This document shows positions 1 to 64,000 of a stretch of 64,000 nt of DNA, one piece after another. The stretch covers positions 50,871-114,870 of the forward strand of contig CAMYJO010000003.1 in assembly GCA_947258755.1 (NCBI GenBank), written 5' to 3'. The notes below the pieces were generated by a model. The model ran no database searches. It was not told the origin of the DNA and worked only from the letters and a program-made list of their open reading frames with translations. The stretch is from an uncultured Gammaproteobacteria bacterium (lineage in GTDB: Bacteria > Pseudomonadota > Gammaproteobacteria > JAADHQ01). Made by a program: the position numbers and the translations under genes. Numbering within the stretch: the first letter of the stretch is position 1; the number at the start of each line of letters is the position of its first letter.

Positions 1-931
1 CATGGCATTGGTGGCAGTAAGTACTCTCACCGGCCTTGTCATGCACATTACCGGTGTAGACATAATGCAGACCGTTGGCCAACGCAATCTCGCGCGCACG
101 AGTCAGAGTCTGTGCCGGGGTTGACGGTACATCCATCATCTTCCACTCGGGGTGGAACGCAGTAAAATGCAAGGGCACGTCCGCACCCAGGTTTTGCATG
201 ATCCAACGGCTCATCTCATCCAGCTCCTGCTCGGAATCATTGTGCCCCGGGATCAACAAGGTAGTAATCTCAAGCCACACATCGGTTTCATGCTTGATGT
301 ATTGCAAAGTATCCAGAACCGGCTGCAGGTGACCGCCGGTCAGCTTCCAGTAAAATTCGTCGGTGAAAGCCTTCAAATCGACGTTGGCGGCATCCATGTA
401 TTGAAAAAATTCCTTACGCGGCGCTTCACTGATATAACCTGCGGTGACGGCAATGGATTTGATATCGCGCTTGGCACAGGCCTTGGCCACATCGATAGCG
501 TACTCCAGGAATATCACCGGGTCATTATAGGTATAGGCGACACTGCGACAACCCAGCTCCTCGGCTACCCTGGCAATTTTTTCTGGCGAGGCCTGATCGG
601 CGAGCGTGTCGATTTCCTTTGATTTACTGATGTCCCAGTTCTGACAGAACTTGCAGGCCAGGTTACAACCGGCGGTACCAAAAGACAGCACCGGTGTGCC
701 CGGCAGGAAATGATTTAGCGGCTTTTTCTCTACCGGGTCGACACAGAAACCGCTGGAGCGACCATAGGTGGTCAATACTATCTTGCCATCCTGATTGGCG
801 CGCACAAAACACAGGCCGCGCTGCCCTTCATGTAGCCTGCATTCGCGCGGACAGACATCACACTGCACCCGTTTATCATCCAGTTTATGCCAGTACTGCG
901 TCGGATAGGTATCTTCTAATATTTCACGCAT
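1..931 (-). CDS. amrS: AmmeMemoRadiSam system radical SAM enzyme (AmrS); C-terminal end runs past the window edge
   Basis: Minus-strand translation from ATG at 929-931 gives MREILEDTYPTQYWHKLDDKRVQCDVCPRECRLHEGQRGLCFVRAN... It contains GTAGCNLACKFCQNW (CxxxCxxC radical-SAM cluster motif) and stays open to position 1. It is divergent from amrB-amrA. Confidence 0.85.
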   Translation of the reverse strand, partial: MREILEDTYPTQYWHKLDDKRVQCDVCPRECRLHEGQRGLCFVRANQDGKIVLTTYGRSSGFCVDPVEKKPLNHFLPGTPVLSFGTAGCNLACKFCQNWDISKSKEIDTLADQASPEKIARVAEELGCRSVAYTYNDPVIFLEYAIDVAKACAKRDIKSIAVTAGYISEAPRKEFFQYMDAANVDLKAFTDEFYWKLTGGHLQPVLDTLQYIKHETDVWLEITTLLIPGHNDSEQELDEMSRWIMQNLGADVPLHFTAFHPEWKMMDVPSTPAQTLTRAREIALANGLHYVYTGNVHDKAGESTYCHQCH

Positions 932-999
932 TTCTCCACCTCTGTTCAATACATAGGTCCTGTGGCCGCGTTAATCAAGTCGGATTAGGTCTACGCACC

Positions 1000-1026
1000 T
1001 TGAAAATCCCAGCGAATGCCTATAAT
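1000..1026 (+). promoter_or_regulatory. Possible sigma70 promoter for amrB-amrA (TTGAAA-N15-TATAAT)
   Basis: TTGAAA at 1000-1005 and TATAAT at 1021-1026 lie in the divergent intergenic region. The 15-nt spacer is suboptimal. Confidence 0.3.
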
Positions 1027-1062
1027 TAATAGTAACAGGATAGATATCAATGGGTGATTGCC

Positions 1063-1848
1063 ATGCAAGATCGACAAACGGCTGTAGCCGGAATGTTTTA
1101 CCCCGAGGACCCAACAGAACTGACGACGGCGGTTAAGCAGTATCTGCAATCTGCCGCCGAGGTTGCGGAAACACCCAAGGCCATTATCGTTCCACACGCC
1201 GGTTATATCTATTCCGGCCCGGTCGCGGGCAGTGCCTATGCCAGCCTGCTACCGCTGAAAAAACAGATCACACGTGTCGTTCTGTTGGGCCCCAGTCACC
1301 GTATACCATTACTGGGTATGGCCACCAGTAGCGCAGACCGCTTCCTGACCCCACTTGGTGCGATCGAGATCGACAAGGACGCCGTCAACGCAATCCAGAC
1401 ACTACCGCATGTGCATACCATGAATGAGGCGCATACACTGGAGCATAGCCTGGAGGTGCAGCTACCCTTTCTACAACTGACCCTGGATGATTTCAAACTG
1501 GTACCGGTCGTTGTCGGCGATGCCTCTGCCAGCGAAGTGGCCGCCGTGCTGGACGCCCTCTGGGGTGGCCCGGAAACGCTGATCGTAATTAGCTCCGATC
1601 TCAGTCATTACCATGACTATCAGACCGCGCAAACCATGGACAGTCGCACATCGGCGGCAATCGAGGCACTGAACCCGGAAGACATCCAGTATGAAGACGC
1701 CTGCGGCCGCAATCCAGTCAAGGGACTGCTGGCAGTCGCTCGTCAACGCGGCATACAGGCACGTACCCTCGACCTGCGAAATTCTGGTGACACCGCCGGC
1801 TCTCGCGATCAGGTTGTCGGCTACGGCGCCTACCTGTTTTATCAATGA
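1063..1848 (+). CDS. amrB: AmmeMemoRadiSam system protein B (MEMO1 family)
   Basis: The ORF MQDRQTAVAGMFYPED...HAGYIYSGPVAGSAYA...DLSHYHDY has a MEMO1-type AGxFYP and HAGYxYSG signature. The ATG at 1063 has a GGGTGA RBS, and the track's alternative GTG start is 1054. The stop overlaps the amrA ATG (ATGA). Confidence 0.85.
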   Translation: MQDRQTAVAGMFYPEDPTELTTAVKQYLQSAAEVAETPKAIIVPHAGYIYSGPVAGSAYASLLPLKKQITRVVLLGPSHRIPLLGMATSSADRFLTPLGAIEIDKDAVNAIQTLPHVHTMNEAHTLEHSLEVQLPFLQLTLDDFKLVPVVVGDASASEVAAVLDALWGGPETLIVISSDLSHYHDYQTAQTMDSRTSAAIEALNPEDIQYEDACGRNPVKGLLAVARQRGIQARTLDLRNSGDTAGSRDQVVGYGAYLFYQ

Positions 1849-2402
1849 GTTTTCAGCAGTATCAAGCCCTGATCATCGACACAGCACGAAAGTCGATCGC
1901 CTATGGCCTTGAGCATCAGCGCGCCGAAGTACCGGACCTGGAAACCACACCACCTGCCTTGCAGGAAATGGGCGCCTGCTTCGTCACCCTGGAAATTAAT
2001 CAACACCTGCGCGGCTGCATCGGCAGCCTTGAAGCACACCGACCGCTGATAATGGATATTGCCCACAATGCCTATGCCGCTGCCTTCAACGATCCCCGCT
2101 TTCCGCCATTGCAACAGAGTGAACTCGAGCTGCTCGACATCGAGGTGTCGATACTGACACCGAATGAGGAAATGCACTTTAGCGACGAAGAGGACCTACT
2201 GAAGCAGGTACGCCCCGGCATTGACGGCTTGATCATCGAAGACAGCGGCAGACGCGGCACCTTTCTGCCTACGGTCTGGGAAGCATTACCCAACACACAG
2301 GATTTTTTCAGACACCTGAAACAGAAGGCCGGCCTGTCCGAAGACCATTGGTCGGATAATGTTCGAGTCTATCGTTATACGACTGAGCTTATTCAGGCGT
2401 AA
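1845..2402 (+). CDS. amrA: AmmeMemoRadiSam system protein A (AMMECR1 domain)
   Basis: The 185-aa ORF contains CFVTLEINQHLRGCIGSLEAHRPL, the AMMECR1 CxxxLRGCIG motif. It is translationally coupled to amrB. Confidence 0.85.
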   Translation: MSFQQYQALIIDTARKSIAYGLEHQRAEVPDLETTPPALQEMGACFVTLEINQHLRGCIGSLEAHRPLIMDIAHNAYAAAFNDPRFPPLQQSELELLDIEVSILTPNEEMHFSDEEDLLKQVRPGIDGLIIEDSGRRGTFLPTVWEALPNTQDFFRHLKQKAGLSEDHWSDNVRVYRYTTELIQA

Positions 2403-2868
2403 ATCATATATACTACAATTATTTAAATCATGAATGCTTCAGATAACTATTAATACTAATAATCAACCCAAGCTTAGAAACTACTGCGCTCTAACTCGGT
2501 TTTCTTAAAAACTTTCTTCGATCATATCCACCTGGATATATCTATTTAGAGATTGCTTCACTCACGCTCGCAATGACTCGGATTCTTCTTTTTTTCGCTT
2601 AATCAAGGCGCCAGAGAATAAGTAATACCAATAAACAGTTTGGTTTATAATTGGCAGCCTTTATTATCCGGGGAGCCGTGTTTCTATCGGGCCATGGGGC
2701 GATACATGCGACAAGCATGCGTGTTATCCTGCTTGGGTACCGCGCATCACATCGACATAGGTTTCGAAGTTTGCTCATGACCATGCTACCGCCCTTGAAG
2801 ACCTTCCTTTTTTTCAGTTTACGGGTCATGGTATAGTGACTTACCGCTATTGATCGTGATGTGTTGTT

Positions 2869-4290
2869 ATGAAAAATAAATTATTACTGGCACTTCTGGC
2901 TGTGCAGAGCTCACCTGCCCTGGCATTGAGCATTGACCTGTTTAAAGATGAACACGGTAAGCGAAACTGGCAACATCTGGCCAACTTCACCGGTTCTATA
3001 TTGCTGATTTTATTAACGATTGTGACCATTTACCTGTTTATTGCCCGACGCCGAGCCAATCGGGCAAACCGCGAGTTGACTACTATTCGTAATGAGCTGG
3101 AGATGCGCGTACAGGAGCGTACCGCCACCCTGGAGAACGAGGTCTCGCAGCATGTGATCACAGCTGAGCAGCTACGTTCCTCTGAATCCTATATCCAGGA
3201 CATACTAACATCCATGCCATTGATCCTGGTGGGCTTGGATAAAAGTGGCCGGGTCACCCAGTGGAACAAGCAGGCTGAAGAGGTGTCGGGCATATCATCT
3301 GAAAATGCCTTGGGTAAAACGCTGTGGGAGGCCTATCCACAGATGACAGTTCGCCCTGAGCATGTTCAGCAGTCCATCGAGCAGAACAAAACCATTCACC
3401 TCAAGCAGAGCATGCGCAGCCTCTATCACTTCGACATTACTATTTACCCATTACAGGAACAGGGAACCGGCGTTGTTATCCTGGTCGATGATGTCAGCAA
3501 AGAGGTTAGCGCGGAAAACATGCTGATACATAATGACAAGATGTCGTTTATGGGTGAGCTAGCCTCGACCATGGCGCATGACATTAACCTGCCACTGCAG
3601 GCATTGATGATGGACCTGAAACGCTTTCAGCATATTATCGGCATACCCGGTACCAGTGAGCCGAAGATTAGCTCGGATAGTACTCAGGGGCAGAAACTGA
3701 ATAGCATCATCAATGATATGTCCGACAAGACCGAGCAGGTATCGACCATTATCAGTAACCTGCAGGCCTTTGCCCGCAACCGTAAAGGCAAAAAGCAAAT
3801 GGCGAATATTGTCGACGTGATGGAAAACACTATCGGCCTTGCTAATGAAGTGGTCTCTGTCTCAGATGACCTACCCTTTAATACAATCAAGCTTGAGCGA
3901 GACTTCGAAAAGAACCTGCCCCTGGTACCCTGCTATATCACGGAACTGCAACAGGTATTCCTAAGCCTATTTCGTCATGCCTGTCTCGCACTGGAACTGA
4001 AAAAAGGGCTTGAAAATTTTGAGCCTGTCATCAACATCAAGTTGGCCGAAAATTATGACAACCTGTGGATTCAGGTGCATCACAATGGCACCGGGCTGAC
4101 CACTGAAGAACAAATGAATCTGTTTGAGCCCTTTTTCACAGACAAACCGGCAGCTGAGGATTTTGACGCCGGGCAGCGTCTGTCTTTCTCGTATTATATT
4201 GTCACCGAACAGCATCAGGGCAATATGACCGTGACATCCGATGTTGATCTGGGCTCTACCATCCATATCCAACTACCACTACGGCGTTGA
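2869..4290 (+). CDS. Membrane-anchored PAS sensor histidine kinase (orphan, no adjacent response regulator)
   Basis: The 473-aa ORF has a signal/TM segment (LLLALLAVQSS..ILLILLTIVTIYLF), a coiled-coil and a PAS-like region (LILVGLDKSGRVTQWNKQAEEVSG). It also has an H-box (ELASTMAHDINLPLQ) and a C-terminal HATPase (HHNGTGL...GLG-like). Confidence 0.75.
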   Translation: MKNKLLLALLAVQSSPALALSIDLFKDEHGKRNWQHLANFTGSILLILLTIVTIYLFIARRRANRANRELTTIRNELEMRVQERTATLENEVSQHVITAEQLRSSESYIQDILTSMPLILVGLDKSGRVTQWNKQAEEVSGISSENALGKTLWEAYPQMTVRPEHVQQSIEQNKTIHLKQSMRSLYHFDITIYPLQEQGTGVVILVDDVSKEVSAENMLIHNDKMSFMGELASTMAHDINLPLQALMMDLKRFQHIIGIPGTSEPKISSDSTQGQKLNSIINDMSDKTEQVSTIISNLQAFARNRKGKKQMANIVDVMENTIGLANEVVSVSDDLPFNTIKLERDFEKNLPLVPCYITELQQVFLSLFRHACLALELKKGLENFEPVINIKLAENYDNLWIQVHHNGTGLTTEEQMNLFEPFFTDKPAAEDFDAGQRLSFSYYIVTEQHQGNMTVTSDVDLGSTIHIQLPLRR

Positions 4291-4336
4291 TGGGTTAATT
4301 ATTTCGATGCAGAATAAGTCACTACGCAAATGACCT

Positions 4337-5155
4337 ATGCACAACAATAACGCATCAACATTACCGCAATTCAGTAATCCCCGACTTGTCTACGAACATC
4401 AGAATGACAGAGACACAATCACGGTGCTCGAAAACTATCGTTACCGCTGGATACAATCGAGCGATGGTAGTATTCAAAGTGCGATGAATCTGGCTGAGCC
4501 TTACGCCCCGGTACTACCCTATTTCCCGGTATTACTATCGGCACTGCTATTTACGCCGCCTCCGTCACGTACGCTGGTCATTGGCCTTGGTGGTGGCGAG
4601 CTGATTCGTTTCTTCAGTCATTACTTTCCACAAAGCCAATTGACCGCTGTCGAAAAAAGTACGCACATGAGTAATGTGTTCAGGGAATATTTCAGCCAGG
4701 AAACAAATGAACTTGAATTGATTAACGGCGATATATGTGAACAGTGTGTCAACGACACATCGGCCACATATAAATTGATTTTCCTGGATGTCTACGCCGA
4801 TAAGGCATTACCAGATTGTTTTAATAACAGCGCCTTTTTTGAGTATTTGGCTAGACTACTTGATAACGATGGTGTTATCGCCATCAATCTCGTCGTCAAC
4901 AGCGAAACTGAGGCCGTCCAAATATTGCAGCTGATCAGGCAGGCATTCGACAGAAAAACATTATGCCTGGCGGTCGGTTCGCACATGAATCTGGTCGTGT
5001 TGGCCTTTAAACAGACCCCGGCGACTTTTGCTGATGACGCCTTGCAGGAACTCGCTGCGGAACTGAGTCAGTCCCTGGAGATAGATTATCAGGCCTTAGT
5101 CACCAATATCCTTAGTAGTAATCCCAATGATGATGGTCGTTTGTCATTCTACTGA
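4337..5155 (+). CDS. Spermidine-synthase-fold (polyamine aminopropyltransferase-like) class I SAM-binding protein
   Basis: The 272-aa ORF has a VIGLGGGELIRFF glycine-rich loop and an FLDVYAD motif, reminiscent of the spermidine synthase/PABS family. The assignment is family-level only. Confidence 0.5.
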   Translation: MHNNNASTLPQFSNPRLVYEHQNDRDTITVLENYRYRWIQSSDGSIQSAMNLAEPYAPVLPYFPVLLSALLFTPPPSRTLVIGLGGGELIRFFSHYFPQSQLTAVEKSTHMSNVFREYFSQETNELELINGDICEQCVNDTSATYKLIFLDVYADKALPDCFNNSAFFEYLARLLDNDGVIAINLVVNSETEAVQILQLIRQAFDRKTLCLAVGSHMNLVVLAFKQTPATFADDALQELAAELSQSLEIDYQALVTNILSSNPNDDGRLSFY

Positions 5156-5229
5156 ACGAGGTATCGGATCGGGAGTAGCAAGCTATTGTACTAAGCCTGA
5201 CGCTGATGAGGCCGTTAACGTCTAAAGCA

Positions 5230-6138
5230 CTATTGTGTTACACAGCGACCGATGGAATCAGCCAGACAGATGTTACCATCGATCCAGATTGTTTTGTAAA
5301 GTACGGCACCCTCAAAAATCGCTCCCTCTATATCCGCATTTCTAAGGTCGGCATAGGAAAGATCACTCTGACTGAAGTCAGTGCCGCGCAAATCTGCATT
5401 GCGCAGGTTAGTTCCCTTTAGACTGGCTTTGGGCAAGCTTGCTCCTTTCAGCACCGCGAGTCCAAGGTTCGCATAGGCAAGATCGGCATTGCCTAACTGT
5501 GCCCTACTGAAGTTGGCTGCGGTCAGATTGGTATTGTTAAACAACGCAGCTTGCAGGTCATTATCTGCCAGCTGCACACCTTCCATCTGGCAGTGACTCC
5601 AGTTCACTCCCGGTCCGGGCAGGCTATTACAATCCGGTGCGTTGGGATTGAGTTTATTGGATTCAAGATAGACATAGGCCGCGAGTATCACCAGGCCGAC
5701 CAGGAATAATGAAGCCATCCTGACCGGCATGATATTTTTCCTGGTGCTGTCATAGTTGCCCTGTACTTTGGATTTCATCTCTCGGTGAGCACGTATATTC
5801 ATATCTTCGTGCTGCCGTCTGTCGACCTTACTGCGACGGCCCTGGAACTCATCCAGTTCGGAGCGGCGTCTGTCCTTCAGACGTTCATCTTCCCTGAGCC
5901 GTGCCTGTAACAGGCGCTGCTGATCCTCTTCATTATGATTATTGCGCATTTCTTCCGGTATCACCGCCGGGGTATTCTTCACGCGTGTCCAACTGGTCTT
6001 GTCATTGCTGACTTCGTCGTCCTGACGCAGGCGGCCAATCAGCACAAAGCGTTGCACCATGCCGACCGTAAAAGGCCCTTTTACCTCATTACCATTGCGG
6101 GTATACAAAAGATAGGTCGATTTTTCTTTTTTACGCAT
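5230..6138 (-). CDS. Membrane protein with N-terminal GYF/DUF4339-like domain, one TM helix and C-terminal pentapeptide repeats
   Basis: The 302-aa ORF starts with YLLYTRNGNEVKGPFTVGMVQRFVLIGRL (GYF-like) and has a TM helix MASLFLVGLVILAAYVYL. Its C-terminus is A(D/N)LxxA(N/D)L pentapeptide tandem repeats (ADLAYANLGLAVLKGASL...ADLRGTDFSQSDLSYADLRNADIEGA). Confidence 0.7.
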   Translation of the reverse strand: MRKKEKSTYLLYTRNGNEVKGPFTVGMVQRFVLIGRLRQDDEVSNDKTSWTRVKNTPAVIPEEMRNNHNEEDQQRLLQARLREDERLKDRRRSELDEFQGRRSKVDRRQHEDMNIRAHREMKSKVQGNYDSTRKNIMPVRMASLFLVGLVILAAYVYLESNKLNPNAPDCNSLPGPGVNWSHCQMEGVQLADNDLQAALFNNTNLTAANFSRAQLGNADLAYANLGLAVLKGASLPKASLKGTNLRNADLRGTDFSQSDLSYADLRNADIEGAIFEGAVLYKTIWIDGNICLADSIGRCVTQ

Positions 6139-6142
6139 AGAT

Positions 6143-6169
6143 TAAACAATGCAGATATTATGCCGATAA
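6143..6169 (+). promoter_or_regulatory. Sigma28 (FliA) promoter TAAACAAT-N11-GCCGATAA for the fliK-like/flhB-like operon
   Basis: There is a perfect -10 GCCGATAA at 6162-6169 and a -35 TAAACAAT (5/8 to TAAAGTTT) at 6143-6150 with 11-nt spacing. It sits 85 nt upstream of the ATG at 6254. Confidence 0.6.
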
Positions 6170-6253
6170 TTAACTATGGAATAAGACTATTCCTGCCCAA
6201 GTTGTATACTATGATAATGAAGCCCATATGCGCCAACAACGACCCATAAATCG

Positions 6254-8371
6254 ATGAAAATACCGCCATCGAACACACATTTTCAGTCCTTGAACGTTAC
6301 CAAGGCCTCTAGCGACGTACGTCACTGGCAACCAGGGCAGCAACTGAAGGCAACGGTGCTGTCGAATGCCACCAACGGACAGGTAAACCTGCGTATTGGC
6401 GCCACAATTCTGACAGCAGAAGTCGATGCGCGCGTCAAAATCGGCGAGAAATTGATGCTTGAGGTCATGTCCACTGGTGACAAACCGGTGCTACAGGGCG
6501 TCAGGAATGACAATATCCAACGCATACTGGAAGCGGCGCTACGCCAGACCCTGCCTCAACAACAGAGCCATGCGCAGCTAATCAGTGACATCAAGGCCTT
6601 ATTACAGCAAAGTCAGCTGCCGGCGCTACCGGCAAAAGTTCAACAGGCATTGAAACAACTCTATCAATCCTTCACCGATCGGGCAGCGCTGAGCACGGCC
6701 GACGGTATCAAGCAGGCACTGAAACAATCCGGCTTGTTTCTGGAAGCAAAATTGACTGGCAAAACGGCTGTCAGTAGCACCGCCCTGGAGCAAGATTTCA
6801 AGGCAGGACTGTTACGCCTGCAAAAGGCAATACAACAACAATTGAATCAGACAGGGGCTGTAGGTTCGACACGACCGTCCGAGGCTGCCGGTAAAAATTA
6901 TCCACCTGCGCCAGCAGCAGCGCCGAGCGTTGCCGCAAACCCTGCTGATGCTGCAACTGTCCGTGCCGCGCCTACGGAAGCCGGCGCTGGCAAACCACTG
7001 ACAACACCGGTACCGCACCTGACACCAGGCAAACCGGTGCCAGCTTCGATCAGTACTAGTAGCACCCCGGTGAGTAATAGTGCCGCTACAGCGAATACCC
7101 AGACCAGTACCCGTGCCCCGCAGTCCACAACGTCGGCTATCCCGGGCAGTATTATCAATAAGCCAGGCACGACAAACCCTGGTAATCCAAATGCTGCAAC
7201 GGCTCCCGGCAGCAGCGCAAATACTCAGGCGGTGACCACAGCAGCGACCAGCACAACAACAAACCCAGCCGTGACACCTGGCTCTGCCAACCCACCGAGT
7301 AATCCGACAAGCGTCAGCGCTCCCGGCAGCAGTGTGAACACTCAGGCCGCGGCCACAACAGCGGCCAGCACAACAACGAATCCGGCCGTGACACCGGGTC
7401 CCGCCAATCCGCCAAGTAACCCCACTGCCGCCAGCACCTCCGCTAGCACCGTTAATACTCAGGCGGCGACCACAGCACCGGCGGCTACAACGACAAGTCC
7501 CGCTAGCACGCTAAATCCAACTACCACTACAAACCCAGCCAATATGGCGCTTGGCAACAACATCAGAAGCGCCGATCGCGTTGCCGTAGACAGCAGTACG
7601 CCGAAACAGGCCATAGCGGCCGCACGGCCACCAACAGACAGTGCCTTAGCAACGCAAAAACCTGCACCGGCTGCGGCTGCACCAACAACGACCCCGGCAA
7701 ACACGACGACACCTGGCCCTGCTAATTTATCCGGTCTACTCCTGCATCAATTAGCGAGCCGCGAATTAGCAGCTCCCGGACAGATAAGCAGAACGAATGC
7801 GCCATTCATTTATAGTGGCAATATGCCGTTCAGAATCGGTCAGGACATCGACAACAGCCGGCCCTCTGCGCGCTTTTCCAAACTCGATAACCTGACCAAA
7901 ATCTTGACACTGTTTCTTAAGGATGCCGACTCCTCGCTGGCTCGCATCCAGCTAAATCAACTGTCACAGTCGCATGTTGAAGCGGAACAAAAACAGTCAT
8001 GGTTGTTTGAAATTCCGGTAAAGCATAAGGATGCAATAGACCTGTTCCAGTTCAAAATAGCAAAAGATCATAAGCATAATCAGGATGAGTCCAACGATGA
8101 ACAAACAGGCTGGACGGTAAACATTTCATTTAATGTCGAGCAATTAGGCCAGGTCCACAGCAAAGTCAACATTCATCAAAAACAGGTATCAATCATTTTC
8201 TGGACAGAACAACAGGAAACTACCTCCACCTTCCAACAGCATTTGCAGACCCTACAGCACGACCTGGAAGATGCAGGCTTGATGGTGACCCATTTGAATT
8301 GCATACAAGGCAAGCCACCAGAGACTACCGATACGCCGATTAATAAAGGCGTTGTGGATGAGCAGGCATGA
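6254..8371 (+). CDS. FliK-like protein (second hook-length-control/ruler paralog) with long Thr/Pro/Ala-rich repeat region and C-terminal Flg_hook domain
   Basis: The 705-aa ORF has a low-complexity centre (TTNPAVTPGSANPPSNPT...). Its C-terminus (WLFEIPVKHKDAIDLFQFKIAKD...WTVNISFNVEQLGQVHSKVNIHQKQVSIIFWTEQ) matches the FliK C-terminal secretion-switch fold. Confidence 0.7.
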   Translation: MKIPPSNTHFQSLNVTKASSDVRHWQPGQQLKATVLSNATNGQVNLRIGATILTAEVDARVKIGEKLMLEVMSTGDKPVLQGVRNDNIQRILEAALRQTLPQQQSHAQLISDIKALLQQSQLPALPAKVQQALKQLYQSFTDRAALSTADGIKQALKQSGLFLEAKLTGKTAVSSTALEQDFKAGLLRLQKAIQQQLNQTGAVGSTRPSEAAGKNYPPAPAAAPSVAANPADAATVRAAPTEAGAGKPLTTPVPHLTPGKPVPASISTSSTPVSNSAATANTQTSTRAPQSTTSAIPGSIINKPGTTNPGNPNAATAPGSSANTQAVTTAATSTTTNPAVTPGSANPPSNPTSVSAPGSSVNTQAAATTAASTTTNPAVTPGPANPPSNPTAASTSASTVNTQAATTAPAATTTSPASTLNPTTTTNPANMALGNNIRSADRVAVDSSTPKQAIAAARPPTDSALATQKPAPAAAAPTTTPANTTTPGPANLSGLLLHQLASRELAAPGQISRTNAPFIYSGNMPFRIGQDIDNSRPSARFSKLDNLTKILTLFLKDADSSLARIQLNQLSQSHVEAEQKQSWLFEIPVKHKDAIDLFQFKIAKDHKHNQDESNDEQTGWTVNISFNVEQLGQVHSKVNIHQKQVSIIFWTEQQETTSTFQQHLQTLQHDLEDAGLMVTHLNCIQGKPPETTDTPINKGVVDEQA
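7202..7510. repeat. About 2.6 tandem copies of a 117-bp (39-aa) repeat inside the fliK-like gene
   Basis: Units begin with gctcccggcagcag at 7202 and 7319. A third, partial unit starts at about 7436. Each encodes APGSS(A/V)NTQA..TTTNPAVTPG(S/P)ANPPSNPT. Confidence 0.8.
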
Positions 8372-8724
8372 GTACCAATAAAAACATGGCCGATATTGCG
8401 GTCACACTTCAGTATGACGGTAAAAATGCGCCCAAGGTCACCGCCAAGGGTGAGGATGAGATTGCCAGACAAATTCGGGAAATCGCCAAAGAACATGATA
8501 TCCCTATGTATGAAGACCAGATCCTGGCCCAGGTACTTTCGCAAATAGACCTTGGTGAAGAAATACCGCGCAGCCTGTATGTCACGGTCGCGCAGGTCAT
8601 CGCATTTTCATATCTGATGGCCGATCGTATTTGCATGTTGCCGCCTGAACGGCCAACCGCAAACGCGACAGCGACAACTGCGTTACTTACCCATGAAAAA
8701 AAGAAGGGGCCAAACGGCCCCTGA
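8368..8724 (+). CDS. FlhB C-terminal-domain-like protein (EscU/YscU/HrcU/FlhB family, stand-alone)
   Basis: The 118-aa ORF contains AVTLQYDGKNAPKVTAKGEDEIARQIREIAKEHDIPMYEDQILAQVL, which resembles the FlhB cytoplasmic-domain region containing the autocleavage site and flanking conserved residues. Its ATGA start overlaps the fliK-like stop. Confidence 0.75.
   Translation: MSTNKNMADIAVTLQYDGKNAPKVTAKGEDEIARQIREIAKEHDIPMYEDQILAQVLSQIDLGEEIPRSLYVTVAQVIAFSYLMADRICMLPPERPTANATATTALLTHEKKKGPNGP
8690..8722 (-). terminator. Rho-independent terminator (hairpin aGGGGCC-aaac-GGCCCCt) shared by convergent operons
   Basis: A 7-bp G+C-rich stem at 8705-8722 is followed on the minus strand by a T-run (plus strand gaaaaaaagaa, 8694-8704). 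It lies between the DUF2802 gene stop and the 3' end of the flhB-like ORF. Confidence 0.65.
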
Positions 8725-8750
8725 AATTGAGGAATGTCAATCTGTTGCTG

Positions 8751-9170
8751 CTAGTGAATGTGACTCGCTGAATCTTCTTCAGAATCTTCTGCGCTATGTA
8801 CCATCATGATCAGGTCGGCCTCACCGCGACTAAGCTTGCATACGGCCATCAGATCTTCGACTTTAGAGCCTTGATGCACCATACGAATAGCCTGCTCATA
8901 GGGCCGTTCTGCTTGCCTGTTGTTTTCGAGCTGCTCCTGCCGTTCAACCAGTCTGCGCGTGCGCGCTTCGAGTTGATGAATGCGTGAATCGTTACCGACA
9001 GCGCCGGCGAATAAACCTTGACTATCGTTATACAGTTTTTCTATTTTCTGACTCTGTGCGTTGAGTTTGTCATGCATACGCTTTAGTTTGCGTTGCCCGT
9101 AAAACATCAGGGTCAACATAAGGACAGACATCAGTAAAAAAATCAGTAACTGTATATTTTCCAACATCAT
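8751..9170 (-). CDS. DUF2802-family protein (conserved downstream of cheW in polar-flagellum clusters)
   Basis: The 139-aa ORF has an N-terminal TM helix, a coiled-coil, and a C-terminal KLSRGEADLIMMV helix-turn-helix-like motif. A GAGGA RBS precedes the ATG. Confidence 0.6.
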   Translation of the reverse strand: MMLENIQLLIFLLMSVLMLTLMFYGQRKLKRMHDKLNAQSQKIEKLYNDSQGLFAGAVGNDSRIHQLEARTRRLVERQEQLENNRQAERPYEQAIRMVHQGSKVEDLMAVCKLSRGEADLIMMVHSAEDSEEDSASHIH

Positions 9171-9178
9171 CCTATCCT

Positions 9179-9355
9179 CTATACATATTCATCGATATGA
9201 CCATCATCATTTTTTCGTGCCTTATCGTCTTTTTCCGACTGTTCCTTTTTAGCACGCTCTTCTTCAGCATCACGACGTTTCTTTTTCGGTTCTCGCTGTT
9301 CAGGCCGCGTTGGCCATAATGGTTTTACCGGATTAATATTAGGCACATCATCCAT
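9179..9355 (-). CDS. Possible small ORF (58 aa, Lys/Glu/Asp-rich) not in the ORF track
   Basis: ATG at 9353-9355 gives MDDVPNINPVKPLWPTRPEQREPKKKRRDAEEERAKKEQSEKDDKARKNDDGHIDEYV, with the stop at 9179-9181. No clear SD is present. It fills the cheW-DUF2802 gap. Confidence 0.25.
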   Translation of the reverse strand: MDDVPNINPVKPLWPTRPEQREPKKKRRDAEEERAKKEQSEKDDKARKNDDGHIDEYV

Positions 9356-9370
9356 CTGTGCATTACCATG

Positions 9371-9847
9371 TTAATAGCTTTCTATATCCTGCCATTCTTC
9401 ATCAGATAGCAGTTTGTTAATGTCGATCAGGATCAGCAATTCGCCTTCCAGCGTTGCCACACCTTCAATATATTTTGAACTCTCGTCATTACCCACATTC
9501 GGCGATGTCTCGACCTGGTCGCGTTTCAGGTCTACCACCTCGGCGACACTATCAACCAGGATACCGACGACATTGTCATCCGATTCCAGTATGACAATAC
9601 GTGTCGAATCATCGTTTTCCGTCAGCGGTAAGCCAAAACGGGAGCGGGTATTGATGACGGTGACGACATTGCCACGCAAATTGATGATGCCCATGACATA
9701 ATCTGGCGCTCCCGGAACCGGTGCTATTTCTGAAACACGTAGCACTTCCTGGACCTGCATCACGCGGATACCATAGGTTTCATTATCCAGTTTAAATGTA
9801 ACCCATTGTATTACATGGTCAAATTCAGTATCCACAGCCTGATTCAT
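9371..9847 (-). CDS. cheW: Chemotaxis coupling protein CheW
   Basis: The 158-aa ORF has a canonical CheW fold sequence (YGIRVMQVQEVLRVSEIAPVPGAPDYVMGIINLRGNVVTVIN). Confidence 0.9.
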   Translation of the reverse strand: MNQAVDTEFDHVIQWVTFKLDNETYGIRVMQVQEVLRVSEIAPVPGAPDYVMGIINLRGNVVTVINTRSRFGLPLTENDDSTRIVILESDDNVVGILVDSVAEVVDLKRDQVETSPNVGNDESSKYIEGVATLEGELLILIDINKLLSDEEWQDIESY

Positions 9848-10022
9848 AAGCCTATCCTCTTCTTACTTCAGTAATAACGGTGAATAAATTCAGTGATTCC
9901 GACCCTTTCACCTTAGTCAGAATCCTGTCACCGTAATCGGTTATACAGTAATAATGCAGAATCCATGCCATTTGTGGCCGGTCTGCGCCAGATCGATCAA
10001 TAACTATAGCCTGGGCCTTCGC

Positions 10023-10709
10023 CTAGGCCCCTTCAGTCAATATCCGCGCCATGACATCAGTATCCAGTAACGCGCACAGCCGTTCCGAGATCGTCCCTGC
10101 CAGCCATGGACGGCGACCAGCCTCGGTGCGCCAACGCACATCTTGCGCCTGCAGGGTGATCACCTCACCGATATCATCACAGGCCAGGCCCCAACGTCCT
10201 TCGTCCATTAACATGATTTTGTTAATACGTTCCTCAGCGGTTGCGACCTGTTGCAGCTGTGCCTGTGGCAAAATCACCTGCGCGGTATCCATGATCTTCA
10301 CATTTTGACCCAGGTGCCGCAGTAGTCCCAGAAAAGCAGCACTATGTCCGGGCATCGGGGTTAAGCTATTGTCCCAGGGAATCACCCCGTTCAATTTCAC
10401 CAAGGGCACGGCCAGACTAATCCCGACCACCTTGAACATCAGGCATTGAAACTCCTGTTCGGCCCAGTCTGGTGCTCCTTTGACCTTCGGTTTTGTCTGA
10501 GCCTGCTCAAGGTTTTCTTCCTTGTCTGTTGCCAGGTCCGGCTGCGCTTGCTGTGCTGGCTCAGACTGTTGCGGAAATGCAGTAATAACATTATCCGGAA
10601 TCTCATCAGGTACTGTCTCTGGTACTTCCAACAACAGGTCTTCGAGGTATGACATTACCGCGCCTTGTTGTTCCATCAGTTTTGCATCTTTGTTATCTGC
10701 GCGACTCAT
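10023..10709 (-). CDS. ParP-like CheW-domain protein (polar chemotaxis-array localisation partner of ParC)
   Basis: The 228-aa ORF has an acidic/Pro-rich N-terminus followed by a CheW-like domain (FKVVGISLAVPLVKLNGVIP...LLRHLGQNVKIMD). It sits between the ParA-like gene and cheW, as PA1463 does in P. aeruginosa and ParP does in V. cholerae. Confidence 0.7.
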   Translation of the reverse strand: MSRADNKDAKLMEQQGAVMSYLEDLLLEVPETVPDEIPDNVITAFPQQSEPAQQAQPDLATDKEENLEQAQTKPKVKGAPDWAEQEFQCLMFKVVGISLAVPLVKLNGVIPWDNSLTPMPGHSAAFLGLLRHLGQNVKIMDTAQVILPQAQLQQVATAEERINKIMLMDEGRWGLACDDIGEVITLQAQDVRWRTEAGRRPWLAGTISERLCALLDTDVMARILTEGA

Positions 10710-11500
10710 GCTCTTACCGCCCTTTTCGTTAAGCTCTTATCTACAAGAATGTCATCCAGCAACGCCGAATAAGCGCGTGCGCCACGCGTACTGACCCGAT
10801 AATGACTTATCGGCTTACCCTCACGACTGGATTCCCGAAAGCGGGTATCTATCGGAATCATTGAATGCCATAAACGATCCGGGTACGTATCGCGTAAAAA
10901 TTGTAAACTCTCTACAGAAGCTCGTGTACGCTTGTCATACATAGTTGGAACAATCGTATAGGCAATGTTGATCGACTTCGCTCGTTCAACCATCTGCAGC
11001 GTATTCAACATACGCTCAAGCCCCTTCATGGCCAGGAATTCGGTCTGCACCGGTATAATTAAATGATCGCAGGCGGCCAAGGCATTCACCATTAACACCC
11101 CCAGCATCGGCGGACAATCAATAAAGATATGATCATAGTGGTCTGATAAATGCTTTACCGCATTGACAACGGCCAGACCCATACCACTTTTAGCGCCTAG
11201 TTGTTTATCCAGTGTGGCGATGGCCGTTGACGCAGGCAAGATATCCAGGTTTTGCAATTTAGTATGACGGATGATCGATTGCGTAAACGCCAGGTCTGTC
11301 TTGCCGGCCTGGAATATATCGTACAGACTGGGTTGAATACTTTCAGGATCAAAACCAAAATAGGATGTCAGTGAACCGTGCGGGTCCATATCAATCAGCA
11401 AGGTTCGTGAGCCATGCAGGACACTCAGACCGGCCAGCGACACGGCCGTCGTTGTCTTGCCGACACCCCCTTTCTGGTTAGCAACACTCCAGATTTTCAT
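10706..11500 (-). CDS. ParC-like ParA/MinD-family ATPase of the chemotaxis cluster
   Basis: The 264-aa ORF has a deviant Walker A (KGGVGKTT). Its ATGA start overlaps the motB stop. Confidence 0.8.
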   Translation of the reverse strand: MKIWSVANQKGGVGKTTTAVSLAGLSVLHGSRTLLIDMDPHGSLTSYFGFDPESIQPSLYDIFQAGKTDLAFTQSIIRHTKLQNLDILPASTAIATLDKQLGAKSGMGLAVVNAVKHLSDHYDHIFIDCPPMLGVLMVNALAACDHLIIPVQTEFLAMKGLERMLNTLQMVERAKSINIAYTIVPTMYDKRTRASVESLQFLRDTYPDRLWHSMIPIDTRFRESSREGKPISHYRVSTRGARAYSALLDDILVDKSLTKRAVRA

Positions 11501-12627
11501 GGTGTCACCTCCTCACTGCTAGCAGCCGGTACACGCAGTCCCTCGATGGGCTCTCTACCTATATGAGGACCGTCTGTATTGGCACCGGTAGTCTGTTGTA
11601 TTCCTGTCTGTGCTGGCTCGGTAACCGGCAACGGCTGATCAAAACTGTCGCCACCTGGCTGTGCTGATGTGGCATTAAAGAACCTGTTTTCACCCACTGG
11701 CGAGCCAAGGATCGCCGGGCTATTGTCGCTTACACTGCCGCGTATGCCTTCGCTGTCTGCCGGTCTGGCCGGTTCGTCAAAGGTGATGCCGCGGTCCAAA
11801 CGTTCGCCCAGCTTCTCGATAGCATCCAGCACCTGCGCCTTGTCTTTCAATACCGGCACAAAAATGACAACACGGCGATTGGCCTGTCGGCCTTCTGCAG
11901 TCGCATTATCTGCTTCCGGCCGATACTCACCAAAGCCTGTTGCAGACAAGCGTGCCGGCGACATACCGAGTTGGCTTAATAACTGCACGACACTGGCCGC
12001 CCGAGCAGCTGAAAGCTGCCAGTTGGACGGAAAAATTGTGCTTTGAATCGGCACATTGTCGGTATATCCCTGCACATTGACCTCATGCGGGAAAGGCATT
12101 AATACTGCTGCCAGTTTAGCCATGATCGGCCTGGCATTCTCAGACAGCTCAGCCTCACCACTATTGAAAAGAATACTGGTACTGATCTCGATCTCGATAC
12201 CGAACTCATTGGTATTGACCTTGATCAAACCTTTGTCGGTTATTTCCGCCACGGCAGCGCGTAAGCCATCGAACAGAACCTGCAATGGTTTATCGCCGGC
12301 TTCCTTGACCTCACCTGTACGCGGCTTAGGCACAGGTGCTGGCGTATCCGAGCGATCTATGACCACTGGCCGTTTAATAAACTCGACAGATTTTGGATCA
12401 CCACTGCGTTTGATCTCGCCAACCTGGATAGGATCAAGCGTATGTGCTGGCAGGCTAAAGGCTTGCGTTAGCGACTCAGACAACACCCGATACTTACCTT
12501 CATTAACAGACGAGACCGCATACATAACAACAAAGAACGCAAACAACAAGGTAATAAAATCAGCATACGACACCATCCACCTTTCCTGGTTGTCTGCAGT
12601 GATTGTATGACTTCGTTTGCGTGACAT
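11497..12627 (-). CDS. motB: Flagellar stator protein MotB family (MotD-like), OmpA-type peptidoglycan-binding C-terminus
   Basis: The 376-aa ORF starts WMVSYADFITLLFAFFVVMYAVSS (MotB TM/plug). Its C-terminus is OmpA-like (GYTDNVPI...). Confidence 0.85.
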   Translation of the reverse strand: MSRKRSHTITADNQERWMVSYADFITLLFAFFVVMYAVSSVNEGKYRVLSESLTQAFSLPAHTLDPIQVGEIKRSGDPKSVEFIKRPVVIDRSDTPAPVPKPRTGEVKEAGDKPLQVLFDGLRAAVAEITDKGLIKVNTNEFGIEIEISTSILFNSGEAELSENARPIMAKLAAVLMPFPHEVNVQGYTDNVPIQSTIFPSNWQLSAARAASVVQLLSQLGMSPARLSATGFGEYRPEADNATAEGRQANRRVVIFVPVLKDKAQVLDAIEKLGERLDRGITFDEPARPADSEGIRGSVSDNSPAILGSPVGENRFFNATSAQPGGDSFDQPLPVTEPAQTGIQQTTGANTDGPHIGREPIEGLRVPAASSEEVTP

Positions 12628-12651
12628 TGTTATGCATATCCAAAAATAGAT

Positions 12652-13407
12652 TTAGTACAGCAAATAACCTTGTAATTTGATCTCAATATTTCTTGGGTTT
12701 TCACCTTCAGCAATTGAGCTAACACCATCCATGACCATTTCATGGTAACGTGTCTGCGTACTGACCAGGGATTTCAGCTTGTTCGATACTGGCAAAAAAA
12801 ACAGGTTAGCCAGTCCAACACCATAAATTGTAGCGACAAAGGCAACCGCGATACCGGCACCAAGGGCCGCAGGATCAGCGAGGTTATTCATGACGTGAAT
12901 CAAACCCATGACAGCACCAATAATGCCTATCGTCGGCGAATAACCACCCATGGCTTCGTACACCTTTGCCGCATTCATTTGTGACTCATCCATGCTATCG
13001 ATATCAACCTCCAGCACATTGCGTATCGTTTCCGGCTCACTGCCATCGACCAATAATTGCAGCGCCTTCCTGGAAAAATCATGTTGCTCCTTCTCTGCAA
13101 TCGTTTCTAATCCGAGCAGGCCTTGCTTGCGTGCGACTTGACTCCAACTGACAATCTTTCGGATTGTAGCCTCTGCATCGACAGTCGGCGGTGTGAACAC
13201 CCAGCGAAACATGCGCATTGCACGATAAAAAGTGGGCCGCTGGGTCTGCACCATAATCGCGCCCAAGGTTCCGCCAAGGACAATAACCAACGCCGTTAAT
13301 TGCACCAGGGTCTGGGTCTTACCACCTTCCAGTATGTTGCCACCGACAATGGCAGCTATTGCCACCAGCAAGCCCAACATCGTCAATGTGTCAAAAGCCT
13401 TAAACAT
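12652..13407 (-). CDS. motA: Flagellar stator protein MotA/PomA family (MotC-like)
   Basis: The 251-aa ORF has four TM segments. Its start overlaps the cheB stop. Confidence 0.85.
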   Translation of the reverse strand: MFKAFDTLTMLGLLVAIAAIVGGNILEGGKTQTLVQLTALVIVLGGTLGAIMVQTQRPTFYRAMRMFRWVFTPPTVDAEATIRKIVSWSQVARKQGLLGLETIAEKEQHDFSRKALQLLVDGSEPETIRNVLEVDIDSMDESQMNAAKVYEAMGGYSPTIGIIGAVMGLIHVMNNLADPAALGAGIAVAFVATIYGVGLANLFFLPVSNKLKSLVSTQTRYHEMVMDGVSSIAEGENPRNIEIKLQGYLLY

Positions 13408-14500
13408 AACTCACAATCTGTTTACTGACATCCTGCAGTGGCAGAACTTTCTCGGCCAGGCCGGCTTCAACAACGGCCATCGGCATGCCATAGATGACAC
13501 TGGTCTCTTCATCCTGGGCCCAAATGGTTGAACCACCCTGTTTAAGTAACTTGGCACCTTCGCGTCCGTCTGCGCCCATACCAGTAAGGATAATGGCCAG
13601 GGTATTCGCCGGCACCACCTTGGCAATGGATGTCAATGTCATATCAACGCAAGGCTTATAGCTTTGACTAGGATCGCTCTCATGTATGCGTACACGCAAC
13701 ACATCGCCACGACCCTCGATGGTCATTTGTTTACCACCTGGAGCCAATAAAGCCAGACCAGGCTGCAGTTGATCGCCGTCCTTGGCCTCGCGAATATTAA
13801 TTTCGCTCATCTGGTCCAGGCGCTTGGCAAAGGCCTGTGTAAATGACCCTGGCATATGCTGCACAACGACAATAGGTAGCGGGAAGTTGCCCGGTAAAGT
13901 AGTCAATACCTCTTGTAATGCAATCGGGCCTCCAGTGGAGGCACCAATGGCAACCAGTTTACTTTGGGATTTACCTCCGGATACCGCCGAGCGCGCTACT
14001 CTTGTCGCTGCAGAAGCAGGTGTTTGATTCGTGCGAGCAGCTATTCGGGAGGCCGCTGTGCCGCTCCCTGAAGATGGCGCTGGCGCCTTCTTTTTCGGTA
14101 ATCCACGGATACCGATAGACCAGACCCTGGAACAAAGTATTTTAGCTACTTCATCACGATTATTTGATAACTCATCGAAATTTTTTGGTAGGAAATCGAC
14201 TGCACCCGCATCCAGTGCATCAAATGTGGATTGTGCGCCTTCATGCGTCAACGAAGAAAACATTAAAATCGGGATCGGTGAAATGGACATAATGCGACGA
14301 ACGGCAGTAATACCATCCATCACAGGCATTTCTATATCCATGGTGATTACATCTGGCTTTAACTCCTGCGCTTGCTTGATCGCCTCGCGTCCATTAGCTG
14401 CGCTACCGACAACCTCGATGCGAGCATCTACCTTCAACATTTCCGTCACACGGCGTCGAAAAAATCCCGAATCGTCTACAACCAATACACGTACAGACAT
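13400..14500 (-). CDS. cheB: Chemotaxis methylesterase/response regulator CheB
   Basis: The 366-aa ORF has a REC domain (VLVVDDSGFFRR...MDIEMPVMDG) and a CheB methylesterase domain (GASTGGP..., HMPGSFT). Confidence 0.9.
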   Translation of the reverse strand: MSVRVLVVDDSGFFRRRVTEMLKVDARIEVVGSAANGREAIKQAQELKPDVITMDIEMPVMDGITAVRRIMSISPIPILMFSSLTHEGAQSTFDALDAGAVDFLPKNFDELSNNRDEVAKILCSRVWSIGIRGLPKKKAPAPSSGSGTAASRIAARTNQTPASAATRVARSAVSGGKSQSKLVAIGASTGGPIALQEVLTTLPGNFPLPIVVVQHMPGSFTQAFAKRLDQMSEINIREAKDGDQLQPGLALLAPGGKQMTIEGRGDVLRVRIHESDPSQSYKPCVDMTLTSIAKVVPANTLAIILTGMGADGREGAKLLKQGGSTIWAQDEETSVIYGMPMAVVEAGLAEKVLPLQDVSKQIVSYV

Positions 14501-14511
14501 TCATTTTGTCC

Positions 14512-14742
14512 TTAGCGATTCGTATGTGCCCGCATCAAGCTTGGTACGTCAAGTATCAAAGCTATACGGCCATCACCAGTGATTGTTGCACCGGCAAACC
14601 CATCAAGACCATGCAACAAATGGCCTAACGGTTTAATAACCACTTCTTCCTGACCTACAACCGTCAACCACATTGGTCTTGAAGGATTCAAGATGGAAAA
14701 TCTCATTAACACTGGACAAAGGCAGGGCGAAATTACGCGCAC
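14512..14742 (-). other. CheA P5-domain C-terminal remnant in the +1 frame relative to cheA
   Basis: The 76-aa ORF contains VVGQEEVVIKPLGHLLHGLDGFAGATITGDGRIALILDVPSLM, the conserved end of the CheA CheW-like domain. It is out of frame with the 14633..16411 ORF. Confidence 0.7.
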
Positions 14743-16411
14743 CGACCTTAACCATCAATGTCGGCAGGATAGCCAATGTCAAAGGCAATTTAATACTGAG
14801 CGTCGTACCACTTCCCAGGGTTGAATCGATATCAATTGAACCATTCAATTGTGCAATACGCGTCTTCACCACGTCCATGCCGACGCCGCGTCCTGAGACG
14901 TCAGAAATTTCTGTTTTCGTTGAGAAGCCGGGATGGAAAATCAATTCGTAACATTCTTTATCTTCCAAACGCGCCGCGCTTTCACTGTCCATCAGGCCTT
15001 TTTCAACAGCCTTTTCCCTGAGCACATCCGGGTCCATCCCCGCACCATCATCGGTAATCATCAACAGGATGTGGTCGCCCTCCTGGGCTGCAGACAAAAC
15101 AACGGTACCGGCACGCGGTTTACCGTTCTCATCGCGTTTATCTGGCATCTCTATACCATGATCGACCGAGTTGCGCACCAGATGCACTAATGGGTCGGCC
15201 AAGGCCTCGACCAGGTTTTTATCCAAATCTGTTTCTTCACCAACCAGTTCCAGATTAACTTCTTTTTTCAGGCTGCGAGCCAGATCGCGTACCACGCGTG
15301 GGAAACGTCCGAACACCTTTTTGATAGGCTGCATACGCGTCTTCATCACGGCTGATTGCAGATCGGATGTCACTATATCCAGGTTGGAAACCGCTTTGGA
15401 AACCTGTTCGTCGTTCATGGCCTCCTTCAGCGTATGCAGGCGATTACGCACCAACACCAACTCACCGACCATATTCATAATGTCATCAAGCCGGCGTGTA
15501 TCCACACGTACGGTTGCCTCAGCAACCGGTTTTGCAGGCTGCTTGGTCGCTCCGGCATCTTTCGCATCAGCTTTACTGGCCACCTTTTTAACAGGCGCTT
15601 TTTTCTCAGGCTTTTTCTCAGCAGCAGGCTCGGGTGCTGCAGCAGCTGGTTTATCTGCCGCTGCTTTGCTGCTTGGCGCTTTGCCACTACCATGCATTTG
15701 ATCCAGCATATTTTCAAATTCATCGTCTGAAATCTCATCAGAAGCTGGAGCTTTGTTATCTTCTTTTTTCGCCGCTGCGGCCGGTTTATCGCCCTCACCT
15801 TGCAACTGATCCAGCAGGGCCTCAAACTCATCATCAGAAATTTCATCCGATCCGGCCTTGTCTTCGGTAGCAGGTTTCGCTGCCTTTTTGTCAGCTTGTA
15901 CAGTATCCAGCAAGGCCTCAAATTCATCGTCGGTAATATCGCCTTCGGAAGATTCCTCAGCACTTTCCGCCTGCGCCGGCTCTGGTTCCGGGGCCACTTC
16001 TGCCACTGGCTCTGCGTCGTCGGATTCATTGGTCATTTTTTCCAACGCAACCAATAATTCATCGGAGGCCGCTGTAGGCTCCTCGCCCGAGGTGATTTCT
16101 TCAAACTGGCCGTTTAGGATATCGAGCACTTCAAGGAAACGGTCCATCATGCTCGCATCGAGGACGGTTTCTCCTGTGCGTAACACATTGAATACGTCTT
16201 CCGCCCTGTGGCAGACTGCCACCATCGGATCCAGCCCGAGAAAGCCTGCGCCACCCTTGATGGTATGAAAACCGCGAAATACCGCGTTAATCATATCCAG
16301 GTCTTCTGCGTTTTGTTCAAGCTCTACGAGCTGCTCATTCAGCTGCTCAAGGATCTCCCCTGCTTCTACGAGGAAGTCCTGTAATATTTCGTCATCCGCT
16401 TCAATTGCCAC
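14633..16411 (-). CDS. cheA: Chemotaxis histidine kinase CheA; the reading frame ends prematurely inside the P5 domain (see finding)
   Basis: It has a P1 HPt domain (FRGFHTIKGGAGF) and an acidic linker with three DDEFE(A/N)(L/M)LD repeats. It has P3/P4 HATPase domains and the start of P5 (MVKVGARNFALPLSSVNEIFHLESFKTNVVDG), then 8 codons and a stop. Confidence 0.8.
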   Translation of the reverse strand: MAIEADDEILQDFLVEAGEILEQLNEQLVELEQNAEDLDMINAVFRGFHTIKGGAGFLGLDPMVAVCHRAEDVFNVLRTGETVLDASMMDRFLEVLDILNGQFEEITSGEEPTAASDELLVALEKMTNESDDAEPVAEVAPEPEPAQAESAEESSEGDITDDEFEALLDTVQADKKAAKPATEDKAGSDEISDDEFEALLDQLQGEGDKPAAAAKKEDNKAPASDEISDDEFENMLDQMHGSGKAPSSKAAADKPAAAAPEPAAEKKPEKKAPVKKVASKADAKDAGATKQPAKPVAEATVRVDTRRLDDIMNMVGELVLVRNRLHTLKEAMNDEQVSKAVSNLDIVTSDLQSAVMKTRMQPIKKVFGRFPRVVRDLARSLKKEVNLELVGEETDLDKNLVEALADPLVHLVRNSVDHGIEMPDKRDENGKPRAGTVVLSAAQEGDHILLMITDDGAGMDPDVLREKAVEKGLMDSESAARLEDKECYELIFHPGFSTKTEISDVSGRGVGMDVVKTRIAQLNGSIDIDSTLGSGTTLSIKLPLTLAILPTLMVKVGARNFALPLSSVNEIFHLESFKTNVVDGCRSGRSGY

Positions 16412-16422
16412 TGATTATCCCC

Positions 16423-17184
16423 TTAAAATCCCAGGCTTGACAACAGGTCATCGACATCGTCCTGTCCGTCTACAGTTTCACTTGCATGCGCCACTCCCGG
16501 CACGACTGGCCCTTCCGCAACAATGTCTCGGACATTGTCATTGCCTTTTTTACTGCTTTCTTCGGCCTTAGCTTGGGCACCACCAGACATTTTAATTAAA
16601 TCAACCAGGCCTTCCTCGACATCGTGCACGAGTGTAATCACGGTCCTGATTATTTGCCCTGTGAGATCTTGGAAGCCCTGCGCCATCAGTATGTCATTCA
16701 ACCGCTCATGCAGGACAACGGTGCCCTCAGAAATCTTCGGGAAAAATTCATCCAGATCTCTTGATAACTCACGAAACTCATCTGCAGTCAATTTTCTATT
16801 CTTGAATTTGTCCCAACGTGACTGTAATTCTAGCGATGATGCCTTGATGTCATCAGACAGCGGGATGGCATCTTCAACAGCATTCAGTGTTTTTTCTGCA
16901 GCTTCCTCGGTCATGCTGATAACATGATTCAGCCGCTCCTTGGCATCCGGAATTTCGGTCTCGGCCAGACCGGCCATTTTAGAGTCAAGTTTGAAATTAT
17001 TTAAGGAATCATGCAGTTCACGCGTCAATTTACCCATTTCACAAAATAGATCCATCTCACGCATACTGGCTATTTCATCCATGATAGCCCGCGCACTGGA
17101 TTCATCGCCCGATTCAATACTATCGATCAATTCATGTGCACGACCTAATGTCGTATCATTTATCACTGACTTAGAGTCACTCAT
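16423..17184 (-). CDS. cheZ: CheY-P phosphatase CheZ
   Basis: The 253-aa ORF has the C-terminal CheY-binding peptide DDVDDLLSSLGF and the conserved DLTGQ catalytic region. Confidence 0.85.
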   Translation of the reverse strand: MSDSKSVINDTTLGRAHELIDSIESGDESSARAIMDEIASMREMDLFCEMGKLTRELHDSLNNFKLDSKMAGLAETEIPDAKERLNHVISMTEEAAEKTLNAVEDAIPLSDDIKASSLELQSRWDKFKNRKLTADEFRELSRDLDEFFPKISEGTVVLHERLNDILMAQGFQDLTGQIIRTVITLVHDVEEGLVDLIKMSGGAQAKAEESSKKGNDNVRDIVAEGPVVPGVAHASETVDGQDDVDDLLSSLGF

Positions 17185-17204
17185 TTATTATTCCCCTGAA
17201 GGTT

Positions 17205-17594
17205 TTATGCGCTCTCAAGCCGCTCAAAGATTTTGTCAATCTTTTCTTTAAGTGTGGCCGCTGTAAATGGCTTGACGATATAGCCGTTGACGCCCGCTTG
17301 CGCAGCCTCGACTATCTGGTCGCGTTTCTGTTCCGCCGTCACCATCAGCACAGGCAATGAGGAGAGCTTTGCGTCTGCTCGGACCGCCTTGAGTAATTCA
17401 ATACCGGTCATGCCTGGCATGTTCCAGTCAGTGACAAGAAAGTCGAATTCATTTGCCTGAAGTATTGGTAAGGCAGTCTTACCATCATCTGCTTCTTGTG
17501 TGTTGTTAAAACCCAGCTCTCGCAACAGATTTTTTATAATGCGACGCATTGTTGAAAAGTCATCAACAATCAGGATTTTCATATTCGTGTCCAA
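17205..17594 (-). CDS. cheY: Chemotaxis response regulator CheY
   Basis: The sequence [19 protein letters not shown]...[11 protein letters not shown] is a CheY signature. The TTG start has AGGAGG 5 nt upstream, and the alternative ATG (MKILIV) is at 17582. Confidence 0.9.
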
Positions 17595-17659
17595 AACAAC
17601 CTCCTAACAAGGAAACTAAACCGCTAATTAACCTCTAAAGACCTGATACCTTAGGCATC

Positions 17660-18403
17660 TTAATCTTTGGATTTAGGGAAAAACTCAGACATCCGTGCCC
17701 GTAGCCTGATTAATGCCTGGCCATGGATCTGACAGACCCTTGACTCACTGACTCCCAAAACCTCTCCAATCTCTCTTAAATTCAATTCTTCATCATAATA
17801 AAGTGACATCACCAGGCGCTCTCTTTCCGGCAGACCAGAGATAGAATCCGATAAGCCCTGCTGGAAGTCCTCGTTCTGCAATGACTCCATAGGTCCCTGC
17901 TGTTTAGTTTCGACAACAGAATCACAACCACCGTCTTCACCGAAAAAGCCTGGATCCTCAAAGCTGAATACCCGACAGCCAGCCGCATCCTGCAGGATCT
18001 GATGATATTCTTCGATATCCATTTCCAGTTTCTCTGCCACTTCGTGATCACGTGCATCACGTCCCATTTCGTTTTCAATCTGTCTTACAGCTTCAGACAC
18101 CATTCTGACCTTGCGATGCACCGATCTTGGCGTCCAGTCCGAGCGCCTGATCTCGTCCAGCATTGAACCGCGAATACGTATACCGGCATAGGTCTCGAAG
18201 CTGGCACCCTGCTGCGGATTATAGTTTTTCGAAGCCTCCAACAGTCCAATCATACCGGCCTGGATCAGGTCTTCGACCTGCACACTGGAGGGCAAACGAC
18301 TGACCAGATGGTAGGCAATACGCTTTACCAGCCCGACGTGTTTCTCGACCAAATTGTGTTGTTCAGTTGGGTCCTTAGTCACAAACATAGCGTATCCGTT
18401 CAT
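17660..18403 (-). CDS. fliA: Flagellar sigma factor FliA (sigma28)
   Basis: The 247-aa ORF has sigma70 regions 2/3/4 (LVKRIAYHL, EDLIQAGMIGLLEA, LREIGEVLGVSESRVCQIHGQAL). Its ATGA start overlaps the fleN stop. Confidence 0.9.
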   Translation of the reverse strand: MNGYAMFVTKDPTEQHNLVEKHVGLVKRIAYHLVSRLPSSVQVEDLIQAGMIGLLEASKNYNPQQGASFETYAGIRIRGSMLDEIRRSDWTPRSVHRKVRMVSEAVRQIENEMGRDARDHEVAEKLEMDIEEYHQILQDAAGCRVFSFEDPGFFGEDGGCDSVVETKQQGPMESLQNEDFQQGLSDSISGLPERERLVMSLYYDEELNLREIGEVLGVSESRVCQIHGQALIRLRARMSEFFPKSKD

Positions 18404-19287
18404 ATCCTTGACTCCGTTTTTACCTGATGTGAACGTATTAGTCGTTCTACAAAAAATTCCAGATGTCCTGCTGCTGCATCGGGTCTAGGCCACTTATCGG
18501 CCTTTTGTGCTAGATTCTTGAATGCCATGGCTGATCTACTCCTCGGATAGGCATCTACGACCGGCTTTTGCTTCTTGATGGCCTTACGTAGATAGTCGTC
18601 ATAAGGGACTGTGCCCATATTTATTAAGGTTGCATCCAGATAACGATCTGTGACAGCAACCAGTTTGTTATACAACTCACGGGCTTCCTGGGCCGAGTGA
18701 GTCATATTTGATAAAACCCTGAATTTTTGTACGCCATATTCGCTGTTCAACACCTTGATTAAGGCATAGGCATCAGTCAGCGAGGCCGGTTCGTCGCAGA
18801 CTACGACAACCACCTCCTGAGAGGCCTTGGCAAAGGCGATGACGCTATCTGAAATACCTGCCGCGGTATCGATGATCAACACGTCAACGTCATGACTGAT
18901 TTCGCTGAAGGCCCTGATAACACCTGCATTTTCCATCGGTGTCAGCTCGGACATCTGCTTAATTCCTGAGGCCGCCGGGATGATTTTGACCCCACCGGGT
19001 CCTTCGACAATGACCTCTTCCAGGGTGCGCTCACCCTGTAAGACATGATAAAGATTATGTACGGGTTTCAGACCCAGCATGATGTCGACATTGGCCAGAC
19101 CCAGATCGGCATCCATGATCAACACCTTTTTACCGGTATCGGCAATCGCCAGCGCCAGATTGACGGACACATTGGTCTTACCGACCCCACCCTTGCCACT
19201 GGAGACGGCGATGACCTGTACCGGTTTTGGCTGCGAGATACGGCGCAGTCCTGCTGCCTGGTCAAGCACTTCTTCAGACATTAGCAT
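18400..19287 (-). CDS. fleN: Flagellar number regulator FleN/FlhG (MinD-like ATPase)
   Basis: A Walker A motif (SGKGGVGKTNVSVNLA) is present. It overlaps the flhF 3' end. Confidence 0.9.
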   Translation of the reverse strand: MLMSEEVLDQAAGLRRISQPKPVQVIAVSSGKGGVGKTNVSVNLALAIADTGKKVLIMDADLGLANVDIMLGLKPVHNLYHVLQGERTLEEVIVEGPGGVKIIPAASGIKQMSELTPMENAGVIRAFSEISHDVDVLIIDTAAGISDSVIAFAKASQEVVVVVCDEPASLTDAYALIKVLNSEYGVQKFRVLSNMTHSAQEARELYNKLVAVTDRYLDATLINMGTVPYDDYLRKAIKKQKPVVDAYPRSRSAMAFKNLAQKADKWPRPDAAAGHLEFFVERLIRSHQVKTESRI

Positions 19288-20509
19288 TAGCCACTTTCCT
19301 GTTTAAAATCGGTTGGTTATAATATTTTTCTGATGTATTTTCTTGTTCTTGCATCATCTGCAGTGCACGGCTTACCAGGCTATGGGCCCTGGCCGGATGC
19401 ATGTCTTCCGGCACCCGCTGGCCATCACTGATATAGGCCACTGGCAGCTGATAGCGAAGAATGGTCGATAAGGCCCCACCCAAACTGGTGGTCTCGTCGA
19501 TCTTGGTCAGGATGCAACCTTCAAGTCGGGCGCGGCCAAAGGAACGCATCACATCCTGCAGGCTACTGGACTGGGTATTGGCGGCCATGACCAGATAGGT
19601 CCTGATATCAAATTGGCTGTCATTCAAGGTTTGCAACTGCTCTGTCAGGTGGATATCGCGCTGGCTCATGCCGGCGGTATCGATCAGTACCAGACGTTTA
19701 TCGGCCAGATCACGCAGCCGTTTTGACAGCTCTTCAGCATCATTGACGGCATAGGTAGGGACGTCCAGGATGCGACCAAAATTCATTAACTGTTCTTGCG
19801 CGCCAATGCGGTAGCTATCGGTCGAGATCAGAGCCACCTGTCGGTTTCCATGACGCAGGCTATAACGGGCCGCCAGTTTTGCCACACTGGTGGTCTTGCC
19901 AACACCGGTCGGTCCGACCATGGCAACCACACCTCCATGACTCAGAATATCGTCATCGGTGACATCAATTTGTTCAGATATCAGGCCCAGGGACTGTTGC
20001 CACCCGGCCTCGGTATCCAGATCTGCGGACAACATTGACGCAATCTCCTGACTGAGATCCGCATCAATACCCAAATTTATTAACTTCTGAATGGTCGCTG
20101 CCCTGGCAGGGTCACGACGTTGCAGGTCTGACTGGCTGAACTGTGACAACTGGTTTTCAAGTACGCCACGCAAATGTTTCAGTTCCTGCTTCATCTGAAT
20201 CAGCATCGGGTCTTCCAGCCATTCGGCCTGCGATGCGGTAGCGGCGGCTGTGGCCTGTGGACTGACGCTGGTCGCTTCGGTGTCTGGCGTGCGTTGGCTT
20301 TGTTCTTGTGTAGGACTTTCCTGCTGGTCTCGATCCGCAGATTCATTCATTTTAGAGAATAATGACTCATCATAGTCAATCGCAGAAACAATCTCGATGC
20401 CGCCATTGAGCTTGCGGTTTGATAGTATAACCGCATCAGGGCCCAATTCCTCGCGCACATTTCGAATAGCCTGTCGCATGTCTTTGGCAAAAAAACGCTT
20501 GATTTTCAT
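19274..20509 (-). CDS. flhF: Flagellar placement GTPase FlhF (SRP-type)
   Basis: The N-terminus is MKIKRFFAKDMRQAIRNVREELGPDAVILS. The G-domain has GPTGVGKTT and DTAGMSQ motifs. Confidence 0.9.
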   Translation of the reverse strand: MKIKRFFAKDMRQAIRNVREELGPDAVILSNRKLNGGIEIVSAIDYDESLFSKMNESADRDQQESPTQEQSQRTPDTEATSVSPQATAAATASQAEWLEDPMLIQMKQELKHLRGVLENQLSQFSQSDLQRRDPARAATIQKLINLGIDADLSQEIASMLSADLDTEAGWQQSLGLISEQIDVTDDDILSHGGVVAMVGPTGVGKTTSVAKLAARYSLRHGNRQVALISTDSYRIGAQEQLMNFGRILDVPTYAVNDAEELSKRLRDLADKRLVLIDTAGMSQRDIHLTEQLQTLNDSQFDIRTYLVMAANTQSSSLQDVMRSFGRARLEGCILTKIDETTSLGGALSTILRYQLPVAYISDGQRVPEDMHPARAHSLVSRALQMMQEQENTSEKYYNQPILNRKVANANV

Positions 20510-20574
20510 ACGACCATTAAACCTCTTATGCTTAGGGCAACGTGTTGCCTGTTACTCGATCTCAACATGGTTGT

Positions 20575-22668
20575 CTATGCCGCCGGCAAAGTCTCACCTA
20601 ATGTTGCAATCACCTTAATCTGTTTATCATCGGGCACTTCGTTATAAGACAGCACATGCAGACTCGGGATAGAATGTTTGACCATTTTCGCCAGCCATTC
20701 GCGCAACATGGGTGAAATGATCAATACCGCGGGTTTGCCGCTCAATTCCACCTGTTGCACATTGTCCCTTAGAGATTGAAACAAAGTTTCTGCCAATCCC
20801 GGTTCTATTCCTGCATCGCCTCCTTCGCTTCCCTGTATACTCTGTAGCAATAACTGTTCCAATCCAGGATCCAGCGTCATAACCACTAATTCCGGATCCA
20901 TGCCATTGATATTCTGTACAATTGCCTGTTTCAGTGCTGCCCGCACAGCCATCGTCAACATGACGGGCTCTTGACTCTTTGGCGCCTGGGCCGCCAATGT
21001 CTCGGCAATCGAGCGCATATCCCTGATCGGCACCTTCTCTTCCAACAGGTTCTGTAACACGCTGAGAACCGATCCCAGCGGCAATAATTTCGGTACCAGG
21101 TCCTCGACCAGTTTTGGCGCGGTCTTGGCCAGAGCATCCAGCATTTTCTGTACTTCTTCATGACCCAGTAATTGATAGGCATTACTCTGGATAATCTGAC
21201 TCAGGTGCGTGGCCACTACCGTGCTCGGATCAACTACGGTATAGCCCAGGGTTTGGGCCTGCTCACGGTTTGCAGCATCGACCCACACAGCCTCCAGACC
21301 AAAGGCGGGATCGACGCCTTTAAGACCGTCAATTTCCCCGTATACCTGACCCGGGTTGATCGCCAGGAACAGATCAGGGTAGATCTCGGCCTCGCCAGCG
21401 GTGACACCATTAATGGCAATGCGGTAGGAATTAGGTGCCAGATCCAGGTTATCGCGAATATGCACAGCCTGGATAAGAAAACCCAATTCCTGCGATAACT
21501 TGCGACGCACACCCTTGATCCGATTCATTAACTCGCCATCCTGGTTACGATCAACCAACGGGATCAAGCGATAACCCACCTCCAGACCGATAACATCGAC
21601 CGGGCGCACATCGTCCCATGACAAGTCACGCATTTCTGCCGGCACCTCTTCTTCATCGACAGTCTGCTCCTCCTCAACTGGTTTCTGAGACGCCGTTAAT
21701 TGGTAATAGCCAATACCACCGATAACCGCCGCCAGGCTCAAGAAAGCAAAATTCGGCATACCCGGGATAATCCCCATCGAGCCGAGGATACCGCTGGTAA
21801 TGAACAGGATTTTCGGGTTGCCAAACAGTTGGCTAACGGCCTGTTTACCCAGCTCCTGTTGACCTGACACCCGAGTAACAATGATGGCTGCAGATGATGA
21901 AATTAACAGCGCCGGTATTTGCGCCACCAGGCCATCACCGATCGTCAACAGGGTATAATTTCTGACCGCCTCGGACAGCGGCAAATCATGCTGGACCATG
22001 CCTATGGTCAGACCGCCAATAATATTGATAAACAGGATTAGAATACCGGCAACGGCATCACCACGAACAAATTTACTGGCACCGTCCATGGAACCATAAA
22101 AATCAGCTTCACGACGCACTTCATCACGACGTTCACGTGCCTCTTCCTGCGTTAACATGCCAGCATTCATATCCGCATCGATGGCCATCTGTTTTCCAGG
22201 TAAGGCATCCAGGGTAAAACGTGCTGTCACCTCTGCGATACGGCCAGCACCCTTGGTGACCACGACAAAGTTAATAATGACCAGAATAGAGAACACCACC
22301 AGACCCACGGCATAATTACCGCCGATAACAAATTCACCAAAGGCTTCGATAACCTTACCGGCGGCCCCGGTACCGGTGTGACCTTCGAGCAGGACCACGC
22401 GTGTCGACGCAATATTCAGGGCCAGCCTGAACAAGGTAGTGATCAGCAAAATAGCAGGGAAAATGCCAAAATCCAGCGGCCTTAGCACATACACGCCGAC
22501 CAACAATACGATCAAGGACAGCGAGATACTAAAGGTGAAGAACATATCCAGTGCAAAAGGCGGTAATGGAATCACCATCATCGCCAGCAATACCAGGATC
22601 ATGACCGGCACACCCATACCTTGCTGACTGACACGTTGGAAATTTGCTGCTATGCCTGCTTCTGCCAT
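20575..22668 (-). CDS. flhA: Flagellar export apparatus protein FlhA
   Basis: The 697-aa ORF has N-terminal TM helices and the FHIPEP cytoplasmic domain. An AGGGG RBS lies 5 nt before the ATG. Confidence 0.95.
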   Translation of the reverse strand: MAEAGIAANFQRVSQQGMGVPVMILVLLAMMVIPLPPFALDMFFTFSISLSLIVLLVGVYVLRPLDFGIFPAILLITTLFRLALNIASTRVVLLEGHTGTGAAGKVIEAFGEFVIGGNYAVGLVVFSILVIINFVVVTKGAGRIAEVTARFTLDALPGKQMAIDADMNAGMLTQEEARERRDEVRREADFYGSMDGASKFVRGDAVAGILILFINIIGGLTIGMVQHDLPLSEAVRNYTLLTIGDGLVAQIPALLISSSAAIIVTRVSGQQELGKQAVSQLFGNPKILFITSGILGSMGIIPGMPNFAFLSLAAVIGGIGYYQLTASQKPVEEEQTVDEEEVPAEMRDLSWDDVRPVDVIGLEVGYRLIPLVDRNQDGELMNRIKGVRRKLSQELGFLIQAVHIRDNLDLAPNSYRIAINGVTAGEAEIYPDLFLAINPGQVYGEIDGLKGVDPAFGLEAVWVDAANREQAQTLGYTVVDPSTVVATHLSQIIQSNAYQLLGHEEVQKMLDALAKTAPKLVEDLVPKLLPLGSVLSVLQNLLEEKVPIRDMRSIAETLAAQAPKSQEPVMLTMAVRAALKQAIVQNINGMDPELVVMTLDPGLEQLLLQSIQGSEGGDAGIEPGLAETLFQSLRDNVQQVELSGKPAVLIISPMLREWLAKMVKHSIPSLHVLSYNEVPDDKQIKVIATLGETLPAA

Positions 22669-22767
22669 AATGACCCCTAATTAAAACACTTATAAAACAT
22701 ACTGTTAGCGACTCTATTTGTGCAGAGACCTGGAATTCGTCAAAAACCGGTCACTCTAGCTAACTAG

Positions 22768-22783
22768 TGCAATAACTGTACCG
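22768..22783 (-). promoter_or_regulatory. Sigma54 promoter for flhA (minus strand CGGTAC-N5-TTGCA)
   Basis: The reverse complement of tgcaataactgtaccg is CGGTACAGTTATTGCA, with the GG and GC elements at the canonical 12-nt offset. It sits about 100 nt upstream of the flhA ATG. Confidence 0.55.
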
Positions 22784-22791
22784 GGATTTAA

Positions 22792-22912
<121 letters not shown>

Positions 22913-22913
22913 G

Positions 22914-23054
22914 TGTAGGAGCGGCCCTTGGCCGCGATAAAACTCAGACTTGTAGGGGGTTTAATAAGAATAAAGTACTTAACACTAGCTAAGTCAAACC
23001 TTTCGCTAGGTTTGTATCTCTACCTGATTATCGCGGCCAAGGGCCGCTCCTACA
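22914..23054. mobile_element. REP/BIME-like element: perfect 27-bp inverted repeats (TGTAGGAGCGGCCCTTGGCCGCGATAA) flanking an 87-bp spacer
   Basis: The left arm at 22914-22940 is the exact reverse complement of the right arm at 23028-23054. Each arm contains its own GCGGCC-ctt-GGCCGC hairpin. The ends resemble REP ...TTATC...GGCCTACA termini. Confidence 0.45.
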
Positions 23055-23117
23055 GTTAGCTTGAAAGCTATTGGCTTGGTTCGTGGTGAGCTTATACCTT
23101 GCCTAAGTTGACTTGCC

Positions 23118-23152
23118 TAGCCACTCGCCACTCGCCACTCGCCACTCGCCAC
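23118..23152. repeat. 5 tandem heptamers TAGCCAC/TCGCCAC (inverse orientation of the GTGGCTA array), abutting the flhB stop codon
   Basis: tagccac tcgccac x4 lies at 23118-23152 and is the reverse complement of GTGGCTA/GTGGCGA. Confidence 0.9.
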
Positions 23153-24294
23153 TATTTTTTACCTTTCCACATGTCATCGGGTACATCCAGATCGGTTGGC
23201 AGATCAGGCGTTTGCATGCCTGCGGAGGTCGCCTGCTTGAGTTGGTAGATATAGGCCAGGATTTGCGCCACGGCCAGATACAGGCGTGACGGTATTTCCT
23301 GCTCCAACTCAGTTGAGAAGTAAATGGCCCTGGCCAGCGGAGGTGCTGAGACGATAGGCACTTCATTTTCTGCGGCGATTTCCCTGATGCGTGCCGCCAC
23401 CAGTTCCGTTCCTTTGGCCACCAGTTTCGGTGCGCCCATCTTGCCGTCTTCATACTTCAATGCAATTGCGTAATGCGTCGGGTTGGTAATGACCACATCG
23501 GCCTTCGGCACCTCTTCCATCATGCGGCGCATAGCAGCCTCCATTTGCAGACCGCGTATTTTACTCTTGACCTCAGGACTACCTTCCGTACTCTTACGCT
23601 CTTCCTTTACTTCCTTCTTGGTCATGCGTTGCTGCTTTTTATGCTGCCAAATCTGGAAGGGAATATCGATGGCCGAAATAATAATGATCGTCGAACAGAC
23701 CGCAAGAAAATACCAGGCGGTCATCTCTGTTGTCTTCGAATATGCAGTAGCAAATTCGTAATGACCGATACGCAGGATATCATCAAACAATTTAATGATA
23801 AGCAGCGCACCCAAGCCCCCTACCAATCCCACTTTTAGCAGCGATTTGGCCAACTCCATCAAGCCCTGGGTGCCAAAAAGTTTTTTAGCTCCCTTAAGCG
23901 GGCTCATATTCGACAACTTGGGTTTGATCTTTTTAGCGGAAAAAGTAAAACCGCCAATCATCATGGGGCTAAGAAATACAGAGATGACCATCAAGCTAAT
24001 CAAGGGTGAAATCAGAATAAAGGCATCCAGTAATGTACTAAACAGGTTCTTAATTGCCATCATCGGCTCGTAGATCATACGCCGATCAATACTCAAGGAC
24101 GAGCGCACTATTTCCGCCAGGCCATCACCGATGCCACGCCCCATGGTCAACAAGCCGATTGCCGATGCCATCAGGATCAAAGTCGTGTTTAATTCACGTG
24201 ACCGCGGAACCTCCCCCTTTTGTTTCGATTCCTGCAGCCGTTTTGCGGTGGGTTCCTCACTTTTTTCTTGACCGTCTTGGTTTTCTGCAGCCAT
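23152..24294 (-). CDS. flhB: Flagellar export switch protein FlhB
   Basis: The 380-aa ORF has an N-terminus EKSEEPTAKRLQESKQKGEVPRSRE. It also has the NPTH autocleavage motif (VVITNPTHYAIAL). Confidence 0.95.
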   Translation of the reverse strand: MAAENQDGQEKSEEPTAKRLQESKQKGEVPRSRELNTTLILMASAIGLLTMGRGIGDGLAEIVRSSLSIDRRMIYEPMMAIKNLFSTLLDAFILISPLISLMVISVFLSPMMIGGFTFSAKKIKPKLSNMSPLKGAKKLFGTQGLMELAKSLLKVGLVGGLGALLIIKLFDDILRIGHYEFATAYSKTTEMTAWYFLAVCSTIIIISAIDIPFQIWQHKKQQRMTKKEVKEERKSTEGSPEVKSKIRGLQMEAAMRRMMEEVPKADVVITNPTHYAIALKYEDGKMGAPKLVAKGTELVAARIREIAAENEVPIVSAPPLARAIYFSTELEQEIPSRLYLAVAQILAYIYQLKQATSAGMQTPDLPTDLDVPDDMWKGKK

Positions 24295-25080
24295 TTAGTT
24301 GGCCTCCAATATTAGGCTCATGGTGTCGAAGGCCTGTTGGATTAATTGCATAAAACGCGGTAAGAGATTCGGCAAGGTCAGGAAAATAACCAGGAATCCT
24401 GCTGCCATAGTTGTCGGAAAACCAACAGCAAATATATTTAACTGCGGCGCTGCTTTGGTCATGACACCGAAAGCAATATTAATCAGCGTTATAATCATGA
24501 TCGCAGGTAATGCAATCAGGATACCACCCATAAATACTCGACTACCCCACAAGGCAACCTGCAGCAAACTATCGGATGTTAAGCCAACTGGAGCGACCGG
24601 CATGCTGGTAAAACTATCAACCACCACCTGGATCAGGATCAAATGGCCGTTTACGGACAGAAATAACAAGGTACCAATAATAGTAAACAATGTACTCAAC
24701 ACCGGCACCTGTACGCCATTGACCGGATCAACCATATTAGCAAAACCAAGACCCATCGGCATCGCAGTGCTGCTACCACCTAATGTCAGTGCTGTGAAAG
24801 CCAGCTGCAGTAAAAAACCCATGGCCAGGCCCAGCAAAATTTGCTGCAACATCACCAACAGGCCGGCCGCAGAAAAAGGATCGATATAGGTGATGGGTGG
24901 CAACAAGGGAACAACAAGCGCGGTAATCGCCAGTGACAAAATCAAACGCACCTTGACCGGCACCACATTGGTCGCGCCAAACACCGGCGCGGCCATTAAT
25001 ACCGTACTAATACGAACAAAGGGCCAGAAATAGCTACTGATAAGATTAACCATTTCCGTGCTACTAAAGGTCATCGACAA
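24295..25080 (-). CDS. fliR: Flagellar export apparatus protein FliR
   Basis: The 261-aa ORF is a polytopic membrane protein. It has a TTG start at 25080 or an ATG at 25074. Confidence 0.9.
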   Translation of the reverse strand: MSMTFSSTEMVNLISSYFWPFVRISTVLMAAPVFGATNVVPVKVRLILSLAITALVVPLLPPITYIDPFSAAGLLVMLQQILLGLAMGFLLQLAFTALTLGGSSTAMPMGLGFANMVDPVNGVQVPVLSTLFTIIGTLLFLSVNGHLILIQVVVDSFTSMPVAPVGLTSDSLLQVALWGSRVFMGGILIALPAIMIITLINIAFGVMTKAAPQLNIFAVGFPTTMAAGFLVIFLTLPNLLPRFMQLIQQAFDTMSLILEAN

Positions 25081-25350
25081 TCAGCCTATAAGATCAGGAA
25101 TATCTTCAAACATCTGAACCATAAAATCCGAAATCAGGTTCAACATCCATGGGCCACCGACGGCCAGCACCAAAGCCAGAACAATGAGTTTAGGTATGAA
25201 ACTCAGGGTCATTTCCTGTATAGAGGTTACAGTTTGAAACATACCGACTATCAAACCGACAATAAGCACAGAGATCAACATGGGTGCAGACAATAATGCC
25301 GTCACCTTCAGTGCTTGCTGGCCTACCTCAAGTACTGTATCAGGTGTCAT
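25081..25350 (-). CDS. fliQ: Flagellar export apparatus protein FliQ
   Basis: The 89-aa ORF has two TM helices. Confidence 0.9.
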   Translation of the reverse strand: MTPDTVLEVGQQALKVTALLSAPMLISVLIVGLIVGMFQTVTSIQEMTLSFIPKLIVLALVLAVGGPWMLNLISDFMVQMFEDIPDLIG

Positions 25351-25359
25351 TGACGTCTC

Positions 25360-26100
25360 CTAGACAGCAAAGCTGGCGACCAGTGTGCCCATAATCAGGG
25401 ACCAACCATCTACCAGAACAAATAACATTAATTTAAACGGCATCGAAATCAACATCGGCGACAACATCATCATACCCATTGACATCAATACACTAGCAAC
25501 CACCAGGTCAATAACAACAAACGGTACAAAAATCAGAAAACCGATTTGGAATGCTGTTTTCAATTCACTGGTAACGAACGCAGGCACCAGAATCGACAGT
25601 GGAATGTCCTCGGGTGTTTCAAAACCTTCCTTGTTGGCAAAACCGCTAAATAGCGCCAGGTCTGACTCTCGGGTCTGCTCCATCATGAAAGTGGATATGG
25701 GCGCCTTGACCTTTTCGAATGCAACTTCCGCTGAAATCTTATCGTCCATATAAGGCTGTACGGCATCCGTATAACTCTTTTCCAGAACCGGCATCATGAT
25801 AAAAAGACTCAGAAACAAGGACAGACCCAGGATAATTTGCGAAGAAGGAACCTGTTGGGTTCCCAGTGCAGTCCTCAATATAGACAGCACAATGACTATG
25901 CGGGTGAATGAGGTCATCATCATCACGGCTGCTGGAATAAACGTCAGCGCCGTCATCAGGAACAAAATCCTCAAAGTAACCGAGTATTCCTGGCCACCGG
26001 ATTCTGTTGGCGCCGAAGTTACCAATGTAAGACCCTGCTCCGCCATTGCTACATTACTGCACAACAGCAAGAATACGAAAAATAGAAATGATCGTTTCAT
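25360..26100 (-). CDS. fliP: Flagellar export apparatus protein FliP
   Basis: The start was chosen at [20 protein letters not shown] (signal peptide), with the ATG at 26098-26100 overlapping the fliO stop. The track ORF extends further 5'. Confidence 0.9.
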
Positions 26101-26101
26101 A

Positions 26102-26593
26102 TCATTTCTCTTTATTGACAATTGATTTAAGACGATCTGCAAAACTGCCGGCAGAAAAATCGCTAACATCTGAATCCTGTATCGGCTTATCAAGCACATG
26201 CAGTGTCTGTATCCTGCCTGGTGCAACACCCAGCAATAACTGCTGTTCACCTACCTGGACGAGCACGACGCGCTCACGCGTCCCCATCGACAAGCCACCG
26301 ACTACCTTCATCAGGGCATTGGGCTTGGGTGCCGTCCCATTCATGCGCCGCATGATCCATGCCAACATAAAGATAACTGCAATGACAATCAGCAGTGAAA
26401 AGACCACGCCAAATACACTGTCACCGGTAACAGCCGACTGCTTTGCCGGTGTCGACTCAGGTAATTTAAGCGTTTTAGCGGTTTCTGCCAGGACTTGCTC
26501 AACATTTACAACTAATAACGATAAGCCGCCAATAAATTGCGCCAAGCTGCGCTTAGCTAGAAATTGACTGAATACTTTTGCACTTCGCTTCAT
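26102..26593 (-). CDS. fliO: Flagellar protein FliO
   Basis: The 163-aa ORF has a single TM helix. It occupies the conserved position between fliN and fliP. Confidence 0.8.
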
Positions 26594-26642
26594 GATAAAT
26601 CATCCAATGACGTTAACTTTATTTCAAATTACTGCACTGTTG

Positions 26643-27119
26643 TTAACGTAGCTTTTTAACTCTTTCCTGCGGACTGATAATATCAGTCAAACGGATACCG
26701 AATTTCTCATTGACGACGACTACCTCGCCATGCGCTACTAGTGTTCCATTCACCATCACATCCATTGGTTCACCGGCAAGACGATCCAGTTCTATTACCG
26801 AACCCTGATTAAGCTGCAAGAGATTGCGTATACTGATCTCGGTGCGACCAATTTCCATTGACAAGGTAACCGGGATTTCGAGAATCACATCCAAATTCAC
26901 TTCATCGGCACTGATCACTGCATCGGCCTGTAATGGCTGCATCTCTGCGGTCTCAATATTATCTCCAACTGCGTCTGCTTCCGCATCGGCCTGCTCATTC
27001 AAGGCATCGCCCCAGTCATCAGCGGCTCCAGCTTCTGCGTCGGCCTGCTCATTCAAGGCATCACCCCAGTCATCGGCTGCTGATTCCTGGCTTTCTACTT
27101 CATCCACTTCATCACTCAT
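26643..27119 (-). CDS. fliN: Flagellar C-ring protein FliN
   Basis: The C-terminal SpoA domain is PVTLSMEIGRTEISIRNLLQLNQGSVIELDRLAGEPMDVMVNGTLVAHGEVVVV. The N-terminus carries an acidic 18-aa duplication. Confidence 0.9.
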   Translation of the reverse strand: MSDEVDEVESQESAADDWGDALNEQADAEAGAADDWGDALNEQADAEADAVGDNIETAEMQPLQADAVISADEVNLDVILEIPVTLSMEIGRTEISIRNLLQLNQGSVIELDRLAGEPMDVMVNGTLVAHGEVVVVNEKFGIRLTDIISPQERVKKLR

Positions 27120-27146
27120 TACATTTCTCCTGAATGTATCTCAGGT

Positions 27147-28121
27147 TTAACTTACCAGTTTAATTTTTTCGGTTATCTTGACGGCCTTATTCCCGCGTGC
27201 GACCCCGAATTTCCCTTTATACAACGGCATATCCTTGACACTGATCAACACATCATCCGGCGTATCAATCGAAATAATATCCCCTTCATTGAAATTCAGA
27301 ACATCTTGCAAACTGATTTTCTTGTCAACCATTGTTGTTGTCAGAGCAATTTTTGCCTCTTTCATTTCTTCCTGTAACGAAGCCGACCAACGTTCATCAA
27401 TATCAGAGCGGTCACTTTGCACACCAGCGTCTAACTCTTCCCTGATTGGTTCGATCATGGAATAAGGGAAGGCAACATGCATCTCGCCACCGCCACCATC
27501 CAGCTCGATATGAAAGGTGGTGACAATGACGACCTCAGTAGGGCTGACGATATTGGCAAATTGCGGATTAACTTCTGAATTCAGGTATTCAAATTCTACC
27601 GGCATAACAGGCAACCATGCCTCTTGCAGATCTTCAAATGACTGCTTTAACAGCATCATAATGACCCTGTTCTCAGTCGGCGTGAAATCCCTACCCTCGA
27701 TTTTTGCATGCCTGCCAGAACCACCAAAAAAGTTATCTACGAGGATAAAAACCAACTTGGGATCAATGACGAACAGGCCAGTACCGCGTAGCGGATTGAC
27801 CTTGACCAGATTCAAACTGGTCGGTACAAAAAGACTATGAATGTATTCACCAAACTTCATCATCTGCACACCGCCCACGGCTATCTCCGCAGTACGGCGC
27901 AGCATATTGAACAGACTGATGCGAAAATATCGAGCAAAACGCTCATTGATCATTTCCAGGGTTGGTAAACGTCCGCGTACGATCCGGTCTTGACTATTAA
28001 AGTCATACGATGAAGCTGAACCATCTTCAATACCTTCATCACCACCGGTATCGACCTCATCTCCGCTTACGCCATGGAGTAATGCGTCAATCTCGTCCTG
28101 TGATAGTAGGTCTGATCCCAT
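27147..28121 (-). CDS. fliM: Flagellar C-ring protein FliM
   Basis: The N-terminus is LSQDEIDALL (the CheY-P binding motif). Confidence 0.95.
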   Translation of the reverse strand: MGSDLLSQDEIDALLHGVSGDEVDTGGDEGIEDGSASSYDFNSQDRIVRGRLPTLEMINERFARYFRISLFNMLRRTAEIAVGGVQMMKFGEYIHSLFVPTSLNLVKVNPLRGTGLFVIDPKLVFILVDNFFGGSGRHAKIEGRDFTPTENRVIMMLLKQSFEDLQEAWLPVMPVEFEYLNSEVNPQFANIVSPTEVVIVTTFHIELDGGGGEMHVAFPYSMIEPIREELDAGVQSDRSDIDERWSASLQEEMKEAKIALTTTMVDKKISLQDVLNFNEGDIISIDTPDDVLISVKDMPLYKGKFGVARGNKAVKITEKIKLVS

Positions 28122-28122
28122 G

Positions 28123-28689
28123 TTATTGTCCTACAATACTATTGAAAAATATGGCCTTGACGACCGGCTTACCCGCAGCTTCTTCCAAAGCATCTCTTAC
28201 TACTTTAAGGGTTTCATCAGTTAACTTGTTTTTACCTTCACGATCGCTGATATCATTAAAATCGAGACTACTGAACAACATATTTAAGTGATGCCTTAGT
28301 ACCGGCATATGCGTTTTAACTATTTCCAGATCGCCCTCTTGCTCAACCATGACACTCATGGTGACTTGCAGGTAGCGAACTTCACTTTCCTGACCATCGA
28401 GATTAACAACAAAGGCTGGAACCAGGTCCAGATAGGCAACACTCTCACCAGCGGCAGCGGCTGCCTCATCGTCTTTTTCCTTCGATGCAGCTGCCTCACC
28501 CTCCGTCTGTTGAGCTTCGCCTGGGGCCGCCTCCTTATCACCGCCGATCAACACCAGGGTTAGCGCCACACTCAAGCCAATGATTAAAATGCCAATGACA
28601 GAAAAAATAATGATCGACTTCATTTTTCCCCCGCCCTTCTTTTTGTCGGACTCTACATCCAGATCCAGATCTTCATCGACTTGTGCCAT
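28123..28689 (-). CDS. fliL: Flagellar protein FliL
   Basis: The 188-aa ORF has a single TM helix. Confidence 0.85.
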   Translation of the reverse strand: MAQVDEDLDLDVESDKKKGGGKMKSIIIFSVIGILIIGLSVALTLVLIGGDKEAAPGEAQQTEGEAAASKEKDDEAAAAAGESVAYLDLVPAFVVNLDGQESEVRYLQVTMSVMVEQEGDLEIVKTHMPVLRHHLNMLFSSLDFNDISDREGKNKLTDETLKVVRDALEEAAGKPVVKAIFFNSIVGQ

Positions 28690-28726
28690 CTTGCTTTCCT
28701 CGGATTAATAATTCCTGCAATTCAGA

Positions 28727-28743
28727 TTGCAAGACCTGTGCCA
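28727..28743 (-). promoter_or_regulatory. Sigma54 promoter for fliLMNOPQR-flhB (perfect TGGCAC-N5-TTGCA)
   Basis: The reverse complement of ttgcaagacctgtgcca is TGGCACAGGTCTTGCAA. It lies about 40 nt upstream of the fliL ATG (GAGGA RBS). Confidence 0.75.
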
Positions 28744-29085
28744 GATTGGGGGTAATAAATAATCTATTACAATCAATTACTTATAGAGGCTAAATTCCAG
28801 CGTGACGAGATGATGACAATATTTCATCGTGATTTCGCCAGCTTATTGGCAGAAAGGGGCATTTGCTACTAGAGCGGTAAGCAGATGAATTGCTCGAATT
28901 TTTTGCTATCGAGCCGTTCTCTGCAAGGCTAGGTGATCAATATTGTTCGCAGACTAGTCTGATCACGCTGATGTTTGCGGGGCTATTCCAAGAAGGGCTG
29001 CAGCAAACAGCATGCATACCCGACTGGCAATTACAGTAGATTAGCTGTTTGTTGCGGAATTTCACTCATCTTTGATTTCTACGCT

Positions 29086-30765
29086 TCAGGCATAATAATC
29101 GATAGCTGATAGTACGCCGTCATGCTCCATGTCGGTCATGTTATTGGCAAGGCTTTCTGGTTCTTCAGACATTGAATCAGACTGGTTTTGCGCAAAATGA
29201 CCCGGCGCCCTTTTATCATCCTGACGTTGTTGCGTTTCAGTTTCTCGTTCACCACTGGAAACATTGGCCTGCTCCATTTTCACCCCAGCCTCCTGCATCA
29301 TTTCACGTAGCCTTGGCAAGGTGGCCTCAATCGCATCGCGCACGGCACCATGTTGCGATACGAAGCTGATATTGGCCTGCTCATTCTGTATCGTTATCTT
29401 TACGTCTATCGTACCGAGATTTCCCGGCGTCAGACGTAATTGCGCATTCTGTATACCTTCCTTACTCATCCATACCATACGGCTACCAAATTCATCTCCC
29501 CATTTTGGCTTATCGATGGGCTGCTGTAGCAACAGATTGGTGTTTGTTAATTTCATCCCATCCAGGCTTGCCCTGGCCGCCGGTTCTGTCAGTGCCGCTG
29601 CAGCTGCTGTCGGCATTTCTTTTCCTAGTTGGGCCAGTCCTTTTTCTACCATGCGACTGAAATCGGAAGCAGACTCCGTTGCTGTCATCCTGGCTTCCGT
29701 TAATAACGGCTGCGAACCCTGTTCGGCCTGACTGTTCATAAAGTGTTCGCTGCCTGCTGATTGCTGCGCTAGCGGATTCTGAGCAAGCTGGTTTGAGACT
29801 GCTGGGTTAGGCGCTGACAATGGTCCACGCTGAGTTTGCATAGGTTCGACTAATTGCGCTGCTACCTGCATATCCGCAGCTGGAATTTGCGTCGAAAAAG
29901 TATAAGCTGCATGTGGGACTGCAGGTCTTAATATTGGCGAGCTTGGGTGCTCACTGTTTATTATCGCCGCCTCTTTCGCTAACTGCTGAGCTTCCGTTTT
30001 TACTTGTATGTCCCTGGCGGCATCAGTATTGCTGACTGCCACTGCAGCTCCGGGCTTGGTGCTTATATTGGCTGTCGCTGATAGATCCTCGGTTTGGGTG
30101 ACTGGCGATGTTGTCACGGCACCGTTATTAATGATGGCAGTTACAGGCGCGATAGCAGCATTGCTTTGATTCTCAGGTCGATTAGTAGCAATGCCGGTAG
30201 ACGTAATGTCTGCGCTGACAGTCGCAGTTGGCCCTTTCGCGGCTATCTGTGCGGCCTGGCTTTCATCAGCGCTTAATGCAACGGTTGACGTCAGCGGGCT
30301 TGTGTCAGCGATGAGCTTGTCTGCAGTATCTATGTGATGAGTGCCAGCCACTACTGACGTTGAAACCTGGGTGTTGATGTGCACGGATACCGCTTCTTGT
30401 ACCTCAATACTGGCTATCAGGGATTCGGCCGTACTCATCAACGCCTGTTGTGGCTCGACTTGAACGCTTAACGCTGGCATTGATTCGCTATCGGCATCTG
30501 TGGCGGCTATAGGCGGCAGACTTTTCCCCGTCAGCGGCAGTTCTTGCCTCAATTCTGGCAATGCAATCTGCAATAGTTGCTGAGCGCCTTGCTCCGCGAG
30601 ACCTGGCGGACGACTGCCCAGGTGGCCATGCTGCGCTAGGGAAGTTTCCAAATGATCATTAAATTCAGATAGTTGCGACCCAATTATAGGGGCAGACAGG
30701 CCTTTGTCTTGGCCTGAATCGGCAGTCGCTGCGGTATTAGCTACCGTGATCGGTAATAAATTCAT
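29086..30765 (-). CDS. fliK: Flagellar hook-length control protein FliK
   Basis: The C-terminal Flg_hook domain is LRLTPGNLGTIDVKITIQNEQANISFVSQHGAVRDAIE. The start was chosen at MNLLPITV. Confidence 0.85.
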   Translation of the reverse strand: MNLLPITVANTAATADSGQDKGLSAPIIGSQLSEFNDHLETSLAQHGHLGSRPPGLAEQGAQQLLQIALPELRQELPLTGKSLPPIAATDADSESMPALSVQVEPQQALMSTAESLIASIEVQEAVSVHINTQVSTSVVAGTHHIDTADKLIADTSPLTSTVALSADESQAAQIAAKGPTATVSADITSTGIATNRPENQSNAAIAPVTAIINNGAVTTSPVTQTEDLSATANISTKPGAAVAVSNTDAARDIQVKTEAQQLAKEAAIINSEHPSSPILRPAVPHAAYTFSTQIPAADMQVAAQLVEPMQTQRGPLSAPNPAVSNQLAQNPLAQQSAGSEHFMNSQAEQGSQPLLTEARMTATESASDFSRMVEKGLAQLGKEMPTAAAAALTEPAARASLDGMKLTNTNLLLQQPIDKPKWGDEFGSRMVWMSKEGIQNAQLRLTPGNLGTIDVKITIQNEQANISFVSQHGAVRDAIEATLPRLREMMQEAGVKMEQANVSSGERETETQQRQDDKRAPGHFAQNQSDSMSEEPESLANNMTDMEHDGVLSAIDYYA

Positions 30766-30836
30766 ATCGGGCTCACTCGTCTGAAAGTCTCTTGTCAGTA
30801 TCAGGAGCAAGTACTATGCCAATTGTGCCCTATCCC

Positions 30837-31283
30837 TTAGTCACTATCCCGCACCAGGCCAAGTTGCATGGCGCGCTCATCGAGTTCCTTTTGTTCCTGG
30901 CGTTCCATTATTTTATTTTCATCAACACGGCAACGATCAACGACCTTGTCCATGGCCTTACTATGGACTCGCGTACTCAACCAACTTTCCTGATAAATCG
31001 TACATTCGCCGTGGACCTGATTAATGCGATCACGCTGCTGCACAATCGCCTGATTGAGTTTTTGCAGGAAAACCCGATATTCATGCAAACGCCGCGCGTC
31101 CAGTCCGTTCACCCCCTGCGACTCAAATTTGCGTGCATATTCTTCACGGTATGAAACCAGTTCATCCAGGCGCTGGCGCTGCTGTTCCAGTTGTTGGCGT
31201 TTCTGCCCCAACATACGCGCAGCATCCCTTTCCTTGTTCTTTGCTATATTGGCAACGGATTGCATGCGCTTACTACGTTTCAC
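30837..31283 (-). CDS. fliJ: Flagellar export chaperone/stalk protein FliJ
   Basis: The 148-aa ORF is a coiled-coil protein. It lies downstream of fliI. Confidence 0.8.
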   Translation of the reverse strand: MKRSKRMQSVANIAKNKERDAARMLGQKRQQLEQQRQRLDELVSYREEYARKFESQGVNGLDARRLHEYRVFLQKLNQAIVQQRDRINQVHGECTIYQESWLSTRVHSKAMDKVVDRCRVDENKIMERQEQKELDERAMQLGLVRDSD

Positions 31284-31329
31284 TCATTTCTCCATCCCAA
31301 ACAGCCAGCTCATCGCCAGGCCGTTAACA

Positions 31330-32706
31330 TTATTGTGGTAACAACGTCGCCAACTCATCCAGGCTATCTTGTAGATGAATTGGTTGATACATATCTTGCT
31401 GCAGAAAATCCAGTAGACGTGGGTGATATTGAATGGCCTCATCAATACGTGGGTCATTACCTTGCTGATAAGCACCGACGCTGACCAGATCGCTGTTCTG
31501 CTGATAGACTGAATATAGTTTCTTAAATTTTCTGGCGGTATCCTGGTGATCGACTGCAGTGATGTCGGCCATTGCGCGGCTGATGGATGCCTCTATGTCG
31601 ATAGCAGGATATTGTCCCGATTCAGCTAATTCCCGCGATAACACGATATGTCCATCTAAAATTGCCCTGGCGGAATCGGCTATCGGATCATTCTGATCAT
31701 CGCCTTCAACCAGCACAGTATAGAAAGCCGTGATCGATCCGCCACCTTTATCACCATTACCAGCACGTTCAACCAGCTGTGGTATTTTCGCAAACACCGA
31801 TGGCGGGTAACCCTTGGTCGCAGGCGGTTCGCCAATCGCCAGCGCGATTTCGCGTTGTGCCTGCGCGTAACGGGTCAATGAATCCATCAGCAGCAAAACC
31901 TGCTTGCCCTGATCCCTGAAATGTTCAGCAATACTGGTAGCCATCATCGCACCATGTAATCGCAGTAAGGGCGGGTTGTCTGCCGGTGTCGCGACCACCA
32001 CCGCCCGTGCCATACCCTCTTCACCAAGGATTTTCTCGACAAACTCCTTTACCTCACGTCCACGTTCACCAATCATGCCGACGACTATCACATCTGCTGT
32101 CGTATACCGAGTCATCATGCCCAACAAGACACTCTTGCCGACGCCACTGCCGGCAAACAAGCCCATGCGTTGCCCACGTCCGACAGTTAACAAGGCATTG
32201 ATAGCGCGCACGCCGACATCGAGGGGCTCTTCAATCGGACTACGTTGTAAGGGATTGATTAAACGACCTGTGAGTGGTGCCGTTTGTTCGGTTCTTAGAG
32301 GTCCTTTGCCATCCAGTGGTTTGCCGGCGCCATCGATGACACGGCCCAGTAATTGTTTACCGACAGGGGCATGCGACACGGTATCGACTGGCACGACCTT
32401 GGCGTTAGGCGTCAGTCCCTGAATGTCGCCGGTCGGCATCAAGTAAAGCTTTTCCCCGGAAAAACCTACCACTTCGGCTTCAATATCATCATTATCTGGT
32501 CCGGTAACGACGCAACGGGCGCCGACGGCTGCCTGACAGCCTACTGCCTCCAGTGTCATTCCCACCATACGCGTCAATTTTCCCTGAACGACATACAGCG
32601 GTTTATTTTCTATCTTGCCTTCATAGGATTTGAGTCTTTCGATCCAGCTGCCGCTGCGATTTAATTGTAAAGTCGGCTCAGACACAATAAATAATTCTGT
32701 TATCAC
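31330..32706 (-). CDS. fliI: Flagellum-specific ATPase FliI
   Basis: It has a Walker A motif ([17 protein letters not shown]) and a Walker B motif ([12 protein letters not shown]). Confidence 0.95.
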
Positions 32707-33347
32707 TCATCAACATCTTGTTGGCGCTCGCCGAATACCTGGGCGAACAATTGATTCAGCCTGGTTTCCAGAGTGGAATCAACCTGGGTGACAGCGGTAA
32801 CGACCTTGCAACCTCCCCTGCTGATTAATGGGTCCTCGACGATAGCCCAGGCCAGGTCCTGTTCGCCGGTCTTATAGAATTCATGCACCAGCGTAGCGTC
32901 TTCTGGATGCAAGCGTAGTTGCAGTTCTCTTGATGCAACCGGGAGTGACTCTATGGCTTCGCGAATGACCGCCATAATCTGACCCGGGTCGGTTTTGATT
33001 TCGCGACGTACCATTTGTTTGACCAGGGCTTGCACCAGGATAACCAACTCATGGTCTACCTGTTCATCCAGGTCTTCGAGCGGTGCGGCAAGCTTGTTTA
33101 AGGTATTCTCAAGTACCTCGGTGCGTGCCTGGGCTTGCTCTTTGGCGGCCTTCGCACCTTCATCATGACCGGCCTTGTAGCCTTGTGCATGACCTTCCGC
33201 ATAGGCTTCTTCATAAGCCTGCTTTTGTACTCTCTCCAGTTGACTGGCGGTCAGGATCGCACCATGGCTATCGCCGGTATCACTAATAGTCGGCAATATC
33301 CAGGATTCGCAATCCTTCGATTCATCAGTCGACTTCGCTTTAGACAT
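32703..33347 (-). CDS. fliH: Flagellar export protein FliH
   Basis: The start was chosen at [10 protein letters not shown], 2 nt after the fliG stop. It has a FliH/ATP-synthase-b-like coiled coil. Confidence 0.8.
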
Positions 33348-34353
33348 ATTGTTCGGTTCCCTTACCACCCAGAACAATGTCACCACTGTCGGCCAGTCTT
33401 CTGGCAACCGTTAATATTTCTTTCTGTGCCCCTTCAACTTCACTGAGCTTGACCGGTCCTCTGGATTCAAGATCATCACGCAGCATCTCCGCAGCACGCT
33501 TGGACATATTTGCAAATATCTTCTCTTTAACACTCTCATCGGCACCTTTCAAAGCAAATACCAGTGATTCGGTTGAGACTTCACGCAACAAGGCCTGTAT
33601 GCCGGTATTGTCAACATCGGCGAGATTTTCAAATACAAACATTAGATCCTGGATCTGGTCTCCTAATTCACCATCGGTTTCACGAATATTCTCCATGATC
33701 ACAGTTTCCTTACTACTATCAATAAAGTTTAGAATATTCGCAGCAGATTTGACGCCACCAACGGATGATGATTTCAGATTACTATTACCCGAGAATTGTT
33801 TTTCCATGATCTCGTCCAGTTCACGCAAGGCCTGTGGTTGAATACCATCCAGTTGGGCGATACGCATTAATATATCCGGCTGGGTCTTTTCCGGTAACAC
33901 CGACAAGATTTCAGATGCCTGATCAGAATCGAGATAAGCCAACACGATAGCAATGATTTGCGGGTGCTCAAGTCGAATGATTTCAGCTACCGCCCGTGGA
34001 TCCATCCATTTCAAGGCCTCGAGCCCCTTCGAACTCTGACCCAACAGTACTCGGTCAATCATCCCGGAGGCCTTGTCTTCGCCAAGTGCCTGGACCAGCA
34101 TGTTCTTGATGTATTCTTCGCTACCGATACCGAGGGCGGTCTGTTCCTCAACTACCGACATGAACTCATCGAGCACATCGCCCACTTGCTGCTTGCTGAC
34201 ATTTTGTACGGTCGCCATTACTTGTCCGATTTTCTGGACTTCTTTTGGTCCCATCAATTTAAGGACCTCGGCGGCCTCCTGCTCACCCAGGCTCATTAAC
34301 AAAATGGCAGCACGTTCGGCCCCTTGTGAACCTCCTGCATTATCAGCCATCAC
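33340..34353 (-). CDS. fliG: Flagellar rotor protein FliG
   Basis: The 337-aa ORF has a C-terminal torque helix with charged residues. Confidence 0.95.
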   Translation of the reverse strand: MMADNAGGSQGAERAAILLMSLGEQEAAEVLKLMGPKEVQKIGQVMATVQNVSKQQVGDVLDEFMSVVEEQTALGIGSEEYIKNMLVQALGEDKASGMIDRVLLGQSSKGLEALKWMDPRAVAEIIRLEHPQIIAIVLAYLDSDQASEILSVLPEKTQPDILMRIAQLDGIQPQALRELDEIMEKQFSGNSNLKSSSVGGVKSAANILNFIDSSKETVIMENIRETDGELGDQIQDLMFVFENLADVDNTGIQALLREVSTESLVFALKGADESVKEKIFANMSKRAAEMLRDDLESRGPVKLSEVEGAQKEILTVARRLADSGDIVLGGKGTEQYV

Positions 34354-36001
34354 TTGCCACCCATGTCTTCACTACCTGTGCCACCTGTCCAGGATCCTGG
34401 CCGACCATCGTCTTCGCCATTTGCAATTTATCATCAATCTGGTTGGGCGATGCCAATTGCGGCACAGCCCCACCGGCTCCTCCAGCAGCAGCTGAAATAT
34501 TGACATTATCATCGCCCAGCTCATCGACTGGAACACCATTGGCCGCGGCCAAACGTATTTTCTGTTCGCTCGTGCCCTTTTCAGTCAGGCTACGTAGCAC
34601 GGGTCGGAGTACAGCAAATATCAAAATGAGTACCACCAGACCGCCGAGCCCCTGCTTAATCAGGTTATGTACCCAAGGTTTCTCAAACAATCCAACCTCC
34701 GGCAATTCTTCTGGTTTTTCGGGCACATAGAATGAGGCATTGATGACATTGACACTGTCACCACGGTTGCTGTCGAAACCGACCGATTCCTTAACCAATG
34801 TTTGCAGGCGAGTGATCGCGGCGTCGTTCAATGGCGAACGGCTTACCTTACCTTCTTCATCTGTCTTTTGCAGGTCGTCTACTAGCACGGCAACCGATAA
34901 TTTTCGAATTTTACCTACCGATGAGCGCGTGTGACTGATGGTTTTGTCCAACTCAAAATTACGTGTCGTCCTGCTATTACGGCTTGAGGGTCCGGCACTA
35001 TTCTTGGCTGCATTGGCATTGGCTTTTGCTTCAGATTCAACGGTTGTGCCGCCGCCAGGAGGCTGGTTGGTTAGTGCACCGGGAACACCCCCGGCGATTG
35101 AGTTCGCACCGCGACTGCTTTCTTCAATGAGCTGCTCACTACGCAGCGCTGGTTTTTCCTGGTCATAGCTTTCACGCGTGTTTTCCGTCATGGTAAAATC
35201 CATGTCGGCAACCACTTGTGCGCGCACACGACCTGGCCCGACGATTGGCGATATCAGGTCTTCGATACGTTTCTTATAGGTATCTTCCAATTTTCGGGTA
35301 AATTCGAACTGACCCGCTGACAAGGCGAGCAAATCGTCCTTGGCCACTCTCGATAACAGTCTGCCGCTCTGATCGACGACCGTTACATGCTCCGGCATCA
35401 GGCCCGGAACACTGGAAGAAACCATATGTACGATAGAGGCAATATTATTATCCGTCAGTCCATGGCCAGAATACAGGTCGAGGACAACGGATGCTGTTGG
35501 CTTTTCTTTTTTACGCACAAACACCGAACGTTTCGGAATGGCCAGATGAATACGCGCATTTTTGACACTACGCATAGTCGTTATTGATCTTGCTAATTCG
35601 ATTTCAATGGCATGCTGGTAACGTGCACGTTCTATAAACTTGCTAGTGCCGAGTTCCTGCTCTTTATCGAACAACTCAAAACCAACACCATTGCCTTTTG
35701 GCAGCCCTTCAGCGGCAAGTTTCAAACGCGCATCATGTATTTGCTCGGAGGCCACCATGATTGCACCACTCTGCTCTTCAACCTGATAGGCGATATTCGA
35801 CTTCTGCAGTACATTCAGGACCTGGCTACTATCATTGCCTGACAAATTGCCATACAAAAGACTGTAGCTGGGTTCCTGTGACCACATCACAACAGCGACA
35901 CCCAGTGCGACGCTGGCAGCCAGGCCGATCATAAGCCCTAATTGTCGGAGCACTGGCAAGCCGGTAAAACCTTCTGCTGTTTCAGCTTTTATAACTGCCA
36001 T
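34343..36001 (-). CDS. fliF: Flagellar MS-ring protein FliF
   Basis: The 552-aa ORF has two TM segments flanking a large periplasmic domain. Confidence 0.95.
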   Translation of the reverse strand: MAVIKAETAEGFTGLPVLRQLGLMIGLAASVALGVAVVMWSQEPSYSLLYGNLSGNDSSQVLNVLQKSNIAYQVEEQSGAIMVASEQIHDARLKLAAEGLPKGNGVGFELFDKEQELGTSKFIERARYQHAIEIELARSITTMRSVKNARIHLAIPKRSVFVRKKEKPTASVVLDLYSGHGLTDNNIASIVHMVSSSVPGLMPEHVTVVDQSGRLLSRVAKDDLLALSAGQFEFTRKLEDTYKKRIEDLISPIVGPGRVRAQVVADMDFTMTENTRESYDQEKPALRSEQLIEESSRGANSIAGGVPGALTNQPPGGGTTVESEAKANANAAKNSAGPSSRNSRTTRNFELDKTISHTRSSVGKIRKLSVAVLVDDLQKTDEEGKVSRSPLNDAAITRLQTLVKESVGFDSNRGDSVNVINASFYVPEKPEELPEVGLFEKPWVHNLIKQGLGGLVVLILIFAVLRPVLRSLTEKGTSEQKIRLAAANGVPVDELGDDNVNISAAAGGAGGAVPQLASPNQIDDKLQMAKTMVGQDPGQVAQVVKTWVASDG

Positions 36002-36059
36002 AATATTTTTTCCAAATGGTTATTTATTGACGATACATGCTTAATCACAATGCCATAAC

Positions 36060-36383
36060 TCAGACCTGCATGCGCATGATTTCCTTATAGGCATCCACAA
36101 GCTTGCCGCGTACCTGCTTCATGGCCTCAAAGGAAACGCTGGCCTTTTGTAGGGCCACCATCACATCCGCCAGATCGGTATTAGGGTCGCCAGCCTGAAA
36201 TGCCTCGGTCAGCTGACCGGCTTGTTTCTGTGTGGAGTTAACTGAATCCACAGAATTCTTCAAGATACTGGAAAAATCTGCGCCCTCGGTCGGCTGTGCC
36301 TCAGTGGCAGGAATGGCCTGCGCTTGCGCAGCCATCACGCGCATTTGATTCAGCACTTGTGAAATATTGTCTATGTCGCTCAT
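36060..36383 (-). CDS. fliE: Flagellar hook-basal body protein FliE
   Basis: The start was chosen at MSDIDNIS, with a GGAAGGAGAG RBS. The track's TTG start is at 36431. Confidence 0.85.
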   Translation of the reverse strand: MSDIDNISQVLNQMRVMAAQAQAIPATEAQPTEGADFSSILKNSVDSVNSTQKQAGQLTEAFQAGDPNTDLADVMVALQKASVSFEAMKQVRGKLVDAYKEIMRMQV

Positions 36384-36448
36384 TTTCTCTCCTTCCTCTG
36401 ACGACCTGGGCAGAACACAGGCGTCAAACAACCATCACTTGAATTACT

Positions 36449-36465
36449 ATGCATCTTTCGCACCA
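36449..36465 (-). promoter_or_regulatory. Sigma54-like promoter for fliE (TGGTGC-N5-ATGCA)
   Basis: The reverse complement of atgcatctttcgcacca is TGGTGCGAAAGATGCAT. The GG/GC spacing is correct, with 3 mismatches to the consensus. Confidence 0.45.
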
Positions 36466-36466
36466 A

Positions 36467-37825
36467 CTAAGCCGGTATCTCGACACCAAGATCACGTAAT
36501 CGGGCCAGTTTGTACCGTAGTGTACGTGGACTAATGCCAAGTTTTTCAGCCGCATCCTTACGACTACCCTTGACTGACTTAAGCACATCCACAATCAGAC
36601 GTTGCTCACGGGTTTTCAGGTCCTCACCCAGTTTCAGATCATCATCGCTGATGTCGGCGTCATTACTGGCCATCGTCATACCAACAGGTCTACTGGCATC
36701 AGCCGTCTCGAAGCAGATGTCCGCCTCGTCAATACTGTCACCACTCATCAGGATCAGGGCACGCTGAATGACATTATCAAGTTCACGAACATTACCCGGC
36801 CAGTCATAAGACAGTAATCTCTCCTGAGCCGCTTCAGACAATACCGGTCGCGGTTTACGATTCTTGGCCCAGCGGGTTAACAGCTTGTCGGCGATTGGCA
36901 GGATGTCATCCTTTCGTGAACTCAGCGGTAATAAATGCAGTGGAAATACATTCAGGCGATAATACAGGTCTTCGCGAAAACGGCCCTCGGCCACTTCGAT
37001 AGAGAGATTACGGTTCGATGTTGCCAGCACGCGCACATCCAGCGGAATCACTTTTTTACCACCCAGGCGTTCGACCTCACGTTCCTGCAGTACGCGTAAT
37101 AATTTGGCCTGCAAGGGCAAACTCATTTCCGAAATTTCATCAAGTAACAAGGTACCACCGTTGGCCTGCTCAAATTTTCCAGGCGTTGCCGAATAGGCAC
37201 CGGTAAAGGCACCCTTTTCGTAGCCGAAAATCATCGCTTCGAGCATATTTTCCGGTATAGCGGCACAGTTGATCGCTATAAAGGGTCCGTCCTTACGTTC
37301 GGATGACTGGTGAATATACTGGGCAAAGACTTCTTTACCACTACCGCTTTCACCCGTGATCATAACCGTTGCATCACTATCGGCGACACGTTTGGCTAGC
37401 TCAACCAGGCGTCGCGTCTTCTCATCTTCTGCGACCAATGAGGAATACTCCGCTTCGTTATCTTCGAGTATGTAGCGTTTCACCAGGTTCAACAGTGAAT
37501 CTGAATCGAATGGTTTTACCAGATAATCAGATGCACCTTCACGGATGGCCTCGACCGCTTTCTGGATCGTGCCGTATGCCGTCATTAATACAACGGGGAT
37601 TTCAGGTCGGCTACTTTTGAGTTTTTTCAGTAAGCTAAATCCATCCATGGGTTTCATTTGCACGTCACTGACAACAACACTGATATGTTCCTGATCTATC
37701 AATGAAAGGGCCGCATTTCCATCAGTAGCGGAAAGCACTGGATATCCCGCTAATTGCAAGGTATCGCACATTGCCTCTCGTAGTGACAGGTCATCTTCAA
37801 CAACTAAAACAGAACCTAATGACAT
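36467..37825 (-). CDS. fleR: Sigma54-dependent response regulator FleR/FlrC
   Basis: It has a REC domain, an AAA+ domain (GESGSGKE; GAFTGA) and a C-terminal HTH. Confidence 0.9.
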   Translation of the reverse strand: MSLGSVLVVEDDLSLREAMCDTLQLAGYPVLSATDGNAALSLIDQEHISVVVSDVQMKPMDGFSLLKKLKSSRPEIPVVLMTAYGTIQKAVEAIREGASDYLVKPFDSDSLLNLVKRYILEDNEAEYSSLVAEDEKTRRLVELAKRVADSDATVMITGESGSGKEVFAQYIHQSSERKDGPFIAINCAAIPENMLEAMIFGYEKGAFTGAYSATPGKFEQANGGTLLLDEISEMSLPLQAKLLRVLQEREVERLGGKKVIPLDVRVLATSNRNLSIEVAEGRFREDLYYRLNVFPLHLLPLSSRKDDILPIADKLLTRWAKNRKPRPVLSEAAQERLLSYDWPGNVRELDNVIQRALILMSGDSIDEADICFETADASRPVGMTMASNDADISDDDLKLGEDLKTREQRLIVDVLKSVKGSRKDAAEKLGISPRTLRYKLARLRDLGVEIPA

Positions 37826-37842
37826 ACTTTGATAACCTCTAT

Positions 37843-39066
37843 TTATGATCGCGTGGATCTTGTTTGTTGAAATTCTTCATTCATGTTTTCACAACCACTG
37901 GGCAACAGGCTGTTGCTGTCGGCAAGTGGCAGGCTTATTTCGAATCTTGCTCCAGGGCCTTGCTGTGCCAAATACTTGATTTCACCATGATGGGCGCGCA
38001 AGGTAGCCTGGGCAACTGCCAGGCCAAGACCGGTTCCTTCAGATCGGGTTGTATAAAAGGGGGTAAATATTTTTTCTGCGATTTCAGCTGCGATTCCCGG
38101 TCCATTGTCGGCAAACACAATAATGATGCTATTGTTAACAATACGTGATTCAACTGTGATCGCGGTATTTTCGCCACAGGATTGCAAGGCATTGTTGGCC
38201 AGGTTGAGAAAGACGCCGAGCAGTGCTTCATGATCACCCTGCAGCTGCATCAATTGACCATGATTTGGCAAGGCCAGGGAACCACTTGCCTGTTCTATTT
38301 GTGGTTCGATGATTTGTTTGAATTCATCCAGTAAGGCATGTAAATCAATTGTCGATGCAACAAATGTGTTACCACGGGTAAAACGCAGCATGTCATTGAC
38401 CATATGCTCAAGGTGTTTAAGACGCTCGACAACTTTGGTCGACATTCTCTGTCGATCATGACTACTTAAATGTTCTTTCTGGTTATTGGAGGCATACAAC
38501 AGGGCCGTGGCTAGCGGTGTACGTATCTGGTGCGCCAGACTCGCCGCCATCTCACCCATAACAGCCAGTCGATCTTGACGGTTCAACATCATCTTCAGGT
38601 CATGTTGGTCACTGACATCCATCAGTAGTACGATCTGACCTGGCTCGGCACCCAGCGGACGCATGGAGACAGTCACATGCTTACCATTTTTCAACATCAC
38701 TTCGCCATATTCAGTCAAGCGATGTTCAAAATGTTCAGTCATGAGCGCCGACCAGTCCTGACCGCACAAATCAGGCTGTAATAATGCTTCGGCCAGTGGG
38801 TTGGTCTGGCTGATTCGACCTTGTCCATCTAAGACCAGGACGCCACCCGGCAACAGTTCCAGCAGTCTTTCCAGACGATCCGCCAGTCTTTCCTTTTCCG
38901 CCAGTTGTTGCAGCCTTTCGCTTCGGGCAGCTGCCAGTTCTTCGGTCAGCGTACTGACTTTGAGTTCAAGATCACGGTAGGAAGATTCCAGCTGCACAGA
39001 CATACGATTGAAGGCCGAGAAAGCCTGCTCGAGATTACGTGCCTGTTCAATACTGTTTTGCGACAT
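37843..39066 (-). CDS. fleS: Sensor histidine kinase FleS/FlrB (cytoplasmic, PAS)
   Basis: It has an H-box (MAASLAHQIRTPL) and a HATPase domain (NGPGI...GTGLGL). Confidence 0.9.
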   Translation of the reverse strand: MSQNSIEQARNLEQAFSAFNRMSVQLESSYRDLELKVSTLTEELAAARSERLQQLAEKERLADRLERLLELLPGGVLVLDGQGRISQTNPLAEALLQPDLCGQDWSALMTEHFEHRLTEYGEVMLKNGKHVTVSMRPLGAEPGQIVLLMDVSDQHDLKMMLNRQDRLAVMGEMAASLAHQIRTPLATALLYASNNQKEHLSSHDRQRMSTKVVERLKHLEHMVNDMLRFTRGNTFVASTIDLHALLDEFKQIIEPQIEQASGSLALPNHGQLMQLQGDHEALLGVFLNLANNALQSCGENTAITVESRIVNNSIIIVFADNGPGIAAEIAEKIFTPFYTTRSEGTGLGLAVAQATLRAHHGEIKYLAQQGPGARFEISLPLADSNSLLPSGCENMNEEFQQTRSTRS

Positions 39067-39106
39067 GGTCGCGCTCCGCTGTATTCTGTTAAGTGTTACA
39101 GAAAGA

Positions 39107-39124
39107 GAGCAAGAACTATGCCTA
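39107..39124 (-). promoter_or_regulatory. Sigma54-like promoter for fleSR (AGGCAT-N5-TTGCT)
   Basis: The reverse complement of gagcaagaactatgccta is TAGGCATAGTTCTTGCTC, with the GG/GC at the correct spacing. Confidence 0.5.
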
Positions 39125-39182
39125 AATAGAAAATATATATATTACAGTAAGATAGAAATGCTACTGTTTAGAGGAGTCAATT

Positions 39183-40607
39183 TTACGACGCTTCAACGTT
39201 GCGATTGAGACCGTATTTACGTAGTTTTTCCACCAGCGTGGTCCTACGCATGTTCAATAATTTGGCGGCATGGGCAACCACACCATCGGCCTCACTGAGG
39301 GCCTGGCGGATTAAGCTGATTTCCATGTTGTTCAGGTGTTCTTTCAGATCGATGCCATCGCGGGGAAGACGCGCATCACTGGAAAGGCCCTCAGGTACGG
39401 CGGCCACCGCCGCGACTGTATCGGCATACACCGGAGCTGTGGCCACACCGTTCTCGGGACGGAATTTTTCCGGCAAATCCTGCACATCGACAAGTCCAAA
39501 AGGAAACAGAATAGCCAGTCGCTCAATCAAATTGGCCAACTCACGCACATTACCCGCCCACTTAAATTGACACAATGCCATGACGGAGGCCGGTGTTAGT
39601 CGAACCGAGCCGCGTTTTTCATGCTCGATCCTGGAAATCAACTCATTGATCAACAGCGGTATATCTTCGATACGTTCACGCAGCGGCGGCATTTCTATCG
39701 GAAATACATTCAGGCGGTAATACAGGTCTTCACGAAACTTGTTAGCCGCAATCTGTTCCTCGAGATTACGGTGTGTGGCAGCGACCACCCTGACGTCTAT
39801 TTTAATACTCTTGGTGCTACCAACCCTTTCAATTACACGTTCCTGCAGTACGCGTAATAATTTCACCTGCATGGTCAGGGGCATATCACCAATTTCATCG
39901 AGAAAAAGTGTGCCGCCTTCTGCCATCTCAAAACGGCCCTGCCTGGCACTGATGGCACCGGTAAAGGCGCCCTTCTCATGGCCGAACAACTCACTTTCCA
40001 GCAGCTCGGCCGGGATAGCGCCACAGTTAATCGGCACAAAAGGCTTATTGCGTCGATTAGAATAATAATGAATGTTTCTGGCCACGACCTCCTTGCCGGT
40101 GCCGGATTCACCCAGAATCAGTACCGTTGCATCGCTTTCCGCCACCTGCTCAACCAGGCGTCTGATTTCCTGGACCTTGCGGCTACTACCGACCAGACTG
40201 CGGAACAACTCCACCGGCCGCTGCGACGCAGATTGTTCCTTGCTTTCCCGGTAAACCTGGGCATTATGCAGGGCACTATTGATATTAGAATGCTTAAACG
40301 GGTATTGAATGATGCCGATAATGCCTGGCTCGTCGCTTTGCGTTTCATCCGATTTGGCCGATATCGTAAATTTGGGCAAGTTACTATCAGCATTGCTAAT
40401 TTGTTCGAGTAGTTCAGTACGCCGTTGTTCTGTTGGCTGTTCACCGAGAATCAAGGCATGAAAGGGACCGGACTGGCTCAACATTTCAGTGGAAAATTCA
40501 TCGGCATTGGTGAGCGTAACGTCGTATTCAATAAAGGTGAGGATTTCCTGTAATTGCTCTCCCCTGGCGGAATCGGCATCGATGATCAGGATTTTATTGT
40601 TCTGCAT
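39183..40607 (-). CDS. fleQ: Flagellar master regulator FleQ/FlrA (sigma54 enhancer-binding protein)
   Basis: It has an FleQ-type N-domain lacking the phospho-Asp pocket. It has an AAA+ domain (GESGTGKE; GAFTGA; R-finger) and an HTH. Confidence 0.9.
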
Positions 40608-40696
40608 ATTAGTCTCTCACACCCGCTTGCGAAAAATGCTCTTAATTTAGTAACATCTTGTCTTTATTAGTTATTACATGCGTACTTATAGCGCTA

Positions 40697-40725
40697 AGTA
40701 AAACACTACTTTGCAGTTATGTCAA
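40697..40725 (-). promoter_or_regulatory. Possible sigma70 promoter for fleQ (TTGACA-N17-TTTACT)
   Basis: The minus-strand sequence ttgacataactgcaaagtagtgttttact lies about 85 nt upstream of the fleQ ATG. Confidence 0.3.
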
Positions 40726-40888
40726 AATTTTGTCAGCCATAGGGTTGTAATCCGCGAAATTTCTAGGTGAATAGCGTCATCGAGGTATTTTGTAGGTCAG
40801 CGCCAGCAGGAGCGCAGCCGAAAATATGCGCCGAAGTTGACGACAAAATCGCTATCCGGTGTGCTTGCCTACTGGCACCAGCCCTTGA

Positions 40889-41431
40889 TTAGCTGGGTTT
40901 GTTGTTTTTACGACTGGCGGCAACCTGGCGGCGATGATTCAGGAAGATAAATTTTTGCATTAATTCCTGCACAGCGCTATCCACATGACACAGATTGAGC
41001 CGGCATAGACCCTGCTCGACATCACTGACTTCGCCATACAGACTCAATGCCGATACTGAATAGGGGTGCAGATACAACTGCAAAGAGACCAGTTGGCCTT
41101 GCTGTAACTCCTGTGCGGCAGCTGCTTCCCACTGCACACTATCGCTAGTCAATTGCACGCGGTATTGTTGTATGTCCTGCTGGTTCTGCACCATGGATCC
41201 TAACAGGCTCAGCAACAAATCAAGTTTCTTTTCTATTCTTGCTGTATCGCGATGATCACCGACATGCTCATCCATACCCGTGAGGGAGAATTCATCCAGT
41301 AACAAGGCCTGCTTTAAAATTTCAAGATTGTTTTCGCGGGTATGCGAGAGCGTATCATTATCTGGAGGGGTGTCGATCAGCTGCCATTGTAAAGGCAGTC
41401 TGGCTTGATAATTTATATTACTTTCATCCAT
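40889..41431 (-). CDS. Hypothetical protein between fliT-like and fleQ
   Basis: The 180-aa ORF has no recognisable motif that I can assert. It shows a weak PilZ-like resemblance in its C-terminal half. Confidence 0.5.
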   Translation of the reverse strand: MDESNINYQARLPLQWQLIDTPPDNDTLSHTRENNLEILKQALLLDEFSLTGMDEHVGDHRDTARIEKKLDLLLSLLGSMVQNQQDIQQYRVQLTSDSVQWEAAAAQELQQGQLVSLQLYLHPYSVSALSLYGEVSDVEQGLCRLNLCHVDSAVQELMQKFIFLNHRRQVAASRKNNKPS

Positions 41432-41487
41432 CCCTGTTTGTCTTCTTCAAGCATTAGCACGACAGGCTTGCTTGTCGATATTTGCTT

Positions 41488-41808
41488 TTAGGCAAGTTTC
41501 TGATACGCGAACTGTGCTTTTTTTCCACGCTGGATCTGTGCCAGGTTCTGCCCCAGCTTGTTGATATCGGTTTTACCCAGCTGCATGATCTCACGGTCTT
41601 TCTTCATCACTGTTCTGATACCGTCGACAATCCATTCGGCGTCTTCGAGCTGAGGTGCCGTAGAAAAATAATTCTGCATCAGCACTTGGCGGTCGGCCTC
41701 TAAGTCAATAACGGAATTCCATTCACCTGAGTGCGCATGAGACAGCATGGTGTCTGTCATATTTGCTATCTCTTTCCATGCATCCTGTCGGCTTATTGAA
41801 TTGGGCAT
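41488..41808 (-). CDS. FliT/FleP-like flagellar export chaperone (small helical protein downstream of fliS)
   Basis: The 106-aa ORF is predicted to be all-helical. Its position matches P. aeruginosa fleP/fliT. Confidence 0.5.
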   Translation of the reverse strand: MPNSISRQDAWKEIANMTDTMLSHAHSGEWNSVIDLEADRQVLMQNYFSTAPQLEDAEWIVDGIRTVMKKDREIMQLGKTDINKLGQNLAQIQRGKKAQFAYQKLA

Positions 41809-41827
41809 CTTAGTATCTATCTAGTAT

Positions 41828-42253
41828 TTATAACTTATTGGCTTCGGCAGCAATGCCATCCCAACCAGTTTTTATTTCACTCATCAGGCCATGCACTTCA
41901 TCCAGGTACTCAAGGTTATTCTGAACATTGGCTTCGAGTAAACGTCGATTCATATAGTCATACAGGGCATCAAGATTTTCAGCAATCTCACCACCCTTGT
42001 CGAAATCCAGACTGGTTCGTAATCCGTCTATGATCGATATAGCCGAACTGATAAAACGGCCCTTCTCGGTAAACTGGTTACGCTGCATATGCCCTTTGGC
42101 ACTGTTAATACGGTCAAGTGCTCCTTCCATCAGCATTTGCACCAGCCTGTGTGGTGAGGCATCGACGATATTATTTTGTACGCCAACCTGTTTGTATTCG
42201 TTCAATACTGTCTGGATATTACCGTGATTCATTGGGACACCTTTATTTTGCAT
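41828..42253 (-). CDS. fliS: Flagellin export chaperone FliS
   Basis: The 141-aa ORF has the FliS-family signature NRRLLEANVQNN. Confidence 0.9.
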   Translation of the reverse strand: MQNKGVPMNHGNIQTVLNEYKQVGVQNNIVDASPHRLVQMLMEGALDRINSAKGHMQRNQFTEKGRFISSAISIIDGLRTSLDFDKGGEIAENLDALYDYMNRRLLEANVQNNLEYLDEVHGLMSEIKTGWDGIAAEANKL

Positions 42254-42344
42254 GACAACCCTATTAAAGTGATGCTTTTATTAAAATCTACAACTAACAT
42301 TTATATCGACATTCATTTACTTATACTGTAGCTCATCTACGCCA

Positions 42345-43673
42345 TTATTGATTAAGACCCGCTAACTGGCTTAACTGCGACTGTAGAAAGTTACCCGTAC
42401 TAGTTAAAGTGCCTACCAGCGAATCGAGCGCGGTAAACTGTCTGCGTAGACGTTTTTCAACCAAATCAAGCCTGTAACCTTCCCTGTCGATTCGTGTTTC
42501 GGTCAGATCGATAGAACTGTTGATACCATCCTTTCTTGCATCGATCAGACCGTCAACATCCAGAATCGAATCTGCCGCCGCCTTTAGGCGGAAGGCGTAA
42601 CCCTGACTATCATTGGCAAAGATCTCTGCCAGACCATCGTAATCGTTATTAATTGCATTGTTGAGATCTTCCGAGTCCAGGGTCAATTTACCTGTCTTAT
42701 CAAAAGAAACACCGATTTCCACCAGGTATTTATACTGAGTCGTCAAACCTGTCGGTGCAGTATTAAAAACATTACGTAATGAGTTTTCAATGCCCAGCAA
42801 GGCGCTGTCACCTTTTAGCTCACCAGTCCTTAGTCCATTCAGGGTTTCTTTCAGGGCATTATAGGTATCGACGAATTCTTGCACAACCTCGGTAACCGCT
42901 TCGGAGTCACGTTCCAGCTTGAGGTTGACGTTGCCGGTGCTAACTGCATTCAGTTCGAGTGTTACACCGGTAATTGCATCGGAAATCGTGTTGGAACTGC
43001 GCGTAACCGTAAAAGAATTATCGACAATGATTCTCGAATCCAGATCAGCTGCGACATTAATACTGGTTGGATTCAGGTTGGCGACATCGGCTGCAGTACC
43101 CGTTAAGGTAATGGCATTCTCAGTACCGGTGTTTTGCGATGTCAGTACCAGGTAGTTGTTGCTGCTGTTTTCAGAAACAATACTGGCGGTGACACCGACA
43201 TTGTCGGCTGCATCATTGATGGCATCGCGCAAACCGGCAAGGGTTAAAGAGCCGGCGCCGGCTATCGTAAATGATTCTGTGCCAATATCCAGGGTCAGAT
43301 CGCCGCCTCCTACCAAGGCAGTATCTGTATCCGCAAAGGCTTTGGATTTAATCTTGTGTGCTTCGGCCAACCGGTCGACCTGAACATCATAGGTGCCTGT
43401 TGCTGCCAGGCTTGATGCCGTCGCAGTAAAGACATCTTCATCAGCCGAAACACCGCTAAATAATTTGAAATCAGACAGGGAATCCAGCTTACCCATCGCT
43501 GTCTGAAAAGTAGAGACCGCGCTACTCAGGCGGCCGTAGGCACTCAGCTGGCTTTCGTAATCGTTTTTCTTACGTTCCAGACGATTTAGAGGTTGTCGCT
43601 CAAACGCAATAAGCTGGCTGACGATACTTTCAATATCGAGCCCTGAGCCTACACCTGCTGAAGTTATTGCCAT
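42345..43673 (-). CDS. fliD: Flagellar filament cap protein FliD
   Basis: The 442-aa ORF has conserved N- and C-terminal coiled-coil segments. Confidence 0.9.
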   Translation of the reverse strand: MAITSAGVGSGLDIESIVSQLIAFERQPLNRLERKKNDYESQLSAYGRLSSAVSTFQTAMGKLDSLSDFKLFSGVSADEDVFTATASSLAATGTYDVQVDRLAEAHKIKSKAFADTDTALVGGGDLTLDIGTESFTIAGAGSLTLAGLRDAINDAADNVGVTASIVSENSSNNYLVLTSQNTGTENAITLTGTAADVANLNPTSINVAADLDSRIIVDNSFTVTRSSNTISDAITGVTLELNAVSTGNVNLKLERDSEAVTEVVQEFVDTYNALKETLNGLRTGELKGDSALLGIENSLRNVFNTAPTGLTTQYKYLVEIGVSFDKTGKLTLDSEDLNNAINNDYDGLAEIFANDSQGYAFRLKAAADSILDVDGLIDARKDGINSSIDLTETRIDREGYRLDLVEKRLRRQFTALDSLVGTLTSTGNFLQSQLSQLAGLNQ

Positions 43674-43705
43674 AATACTGTATCCGAATATTTTATGAGT
43701 TACAG

Positions 43706-43721
43706 TGCAACTTTAGTGCCA
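43706..43721 (-). promoter_or_regulatory. Sigma54 promoter for fliD-fliS (perfect TGGCAC-N5-TTGCA)
   Basis: The reverse complement of tgcaactttagtgcca is TGGCACTAAAGTTGCA. It lies immediately after the flaG stop. Confidence 0.75.
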
Positions 43722-43722
43722 A

Positions 43723-44145
43723 TCAGACCTTAACTTCCAGTAAAGTACCTTCGAATGACTCTTCAATGGATTGTGCAACTTGTAAAAACACCTCTTCCGG
43801 TATTTGCCGGATGATTTCTTTACTTTCAGAATCAATAACTTTGATAACTGTCCGTCCAGAATCATCGTCAACACTGAACTGCAAATCACGCTGAACTTGC
43901 TGTACATAGCCGTTGATTCTGCTAACGGCATTTTCCAGCGTTTCATCCTTTTGTTCGGCGTTGGCTTTTGCATCTGGCACAGTATTGCCGTTGACGGCAG
44001 CATTTTGCCCTTTTGCAGGGTGTACGGGAGTGTTTTTGGAAGTAGCAGGGATGGTGCTTGTTGCATCAGACACGACCTTCTTCAAAGGTGTATTAGTAGT
44101 AGCAACGACCTGTGCTTCTAAATTTTGACTAGTGACAGTATTCAT
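43723..44145 (-). CDS. flaG: Flagellar protein FlaG
   Basis: The 140-aa ORF has a C-terminus QRDLQFSVDDDSGRTVIKVIDSESKEIIRQIP typical of FlaG. Confidence 0.85.
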   Translation of the reverse strand: MNTVTSQNLEAQVVATTNTPLKKVVSDATSTIPATSKNTPVHPAKGQNAAVNGNTVPDAKANAEQKDETLENAVSRINGYVQQVQRDLQFSVDDDSGRTVIKVIDSESKEIIRQIPEEVFLQVAQSIEESFEGTLLEVKV

Positions 44146-44175
44146 ATATATACCTCAGAGCATATATAAATAGTT

Positions 44176-44218
44176 TCAAAAACTTTATGAGACCAACCCG
44201 GGGAGAATGCCCCGGGTT
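44176..44218 (-). terminator. Rho-independent terminator after fliC (stem AACCCGGGG/CCCCGGGTT, then T-run)
   Basis: The hairpin at 44195-44218 is followed on the minus strand by aaagttttt. Confidence 0.7.
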
Positions 44219-44234
44219 AGTATCGACCATAAAG

Positions 44235-45074
44235 TTACTGTAGCAGTGACAATGCAGCCTGTGGCAAGGTATTAGCCTGAGCCAGGATAGAGATACCAGC
44301 TTGTTGCAATATCTGCGAACGAGTCAGGTTAGCTGTCTCTGCAGCAAAGTCTGCGTCCTGAATACGGCTACGTGCAGCTGTCAGTGATTCATTGAAAGAT
44401 TCAAGGTTAGATATAACTGCCTCGAACCTGTTCTGTACCGCACCAAATGTAGCACGTTGGTTAGTGATTTCCGTGATAGCAGTATCAACACTGGCAATAG
44501 CGGCAGAAGCAGTAGCTGATGTAGTTACATCTACTGTACCTGTTGCAGCCAGATCTCCACTATAACCTGCGATACCTGTAACCGTAGTGGTATTAACAGA
44601 TACACGGTTGGTGTCTGTACCTTCGTAACCGACCTGGAAGGTCAATGTGCTAGTCGCACTCAACAGGGCCTGTCCATTGAACTCGGAAGTCTGGATATTA
44701 CGTGACAATTCCTGTGTCAGCTGATCAACCTCTTTCTGAACCTGTGCACGCTCTGTATCACCGATCGCACCATTCGCTGCCTGTACCGCCAGCTCACGAA
44801 TACGCTGCAGGTTATCAGCAATCTGACCGAGTGATGTTTCAGCAGTCTGACCCAGGGAAATACCATCACCGGCATTTCGGATCGCAACCGCGTTACCACG
44901 GATCTGCTTGGTAAAGCCTTCAGCAATGGCCAGACCGGATGCATCGTCCTTAGCGCTGTTGATACGCAGACCAGATGAAAGACGTTGTAATGAAGTTTGT
45001 AATGAAGACTGGGTCTTGTTCAGGTTCCTGATGGAATTGATTGACGCCAGGTTACTATTGACTACTAATGGCAT
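44235..45074 (-). CDS. fliC: Flagellin FliC (short, about 279 aa; Ser/Thr-rich central segment)
   Basis: The start was chosen at MPLVVNSNLASIN, with a GGAGG RBS. D0/D1 are conserved at the N- and C-termini (LSLLQ end). Confidence 0.9.
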   Translation of the reverse strand: MPLVVNSNLASINSIRNLNKTQSSLQTSLQRLSSGLRINSAKDDASGLAIAEGFTKQIRGNAVAIRNAGDGISLGQTAETSLGQIADNLQRIRELAVQAANGAIGDTERAQVQKEVDQLTQELSRNIQTSEFNGQALLSATSTLTFQVGYEGTDTNRVSVNTTTVTGIAGYSGDLAATGTVDVTTSATASAAIASVDTAITEITNQRATFGAVQNRFEAVISNLESFNESLTAARSRIQDADFAAETANLTRSQILQQAGISILAQANTLPQAALSLLQ

Positions 45075-45192
45075 GATAAGCCTCCAAACTCTCAAGAACC
45101 GACAAACTTAGTTATATATATAGATTGTCAGTCCTGTTTTTCTTAGCGGATATAGTAATCACATTCGTTACTATTCACCGCTCCCACACAGT

Positions 45193-45219
45193 TTAACGGC
45201 CAGGTGGCAATGATCTTTA
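45193..45219 (-). promoter_or_regulatory. Sigma28 promoter for fliC (TAAAGATC-N11-GCCGTTAA)
   Basis: On the minus strand, taaagatcattgccacctggccgttaa matches the sigma28 consensus at 6/8 and 7/8. The resulting leader is about 110 nt. Confidence 0.65.
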
Positions 45220-45419
45220 ATTTTATTTAGAAATAAGTTAAGGATAGATCTACACGCCTGTCAATTTGCATCTAACTGTTTTCCAAGGAAATCTGGGCTA
45301 AACCCTGATCATATCAGTGGAATTGTTCATATTTTTTTTAGGTGACAATCTTATTTGTAAGTAATATTTAACAAAATGACCCGCAGCAGGTCGTTCGTCC
45401 ATGAACGTTTCACTGCGGT

Positions 45420-48400
45420 TTACTTCACAGCAGAACGTGCGTGCGTATGCTGAGAATCCATACCTTTTATATTGAGCGCCCGTGCCCAGGCATCGATGTT
45501 ACTACTGAGCATAAAGTTGTCCCGCACCCATTTTTGTAAAACATCACCCTCTTGATAAGCGGCATCGAGATCATAAATGCGCTCACGAATGGCTTCAATC
45601 CAGGCCTCTTTTTTGTTCTGCACATGTTTGACCGGGGCATTCTGGTAGGGATAGATATCCGTGCATATAACAGGCCAACCAAGTATTCCGTACTCTAACA
45701 GCCTTAAATTACTTTTTGCCTCATTAAAGGGATGTTGTGCCAATGGCGCAATGGCGACATCCAGATCAAGGCTGGCCAGTTTTTCAGCATAACCGGTAAA
45801 CGACAGCACAAACTCATGTTCTTCGGCAATGTCATCCTTTATTTCCTCAGGACACATGCCAAAGAATACCCAATCCACCTCATGTGCCGTTTCCTTGACA
45901 ACATCGATGATAAAGGCAAGGTCATCTGCATGTTGTTGCGCACCCGCCCAGCCAACTCGTGGCTTGTTACTTCTACCTCGTTTCGAAGTCAGTTCCGCCC
46001 AAACATCGTCCTCCAGACAGTTAGGAAGTACCTGGATATCATTGATCATGTTATGGCACAGGTCAGCTAATGGCTCAGTCGATACAATCAGACGATCACA
46101 AAAGCCCAGTGCATTGCGTAAGCGCTTTCTTGGTTCTGATGGAATCGCTTTTCTGAAATTGTTCCCCTCTGGCACGTTGGTGATCAGATCATCCAGGGTA
46201 AACACCTTGAATACATCGAGGTATTTTTTGTATTCTTCCAGAGTTACAAGTGAGTTCTTGGCAATACCTGCATGCGAAATAACGGTATCTGCTCCTGAGC
46301 GGGCCAGCTCCGTTAGTCTTAGTATACGTTGCTCATTAAATCGGTACGCATGTGTGCATTCGGTTTGCGCCAGCCCCGCCTTGGCTATTTGCCTTAGCGG
46401 TCCACGGATTCGATATTCGCCACTACCACCAAACAACGGCATGCCAATAATTTTCTCCCTGTCTTGAAAAACCGGATCCCAATTGATAATTACACCGGTT
46501 TCGACCTGGTAACTATTATTGATTAAACTGAGATGACGATTATAGGCTGGATCATTGGCAATTTCAGACATCCAGGTAGACATCATATACTGACATTCAG
46601 CCCTGAAACCGTCTTCGTGCTGCTTACGTTGCTCATGGGCACGATCTATTTGCGATGCATTTCCATAATGCAATAATGTTGCAAATGGCGTCCACACGAT
46701 ACGATGACCTGTTTCTCTGATTTTAAGACACAGGTCCACATCATTATAGGAAACCTTGAGATTCTCGGCATCCATACCATCAACTGCATCGTAGACCGAT
46801 TTTTTAACCAGCATACATGCGCCAGTGACCGCGGAATAATTCTGATCAACCTGCAGGCGACCCATATAACCGCCTTGCTTAATATCTGCATTACCAAGAT
46901 AGGGATGACCGGCAACGCCGTCCATACCCAAGACGACACCGGCATGCTGAATGTCAGATGTTTCAGGATAGGCCAGGCGCGCGCCGACAACACCTACGTC
47001 TTCACGCATTGCATATGACATCATCCTGTCCAACCAATTATCCTGAATGATTTTGGTATCATTATTCAGGAATAACAGATAATCGCCATTGGCTTCTGCA
47101 GCTGCCATATTGGATATGGCCGCATAATTAAACGCCTCGGGATATTTCAACACGCGTACGTGGTTATCAGGAATATTATGCATATCCTCAAGGTATGCCA
47201 GGCTGTCCACATCTGTTGTCTGATTATCGATAACAAGCACTTCATAATTTTGATATTGCGTGCGCTCCAATAAGGAGTTCAGACAACCGGTGATACAGTC
47301 GAATTTATCTTTAGTTGGTATAATGATGCTGACCAAGGGGCTATGATCATACAGATACTCTACTCTGATAGTATCCTGTAGGTAGCCATCATGAATGTTG
47401 GCCTTGATCTTTTTGGTTTGCAAGAAATCGCTGACCAGTTCTTTCCTGTAATGATGCGTATCCAGTCTGCTCAGCTGTGTCGGTACGTGATACAGGATGT
47501 TATCAATATGCAATATGCTCTTCTCATCATGATGAGCAAGTACTTTCAGGAGCATGTCGTAATGCTCAAGACCAAAACAACGACTGAGCCCGCCAATTTC
47601 CGTCAAAACAGCATTTTTGATCATACAAACCGGACCGATATAATCACTTGACAGCAAATAATCATAATTAAAATCCGGCTTCAACTGAGGGCTCTGATAT
47701 GAGCCATCGGCTTCGATAAGATCGTGATCAAAATAAACAAAGCCGATATTATTGTTAAGATTAATATGATCAACAAATGTATTCAGAAAATGCGCTTCAA
47801 ATTCCATTCCAGGAAGAATGACCGATAGCCAATCGTTATCAGCCATAGCAGTCATCGATGTAAGACTTGCATCCAGATCCTGGTCATTGACGACCTGACA
47901 CCACTCAATACTACCTTTGGAGGTATTCAGCATGCCTGGCCGAGGCAATTCACTGATCACCTTAAGCGTCCAGCCTGTGTAGAATGATAACTCAAGGCTT
48001 GCCATGGTCGCACGCAGCATGTCTTCCTGCCCTGTACTCAGATACATGACAAACGTGACTGCCGGCCTGCTACTCCATGTATACTGCATCCTTTCTGCCA
48101 TTAATTGTGCGTCAATCTCTTCGATCGAATGCCCTTTTTGCCACTGCCTATACTGCTCACGCCGCGAATACAATTCATGAACGCGCTGCAACTCCGATAT
48201 AGATACTGTTTTGTCGCCGGACAGAGAATCGTCCGTGATCCAGTGCAGTGTTGTAAATTTTGTTATACGTTTAAGCTTATATTTCTCACCCACACGTAAC
48301 CAGAATTCCTGATCACCTATGGCCTTGTATGATTCATCGAAATACCCCAACTCGGCATGTAGTGACTTTCTCCACATCGGGTGTGGACCAACCATCGGCC

Positions 48401-51400
48401 TGGACAATAATTCATTGAATTCATACTTGGGCCAAACATAGGTACCGCTGACAGAATTTTCCTCAAAAGTTTCATGCGGAACTGGTGTCAGAAAAGCATT
48501 ACCATAAGCAATAGCAACTTCGAGATCGTCATCCAGTGCACGCATAAGCTGTTCACATGCCTCGCGATGCAGGCGGTCATTGGTACTACAGGATATAATA
48601 TATTTACCAGATGCATTCCTGACAGCGATATTCCAAGCCTCATAGATGCCAATACGTTCAGGTGTACGTATATATTTTATATTGGAATATTGTTTCTGGT
48701 ATTCCTCGACAATTGATTTTTCATTCTCGGGAGAGTTTGCATCGACAATAACAATTTCAATATTGTCCGCAATCGTTTGCGACAACAAGTCATCAAGGCA
48801 TTCACGCATAAATGACTCTGATGCGTAGGTTGATACGATAGCACTAACGACAGTGCCTGAAAGTCTTGTGGCACTACTGCTGCGATCCTGCTGAGCATTA
48901 ATCTTTGCTTCGGTCGCAGACAGCCGACTTGCCTCTTCATGCTGACCACTCTGCTTAAGAATTTCTGCCAGGTTCTTTAAAATGACATCATCATTTGGAT
49001 TGATTCCGTAGCCCATTCTGAGATATTTCACGGCCGTCAACAGATCCTGACACTGCCAAGCTAAGATACCGAGATTATTATAAAATTCACTGTTATAGGG
49101 CCAAGACTCTATCGCCGCTATAAAACATTGATGCGCCTGATCAACTTCACTCGAATAGAAGGCCTGCTCACCCTGCTCATTTAGTTTAGCCGCCTCATTG
49201 TAACTGGCTTCAAACTCATCTATAAAGGCCCTATTGACAAATAGTGCGTCACCATGGACCCCGGTATTCATCATGTCTTCAAAACCAATAAACACAAAGT
49301 CTTCATGCAGGTATTCAACTACATCATCCAGTAAACGTGCACCTTCATACATTTCCACGGTACTGGCTTCAGTATAAATCACCTTGACGTTTGCCAGCAG
49401 TTTCCTGTCAATGCCTGTGAGCACCATATATTCCGCGCCCTGAACATCAATGTATAACATGTCTGGCACTTCAAGATCTGAATGCTCAATGATGTGCTGT
49501 AACGAAACCTGATCGACTTCAATTTCCCCACGCATATCTACGTCAGGAAATATATTCTTATGCTCTTTCATTGGTAACAGAGAACTGGAATATAAATTAT
49601 TACTGATATTAAAAGTCACCTTGCCAACGCGATCGGATACGGCATAAGGAAGCACCTTAACCCTTGAATCATATTGGAAAGCCTGATTCAATTGTTTGTA
49701 CACGTCCGGAATCGGTTCGAATAACGCAATACTTTCCATGTTCTTATACAATGAGAAGAACCATTCACGCTCCTCAAACAGGTGCACGCCGACAAAGAAA
49801 ATATTTTTGATGTTGTCCGCAATATATGCCCTTTCCATATAGGCTTTAAGTGTTTCATTAGCCGCCAGGCTGCGTAAGTTCAGGCCTTCATTACTCTCTT
49901 CCTCCCTATCCTCGACCTTGTCATCTATTTTCTCTATTTGAACAGGCTCATTTGTATCTGCACTTGACGAGGTTATTTCTTTAAACGCATTAGCCACATG
50001 CTCATCATCTGGTTTTGCATCCAGATAAACCTGGCAAATGTTAATGGCATCGGCATGCTCACCCATAGCCATCAGCAGGTTAGTTAAATTAAGCACGGTA
50101 TACTTGTTATATTGATCAAGCGCATAGGCCTTACCGAGATACGCCAATGCCGTACTGGCATCGTCTCCTTCCCAGTAGTAAACAGCGAGGTTATTCAAGG
50201 TGTCGACATTATGTTCAGATATGCTCAGGGCTTCATTCAGCTTTTCCAGCGCGCCCTGCCTGTTTCCGGACTGGTACAGCTCCTCAGCAAACTTATTCAG
50301 TTCTGCCAGCTTGGCTTCGTCACCCGGAAGCGAATGCTTCGACGTTGCTTCGATACTATCATTTGTATCAGCAATAAGCGCCTGATTGTGAAGGCGTGTC
50401 TGACCTTTAATATTTTGCAAGGCCATTTCCATCAACAGACCAGATGCTATTTTCGCCATATTATCCCAGGAAAAATGTGCGGCTCTGCGTAGTCCGGCTA
50501 TCGCCAACTGCTTTCTGTATTCCGGCTTCTGTATGTCCTGTAACGCTGACAGCATCGCTGTGACATCATTGGCTGCTACATAATAGGCCGCATCTCCAGC
50601 CACTTCCGGTATAGAACCAGCCTGACAGGTGATTATAGGACATTCGCAAGACATAGCCTCAAGCAAAGGCATGCCAAATCCTTCATACAAGGACGGATAA
50701 ACCAGGGCCAGAGCCGCGCTATAACAGGCAACCAGATCATTTTCGGGCAATGACAGCACATGAACTCTACTGCCATGCTGACATTCCTTTAATTCTGTCT
50801 CAAGCTCAGAATCCCCGCCAACACAGACAATCTCGAAATCTTCGCTATTTTCGAGTAATTCCATGGCCTTGAAAAATTGTACTGCATTCTTGTAATTTTC
50901 ACGCCTGCCAACCAACATGAAAAATGGCTTTGTTATGCCGTATTTTTGTCGAAAGGCATTACAACGTTCTTCTCCGGAATTTCTAAAATGTTCGCCGACG
51001 CCATTATAAGTAATATATAAAGGCTTATTGTTGACATGTGGAAAATATTTGTACAAATCATCTGCAGTATTATTTGAAACTGACATATATGCAGAGGCAT
51101 ACTCTATGGCTTGATGCTTTTCTTTCCATACGGGAGACGACATATCCCAACCGAAGATTTCTGGTATCATGTCGTGCACCAGCAAGACCGACGGCGTACT
51201 GACTGGGTGAGAATAATAAGTGGAAACGAACACATCGGCTTCCAGCTCATCGCAGATATCCTGCAATAATCGCCTGTCATGTTCACCGCAGCCTGTATAG
51301 GCCGGCGCATCAATATAATTGATCCCACGTATTCTGTCTGCGGTGAATCCACGGTCTATGACGTGTACATATCTTGAAAAGCCACTCTGCAACCAGCTTT

Positions 51401-53126
51401 TCAACAAAAACTCCCATACCCTGACAACACCTGCATTTCTCATATGCAACAATACGCCATCGACGACAATGGTTGGCATATGTATATTGCTGAGCATGGG
51501 TTGTAGCGGATAATTACTGACCCGATCAATTTTTGTTTCATCAGTTACCCATGCAAGATGCTTTTTCAGTGTGACCGGATAGTCATTATCGGTCAATAAG
51601 CCATGCCATTGCTCCATCGCATTATGGTAACCGTAATATTTCTCCTTAAACCATAGCTGTTGAGGTATAGCATAGGCATAGTGTTGGAACACTAACCCAT
51701 GTTGTTCGGTTTCATCATGCATAAACGGATTGATTGACGCAACATTGACCTGCTCTGCATTATCATTTTCCATAACGAGAACAGGTGGTTCATGCGCCGC
51801 CCAGTACATACCAGGCTCAAATTTCCATGTCCGCAACCACTCAAATGACGGGTTTTGTGAATAGCAATGTCGCGTGCTGACAATGTTTTCCATGCCCACA
51901 AAAAACCAACACCAATAAAATGCAGCTGTTTTGTTCGGCTCGTCGATAAACATCTTTCTAGCTGTTGAAATTTGTTCAACAGTCCAAAGCTCATCAACAT
52001 CGACCTGCCATAACAAACACGTGGTCTTGATAGTGGATAATGGCGCATTGATCATCTCGCGCTTACCATCCCAGAAAACATTATCGGGTTTGCGGTAGAT
52101 ACTTACATTGTCAGGATAGGTAGCCTGCAGCCAATCCAGGTATTCTGTTGTGCCATCATTACTTCGGCCCTTTTCATGAATATCTTCGGTAATACCGCCG
52201 CCATTATGCAGGCCCCAGGCGGTATCGTGCTTAAGATCCGCAACACCCTCTATAATGTGCCAATGCCAACTAAATGGTAGCTGTAGAAATCTTTCAATAT
52301 GTTTAGATATATACGGTTCGCCATTCAGTACTATGGTAAAGAAGTGTACCGGCAGATCATCCTGGCCTGTTTTTTTGTCATTAATAGATACTTGCTCAGC
52401 TCTGGGCGAGGATGCTTCCACAACACTCGGAACAGATTCCTTGCCTATTAGTTTAAACACCGCAAAGCCATTTCTGGTGGTCCAGTTCTCCTGGATTAAT
52501 TCATAATGTTCGTCTTGTTTTAAGCGTTGATAATTTTCATAATTCTTGAACGCGTTGACATCATCAAGCAAGATATAATTAGCCCCGTAGACCTGATTGA
52601 GTTCTGCCTTTCCGGTAAACTCCGAGCCATCGATCAGCACTAGATCGAAGGTATCGATACCCGACAGGCGTTTAATCTTCTCAATACCGTTTTCATTTGC
52701 GTTATGTTCAAGGACATATCGCATGTCCTGATTCAGCCAGCCTATGACTTGCTCAACAGGGTACTGACTGATAGTTGTCTGGTATCTGCGGTGAAATTCA
52801 GCGACCTCTTCAGGCTTCGGAAATTGATCTATAGATACAGACGAAAGTTGATAACAATGGACAAATTCATCATTGGCATAACGCTGTTTCAAGGCATTTG
52901 CCCTTACTTCGGAAACCTCCATGCAATACATCGCTGGCTTTCCAGGATTAACGCGGGCGCCAGTGACAAAGGCCTCGGTACTGCCGCCACCGGCAGAAGA
53001 ACCGATTTCCAGTATCGTTGAAATCTCCTCTTTACGGGCGAGGTCTATAATCGCATAGTAAAATTCATCATCCTTGATTTCCGGCGGGATGATGTTATCC
53101 AGTTCTGATTTGCGTTCGTCCGACAT
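45420..53126 (-). CDS. Giant multidomain glycosyltransferase/methyltransferase (about 2570 aa): MTase - GT-A-like - GT4 - TPR - FkbM MTase - TPR - GT2 x3 - C-terminal GT-B-like
   Basis: A single uninterrupted ORF lies between fliC and flgL. The start was chosen at MSDERKSELD (ATG 53124-53126, AGAGAGGG RBS). The track's TTG start at 53201 overlaps the promoter box. Motifs include EIGSSAGGGSTE, YPSLYEGFGMPLLEAM, FkbM-like VGKVTFNISNN..DVQGAEY and SIIIPTKDK..VIDNQ..FLNNDT. Confidence 0.8.
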   Translation of the reverse strand: MSDERKSELDNIIPPEIKDDEFYYAIIDLARKEEISTILEIGSSAGGGSTEAFVTGARVNPGKPAMYCMEVSEVRANALKQRYANDEFVHCYQLSSVSIDQFPKPEEVAEFHRRYQTTISQYPVEQVIGWLNQDMRYVLEHNANENGIEKIKRLSGIDTFDLVLIDGSEFTGKAELNQVYGANYILLDDVNAFKNYENYQRLKQDEHYELIQENWTTRNGFAVFKLIGKESVPSVVEASSPRAEQVSINDKKTGQDDLPVHFFTIVLNGEPYISKHIERFLQLPFSWHWHIIEGVADLKHDTAWGLHNGGGITEDIHEKGRSNDGTTEYLDWLQATYPDNVSIYRKPDNVFWDGKREMINAPLSTIKTTCLLWQVDVDELWTVEQISTARKMFIDEPNKTAAFYWCWFFVGMENIVSTRHCYSQNPSFEWLRTWKFEPGMYWAAHEPPVLVMENDNAEQVNVASINPFMHDETEQHGLVFQHYAYAIPQQLWFKEKYYGYHNAMEQWHGLLTDNDYPVTLKKHLAWVTDETKIDRVSNYPLQPMLSNIHMPTIVVDGVLLHMRNAGVVRVWEFLLKSWLQSGFSRYVHVIDRGFTADRIRGINYIDAPAYTGCGEHDRRLLQDICDELEADVFVSTYYSHPVSTPSVLLVHDMIPEIFGWDMSSPVWKEKHQAIEYASAYMSVSNNTADDLYKYFPHVNNKPLYITYNGVGEHFRNSGEERCNAFRQKYGITKPFFMLVGRRENYKNAVQFFKAMELLENSEDFEIVCVGGDSELETELKECQHGSRVHVLSLPENDLVACYSAALALVYPSLYEGFGMPLLEAMSCECPIITCQAGSIPEVAGDAAYYVAANDVTAMLSALQDIQKPEYRKQLAIAGLRRAAHFSWDNMAKIASGLLMEMALQNIKGQTRLHNQALIADTNDSIEATSKHSLPGDEAKLAELNKFAEELYQSGNRQGALEKLNEALSISEHNVDTLNNLAVYYWEGDDASTALAYLGKAYALDQYNKYTVLNLTNLLMAMGEHADAINICQVYLDAKPDDEHVANAFKEITSSSADTNEPVQIEKIDDKVEDREEESNEGLNLRSLAANETLKAYMERAYIADNIKNIFFVGVHLFEEREWFFSLYKNMESIALFEPIPDVYKQLNQAFQYDSRVKVLPYAVSDRVGKVTFNISNNLYSSSLLPMKEHKNIFPDVDMRGEIEVDQVSLQHIIEHSDLEVPDMLYIDVQGAEYMVLTGIDRKLLANVKVIYTEASTVEMYEGARLLDDVVEYLHEDFVFIGFEDMMNTGVHGDALFVNRAFIDEFEASYNEAAKLNEQGEQAFYSSEVDQAHQCFIAAIESWPYNSEFYNNLGILAWQCQDLLTAVKYLRMGYGINPNDDVILKNLAEILKQSGQHEEASRLSATEAKINAQQDRSSSATRLSGTVVSAIVSTYASESFMRECLDDLLSQTIADNIEIVIVDANSPENEKSIVEEYQKQYSNIKYIRTPERIGIYEAWNIAVRNASGKYIISCSTNDRLHREACEQLMRALDDDLEVAIAYGNAFLTPVPHETFEENSVSGTYVWPKYEFNELLSRPMVGPHPMWRKSLHAELGYFDESYKAIGDQEFWLRVGEKYKLKRITKFTTLHWITDDSLSGDKTVSISELQRVHELYSRREQYRQWQKGHSIEEIDAQLMAERMQYTWSSRPAVTFVMYLSTGQEDMLRATMASLELSFYTGWTLKVISELPRPGMLNTSKGSIEWCQVVNDQDLDASLTSMTAMADNDWLSVILPGMEFEAHFLNTFVDHINLNNNIGFVYFDHDLIEADGSYQSPQLKPDFNYDYLLSSDYIGPVCMIKNAVLTEIGGLSRCFGLEHYDMLLKVLAHHDEKSILHIDNILYHVPTQLSRLDTHHYRKELVSDFLQTKKIKANIHDGYLQDTIRVEYLYDHSPLVSIIIPTKDKFDCITGCLNSLLERTQYQNYEVLVIDNQTTDVDSLAYLEDMHNIPDNHVRVLKYPEAFNYAAISNMAAAEANGDYLLFLNNDTKIIQDNWLDRMMSYAMREDVGVVGARLAYPETSDIQHAGVVLGMDGVAGHPYLGNADIKQGGYMGRLQVDQNYSAVTGACMLVKKSVYDAVDGMDAENLKVSYNDVDLCLKIRETGHRIVWTPFATLLHYGNASQIDRAHEQRKQHEDGFRAECQYMMSTWMSEIANDPAYNRHLSLINNSYQVETGVIINWDPVFQDREKIIGMPLFGGSGEYRIRGPLRQIAKAGLAQTECTHAYRFNEQRILRLTELARSGADTVISHAGIAKNSLVTLEEYKKYLDVFKVFTLDDLITNVPEGNNFRKAIPSEPRKRLRNALGFCDRLIVSTEPLADLCHNMINDIQVLPNCLEDDVWAELTSKRGRSNKPRVGWAGAQQHADDLAFIIDVVKETAHEVDWVFFGMCPEEIKDDIAEEHEFVLSFTGYAEKLASLDLDVAIAPLAQHPFNEAKSNLRLLEYGILGWPVICTDIYPYQNAPVKHVQNKKEAWIEAIRERIYDLDAAYQEGDVLQKWVRDNFMLSSNIDAWARALNIKGMDSQHTHARSAVK

Positions 53127-53182
53127 CTGGCCCTCTCTTTGATAGCCTGTTATTTGTCTCATTTTTTCGTGTTTTGATACGA

Positions 53183-53198
53183 TGCAAGAATTGATCCA
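53183..53198 (-). promoter_or_regulatory. Sigma54-like promoter for the giant GT/MT gene (TGGATC-N5-TTGCA)
   Basis: The reverse complement of tgcaagaattgatcca is TGGATCAATTCTTGCA. The -12 element is perfect and the -24 element has two mismatches. It lies about 55 nt upstream of the chosen ATG. Confidence 0.45.
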
Positions 53199-53387
53199 CA
53201 ATATAAATAATCTATAATTACAATTACTTATAATTTTTAAGATCGTGTGACTATCAATGACGCCGGTTTTTTGTCACCGCAAAACCAACACGTTAAACAA
53301 TCGATGGATGAACTTTTTGAGTATCGCAAGAAATCACTTATACGTGCTGATTGTGCCCAGCAGGGGCATAAAGCCGTCTATACAGTC

Positions 53388-54281
53388 TTAGAGGAAGTTA
53401 AATAGAGAGAGGCCTTGTACACGCACATAGGACTGCTGTGCCGCTTCAAGACCTGCACGTCTCAAATTGAGTTCAGTAATGGCCTCTGCCAGGTCCAGAT
53501 CTTCCAGATCAGATAATAACTCCTTACTCTGAACGACAACGCCTTCATTGACATTATTTTGCACATCCACTGATTTCAGACGTGCGCCTGTCCTTGACCT
53601 GAAGTTCGATAAATTCTCCATCACTGCATCAATCTGCTCAAGATCAGTCCCTGATTGCGTATCAGACTCAAGATTAACGGCGAGGTTATAAATGGCACTG
53701 AAGGCATTTTCTGACGTATTTTCGACATTAAAGAACAGGTCAAAGCCATTATCACTGTCTTCTATATTCCGGCTTGGTCCAATTGCAACCCGCCTTTGTC
53801 CCTGATCACCGGCATAACTGTAGCTACCACTACCATTGTCACTAACCGGCGCAACTTCGCCATTAAAGCCGGAAAACAGGTATTCACCACTAACATCCTT
53901 GCGTCCGGACAGACTGATGATTTCATCCAGATGCTGACGTATCTCTGCCGCAATTGCATCGCGATTCTCCTGTCCCTGGGTATCATTCAGTCCCTGCACC
54001 GCGAGTTCCCTGATGCGCTGATAGACATCAACCATACTGGTCAATGTAATATCCTGGGACTCCAGGCGTGCCTGGACCATATCGGCGTTGCGCTGATACT
54101 GTTCGTTAATCTCCACGACCTGGCGTAAATCGAGAATCCGTGCCGATCCGGCTGGATCTTCTGAAGGTGTTAATATCCGTCGGCCTGTTGAAACCCTTTG
54201 CTGAATATCACTAAGGCGTTCCTGCTGTTGTAACATCCTGCTGACGCTTTCCATCTGGAATTGTGCTGTTGAGACTCTCAT
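53388..54281 (-). CDS. flgL: Hook-filament junction protein FlgL
   Basis: The 297-aa ORF has flagellin-like N- and C-terminal helices. Confidence 0.9.
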   Translation of the reverse strand: MRVSTAQFQMESVSRMLQQQERLSDIQQRVSTGRRILTPSEDPAGSARILDLRQVVEINEQYQRNADMVQARLESQDITLTSMVDVYQRIRELAVQGLNDTQGQENRDAIAAEIRQHLDEIISLSGRKDVSGEYLFSGFNGEVAPVSDNGSGSYSYAGDQGQRRVAIGPSRNIEDSDNGFDLFFNVENTSENAFSAIYNLAVNLESDTQSGTDLEQIDAVMENLSNFRSRTGARLKSVDVQNNVNEGVVVQSKELLSDLEDLDLAEAITELNLRRAGLEAAQQSYVRVQGLSLFNFL

Positions 54282-54284
54282 AAT

Positions 54285-56252
54285 TTACCTCGATACTGCA
54301 CCCAACAGGGTCTGAAATAACTGATCTGCTGTAGTAATAACACGGGCTACTGCCTGGTAGGCCTGTTGAAACCTGATCAGGTCAGCCGCTTCCTCGTCAA
54401 GGTTTACCCCTGATTTTTCTTGCTGTGATGAGACGGTACGATCAAACAGAACTTGATTGGCATCCCTTGCAAACTCGGCGCGGCTGGTCTTGACACCGAT
54501 TTCAGAAACCAATTCAGAATAGGCCTCCTGATAATTGGCACTACTATTACCAATCTGTTTTTGCTCCTGCAAAGCAATCATCGCCAGCATATTTCGATTA
54601 TCACTCGAGCCATTACTATTGATATCGATATTGATGACATCACCATTGGCAGGTGTGCCAGTCACTGTAAACTGATAATCACCGACACCAGCCAGGTTTA
54701 CCTGGTATTGTATACCGTTATCTGTCGCCGGATTATAGGCAATAGTGGCGGCTGCCGGGGTGGTCGCTGCAGCAGGGCTGGCAATGAACTGATTTGTGGC
54801 ACTGTTAAAGGTAAAACTTATCGTACCAGTCGGTAATGAACCCGTGCCGGTCAATAATATATCGTTATCAAATTTGGCATTACCACTATTCGAGGCGGCT
54901 CTGCTGGTCAGCAAGGGTGAAGCAGCGGCAATCTTATTGGTATCGCTCAGGACTACACTCATGTTTTCCGACGCCTTGCTAACCGGGGAAATCATAAAAC
55001 TATCACCGACCGCAATGCTCGAACCGGCAGTTAATGCCAGGCTGAAGCCCTCGCTTGCACTGACCGCAGTAGATAGTGCTGCCAAACTACCGGCCGTGGC
55101 AACTTCGGTATTATCACTAATACGGGTCAGGCTATAGGTGCCACCTGATCTGTAATCGAGACGATAATCACTGGCCTTAAGTAAATTTGTATCGGTTACG
55201 GTAGCACTATAGACATGATCAGTGGCTGTCGCGTTATTACTACTGCTGCGACTCGTCGATGTAGTCAGATCACTGAAAAAATCCGAGCCGAATGTATTGT
55301 CCAGCGTATAACCAAGCTTGTGTTGCGTATTCATGTCCGCAGACAAAGACAGCGCCAGTCGGCCGAGTTGATTATATGCCGGATTTAACATCTCATCTCT
55401 AAAAGCCAGTGCCCCACCCAGCCTGCCACCGCTTATTTGGTCCGTAATATTGACAATCGACGTTCCAACCGCCAGACCAACCTCCAGGCGAGAACCATCA
55501 AAAACATTATTGGCGACAGCCAAAGACTGACTTTGCGTGCCAACAACAAGGCTGTGCCCTTTGCCTATAAAGACATTCATTGAGCCATCGTCCTGTTCAA
55601 CGGTATTCACGCTCACCAGTTCAGCCAGCTTATTGATCAGAGTCTGGCGTTGATCGAGCAGATCATTGGCCTCGACGTTAGGCCCGGCACCTTGGGTAAT
55701 CAATATACTTTTATTGAGTTTGGCAATGGACTCGGCATAGCTATTGATCTGATTGATGGCCGTGGAAACTTCCAGGTTTATACCATTCTCCAGGTCATTC
55801 AATCGTGCATGCGTACCATTGAATACTGTTGTCAGGGTCTCAGCTTCGCTCAGCACAACCTGACGTACAGGAGTAGAACTCGGGTCTGTTGACAAATCAT
55901 GCAATGATTTAAAATAGGATTGCAATGCCGGAGACAGACCAACCTGGGAATCGGCCAGCATATTATCAAGATCACTAGCAAAGGCATGCATGATTTCCTG
56001 CTGCTTGTACAGTGATGTATTATTAGTTAGTTGTGACTCGATAAACTGGTCATAAGCGCGAGTAACACCGGCAATCTGCACACCACTGCCTTCAAAGCCT
56101 GCGCCATTAAATTGCGGTGGCAAGGTAGACAATTCAACACTCTGTCGTCGATAACCCTCAGTGTTGACATTACTGATATTATGACTGGTAGCAGACAATG
56201 ATCGCTGATATGCCAGCAAGCCATTAACACCTATATTGAGTAAATCCGCCAT
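54285..56252 (-). CDS. flgK: Hook-filament junction protein FlgK
   Basis: The 655-aa ORF has the N-terminus MADLLNIGVNGLLAYQRSL. Confidence 0.95.
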   Translation of the reverse strand: MADLLNIGVNGLLAYQRSLSATSHNISNVNTEGYRRQSVELSTLPPQFNGAGFEGSGVQIAGVTRAYDQFIESQLTNNTSLYKQQEIMHAFASDLDNMLADSQVGLSPALQSYFKSLHDLSTDPSSTPVRQVVLSEAETLTTVFNGTHARLNDLENGINLEVSTAINQINSYAESIAKLNKSILITQGAGPNVEANDLLDQRQTLINKLAELVSVNTVEQDDGSMNVFIGKGHSLVVGTQSQSLAVANNVFDGSRLEVGLAVGTSIVNITDQISGGRLGGALAFRDEMLNPAYNQLGRLALSLSADMNTQHKLGYTLDNTFGSDFFSDLTTSTSRSSSNNATATDHVYSATVTDTNLLKASDYRLDYRSGGTYSLTRISDNTEVATAGSLAALSTAVSASEGFSLALTAGSSIAVGDSFMISPVSKASENMSVVLSDTNKIAAASPLLTSRAASNSGNAKFDNDILLTGTGSLPTGTISFTFNSATNQFIASPAAATTPAAATIAYNPATDNGIQYQVNLAGVGDYQFTVTGTPANGDVINIDINSNGSSDNRNMLAMIALQEQKQIGNSSANYQEAYSELVSEIGVKTSRAEFARDANQVLFDRTVSSQQEKSGVNLDEEAADLIRFQQAYQAVARVITTADQLFQTLLGAVSR

Positions 56253-56261
56253 AACGCTGTC

Positions 56262-57218
56262 TTATATGCCCCGCATCGTTGCTGAGTTGAAGAAATTTCC
56301 AAATTCCTTACTATTCATAATCTTCAAGACCTTGCTTGAGTAGTGTGGATCAGTGGCATAGCCGGCTTGTTGTAATGACTTCATATAAGCCTCGGGATCC
56401 TGCAAGTTCTTCAGTGCATGCTGGTAACGCTGATTACCTTTAACGAAATCGATATAGTCCTTGACGCTTTCCCTAATAGAGTTATAAGAACGAAAACCTT
56501 CCCGGGATTGGTACATGGCGCCATCCTTGAACTCCAGGGTATTGGCAATCACTTCATCGCCCTGCCATTGACGCCCGGACTTGATACCGAATAGATTGAA
56601 ACTGCTGTCACCTTTTACAGTTTTGGCGATATGTTTACCCCAGCCTGTTTCCAGTGCTGCCTGCGCAATCAGTACTTTTGGATCAAATCCATTTTTCGTA
56701 ATCACATCGCTGGCGACATTCCAGACAGTCTGCATGAATTCAACCGGGCTTCCGAATTTAATACCAGCGTGCTCCGCTTGAGCTTTCTTGATTGTGTCTG
56801 AATTAGTTTCGTTGTGCGGCTGTATTATCATGTCCGCATCCGCAGTTTTGCTAGTAGCCATATTAGAAACAGCAGGCAGTCCATCCGGCACCCTGCCAGC
56901 AGTATTTGTTAATTTGTCAGCAATGCCTGGTTGCGCCATCATGAGCTTGGCCAGGCCAATACCACCGCGTTCTGACAGATTCATGGCGACTTGTTTATCA
57001 AACAAGTCATAGTACATCGCTTTATCATTGCCATATTCTTCATCAACCTGAACAGTCTTACGCATACCGGATAGCATCATTTGCAGAAAAATAGCCTCAA
57101 ACTGCTTTGCGACCTTTTCAATAGCTTCCTGATCACCCGCCTTCACTTGTCCTTTTAATGCCTTTAGTGAAGACATTTCAGTATAGACATTGGCATTTTG
57201 TGCGATGGCATTTGACAT
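56262..57218 (-). CDS. flgJ: Rod assembly protein/muramidase FlgJ
   Basis: It has an N-terminal rod-binding domain and a C-terminal glucosaminidase domain. Confidence 0.9.
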   Translation of the reverse strand: MSNAIAQNANVYTEMSSLKALKGQVKAGDQEAIEKVAKQFEAIFLQMMLSGMRKTVQVDEEYGNDKAMYYDLFDKQVAMNLSERGGIGLAKLMMAQPGIADKLTNTAGRVPDGLPAVSNMATSKTADADMIIQPHNETNSDTIKKAQAEHAGIKFGSPVEFMQTVWNVASDVITKNGFDPKVLIAQAALETGWGKHIAKTVKGDSSFNLFGIKSGRQWQGDEVIANTLEFKDGAMYQSREGFRSYNSIRESVKDYIDFVKGNQRYQHALKNLQDPEAYMKSLQQAGYATDPHYSSKVLKIMNSKEFGNFFNSATMRGI

Positions 57219-57242
57219 AGTCTTAACTCAACTCGAAGTAAC

Positions 57243-58346
57243 CTAGATTACTATCAAGTCCGCACGCAAGGCACCAGCCTGCTTGAGGGCTTCCAGTATC
57301 GCGATCAGATCGCCCGGGGCGGCACCTACCTGGTTAACAGCACGGACAATTTCATCCAGCTTGACGCCTGGATTAAAAAGGAACATGCGGTTATTATCCT
57401 GTTTAAACTGAATATCGGTTTGTGGTACGACTACAGTTTCGCCATCCGAAAACGGTGCAGGTTGACTGACCCCCGTGGTCTCGGTAATAGTCACAGTCAA
57501 GCTACCATGGGTCACCGCTGCCGGCATGACCTTGACATGATTTCCAATAACGATGGTACCGGTGCGTGAATTGACAATGATCCTCGCCGGTGCTTCCGCA
57601 GGAATAACATTGATATTTTCCAACAGTGATACAAACGCAACACGTTGTGCAGCATCTTTCGGTGAGCTAACTTTGATTGAAGTCGCATCCATTGGTTTGG
57701 CGATTCCCGGGCCAATCACCTGATTGATGGATTTAGAGACCCTGTTGGCCGTTGTAAAATCGGAAGTATTCAGATTCAGAACAATCGAGTCTCCATGTAG
57801 AAATGCATTGTCGACAGTCCTTTCAACGGTTGCACCATTGGGAACACGGCCGACACTGGGCACATTGACCGAAACGCGTGAGCCATCATTACCGGAAACA
57901 CCAAAACCGCCGACCACCAGGTTACCCTGGGCGACGGCATAAACGCGACCATCGGCCCCTTTTAGCGGCGTCATCAACAAGCTGCCACCTTTAAGGCTCT
58001 TGGCATCACCGAGTGAAGAAACAGTAATATCAATAGTCTGACCGGGTTTGATGAAGGCGGGCAATGTCGCATGGACTGCCACGGCTGCTATATTTTTGGA
58101 TTGCGTATTAACATTGGCAGGCACGGTGATGCCAAAACGATTCAGCATGTTCTTCAGACTTTGCTGCGTGAACCCAGTCTTACCGCCTGTGCCATCCAGG
58201 CCCACGACCAGTCCATAACCTAATAATTGATTAGTGCGCACACCGGCTATAGACACCAGGTCCTTGATGCGCTCGGCTGAAGCATTGATTGAAATAATCG
58301 CTATCAGCAGTGACAGGACTAATTTAGCTCGTAGATGATATGTCAT
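57243..58346 (-). CDS. flgI: P-ring protein FlgI
   Basis: The start was chosen at [24 protein letters not shown] (signal peptide). The track ORF extends 5'. Confidence 0.9.
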
Positions 58347-58362
58347 TATTTGCCCTGCCTTA

Positions 58363-59061
58363 TTAGAATGGCCAGTACTTGCCGTTAAAGAACCTGGCAA
58401 GCCAACCCATTCTGTTGGAATCAGAAATAGCACCTTCTCCACTGTATAAAATTCTAGCATCGGCAAGCAGAGTCGAAGGCACAGTGTTATTGACCGCGAT
58501 ATCCATTGGCCTGACAATGCCACTGATCTGGATATATTCATCGCCCTGGTTCAGGTACATACGTTTCTGCCCACGTACAAACAGGTTGCCATTCGGATAA
58601 ACCTCGGCCACTGTCACTGAAATAGTACCGTTAAGGGCATTACTCTGTTCACTGTCGCCTTCACCGGTGAATTCCTGCGAGCTATCGACATTGGCGCCAA
58701 GAACATTGCGTCCACCGATGGTTACGCCACCACCGAAAACACTGGGTGTACCCATGTTGACGTCAGTTTCTTTCTTGGTAGTAGTGGTTGCCTTCTTTTT
58801 GGCGTTAGTACTTTCTGACAGTACAATCGTCAAAATATCGCCAACCCTTCTCGCCTTGTGGTCTTCGAAAATAAAGCTGCTGGCCTGGCCACGATAAATG
58901 GAGCCGATACTGCTATGTGTAGTTTTGACAGCAACAGGTTGAGTAGCCGTAAAGCTGTTTTTACTGATTTTTTCCTCATTCATGGCACAGCCGGTCAACT
59001 GCATCAATGCAGTGACCACCACCAACACAAGTCCGGCTTGTCTACTATTGCTGTTTTTCAT
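58363..59061 (-). CDS. flgH: L-ring lipoprotein FlgH
   Basis: The start was chosen at [25 protein letters not shown] (lipobox LTGC). Confidence 0.9.
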
Positions 59062-59119
59062 ACGCTGAATCCTGACAATAATTTCATGATAATGAGAAAT
59101 AATGCGATTATCGTGCCAA

Positions 59120-59905
59120 CTACAATTGTTGTGACGCGAACTGCAACATATCATCCGTTGTCGAAATCGCCTTGGAATTCATTTCGTAGGCCCTTTGTGC
59201 CTCGATCATATTCACCAGTTCTTCAACTACATTGACATTGGAACTCTCCAGAAACCCCTGACTCAGAGTACCCAGGCCTGATGAAGCGGGAGCCGCGGTC
59301 TGTGGTGTGCCACTGGCGACGGATTCCTTGTACAGATTCTCACCGACGGCTTCAAGACCGGCTGGATTGATAAAATCAGCCAATTGCAAGGTTCCTAGTG
59401 TCGTTGGTGTTGATGTACCGGCCACCAGGGCCTCAACAACACCATCATTGCCAATCGTCACACTGACCGTATTTGCCGGCACGGTCAGGCCAGGCTGCAA
59501 ACTATAGCCGCTTGAGGTCACTATCTGCCCCTGTGAATCAGTCTGAAAGGAACCATTACGCGTATAGGCTGTGGTTCCATCCGGCATTGTTATCTGGAAG
59601 AAACCTCGTCCCTGGATGGCAATATCGAGATTATTTTCGGTATTAATCATATTACCCTGGGCATGGATCTTCTGTGTTGCCACCGTCCGCACACCGGCGC
59701 CCAGGGACAGGCCTGATGGCAACTGCGTCTCTTGTGAAGACTGCCCGCCAACCTGACGAATGTTTTGATAGAGCAGATCTTCAAATACTGCCCTGCCACG
59801 TTTAAAACCATTTGTATTAACGTTGGCAAGGTTATTGGATATAACCGCCATACGTTTTTGCTGGGCATCAACACCCGTTTTAGCTATCCATAGTGCCGGT
59901 TCCAT
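59120..59905 (-). CDS. flgG: Distal rod protein FlgG
   Basis: The 261-aa ORF has a GGAGG RBS. Confidence 0.95.
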
Positions 59906-59931
59906 AGTCTACCTCCAGGTATTTAATTTGT

Positions 59932-60690
59932 TTAGCCTAATGACATTAATTTTGTTGAAGTACTATCGTTTTGTTTAGACTCTTTCATGATCTTGCTTTG
60001 CATTTCGAAACTGCGTGCCAATTCGATCATCTCTATCATCGCTTCAATGACATTGACATTGCTCCCTTCGGTGTATCCGGAAGCAAGCTTTACCGAAGCA
60101 TCAGCATCTATAATGGTAACCGCCGGGTCCTTGTGATAGAAAAGTCCATCATTACCCTTGGTCAATGATTGATGCTCAGGTTTAACCAGCTTGATTCTGT
60201 CGATGACAGCCAGTGACGCTGAAGACTGGCCAACAGGGATGACAGACACGGTACCATCTTCGCCAATTTCAACTTTACTCGATGGCGGTATACTTATCGG
60301 CCCGCCATTACCGATAATCTGGCGACCCGCAGCATTCATTAACAGGCCATTTTGACTAATCTGTAAATTACCTGCGCGCGTATAGCCTTCACGGCCATCA
60401 CTTGACTGCACAGCAATGAAGCCATCACCCTTGATTGCAACATCGAGATCATTGCCCGTAGCAATAATAGAGCCTTCAGAAAAATCAGTGCCGCCAGAAA
60501 CGTTTTTATCCTGGCTAACAGAATAGAATCTGCTTTGCTGACCAGGTCCGTATACCTGTTCATCCTTGAACGCCTGTAGATCTGCCCTAAAGCCCGTTGT
60601 GCTGACATTAGCCAGATTATGAGAATTTATAGCCTGCGCTCTCATAGTCTGCTTTAGCCCTGACATCGAAATATAAAGCATCTTATCCAT
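59932..60690 (-). CDS. flgF: Proximal rod protein FlgF
   Basis: The 252-aa ORF has an N-terminal SGLKQTMRAQAINSHNLANV and belongs to the rod-protein family. Confidence 0.9.
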   Translation of the reverse strand: MDKMLYISMSGLKQTMRAQAINSHNLANVSTTGFRADLQAFKDEQVYGPGQQSRFYSVSQDKNVSGGTDFSEGSIIATGNDLDVAIKGDGFIAVQSSDGREGYTRAGNLQISQNGLLMNAAGRQIIGNGGPISIPPSSKVEIGEDGTVSVIPVGQSSASLAVIDRIKLVKPEHQSLTKGNDGLFYHKDPAVTIIDADASVKLASGYTEGSNVNVIEAMIEMIELARSFEMQSKIMKESKQNDSTSTKLMSLG

Positions 60691-60733
60691 TACAGTCTCC
60701 CAGTACCCTTTTCGCTAAACAGAATCACGTTGA

Positions 60734-62002
60734 TTATCGGATGTTAATAATTGTCTGCGTCACGGTATCCGCTGTCTGGATGACCTGTGCATTCGACTGG
60801 AAGTTTCTTTGCGCAGTAATCATATTGACCAACTGCTCTGTCAGGTCGACATTGGAACCTTCAAGCGCACCAGACTGGATCAAACCCATGGTGCCTGTAC
60901 CTGCAGTACCTACCAGTGCTGAGCCAGACTCAAATGATTCTGCCCAACTGGTATCACCCAGTTGTAACAAACCGTTCAGGTTGCTGAAATTAGCCATGGC
61001 AACCTGCGCCAGTGTCAGCGACTGACCGTTGGTATAACGCGCAGTGATAACACCTGTTTCACCAACCTCGACGCCACTCAATCGACCAGTGGTATAACCA
61101 TCCTGAAGTAATTCATTGACACCAAAGTCTGTACCGTATTGGCTAAGTGTATTCAGGTCGATATCAATATCGATGGGCGATGAACCCAGGCTTGCGATAG
61201 TCGCAGGATCATAATTGGCAACAGCACCGGTACCTGGAACGACGGTACTGAGCGCACCATCAGCCGTAAAGGTCAATGCCATTGGCGCCGGCGGTACTGA
61301 ACCACCCGTGCCACCAGCAGGGACTAGTTCAGTCTCAGCACCTGAAGGATCGGTTAAGTAGGTATACATATTCCAGGTTGATGCACCCGTCTTCTGGAAG
61401 TACAAGGTTTGCAACAGAGAATTACCACGTGAATCATAGGTCGTTAATGATGTCGAATGGTTATAGGAAGTCGCATCAGCCCTGTCAAAATTCACACCCG
61501 GTGCTGTCTCTGACGAATCAAGATTAGCTGTCAGGGTAATGGAAGATGTCGCATTCGGGGCAAGATCCTGGGTAGAAAGTTGAATATCACCCAGCGCGCC
61601 AGTGATATTACCGGTTGTATCTGCCTGAAATCCTGTCAGGCGCTGATTCTCGCCATTGATCACAAAGCCTTCCCTGTCGACATTGAAACTACCTGCACGA
61701 CTATATTTGACGGCTCCGTTCTCGTTCAATCTAAAGAAGCCTTCACCACTGATGGCCATATCGAGATTATTATTAGTAAAATCGATATTACCTTGGCCGA
61801 ATTCCTGCTTGATTGAGGATACTTTTACGCCAGATCCCGTCGCGTTTGAAGCGGCACCCAGTGATGAGGCGGCAAATATATCGGAAAACTCGGTCCTGGA
61901 TTCCTTAAAACCGACTGTACTTGAATTAGCAACGTTGTTACCGATTACACGAAGATCAGCTGCTGCTGCGTTTAATCCACTTAATGCTATTCTGAAAGGC
62001 AT
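60734..62002 (-). CDS. flgE: Flagellar hook protein FlgE
   Basis: The 422-aa ORF has conserved N- and C-terminal rod/hook helices. Confidence 0.95.
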   Translation of the reverse strand: MPFRIALSGLNAAAADLRVIGNNVANSSTVGFKESRTEFSDIFAASSLGAASNATGSGVKVSSIKQEFGQGNIDFTNNNLDMAISGEGFFRLNENGAVKYSRAGSFNVDREGFVINGENQRLTGFQADTTGNITGALGDIQLSTQDLAPNATSSITLTANLDSSETAPGVNFDRADATSYNHSTSLTTYDSRGNSLLQTLYFQKTGASTWNMYTYLTDPSGAETELVPAGGTGGSVPPAPMALTFTADGALSTVVPGTGAVANYDPATIASLGSSPIDIDIDLNTLSQYGTDFGVNELLQDGYTTGRLSGVEVGETGVITARYTNGQSLTLAQVAMANFSNLNGLLQLGDTSWAESFESGSALVGTAGTGTMGLIQSGALEGSNVDLTEQLVNMITAQRNFQSNAQVIQTADTVTQTIINIR

Positions 62003-62017
62003 AGTATTTCTCCTGTG

Positions 62018-62683
62018 CTAGCTTATCTGTAAAATGTCCGAGAATTTTCTGCTTCCCAGATCACGTATGTTGACATTGATTTCATCTTGATTCCCACCGA
62101 AGGTAATACTATCGACAGGGAGGTTTGCATAATTCTTTACGGCGATACTTTCACCATTAATTTTCGCGTCCACGCTGACCTTATAATGACCTTCAGGAAC
62201 TTCGGAACCATCAGGCAAGGTACCATCCCATTGGTAACGGGTAACGCCCTGACTTAAGGCGCCCAGACTAAAATTATGTACCAGTGTTCCTGCGCCGTTA
62301 TAAACTGACACCTTCACATCAGAGGCAGCATCAGGTAAATCAACTGCTGCATTCATGCCATTCTGATTCAGCGGCAAAAAGTCCGCAGGTACCATGACGT
62401 TCCTGTTAATCAAACCGGCTGCCTGTAGCCCCTGATTAGGGACCATTGCCGATGAGAACTGCGAAAATGATTTTTGCAGATCCTGGATCCCTGATACGGT
62501 GCTGAACTGTGCAATCTGGCCAAGGAAATCACCATTCTCCATTGGTTTGAACGGGTCCTGGTTTTGCATTTGCGTAGTCATAAGCTTCAGAAACTGGTCC
62601 TGCCCAATTTTGTTCTTGTCAACTTCGGTAGCACCGGCATTCAAGCCCAGGTTTTGTAATACACTTGTGTCTATTGCTGTCAT
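62018..62683 (-). CDS. flgD: Hook capping protein FlgD
   Basis: The 221-aa ORF has the sequence FLKLMTTQMQNQDP. Confidence 0.9.
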   Translation of the reverse strand: MTAIDTSVLQNLGLNAGATEVDKNKIGQDQFLKLMTTQMQNQDPFKPMENGDFLGQIAQFSTVSGIQDLQKSFSQFSSAMVPNQGLQAAGLINRNVMVPADFLPLNQNGMNAAVDLPDAASDVKVSVYNGAGTLVHNFSLGALSQGVTRYQWDGTLPDGSEVPEGHYKVSVDAKINGESIAVKNYANLPVDSITFGGNQDEINVNIRDLGSRKFSDILQIS

Positions 62684-62695
62684 TAGTATCTAACC

Positions 62696-63109
62696 TCATT
62701 CACCGAGTTTTAGTGTTGCCAGCATTAATTGCTTGGCAGTATTCAAGACTTCAACATTATTCTGATATGACCTGGATGCAGAAATCATGTTAGCCATTTC
62801 CTCAATCGTACTGACATTCGACTGGAAGACGAAACCTTGCTCATTAGCCAAGGGGTTTTTCGGGTCATAGCGACGTATAGCTTCTTCAGTATTTTCCACG
62901 ATGTTGCTAACACGTACACCGGCTGATGCTGAGTTTCCCAACGCGTCTTTCATGACGGTTTCAAATACCGGGTTTTTGGCGCGATACAGATCTTCTTCCC
63001 TGCCACTGACATTATTTGCATTGGCCATGTTGCTGGAGACGGTGTTTAGTCTGATCGACTGCGCACTCATTCCAGAACCTGCTATATCAAAAACATTAAA
63101 CAAACTCAT
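62696..63109 (-). CDS. flgC: Proximal rod protein FlgC
   Basis: The 137-aa ORF has the N-terminus FNVFDIAGSGMSAQ. Confidence 0.95.
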   Translation of the reverse strand: MSLFNVFDIAGSGMSAQSIRLNTVSSNMANANNVSGREEDLYRAKNPVFETVMKDALGNSASAGVRVSNIVENTEEAIRRYDPKNPLANEQGFVFQSNVSTIEEMANMISASRSYQNNVEVLNTAKQLMLATLKLGE

Positions 63110-63112
63110 GGT

Positions 63113-63508
63113 CTATTCCTCTTTAAATGCTTTTATCATGCCGTTGAATTTTCTTGTCAGAAAATGCAAGGTCGTCTGGTAACGCACGGCATTTTCGGAG
63201 AAAGCGGATTTCTCCATATCCAGATCTACCGTATTACCATCCAGTGAAGGCTGACTTGGTATCCTGTATTTCAATTGCATACCCTTGCTGTCCATACCAA
63301 AAGACTGCAGATGCGATGAACTGGTTTTATGCATTTTCAACATATCGCCCTGGGAGTTCTTCAGCACTTCCTTGAAATCAATATCACGTGCTTTATAGCC
63401 CGGAGTATCTGCATTGGCGATGTTGGATGAGATCGCACTGGTACGCCGCGCTTGAATCATCAGCGCTTGTTCATGACTACCCAGTGCTTTATCGAAATTT
63501 ATTGGCAT
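63113..63508 (-). CDS. flgB: Proximal rod protein FlgB
   Basis: The 131-aa ORF has an N-terminal ALGSHEQALMIQARRTSAISSNIANADTPGYKARDIDF and belongs to the rod-protein family. Confidence 0.95.
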   Translation of the reverse strand: MPINFDKALGSHEQALMIQARRTSAISSNIANADTPGYKARDIDFKEVLKNSQGDMLKMHKTSSSHLQSFGMDSKGMQLKYRIPSQPSLDGNTVDLDMEKSAFSENAVRYQTTLHFLTRKFNGMIKAFKEE

Positions 63509-63543
63509 TGCCTGTTCCAGTTAAGTATTTTCTAAGAATACTA

Positions 63544-63560
63544 TTGCAACAGACGTGCCA
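63544..63560 (-). promoter_or_regulatory. Sigma54 promoter for the flgB operon (perfect TGGCAC-N5-TTGCA)
   Basis: The reverse complement of ttgcaacagacgtgcca is TGGCACGTCTGTTGCAA. It lies about 36 nt upstream of the flgB ATG. Confidence 0.75.
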
Positions 63561-63600
63561 GGTTAGTTAAGTACTTGTATTATAATAGGATAATGGTTTT

Positions 63601-63648
63601 TTGGAGGAGAAATGATAACGCCTGACGGCAATGTTTTCCGTCAGGCGG
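63601..63648 (-). terminator. Terminator hairpin after cheR (10-bp stem CGCCTGACGG/CCGTCAGGCG)
   Basis: The perfect stem at 63619-63648 has a 10-nt loop, with a T-rich tract on either side. It separates cheR from the flgB promoter. Confidence 0.5.
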
Positions 63649-63686
63649 CAATATTTGTTTTCGTTTCCGCGGTAATCTGCCGCGAA

Positions 63687-64000
63687 TCAGGGTTTCAGTT
63701 GATAGACTACGCCACCGTGGGTTCTGACCATATCCAGCTTATCCGTGATGCCGGCAATCGACTCAGAACCGCCGAGAAACAGGTAACCACCCGGGTTAAG
63801 ACAACGACACATTTTTTCCAGGATTTCTCGCTTCGACTCCGTTGAGAAATAGATCAGTACATTCCTGCAAAAAATAATATCAAAACGCCCCAGTAAGGCA
63901 TAACTCTGTAGCAGGTTCATGGTCTTGAACTGTATTCTCGATTTAACGATAGGATTAATTTGCCAGTAATTCGGCGTTTCCCGAAAATATTTTTTCTTTC
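63687..64000 (-). CDS. cheR: Chemotaxis methyltransferase CheR (C-terminal part; 5' end beyond window)
   Basis: The frame stays open to the window edge. It contains FDIIFCRNVLIYF and LNPGGYLFLGGSE, the CheR SAM-binding motifs. Confidence 0.85.
   Translation of the reverse strand, partial: KKKYFRETPNYWQINPIVKSRIQFKTMNLLQSYALLGRFDIIFCRNVLIYFSTESKREILEKMCRCLNPGGYLFLGGSESIAGITDKLDMVRTHGGVVYQLKP

Follow-up and report, generated by a model that had tools for sequence, protein, structure and literature searches.

A fliK2-flhX locus in an uncultured gammaproteobacterium pairs a second T3S4-domain protein with a putative free copy of the FlhB C-terminal domain

Small stand-alone relatives of the C-terminal part of the flagellar export protein FlhB, termed FlhX, have reportedly been known since 2005, when the family is said to have been described by Pallen et al. 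In Pseudomonas putida KT2440, flhX is the second gene of the fliK2-flhX operon (PP_4328-PP_4329), which its authors term uncharacterised; ectopic FliA stimulates the promoter, PfliK2, and the operon is FliA dependent, which places it in class IV (Leal-Morales et al., bioRxiv 10.1101/2021.08.29.457346). In Helicobacter pylori, according to the available text of the sources, FlhX (HP1575) can replace a deleted FlhB-CC, the part of FlhB on the C-terminal side of the NPTH self-cleavage site, with export permitted (Wand 2006; bioRxiv 10.1101/2021.08.29.457346). In Salmonella, FliK's C-terminal domain contacts FlhB-C directly, and the five residues that end FliK are required for switching (PMC10965912); a pocket formed by A286, P287, A341, and L344 has been defined in FlhB (PMC9307174). 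As far as the available text of a 2026 Salmonella study goes, an AlphaFold3 model seats the FliK tail, whose terminal residue is A405, on FlhB-CCD, and FliK ejects FlhB-CC to flip the switch (PMC13344023).

The locus described here lies in a window of 64,000 nucleotides, the whole stretch that was analysed, from an uncultured gammaproteobacterium (contig CAMYJO010000003.1). Its features are as follows.

6143..6169, plus strand: sigma-28 (FliA) type promoter, TAAA-N15-GCCGATAA, a perfect consensus match
6254..8371, plus strand: fliK2, gene of a FliK-like protein of 705 aa (Pfam Flg_hook match, E=5e-14)
6254..6853, plus strand: FliK2-specific N-terminal domain, aa 1-200, a small beta domain (aa 13-83) and then helices
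6854..7861, plus strand: disordered linker rich in Pro, Thr, and Ala, aa 201-536 (pLDDT<50, no secondary structure)
7205..7482, plus strand: tandem repeat within the linker, 117 nt (39 aa), 2.4 copies (Tandem Repeats Finder, 76% matches, score 311)
8081..8320, plus strand: T3S4/FliK C-terminal switch domain, aa 610-689 (Pfam PF02120 positions 3-82 of 85)
8348..8368, plus strand: extreme C-terminal tail, GVVDEQA (family alignments and tail counts)
8368..8371, plus strand: ATGA stop/start overlap of fliK2 and flhX
8368..8724, plus strand: flhX, gene of a stand-alone FlhB-CC paralogue of 118 aa (Bac_export_2 match, E=3e-22)
8705..8722, minus strand: terminator-like site for the convergent ...cheW-flrD operon, a GC-rich hairpin and then a T-run (consensus scan and sequence)

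The pair stands at the edge of a polar flagellar and chemotaxis cluster, convergent with flrD(DUF2802)-cheW-parP-parC, just as the P. putida pair ends its flagellar cluster and converges on ...parC-parP-cheW-flrD. As in that organism, flhX comes after a gene whose product has a FliK C-terminal domain, a FliA-type promoter (here read from the sequence) is present, and the canonical fliK and flhB are separate genes elsewhere in the cluster, at 29086..30810 (Flg_hook E=5e-24) and at 23152..24294 (full-length Bac_export_2, with NPTH and the N-terminal membrane domain). The two loci differ in the upstream gene, which encodes a pentapeptide-repeat protein here and is ccmA in P. putida, and in the FliK2 protein, which is much longer in the window and has a repeat-expanded linker. 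On domain architecture and synteny, by which the link to PP_4328/PP_4329 is drawn, the locus is very probably another copy of the known Pseudomonas operon. The novelty implied by an earlier sequence-only reading of this DNA therefore falls away, the pair already having a name. That reading had described the arrangement itself correctly: a 705-aa protein with a genuine FliK C-terminal domain, an ATGA overlap with a 118-aa ORF, a sigma28 promoter ahead of the pair, and distinct canonical fliK and flhB genes are all seen here. Two literature leads were discarded: “fliK2” in the Vibrio literature proved to be a false match (the reference-numbered “FliK^26^”) or the fliK of a lateral system, and “PA1466,” a guessed locus tag, hit nothing but PA14_66xxx tags in an unrelated paper on twitching motility.

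FlhX covers only profile positions 259-334 of the 335 in Bac_export_2 (PF01312) and shares 41% identity with the window's own FlhB over aa 276-367 of the latter. The alignment begins right after NPTH (FlhB TNPTHYAIALKY, FlhX KNMADIAVTLQY); NMAD stands where NPTH would be, the positions ahead of A11 are unconserved in the family, and the transmembrane domain, the FlhB-CN linker, and the beta-1 strand are absent as well. Because it begins at the cleavage site, FlhX resembles an already-cleaved FlhB-CC. Its closest PDB match is the post-cleavage fragment 3b0z chain B, from chain residue 5, and the top 34 Foldseek matches of its AF2 model (pLDDT 72.6) are all C-terminal domains of FlhB, EscU, YscU, PscU, Spa40, SpaS, or CT091, in a list led by post-cleavage “B” chains, as befits the FlhB-CC fold. 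A role as an autocleaving switch protein of the FlhB/SctU type was rejected, since NPTH and the N-terminal membrane domain are both missing. The sequence-only reading was thus right about the homology to FlhB and about the lack of a clean NPTH, whereas the autocleavage site that it placed within the small protein is not included; its notion of a mimic of the FlhB switch domain can be narrowed to post-cleavage FlhB-CC. By sequence and model, FlhX is accordingly a free, soluble copy of the part of FlhB beyond the cleavage site. It shares the fold and the conserved surface of Salmonella FlhB-CC/CCD (3B0Z chain B) but, unlike that domain, is a separate product, at no point attached to a membrane-bound FlhB or cut from one, and its promoter would have it expressed after the switch and not before. 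With H. pylori FlhX and TIGR00789 it shares a small soluble build consisting of FlhB-CC only, without NPTH or membrane segments; however, TIGR00789 (flhB_rel), its highest-scoring NCBIfam model, gives 75.6 bits, below the cutoff of 117.35, and, unlike the H. pylori gene, flhX here is translationally coupled to the gene of a T3S4 protein and has a sigma-28 promoter.

FlhX residues A21, P22, A75, and I78 align with Salmonella FlhB A286, P287, A341, and L344 and are invariant or nearly so in the FlhX family, homologues of which form at least 3630 clusters. By this alignment, FlhX retains the hydrophobic pocket of four residues at which the substrates of early export (those of rod and hook) dock. 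Such a pocket might make FlhX a replacement part: where gates have lost their CC domain, it could dock on the FlhB-CN stub and restore early-substrate docking, with FliK2 as a dedicated remover, so that the switch would be repairable or resettable. Besides the pocket, the export permitted by H. pylori FlhX when FlhB-CC is deleted favours this proposal, as does the finding, in the available text of PMC13344023, that early export in Salmonella needs FlhB-CCD and that this domain is lost at switching. Yet the “spare part” activity is a feature of HP1575 that would extend to the window's clade by analogy, sigma-28 timing would supply FlhX when early export should be off, and the Salmonella model, in the same text, holds the switch to be irreversible. 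We consider this proposal unlikely. A soluble pocket could also act as a sink, absorbing leftover rod and hook subunits and FliK and thereby sharpening the shut-off of early export, with FliK2 a mere partner or stabiliser. The conservation of the pocket residues fits this idea, as does late expression, which is indicated by the sigma-28 consensus here and by FliA dependence in P. putida. However, a new flagellum is built in each generation of a polar flagellate, and sigma-28 is probably active meanwhile, so such a sink would hinder the new basal body; it also leaves the conserved T3S4 partner and its tail unexplained, and we judge it very unlikely.

FliK2 consists of an N-terminal domain, a disordered linker, a T3S4 domain, and a conserved tail. 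The T3S4 switch domain is genuine: the Flg_hook (PF02120) score of 52.3 bits against a cutoff of 29.8 places the protein in the FliK/T3S4 family, and the FliK2 homologues found all carry PF02120. AF2 predicts an alpha/beta domain over aa 582-685 (pLDDT ~85 over aa 621-690), for which Foldseek ranks the switch domain of PscP first (5cuk; E=0.015, prob 1.0); FliK-C 2rrl matches weakly (E=0.23, prob 0.54, rmsd 25 Å). This domain, the disordered middle, and a hydrophobic-D-x-x-A end are features shared with canonical FliK (PF02120; 2RRL), and across 74 sampled FliK2 members the terminus is conserved as [LI]-[LVI]-D-x-x-[AV]-COOH (LLD-x-x-A). The N-terminal 200 aa, in contrast to those of canonical FliK, form a distinct domain with no detectable similarity to FliK-N: its HMM gave no match to the window's canonical FliK, and BLAST of FliK2 against the same protein gave low-complexity matches only. 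The domain is matched by 1073 clusters (50% identity) at E<=1e-3, Flg_hook is also present in 74/74 sampled members that have it, and its AF2 model has a mean pLDDT of ~70-74 over aa 21-80, lower at the edges of the beta domain. By these comparisons it is a conserved domain in its own right, absent from canonical FliK and added to the picture by the present analysis. For homologue collection it was used alone in an exhaustive search, in place of the full-length query, whose low-complexity linker saturated the search (8000 candidates, 18 matches). The linker is also fast-evolving, with a dN against the close relative L001 of 0.56, versus 0.22 and 0.14 for the N-terminal and C-terminal domains, respectively. 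Because its linker is repeat-expanded, the window's FliK2 reaches 705 aa and is the second longest of 145 members of a family with a median length of 433 aa, in which linker length varies about two-fold.

The sequence-only reading had cast FliK2 as a second ruler, and this part of it finds no support here, the N-terminal domain being unrelated to that of FliK; the second export switch that it suggested the pair might time is likewise hypothetical. The gene was likewise rejected as the real hook ruler, the canonical fliK being present in the usual fliK-to-flhB block. Any ruler role of FliK2 is only putative, and its promoter is late, unlike the early one of canonical fliK. Closest to the earlier idea is a scheme in which FliK2 is a late exported substrate, either a second ruler or a secreted regulator, and FlhX is a cytoplasmic chaperone or mask that keeps the T3S4 domain off nascent gates. 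A ruler-like build of folded head, ~335-aa disordered linker, and T3S4 domain would suit such a substrate, and translational coupling would be in keeping with substrate/chaperone pairs. Nevertheless, family alignments contain no conserved F-x-x-x-hydrophobic docking motif at the FliK2 N-terminus, and the two-fold variation of the linker corresponds to no known structure of matching length. We rate this scheme as quite unlikely.

The promoter sits 85 bp upstream of the fliK2 start codon, and the site at 6143-6169 earlier written as TAAACAAT-N11-GCCGATAA is the same TAAA-N15-GCCGATAA. In the 64 kb, two perfect matches to the sigma-28 consensus, which is the enterobacterial one, are observed versus 0.00 expected from 100 shuffles, and a fliA gene lies inside the window (17660-18403). 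A site at the same position with one or two mismatches is found in the closest relatives (L001, L002, and L004), and two-mismatch matches lie upstream in L066 and L086/L087. Since the consensus scan gave no simple enterobacterial-type match upstream of fliK2 in most distant lineages, promoter conservation is claimed for close relatives only; the clear consensus is confined to these and to a few other lineages. We infer activity of the site from the PfliK2 experiments in P. putida. The late (class IV) character proposed by the sequence-only reading agrees with the perfect consensus and with the FliA dependence of the matching operon. Given a sigma-28 promoter, the pair should appear only once the hook-basal body is complete and after export of the anti-sigma factor FlgM.

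Both genes are under purifying selection, with dN/dS against L001 of 0.04 (flhX) and 0.12 (fliK2 N-terminal domain), dS being saturated in every comparison but that with the closest relative. These values speak against a pair that is now functionless, be it a duplicate in decay or what is left of a second flagellar or injectisome system, as do the large and conserved families to which both proteins belong and the position of the pair within a flagellar cluster under a sigma-28 promoter. The only sign in its favour is that 2/74 FliK2 relatives also touch HpaP, an injectisome family. An injectisome origin was rejected on the better matches of FlhX to FlhB than to SctU (72.7 versus 49.8 bits; PDB E=4e-12 versus 2e-4), and the notion of a functionless relic is scarcely credible.

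Our preferred explanation, which we hold to be somewhat better than even, is that of a Pseudomonas-type fliK2-flhX operon whose products form a late cytoplasmic complex acting on the export gate. FliK2 and FlhX, made together through translational coupling, would associate as a T3S4-FlhB-CC complex that mirrors the FliK-C/FlhB-CC contact at the gate. Complex formation is reasonably probable because L081 and L084, distant loci outside flagellar clusters, still have the ATGA coupling, because Salmonella FliK-C contacts FlhB-C directly and switching depends on the final five FliK residues, and because the Salmonella AlphaFold3 model, in its available text, seats on FlhB-CCD a tail of the kind conserved in FliK2. 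Indeed, the partner of FlhX resembles Salmonella FliK in having both the T3S4 domain and a conserved terminal tail. Its action on the gate would follow the primary switch; the complex may retain or buffer free domains of the FlhB-CC type and so keep switched gates in filament mode, or else supply a replacement CC domain. Any specific post-switch role of this kind is tentative and less likely than not. In the 2026 Salmonella model, FlhB-CC keeps the gate in early mode until FliK ejects it. A bolder version read against that model, which we think unlikely, makes FliK2 and FlhX a second, sigma-28-timed pair of cytoplasmic ejector and ejected domain, in which FlhX, under the control of FliK2, would re-dock on gates that are switched or damaged and set them back to early mode or would shield new gates from premature CC loss; if so, the “irreversible” export switch would be adjustable in polar flagellates.

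As a genome feature the locus is ordinary, a further instance of an operon named and found to be FliA dependent in Pseudomonas. The puzzle is that many flagellated bacteria appear to make a soluble copy of FlhB-CC and a second T3S4 protein after the export switch, and switching by ejection of FlhB-CC, as modelled for Salmonella in 2026, gives these two proteins an evident position in that mechanism, one that can be tested. Targets for mutagenesis are the FliK2 N-terminal domain, the FliK2 C-terminal tail, and the FlhX substrate-docking pocket. What is new here is the first of these, the LLD-x-x-A form of the tail, the retention of the pocket, and the distribution of the genes, including lone FlhX in Methylococcales.

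Further Gammaproteobacteria carry the pair, as do distant loci that are probably alphaproteobacterial. The 4-bp overlap is found also in L001, L002, L003, L004, L011, L032, and L072, in addition to the two distant loci. Convergence with flrD-cheW-parP-parC is repeated in L085-L089 and L001-L006, and the Pseudomonadales-type loci L086-L088 read ccmABCDE, fliK2 flhX, and DUF2802 cheW parP parC motDC. Pairing is not obligatory: FlhX lacks an adjacent FliK2 in 62 of the 84 FlhX loci with enough upstream DNA, which belong to Methylococcales and unclassified MAGs (the two inspected being Methylococcales), and some FliK2-like genes have no adjacent flhX. The co-occurrence raised as a check by the sequence-only reading is therefore borne out in part, in that many polar-flagellate Gammaproteobacteria have kept the pair, but FlhX is found by itself as well. 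In the window, the minus-strand terminator-like site of the convergent operon falls within the last codons of flhX, where it would presumably act as a terminator.

The window encodes a second FliK-like protein, FliK2, whose gene is coupled to that of an FlhB-derived protein, FlhX, behind a predicted late promoter. As the sequence-only reading had proposed, this pair is separate from the canonical fliK and flhB.

5230-6138 (-): pentapeptide-repeat protein gene, 302 aa, divergent neighbour of fliK2
6143-6169: perfect match to the sigma-28 consensus TAAA-N15-GCCGATAA, the motif quoted in that reading
6254..8371 (+): fliK2, 705 aa
8368..8724 (+): flhX, 118 aa, same strand, its start overlapping the fliK2 stop in ATGA
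23152..24294: canonical flhB, full-length, with NPTH
29086..30810: canonical fliK, an ordinary FliK

Together with FlhA, FlhF, a MinD-like FlhG, FliA, sigma-54 activators, and che genes, all likewise encoded in the window, the canonical FlhB and FliK mark a polar-type flagellar cluster. The perfect sigma-28 consensus occurs twice in the window and in none of 100 shuffles. At the level of sequence, we regard as established both the late-promoter sequence upstream of the pair and the co-translation of FliK2 and FlhX through the ATGA overlap. The sole other perfect match, at 40295-40321 (+), lies antisense within a sigma-54-dependent activator gene (39183-40607, -; FleQ/FleR-like) and could be either a FliA-driven antisense promoter or a chance occurrence.

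Such a pair is not novel, as it has already been described in Pseudomonas putida. There, PP_4328 was named fliK2 because it contains a FliK C-terminal domain, and PP_4329 was named flhX after the paralogue of FlhB-CC (the part of FlhB C-terminal to the NPTH autocleavage site) that Pallen et al. defined in 2005 and that has been studied as H. pylori HP1575 (Leal-Morales et al., bioRxiv 10.1101/2021.08.29.457346). RNA-seq shows the two genes to be co-transcribed. Their promoter, PfliK2, contains a consensus sequence for FliA, responds 4- to 33-fold to ectopic FliA stimulation, and is listed with those in which FliA is indispensable; the authors describe fliK2 as functionally uncharacterised (bioRxiv 10.1101/2021.08.29.457346). 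The P. putida operon adjoins flrD, cheW, parP, and parC (bioRxiv 10.1101/2021.08.29.457346), a layout shared by the window, where flhX is convergent with a DUF2802 (flrD-type) gene followed by cheW, a CheW-like parP, and a ParA-like parC. Judged by domain architecture and layout, the window pair is a further member of this known, functionally uncharacterised operon.

The proposed FlhB/YscU homology of the 118-aa protein holds, but the proposed inclusion of the autocleavage site does not. Pfam matches it only over the final quarter of the family profile (positions 259-334 of 335, E=3e-22), and the alignment to the FlhB of the window (41% identity to aa 276-367; TNPTHYAIALKY in FlhB versus KNMADIAVTLQY in FlhX) begins just past NPTH, leaving FlhX without the site. 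Among 22 FlhX homologues there is no conservation N-terminal to A11. The closest solved relative by sequence is 3B0Z chain B, the Salmonella FlhB post-cleavage fragment, aligned from chain residue 5, and the best structural matches of the AlphaFold model (pLDDT 72.6) are the post-cleavage chains of FlhB, EscU, YscU, PscU, and Spa40. Thus, FlhX is a ready-made FlhB-CC. In the 3B0Z chain B alignment, its A21, P22, A75, and I78, invariant or nearly invariant across the family, correspond to A286, P287, A341, and L344 of Salmonella FlhB, which make up a hydrophobic docking pocket for subunits of the rod and hook (PMC9307174). This conservation and a dN/dS of 0.04 versus the closest relative indicate that FlhX is a conserved protein retaining the substrate-docking surface rather than a decaying fragment. 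The reading of the pair as a pseudogene or injectisome remnant is accordingly disfavoured. The best NCBIfam match of FlhX is the 'FlhB-like' TIGR00789 (75.6 bits, under the cutoff of 117.35).

The claim of a genuine FliK C-terminal switch domain (T3S4; Pfam Flg_hook) in FliK2 is borne out by a match covering aa 610-689, which scores 52.3 bits (cutoff 29.8). In fold, the modelled domain (pLDDT near 85) is closest to the switch domain of PscP, an injectisome ruler, and matches FliK-C 2RRL only weakly (E=0.23, prob 0.54). The C-terminal end, GVVDEQA, fits a family-wide pattern, [LI]-[LVI]-D-x-x-[AV], and the canonical FliK of the window ends in AIDYYA; in Salmonella FliK, the last five residues, ending in A405, are required for switching (PMC10965912, PMC13344023). 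Residues 1-200 form a conserved N-terminal domain, modelled with moderate to low confidence as a small beta domain (aa 13-83) followed by helices, and Flg_hook is present in 74/74 sampled proteins bearing it. An HMM of this domain does not match the canonical FliK of the window, and BLAST aligns the two proteins only through low-complexity stretches. The intervening aa 201-536 are Pro/Thr/Ala-rich and predicted to be disordered, and are encoded in part by 2.4 copies of a 117-nt repeat. This segment changes faster than the domains on either side (dN 0.56 versus 0.22 and 0.14). Of 145 representatives of the family (median 433 aa), only one is longer than FliK2.

Also established here is that FliK2 carries a T3S4 domain ending in a FliK-like tail and that FlhX is an FlhB-CC whose docking pocket is intact. 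FliK-C directly contacts FlhB-C (PMC10965912), and a deleted FlhB-CC is replaceable by H. pylori FlhX, as summarised in bioRxiv 10.1101/2021.08.29.457346. By analogy, FliK2-C and FlhX would bind each other in the manner of FliK-C and FlhB-CC, which we consider fairly probable. According to a 2026 Salmonella study, FlhB-CC, which early export needs, holds the gate in its early mode, and FliK ejects it once the hook is complete, at the time when sigma-28 becomes active (PMC13344023). A FliK2-FlhX complex might act on gates later than this primary switch, either preventing switched gates from taking up free CC-type domains or supplying a replacement CC; we advance this specific post-switch role only tentatively. 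Readings of the pair as a spare part, a decoy, or a late substrate with its chaperone are less probable alternatives, and the suggestion of a late ruler and switch mimic is a reasonable but putative one. The locus itself is of modest interest; the general question of fliK2-flhX function is of greater interest and is directly testable now because of the FliK/FlhB-CC ejection model.

The co-occurrence of the two genes is partial. Scanning genomes with an alignment of FlhX gave 80 loci, and further look-ups gave nine others. By profile HMMs built here, applied to the 84 FlhX loci with enough upstream DNA, an upstream T3S4 gene adjoins FlhX in 22, but FlhX is solitary in 62, so the pairing is not universal. 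The 22 include Pseudomonadales-type loci (ccmABCDE / fliK2 flhX / DUF2802 cheW parP parC motDC), with ccmA in place of the pentapeptide-repeat gene. One Thiogranum-like locus matches the left flank of the window (Memo-AMMECR1-pentapeptide). Two remote FliK2 relatives (22-24% identity) lie beside an ATP12 gene, away from any flagellar cluster; in each case an FlhB-CC gene of 87-88 aa comes next, overlapping by 4 bp. In two inspected Methylococcales loci, flhX lies between queF and psd (phosphatidylserine decarboxylase):

L016, 5977-6261 (Methylomonas): solitary flhX, no T3S4 gene alongside
L076, 5953-6285 (Methylobacter): solitary flhX, no T3S4 gene alongside

Conversely, some FliK2-like genes lack a neighbouring flhX. 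In loci L082 (137-1771) and L083 (4001-5767), the N-terminal beta segment of the FliK2-like proteins is present in duplicate (proteins P0094-P0096), and an outer-membrane efflux (OEP) gene, not flhX, comes next; an HDOD gene precedes that of L083. In a close-relative MAG (L002, 4198-6004), the FliK2 N- and C-terminal domains are encoded in separate reading frames by a pair of overlapping ORFs, which reflects either a pseudogene or a frameshift introduced during assembly. The families are large, with at least 3630 clusters (90% identity) matching FlhX and 1073 (50% identity) matching the FliK2 N-terminal domain, and a Campylobacterota survey also mentions an flhX-fliK pair.

A gap of 5 bp separates the start codon of the pentapeptide-repeat gene from the -35 element of the sigma-28 site, and this neighbour recurs in homologue loci L001-L006, L011, L031, L032, L066, L085, and L089. 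Visual inspection of its product shows an extended charged region and a hydrophobic segment that may cross the membrane. At the other end, the last flhX codons (KKKGPNGP; 8695-8724) overlie a GC hairpin and T-run on the minus strand, resembling a terminator for the convergent cheW-flrD operon (-); the KKKGP tail is shared by the closest FlhX relatives, perhaps reflecting constraint on the terminator and not on the protein. Elsewhere in the window, a sigma-28-like site with one mismatch (45193-45219, -; TAAA-N15-GCCGTTAA) lies ~100 bp upstream of a flagellin gene (44235-45095), the arrangement predicted for a gene of class IV. Between this flagellin gene and a flagellin N-terminal-domain gene (53388-54281) lies a 2593-aa ORF (45420-53201, -) with several glycosyltransferase domains (GT1, GT2), an FkbM methyltransferase domain, and TPR repeats, which is probably a flagellin glycosylation enzyme.

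Follow-up and report, generated by a model that had tools for sequence, protein, structure and literature searches.

The window analysed here, a 64-kb stretch of DNA from an uncultured gammaproteobacterium, contains one CheA-type kinase gene and no other; the initial annotation had said as much of the che locus, and this holds across the entire window. The reading frame of this cheA gene is broken before the end of its last domain. The question that the locus raises is whether the break is a real mutation in the organism and, if so, whether it is recent or marks a lineage that has long since given up chemotaxis, or whether it arose when the genome was assembled.

Reading frames and domains of cheA

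The gene is read on the minus strand, and three features describe its present state:

14633..16411, minus strand: truncated cheA ORF of 592 aa with a GTG start, the frame running from 16411 to 14633
14636..14659, minus strand: the eight out-of-frame codons (CRSGRSGY) that the cheA frame reads past the junction, from the ORF translation
14512..14661, minus strand: 3′ end of cheA, left stranded in the +1 frame; it reads VVGQEEVVIKPLGHLLHGLDGFAGATITGDGRIALILDVPSLMRAHTNR and finishes at the original TAA stop, 14514–14512; these are the last strands of P5 and they match the CheW model

Just before the junction the cheA frame reads ...FKTNVVDG (in a longer form ...LPLTLAILPTLMVKVGARNFALPLSSVNEIFHLESFKTNVVDG, followed by CRSGRSGY), and the translated ORF ends with ...KVGARNFALPLSSVNEIFHLESFKTNVVDG, then the same eight residues and a TAA stop codon at 14635–14633. 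An overlapping ORF in the +1 frame (14512..14742, minus strand, 76 aa) reads ...MWLTVVGQEEVVIKPLGHLLHGLDGFAGATITGDGRIALILDVPSLMRAHTNR* and has its stop at 14514–14512. As frames and stops are deterministic features of the sequence, chance is not at issue here.

The 592-aa ORF comprises P1 (Hpt), a linker in which DEFExLLD is repeated three times, P3 and P4, then some 33 residues of P5 and the eight out-of-frame codons. Pfam searches identified P1 (PF01627, Hpt; residues 8–97, E=1.3e-17), the P3 dimerisation domain (PF02895, H-kinase_dim; residues 299–358, E=3.4e-14) and P4 (PF02518, HATPase_c; residues 406–545, E=5.9e-18), and gave no match to the CheW domain in this ORF. The protein therefore has the P1, P3 and P4 domains of a CheA, and what it lacks is one defining feature, a complete in-frame P5 behind P4. 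The 76-aa ORF matches positions 88–135 only of the 138 positions of the CheW model, whereas the intact ortholog P0002 covers positions 3–135. The frames and the Pfam matches thus agree with the initial annotation, which had placed the break within P5, with a stop at 14633, and had recognised the conserved end of P5 in the +1 frame; this end is now seen to run as far as the original stop at 14514–14512.

Size and position of the deletion

A protein search returned an identical 592-aa truncated protein (P0001), which is on record from a public NCBI assembly; the lesion is therefore already present in deposited sequence and did not arise in the making of the window. The nearest intact relative in this search was P0002 (707 aa, 83% identical), and there was no protein between 83% and 100% identity. 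P0002 comes from L081 (GCA_947258655.1), which has the gene order flhA-flhF-fleN-fliA-cheY-cheZ-cheA-cheB-motC-motD-parA-cheW-cheW, the same as in the window. A degenerate DNA pattern for ESFKTNVVDG picked out another seven metagenome contigs from this clade; all seven have an intact cheA and none is from the same species. Together with L081 they form a set of eight clade relatives, with 75–81% nucleotide identity to the window. Scanning the genome collection with the P3–P5a part of the protein gave at least 80 loci, the best being 80% identical among the matches listed.

The extent of the lesion is most clearly shown by the spacing between two conserved stretches of P5. From the Asp codon of NVVDG to the Gly codon of GQEEVV there are 168 nt in all eight relatives compared with 7 nt (GGTTGTA) in the window, where the junction sequence GAC-GGTTGTA-GGTCAG lies at 14665–14650; the conserved stretches abut and their frames are one base apart. 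The difference corresponds to a single out-of-frame deletion of 161 bp:

14659..14663, minus strand: deletion junction, at which 161 bp are absent compared with all relatives (pairwise alignment to L081, BLASTN and spacing count)

The BLASTN comparison used window positions 14401–15500 as the query and 11 loci as subjects, namely the eight clade relatives and the more distant L001–L003. For the eight clade relatives the alignments break at query position 839/840, with about 160 subject bases skipped, and for L001–L003 the break falls within a few bases of the same position. The lesion is thus one 161-bp deletion in the P5 region of cheA, with its junction within 14663–14659. The breakpoint is ambiguous over GG(T), a microhomology of 2–3 nt at most, and no repeat of assembler k-mer length flanks it. 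As the relatives carry GTTGAYGG and CAGTTGACGGT near each other, we also considered two separate deletions, or a breakpoint placed 9 nt deeper, and rejected both because a single 161-bp event suffices.

A length of 161 bp (3n+2) puts the remainder of the gene out of frame, and about 54 residues are lost from the centre of P5. The deleted segment, QLTVMVRDKAMPLFYL...GSQRIGFVVSQ, corresponds to positions ∼36–87 of the Pfam CheW model, and what follows is discarded by the frameshift. In the alignment to the Thermotoga maritima CheA P5 structures 2CH4, 4JPB and 1B3Q, the deleted part is the centre of the domain.

The initial annotation had proposed that the two conserved stretches were separated by one extra nucleotide around 14655–14665, that 170–190 bp had been deleted with a shift of frame, and that about 60 residues were missing. 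A frameshifting internal deletion in the middle of P5 and frames that lie one base apart are both upheld, but the stretches abut, the breakpoint is narrowed to 14663–14659, and the estimates of size were slightly high: the ortholog alignment that had been suggested for sizing the gap gives 161 bp and about 54 residues. It had also been allowed that orthologs might naturally lack this subdomain. This is not the case, as the segment is present in all eight clade relatives and in 14 more distant orthologs, each of which (14 of 14, as translated) has 53–62 residues between VDG and GQEEVV. A natural CheA variant without the P5 subdomain was therefore rejected, there being no ortholog among the 8 clade and 14 wider sequences that shares the shortened architecture.

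Origin and age of the lesion

The stranded 3′ end retains a record of the selection acting on it. Over 47 codons of the tail, the window differs from L081 by 22 synonymous codon differences and one nonsynonymous difference, the latter at the variable last-but-one residue. The pattern is as in the 281 upstream in-frame codons, where there are 139 synonymous and nine nonsynonymous differences. For the 43 conserved codons of the tail, the encoded protein is identical to that of seven of the eight relatives, and the changes unique to the window when compared with all eight are six synonymous and none nonsynonymous. Six of six silent changes would have a probability of ∼2e-4 if the tail were neutral, by our own rough estimate in which about three quarters of random changes are assumed to be nonsynonymous. 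Nearly all of the window's branch was thus spent under purifying selection, and from these counts the deletion would fill under about one sixth of that branch, a rough bound that is again our own estimate. In the comparison to L081 we saw no relaxed selection on the tail and no second lesion in cheA, cheB, cheY, cheZ or cheW. Judged by these codon changes, the lesion is very recent, or it never occurred in the organism.

We regard as probable the first of these, namely that the strain or population sequenced carries a genuine cheA-null allele of very recent date, produced by the 161-bp deletion in P5. Its most likely origin would be a spontaneous deletion between very short homologies, which would have cut about 54 residues from the centre of P5 and shifted the frame. 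The product would be a 592-aa CheA with P1, P3 and P4 and about 33 of the ∼135 P5 residues, and its carrier would be flagellated and blind to gradients via this pathway. Microhomology of 2–3 nt is typical of spontaneous deletions, of which it marks a common class, and not of repeat-collapse misassembly, and short out-of-frame deletions are a familiar and frequent cause of gene inactivation. Both flanks are from the same gene, in the correct order and orientation, and no Ns lie between them. On this evidence we infer that the deletion is biological instead of an assembly error.

An assembly, scaffolding or amplification artefact, with cheA intact in the organism and 161 bp lost when contigs were joined, is possible but the less likely account. 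Possible routes to it are a low-coverage gap that was closed or stripped of its Ns, a mis-resolved bubble between strain variants, or a chimeric junction from whole-genome amplification. The undecayed tail, perfectly conserved as protein with no nonsynonymous change, is also what an artefact would give, and the neighbouring genes are all intact. In addition, the species is known from a single assembly that is apparently unannotated and probably a MAG, its closest relatives are MAGs or metagenome contigs, and the protein collection and the JGI metagenomes contained no same-species sequence besides the source assembly and no independent genome with the allele. Against this, the breakpoint has only the 2–3 nt of microhomology, with no direct repeat able to mislead a k-mer or overlap assembler; the flanks are properly ordered and oriented parts of one gene; and the usual sequencing errors are indels of 1–2 nt, not of 161 bp. 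The rest of the window is also free of such damage: no frameshift was seen in any of the other ORFs checked across the 64 kb, about 50 in number and all intact (30 flagellar, 11 around cheA and about 10 others). The 30 flagellar ORFs have end-to-end Pfam coverage (flhA, flhB, fliR to fliE, fleQ, fleS, fleR, fliS, fliD, flaG, fliC and flgL to flgC), which argues that the assembly is not generally error-prone.

The initial annotation had suggested a non-chemotactic but flagellated lineage, that is, an old and fixed pseudogene in a lineage that gave up chemotaxis and kept its flagella. Two observations speak for this reading: cheA is the sole CheA-type kinase in the window, and the flagellar genes are all intact. 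However, we find this reading very improbable: cheA is intact, with the 168-nt spacing, in every one of the eight clade relatives; the six synonymous and zero nonsynonymous window-specific changes place the tail under purifying selection; and cheA, cheB, cheY, cheZ and cheW carry no second lesion. The event is thus better described, with a fair degree of confidence, as a null allele at the level of the strain or population than as an old pseudogene.

The least credible reading is that the truncation is a functional design, in which either a CheA without P5 acts as a receptor-independent kinase or ribosomal frameshifting restores the tail; P1, P3 and P4 are intact and the rare codons AGG and AGA follow the junction, but even a +1-shifted product would be without the ∼54 residues of the P5 core, none of the relatives has the arrangement, no slippery or stimulatory element could be recognised and Rfam gave no match in the window. 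Programmed frameshifting and separate translation of the tail were both rejected, since the stranded ORF lacks any start codon of its own preceded by a Shine-Dalgarno sequence and the P5 core would still be absent.

Returning to the recent null allele, a dominant cheA-null allele beside a flagellar regulon whose more than 40 genes are fully intact would be somewhat unexpected in a free-living population. We think it highly unlikely that the deletion is both real and dominant in a natural population, with complete, selected flagella kept and receptor-coupled chemotaxis just switched off. If it were so, this might have happened, for example, as the population took up life with a host or bound to aggregates, and the P1–P4 remnant might provide a constant basal level of CheY-P that sets a fixed reversal frequency.

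For annotation, we suggest that the cheA of the window be labelled as a frameshifted pseudogene or possible assembly error, and that chemotaxis in this genome be scored neither as present nor as evolutionarily lost without a check of the reads. If the deletion is real, it would add another case of a null allele that arose spontaneously in a behavioural pathway with high costs; the lesion raises no new question on chemotaxis or genome evolution.

Predicted function and the surrounding genes

In classical work on Escherichia coli, the C-terminal portion of CheA is said to mediate its regulation by the transducers and CheW. P5, the regulatory domain of CheA, provides the contacts with the receptor tip and with CheW; its interface 1 lies inside a core unit and its interface 2 joins one unit to another, and together they build the CheA/CheW rings (PMC13098124). 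With only about 33 residues of P5, the truncated CheA would therefore be unable to join arrays. By analogy, it would at best show basal, receptor-independent autophosphorylation, outside chemoreceptor control, and the cell is predicted to be flagellated and motile but non-chemotactic via this pathway.

Apart from the lack of a complete in-frame P5, the gene is an unremarkable ortholog of the Pseudomonas/Vibrio-type flagellar CheA. The window has the identical gene order to that type of flagellar cluster (cheY-cheZ-cheA-cheB-motC-motD-parC-parP/cheW-cheW), and its protein shares the Hpt, dimerisation and HATPase_c domains; the difference is in P5, which is interrupted, with CheW positions ∼36–87 deleted and the rest out of frame. 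As in the engineered P5-less CheA proteins of E. coli, the product would be essentially P1–P4, with basal autophosphorylation expected and coupling lost. Unlike those truncations, the lesion here is natural or assembly-borne and is known from the sequence of an uncultured gammaproteobacterium, and the protein might be destabilised by the roughly 33 P5 residues that it keeps and the eight foreign ones. Motility and chemotaxis genes of bacterial isolates and host-adapted lineages also carry loss-of-function alleles, which are similar in having one disruptive indel in an otherwise intact regulon, but the window differs from host-adapted lineages in having no accompanying decay or sign of host restriction, and the allele is in one assembly.

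The linker between P1 and P3 (residues ∼156–237, window ∼15690–15965, minus strand) has three copies of D-E-I-S/T-D-D-E-F-E-x-L-L-D, a motif that is conserved in the L081 ortholog. Pfam gave no match to a P2 domain in the linker and only spurious SHOCT matches there. The motif is similar to the peptides that bind CheY at the N-terminus of FliM and the C-terminus of CheZ, and the repeats may be a putative CheY-docking site in place of P2.

Upstream of cheA are cheY and cheZ, and downstream are cheB, motCD, parA and cheW. Compared with L081, the 11 flanking genes (flhF, fleN, fliA, cheY, cheZ, cheB, motC, motD, a parA-like gene and two cheW-like genes) are collinear and complete in length, with 73–98% identity. 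A scan for promoters and terminators around cheA gave nothing bearing on the lesion above shuffled expectation, and scans of the window for Rfam families and tRNAs returned none. The closest of the flanking genes to the lesion is cheB:

13400..14500, minus strand: cheB, full length and directly downstream of cheA, 83% identical to the CheB of L081

The original cheA stop lies 11 nt before the cheB ATG at 14500, and the cheB ribosome-binding site (AAGGA) overlaps that stop. With the premature cheA stop now 133 nt upstream, cheB would keep its own AAGGA site and lose its translational coupling to cheA.

Further downstream on the minus strand (10023–11500), a gene for a ParA-like ATPase (10706–11500) is followed by one for a CheW-like protein of 228 aa that is extended at its N-terminus (10023–10709); by sequence, this pair matches ParC/ParP. 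In Vibrio, chemotaxis arrays are held at the cell pole by ParC/ParP (PMC5706961), and ParP is reported to integrate into arrays via MCPs and CheA. Because ParP integrates via CheA, a CheA without P5 could affect the ParC/ParP system too.

Several other features of the window were noted. A second FliK-like protein (6254–8371, plus strand, 705 aa), with a C-terminal Flg_hook domain, is encoded before a stand-alone protein of 118 aa that consists of an FlhB C-terminal domain (8368–8724, plus strand). These two genes are divergent from the che genes and additional to the canonical fliK (29086–30810) and flhB (23152–24294), and a Bac_export_2 fragment lies at the equivalent place in L081. The intergenic stretch between flhB and flhA (22669–23151) is 483 nt, unusually long for an otherwise tightly packed cluster, and its coding strand has no ORF of more than 50 aa. 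Immediately downstream from fliT and fliS is a gene for a 180-aa PilZ-type protein (40889–41431, minus strand) with an atypical (tPilZ) c-di-GMP receptor domain, a possible c-di-GMP input to the flagellar system. Finally, between fliC (44235–45095) and flgL (53388–54281) there is a giant ORF of 2593 aa (45420–53201, minus strand). Its first ∼750 aa gave no Pfam match; the remainder has a GT1 glycosyltransferase domain (aa 750–899), TPR repeats, an FkbM-type methyltransferase (aa 1154–1300) and two GT2 glycosyltransferase regions (aa 1453–1564 and 1957–2179). Judged by its domains, this ORF resembles a flagellin-glycosylation island whose parts are fused in a single very large polypeptide.

Follow-up and report, generated by a model that had tools for sequence, protein, structure and literature searches.

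The window, the whole stretch of 64,000 nucleotides from an uncultured Gammaproteobacteria bacterium that was analyzed, contains flagellar genes in the order flgJ-flgK-flgL-[gene]-fliC(279 aa)-flaG-fliD-fliS-fliT-tPilZ-fleQ. The gene between flgL and fliC lies on the minus strand, where the open reading frame at 45420..53201 is free of interruptions and has 2593 codons when begun at TTG. The single uninterrupted frame of ~2570 aa in the preliminary description was borne out, and it encodes 2568 aa from the ATG at 53126. Residue numbers here count from M53126; those of the preliminary description are higher by 25. There is one other example of the exact architecture, the ortholog P0002 (2548 aa), which is 64% identical, collinear from end to end, and follows flgL. 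The locus comprises:

53388..54281, minus strand: flgL, which bounds the glycosylation slot upstream
53184..53238, minus strand: AT-rich upstream block including the sigma54 box, kept in the spacer between flgL and the gene in the ortholog
53183..53198, minus strand: sigma54-type -24/-12 box TGGATCAATTCTTGCA, 56 nt ahead of the start codon
53132..53137, minus strand: ribosome-binding site GAGAGG, kept in the ortholog
45420..53126, minus strand: CDS for the multi-module enzyme (2568 aa), ending in the stop codon 45420-45422
52422..53126, minus strand: residues 1-235, Rossmann-type domain with SAM-motif-I-like LEIGSSAGGGSTEAF and VLIDGSEF
51492..52355, minus strand: residues 258-545, domain X, GT-A fold glycosyltransferase with an invariant DVDE motif
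50412..51479, minus strand: residues 550-905, glycosyltransferase GT4 (GT-B), motif EGFGMPLLEAM (E-x7-E)
49917..50306, minus strand: residues 941-1070, first TPR block (TPR at 947-1046), from domain search
49227..49811, minus strand: residues 1106-1300, FkbM-family methyltransferase domain (PF05050, TIGR01444)
48912..49214, minus strand: residues 1305-1405, second TPR block (TPR at 1318-1400), from domain search
48162..48869, minus strand: residues 1420-1655, GT2a glycosyltransferase (GT2 at 1428-1539), from domain search
47427..48089, minus strand: residues 1680-1900, GT2-derived domain, first core element, PGM instead of DxD
46527..47354, minus strand: residues 1925-2200, GT2b, second core element (GT2 at 1932-2154), LNNDT motif
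45423..46484, minus strand: residues 2215-2568, GT4-like GT-B domain, the best-conserved portion of the core
45378..45392, minus strand: terminator-like hairpin followed by a T-run, ~30 nt past the enzyme stop codon
45193..45219, minus strand: flagellin gene promoter, sigma28-like, TAAA-N15-GCCGTTAA, by direct sequence reading
44235..45074, minus strand: 279-aa flagellin gene, the presumed substrate

The ATG at 53126 is almost certainly the true start, because the GAGAGG site lies 5 nt ahead of it, database entry P0001, identical in sequence, has 2568 aa, the alignment with P0002 begins at residue 1, and the upstream ATG at 53162, which was rejected, sits where the intergenic region of the ortholog has a gap. 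The TTG at 53201 from the mechanical ORF was also rejected, as the extra stretch overlaps the promoter. The sigma54-like box proposed earlier exists and lies within a 55-nt block conserved in the ortholog, while the rest of the ortholog's intergenic region has diverged. The box has two mismatches to the consensus, and at the same stringency the window contains 58 matches versus 43 expected by chance, which counts against it. The enzyme has no transmembrane segments (the highest 19-residue Kyte-Doolittle mean is 1.18) and is predicted to be one soluble cytoplasmic protein.

The domain map drawn previously was almost wholly right. GT4, TPR, FkbM, and GT2 were matched by profiles, and among the modules of the enzyme are several glycosyltransferases and at least one methyltransferase (FkbM). 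Glycos_transf_1 matches GT4 at residues 725-874 with 87.5 bits, and the FkbM domain scores 56.6 bits for PF05050 and 77.1 bits for TIGR01444. Domain X belongs to no Pfam family. The N-terminal domain had been called a class I methyltransferase; the motif-I-like LEIGSSAGGGSTEAF is present, but support from family profiles is not. Residues 1-235 have no Pfam or PDB matches, and hhalign gave a probability of about 15% each against Methyltransf_24 and against FkbM. FtsJ matched this domain weakly in three of 11 homologs, and in P0004, a true FkbM domain occupies the position held here by residues 1-235. The domain is 77% identical to that of P0002. Its motif makes a methyltransferase role possible.

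The MT-like domain, X, and GT4 constitute cassette A. In cyanobacteria, cassette A is found repeatedly with OGT-like GT41 enzymes, as a fusion or a neighbor, and with pilin genes. Of the best 120 matches, about 34 have it fused to GT41, and it adjoins GT41 in all five loci inspected, two of which include a gene for type IV pilin. Published work describes pilin glycosylation that depends on Ogt (PMC9306852). By genomic context, cassette A is tied to protein O-glycosylation in other organisms.

The final ~900 aa are, by homology, the core of the Pseudomonas Fgt1-type flagellin O-glycosyltransferase family. Its first element had been described as a degenerate GT2, and hhalign indeed aligns residues 1685-1870 with the neighboring GT2 at 96% probability (E 2e-9). 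This domain has lost DxD and is probably non-catalytic. In the C-terminal domain, Arg of KPRVGWAG and Lys and Glu of NEAKSNLRLLEYG are invariant across 35 family members. GT4-like folds belong to a usually retaining family, and an alpha-L-Rha linkage is made in Pseudomonas syringae. Such a linkage would suit an inverting GT2, yet the best-conserved core domain has the GT4-like fold, an observation counted against the function proposed below.

The core is homologous to P0184 of Pseudomonas guariconensis (33% identity across 894 residues, query residues 1657-2550 versus 306-1179 of 1183 aa). The P0184 gene comes first behind flgL in an island of 8.2 kb, flgL-1183aa-907aa-FabH-like-fliC, whose layout matches the published 8.3-kb P. 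syringae island with fgt1 at the flgL end (PMC3402453). The likeness to Fgt1 is the shared three-domain core, measured on this positional ortholog from another Pseudomonas species. Fgt1 occupies the same slot, adjoining flgL and upstream of a ~280-aa flagellin. It transfers rhamnose to flagellin Ser (PMC3927599), and fgt1 deletion leaves flagellin unglycosylated (PMC3402453). Fgt1-type proteins are ~1180 aa and act with separate genes (fgt2, viosamine island), whereas the enzyme has ~1650 extra residues in front (MT-like, GT-A X, GT4, TPR, FkbM, TPR, GT2) and no second glycosyltransferase gene is in the flgL-fliC slot.

The genome scan found at least 581 relatives encoding the Fgt1-type core, and neighborhoods were examined in the best 80 of these loci. 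A short flagellin gene (~280 aa) usually comes directly downstream of the core: 42 of the 80 have a flagellin ORF within 600 bp downstream on the same strand, and the partner flagellins are mostly 274-298 aa. Flagellar genes are within 10 kb in 62 of the 80. The core adjoins fliC in Nitrospirota as well as in different classes of Proteobacteria, and P0003, P0004, P0151, and P0002 are all beside flgL or fliC. Core-containing ORFs in the slot at the best 80 loci are 679-2992 aa (median 1416 aa), the shortest being ended by contig edges, and lengths of 2000 aa or more occur in six of the 80; one ORF from a metagenome extends to 3506 aa. Since core-bearing ORFs span ~900 to 3500 aa, with different N-terminal modules, large fusions in this slot are common, and the idea that a fusion of this size is unprecedented there was not sustained.

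Other systems show partial likeness. FgtA of Pseudomonas aeruginosa PAO1 (PA1091), compared by description, is also a fused multifunctional flagellin-modifying enzyme at a flagellar locus with a GT2 domain, and a pa1091 mutant has unglycosylated flagellin (PMC11833859). In FgtA, however, the glycosyltransferase is coupled to a CD0244-like phosphotransferase and the product is Rha-phospho-dimethylthreonine; domain search found no glycerophosphotransferase-type domain in the enzyme. FlmG, Maf, and GT41 enzymes share cytoplasmic flagellin glycosylation ahead of export and TPR beside GT domains, and domain search found neither Maf (PF01973) nor GT41 (PF13844) in the enzyme. The minimal Fgt1-type core has no TPR; thus, TPR is not the universal flagellin-recognition device of the family. 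GT-methyltransferase fusions and FkbM genes are found in enterobacterial flagellin glycosylation islands (PMC7591256, PMC4065374, PMC4875605). Uncharacterized cyanobacterial and Desulfobacterota proteins of 1500-4000 aa, named FkbM family methyltransferase / glycosyltransferase, have cassette A in common with the enzyme (~50% identity over some 900 residues), but lack the Fgt1-type core; they frequently occur with GT41, as fusions or neighbors, and at two loci adjoin a type IV pilin gene. E. coli WbdA/WbdD and Geobacillus WsaE combine multiple GT domains, sometimes with a methyltransferase, in one polypeptide acting sequentially on a growing glycan. Their acceptors are undecaprenyl-phosphate-linked at the membrane, and they are paired with ABC exporters. 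In contrast, the enzyme has no membrane association or exporter, and its conserved partner is a protein substrate gene.

It is likely that the enzyme is a soluble protein with an Fgt1-type core and extra modules that builds a methylated glycan on flagellin. Homology and synteny give good support to direct glycosylation of flagellin, and the earlier placement of the gene in the flgL-fliC slot as a flagellin-glycosylation gene agrees with the gene order. There is no membrane segment or lipid-carrier machinery; therefore, cytoplasmic building of the glycan directly on flagellin, as suggested before, is the natural reading. No nucleotide-sugar biosynthesis genes are present in the window, which counts against the proposed function. 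We infer the substrate, order of steps, sugars, methylation target, and activity of each module as follows. The core (dead GT2-like domain, active GT2, GT4-like GT-B domain) would recognize the 279-aa flagellin encoded next door, whose short length and Ser/Thr-rich segment (about residues 139-200) were confirmed, and would attach the first sugar to Ser/Thr in this exposed central segment before export. The N-terminal ~1650 residues, cassette A followed by TPR, FkbM, TPR, and GT2, would add up to about three further sugars to the glycan on the protein. The FkbM domain would O-methylate it, and the N-terminal domain possibly likewise. The flagellin, which has no outer domains, would thereby be coated with a short, methylated oligosaccharide. 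Transcription of the enzyme gene would start at the conserved promoter of sigma54 type, to which read-through from flgKL may add, and that of the flagellin gene at its own sigma28-type promoter.

It is unlikely, if conceivable, that the enzyme adds just one or two sugars, the other GT-like, TPR, and MT-like domains being scaffolds, substrate binders, regulators, or decaying. The GT2-like domain without DxD is nevertheless kept across the family, GT2a has TND where TDD is usual, the N-terminal domain fits no methyltransferase family, and the minimal Pseudomonas Fgt1-type protein functions with far fewer modules; the first three also count against the proposed function. On the other hand, identity to the ortholog is 65-80% for X, GT4, FkbM, GT2a, and the C-terminal domain, and motifs are intact in X (DVDE), GT4 (E-x7-E), GT2b (NND), and the C-terminal domain (Arg/Lys/Glu triad). 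Over the whole enzyme, catalytic modules are 60-80% and linkers 9-43% identical; thus, each module appears to be under selection.

It is improbable that all or part of the enzyme acts on another acceptor (FliD, hook-associated proteins, pilin, another surface protein, or polysaccharide) and that the flgL-fliC site reflects co-regulation. Cassette A does occur in non-flagellated cyanobacteria beside GT41 and pilin genes, one source annotates the family member P0149 as an O-antigen biosynthesis protein, and 18 of the best 80 core loci have no flagellar gene within 10 kb, which counts against action on flagellin. However, the core is tightly conserved beside fliC in the bacterial groups above, the role of Fgt1 is genetically proven in Pseudomonas (PMC3927599, PMC3402453), and the enzyme has no membrane anchor, nor are flippase, polymerase, or ABC exporter genes nearby. 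An assembly or binning artefact fusing separate genes is very improbable: the contig is metagenome-assembled with no cultured close relative, and one related locus encodes the C-terminal half as a gene of its own (1542 aa), but the ortholog of the same architecture, from an independent assembly and aligned from residue 1 to the end, also adjoins flgL, there are no long DNA repeats within the gene, base composition is uniform along it, and slot ORFs elsewhere are even longer.

Within a widespread, barely studied enzyme family, this member is unusually large; it does not represent a novel type of system. The flagellin-glycosyltransferase core is already known; what is new here is the arrangement of the modules.

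The preliminary description placed the gene in a flagellin-glycosylation slot between flgL and fliC. This position was confirmed, and all three genes are on the (-) strand. The features of the slot are as follows.

53388-54281, (-) strand: flgL, the upstream border of the slot
45420-53126, (-) strand: gene for the 2568-aa enzyme, between flgL and fliC
45378-45392, (-) strand: terminator-like hairpin 3' of the big gene, separating it from the flagellin gene
45193-45219, (-) strand: sigma28-like flagellin promoter, TAAA-N15-GCCGTTAA
44235-45074, (-) strand: fliC, encoding the 279-aa flagellin, the downstream border of the slot

The upstream neighbors on the same strand are flgJ, flgK, and flgL. 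The 279-aa flagellin gene, flaG, fliD, fliS, a fliT-like gene, a tPilZ gene, and the gene for a FleQ-type sigma54 activator follow downstream, also on the same strand. The tPilZ (atypical PilZ) gene, at 40889-41431 (-), has the fliT-like gene on one side and fleQ on the other. In the locus of the homolog P0003, a 175-aa tPilZ gene is found at the same position, which may indicate that a c-di-GMP input to the flagellar cluster is conserved. FlhA from the window is 66-70% identical to the proteins from Thiohalobacter and Thiogranum. Nucleotide-sugar biosynthesis genes were searched for in the window and not found.

The enzyme is encoded by one unbroken ORF, as had been claimed, at 45420..53201 (-) with 2593 codons when counted from TTG. 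Four lines of evidence place the true start at ATG 53126. A ribosome-binding site, GAGAGG, is just 5' of this ATG. The identical database entry, P0001, is 2568 aa long, which fits this start. Residue 1 of P0002, a full-length ortholog, aligns to its Met. The upstream candidates TTG 53201 and ATG 53162 sit within promoter sequence and are gapped in the ortholog. Residues are numbered here from the Met at 53126, so that the numbers of the preliminary description exceed these by 25.

Base composition is uniform along the gene, and no internal long DNA repeats able to explain misassembly were found in it. P0002 (2548 aa), from an independent assembly, is collinear with the window protein, is 64% identical to it, and is also encoded directly after flgL. 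Such a collinear ortholog is a strong argument against an assembly artefact. Identity to P0002 is 60-80% in the catalytic modules, 28-45% in the TPR blocks, and 9-43% in the linkers, a pattern that would be expected if every module is under selection. Over 19-residue stretches, the hydrophobicity of the protein never reaches the level needed for a membrane helix.

The gene had also been credited with its own sigma54-like box, and this was upheld. The box, TGGATCAATTCTTGCA, is at 53183-53198 (-), 56 nt 5' of the start codon. It has two mismatches against TGGCAC-N5-TTGCW; at this stringency, 58 sigma54 matches are observed in the window against 43 expected, and the box taken alone would be weak evidence. 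It lies at the end of a 55-nt AT-rich block, 53184-53238 (-), conserved with the spacer of P0002 (9905-9951 of locus L001), and the remainder of the two spacers between flgL and the gene is diverged. The P0002 spacer contains TGGTTCAATTTTTGCT 49 nt 5' of the ortholog's start. Of the 11 matches to TGG-N8-TTGCW in the window, ten share the strand of the flagellar genes. Perfect TGGCAC-N5-TTGCA boxes are observed at 43706-43721, just upstream of fliD, and at 28728-28743 and 63545-63560, all on the (-) strand. No terminator was found between flgL and the gene. Because the flagellin gene is preceded by a sigma28-like promoter of its own and is separated by the hairpin, the enzyme and its substrate appear in different tiers of the flagellar hierarchy.

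Searches with Pfam and NCBIfam models supported the GT4, TPR, FkbM, and GT2 modules of the preliminary description. The GT4 domain (550-905) matches PF00534 (Glycos_transf_1) at 725-874 with 87.5 bits (cut-off 26.4) and contains the E-x7-E motif, EGFGMPLLEAM. TPR matches are at 947-1046 and 1318-1400. The FkbM domain (1106-1300) matches PF05050 at 1129-1275 with 56.6 bits (cut-off 22.7) and TIGR01444 with 77.1 bits (cut-off 37.7). The two GT2 domains (1420-1655 and 1925-2200) match PF00535 with 154.4 bits over two stretches, 1428-1539 and 1932-2154, and PF13641 with 67.9 bits.

Four stretches of the protein have no Pfam match, including 1685-1870 and 1-235. Profile and fold comparisons agreed with what had been proposed for three regions of the protein. 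The "degenerate GT2" at 1685-1870 is homologous to the adjacent GT2 (hhalign probability 96%, E 2e-9) and has PGM at the position of the DxD motif. The GT-A-like domain, here called domain X (258-545), has the GT-A fold and a DxD-type motif. The C-terminal GT-B-like domain (2215-2568) consists of two Rossmann domains with GT4-type nucleotide-binding residues, and its best matches are GT4 enzymes. Domain X, encoded at 51492-52355 (-), belongs to a highly conserved GT-A family without a Pfam model. Its homologs show at least 50% identity across phyla and fall into 831 representative clusters; the best-scoring clusters are mostly very large multi-domain proteins.

The N-terminal domain (1-235) contains a motif-I-like sequence and has no Pfam match at E up to 10. 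Its best match in a PDB profile search is weak (E 0.14), and a weak match to FtsJ (Pfam, reaching E 0.0068) is seen in 3 of 11 homologs. Alignment by hhalign with profiles built from retrieved proteins was also weak, 15.6% to Methyltransf_24 and 14.5% to FkbM. PF13578 matches of the homologs were rejected as this domain since they fall in a separate inserted domain. P0004, a 3506-aa metagenomic homolog, has a true FkbM domain at this place, before domain X. From the motif-I-like sequence and this FkbM domain at the same position, it is possible that residues 1-235 are a methyltransferase. As all family and profile matches are weak, the label stays putative.

When the retrieved homologs are mapped by BLAST, the protein divides into two conserved blocks, A and B. 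Block A is the cassette, residues 1-905, composed of the methyltransferase-like domain, domain X, and GT4. Block B is the core, the C-terminal ~900 aa, composed of the dead GT2, GT2, and GT-B.

The core aligns end to end with proteins in the same slot in other bacteria. P0184 from Pseudomonas guariconensis (1183 aa) aligns with E 2e-141 and 33% identity (query 1657-2550, subject 306-1179). Its gene is the first after flgL, in an 8.2-kb island of flgL, the P0184 gene, a gene for a 907-aa glycosyltransferase, a FabH-like gene, and fliC. This layout agrees with the published P. syringae glycosylation island of 8.3 kb, in which fgt1 lies on the flgL side (PMC3402453). P. syringae Fgt1 adds rhamnose to flagellin serines (PMC3927599), and deletion of fgt1 leads to unglycosylated flagellin (PMC3402453). 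Abolition of flagellin O-glycosylation by fgt1 loss has been shown in Pseudomonas only (PMC3402453, PMC3927599). No structural or biochemical study of Fgt1-type enzymes was found in the literature.

A 1542-aa relative, 65-67% identical, is encoded directly 5' of a 279-aa flagellin gene, and the gene for P0004 (L084 1996-12516) is directly 5' of a 278-aa flagellin gene. The core scan, with one genome per species, yielded at least 581 relatives. Among the best 80 of these loci, a flagellin ORF follows on the same strand at a distance of 600 bp or less in 42, and flagellar genes are nearby in 62. Core-containing ORFs in these 80 loci are 679-2992 aa long (contig ends truncate the shortest), the median being 1416 aa, and 6 of the 80 are 2000 aa or longer. 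Just downstream of the core, 37 of 46 flagellin ORFs in the scanned loci encode 274-298 aa. The short, Ser/Thr-rich flagellin partner described for the window is indeed 279 aa long with a Ser/Thr-rich central segment, which aligns with the central segments of partner flagellins in other loci.

Thus, the same-slot homologs and the size range in the scanned loci place the window protein among the large members of the Fgt1-type family. Its size is less exceptional than had been claimed; large fusions, up to 2992 and 3506 aa, are common in this slot, though unstudied. The 2992-aa protein (stop to stop, with an Fgt1-type core) is from the cultured Azospira sp. I13 (L020 4451-13426) and contains a TylF-type methyltransferase and GT4 modules. 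The extra modules of the 2992- and 3506-aa proteins are unlike those of the window protein, and include GT9, long arrays of TPR, a TylF-type methyltransferase, and a domain resembling pyruvyl-transferases.

A relative from Thiogranum longum (1840 aa; L003 8001-13523) carries a sulfotransferase and TPR ahead of the core. The same fusion is observed in P0128 (L087 1629-6812), which is the closest relative of the C-terminal half of the window protein, with 74% identity. These fusions show that modules are swapped between close relatives, and they predict sulfated flagellin glycans.

TPR, FkbM, TPR, and GT2 stand between cassette A and the core. The order FkbM-TPR-GT2-core recurs in Methylomonas loci and in proteins of 1821-2019 aa, one of which its source names Vogesella. 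The full combination was seen only twice, in the window protein and in P0002. Two metagenome scans, the first of which brought up no relatives of any kind, added no further full-length ortholog. The window protein is a new architecture within the known Fgt1-type family.

With the Fgt1-type family, the window protein has in common its position, the homology of the core, the GT2 domain, and the partner flagellin. P. aeruginosa FgtA (PA1091) represents a type in which GT2 is fused to a CD0244-like phosphotransferase; the window protein has GT2, but no glycerophosphotransferase-type Pfam match. In contrast to GT41 (OGT-like), FlmG, and Maf flagellin glycosyltransferases, it contains neither the GT41 (PF13844) nor the Maf/MptE-like (PF01973) catalytic domain (Pfam, E <=0.1). 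Multi-domain enzymes for O-antigen or S-layer glycans may offer a parallel for its mode of working, but it is not one of them.

Cassette A has a different distribution from that of the core. Residues 1-905 are ~50% identical to more than 100 proteins of 1500-4000 aa from cyanobacteria, Desulfobacterota, Ignavibacteria, and Geomonas. An OGT-like GT41 domain is also carried by ~34 of the 120 best cassette matches, and a GT41 gene adjoins the cassette homolog in all five loci inspected. In Oscillatoria nigro-viridis PCC 7112 (L085 10001-18242) and Tolypothrix sp. NIES-4075 (L091 8001-17144), the cassette homolog is followed by GT41 and then by a type IV pilin gene. In Geomonas, the cassette cluster abuts flaF. 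A cyanobacterial Ogt is required for pilin glycosylation (PMC9306852). The fusion and adjacency to GT41, the pilin genes, and the role of Ogt together tie the cassette to the building of protein O-glycans, not to polysaccharide synthesis. Gene context suggests that cassette A elaborates pilin O-glycans in cyanobacteria. In Anabaena sp. CCY 9910 (L090 1-16273), the neighbors of a cassette A/GT41 protein are an ABC exporter that has a C39 peptidase domain and a tandem array of five small genes (78-108 aa, PF28158), whose products may be secreted peptides that carry glycans.

By homology with Fgt1, the core would recognize unexported flagellin and put the first sugar on Ser/Thr of its central segment. 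The alpha-L-rhamnose linkage of P. syringae would fit an inverting GT2 as the initiating domain, whereas conservation, highest in the GT4-like domain, could point to the latter. The added GT2, GT4, and GT-A domains would then lengthen the glycan. FkbM-family enzymes are known sugar O-methyltransferases, and the FkbM domain would methylate the glycan. Binding of the substrate or organization of the modules may be the role of the dead GT2 and the TPR blocks. From the number of modules, a defined oligosaccharide seems likelier than a polymer.

A tentative reading, in which we place rather low confidence, is that cassette A is a portable protein-glycan elaborator that evolution has plugged onto varied initiators: the Fgt1-type core and flagellin here and in one ortholog, and GT41 and type IV pilins in cyanobacteria. 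The window protein would then be a self-contained, template-free assembly line in one polypeptide, which makes a defined methylated tetra- or pentasaccharide on flagellin.

If the order of modules maps onto the glycan, this would be a soluble system, encoded by one gene, that puts a defined methylated oligosaccharide on a protein; it would be of use in glycoengineering, and would help to work out how Fgt1-type enzymes recognize flagellin. The value of the finding lies in the modular logic, in a GT-A family that lacks annotation, and in the cassette common to cyanobacterial pilin loci. Since cyanobacteria have the cassette beside GT41 and pilin genes, two filament proteins may be decorated by common machinery. 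In the Fgt1-type family, flagellar surface chemistry is varied by swaps of methyltransferases, sulfotransferases, and extra glycosyltransferases before a constant core. Such swapping bears on the evasion of phages and immune recognition, and on short flagellins without outer domains.
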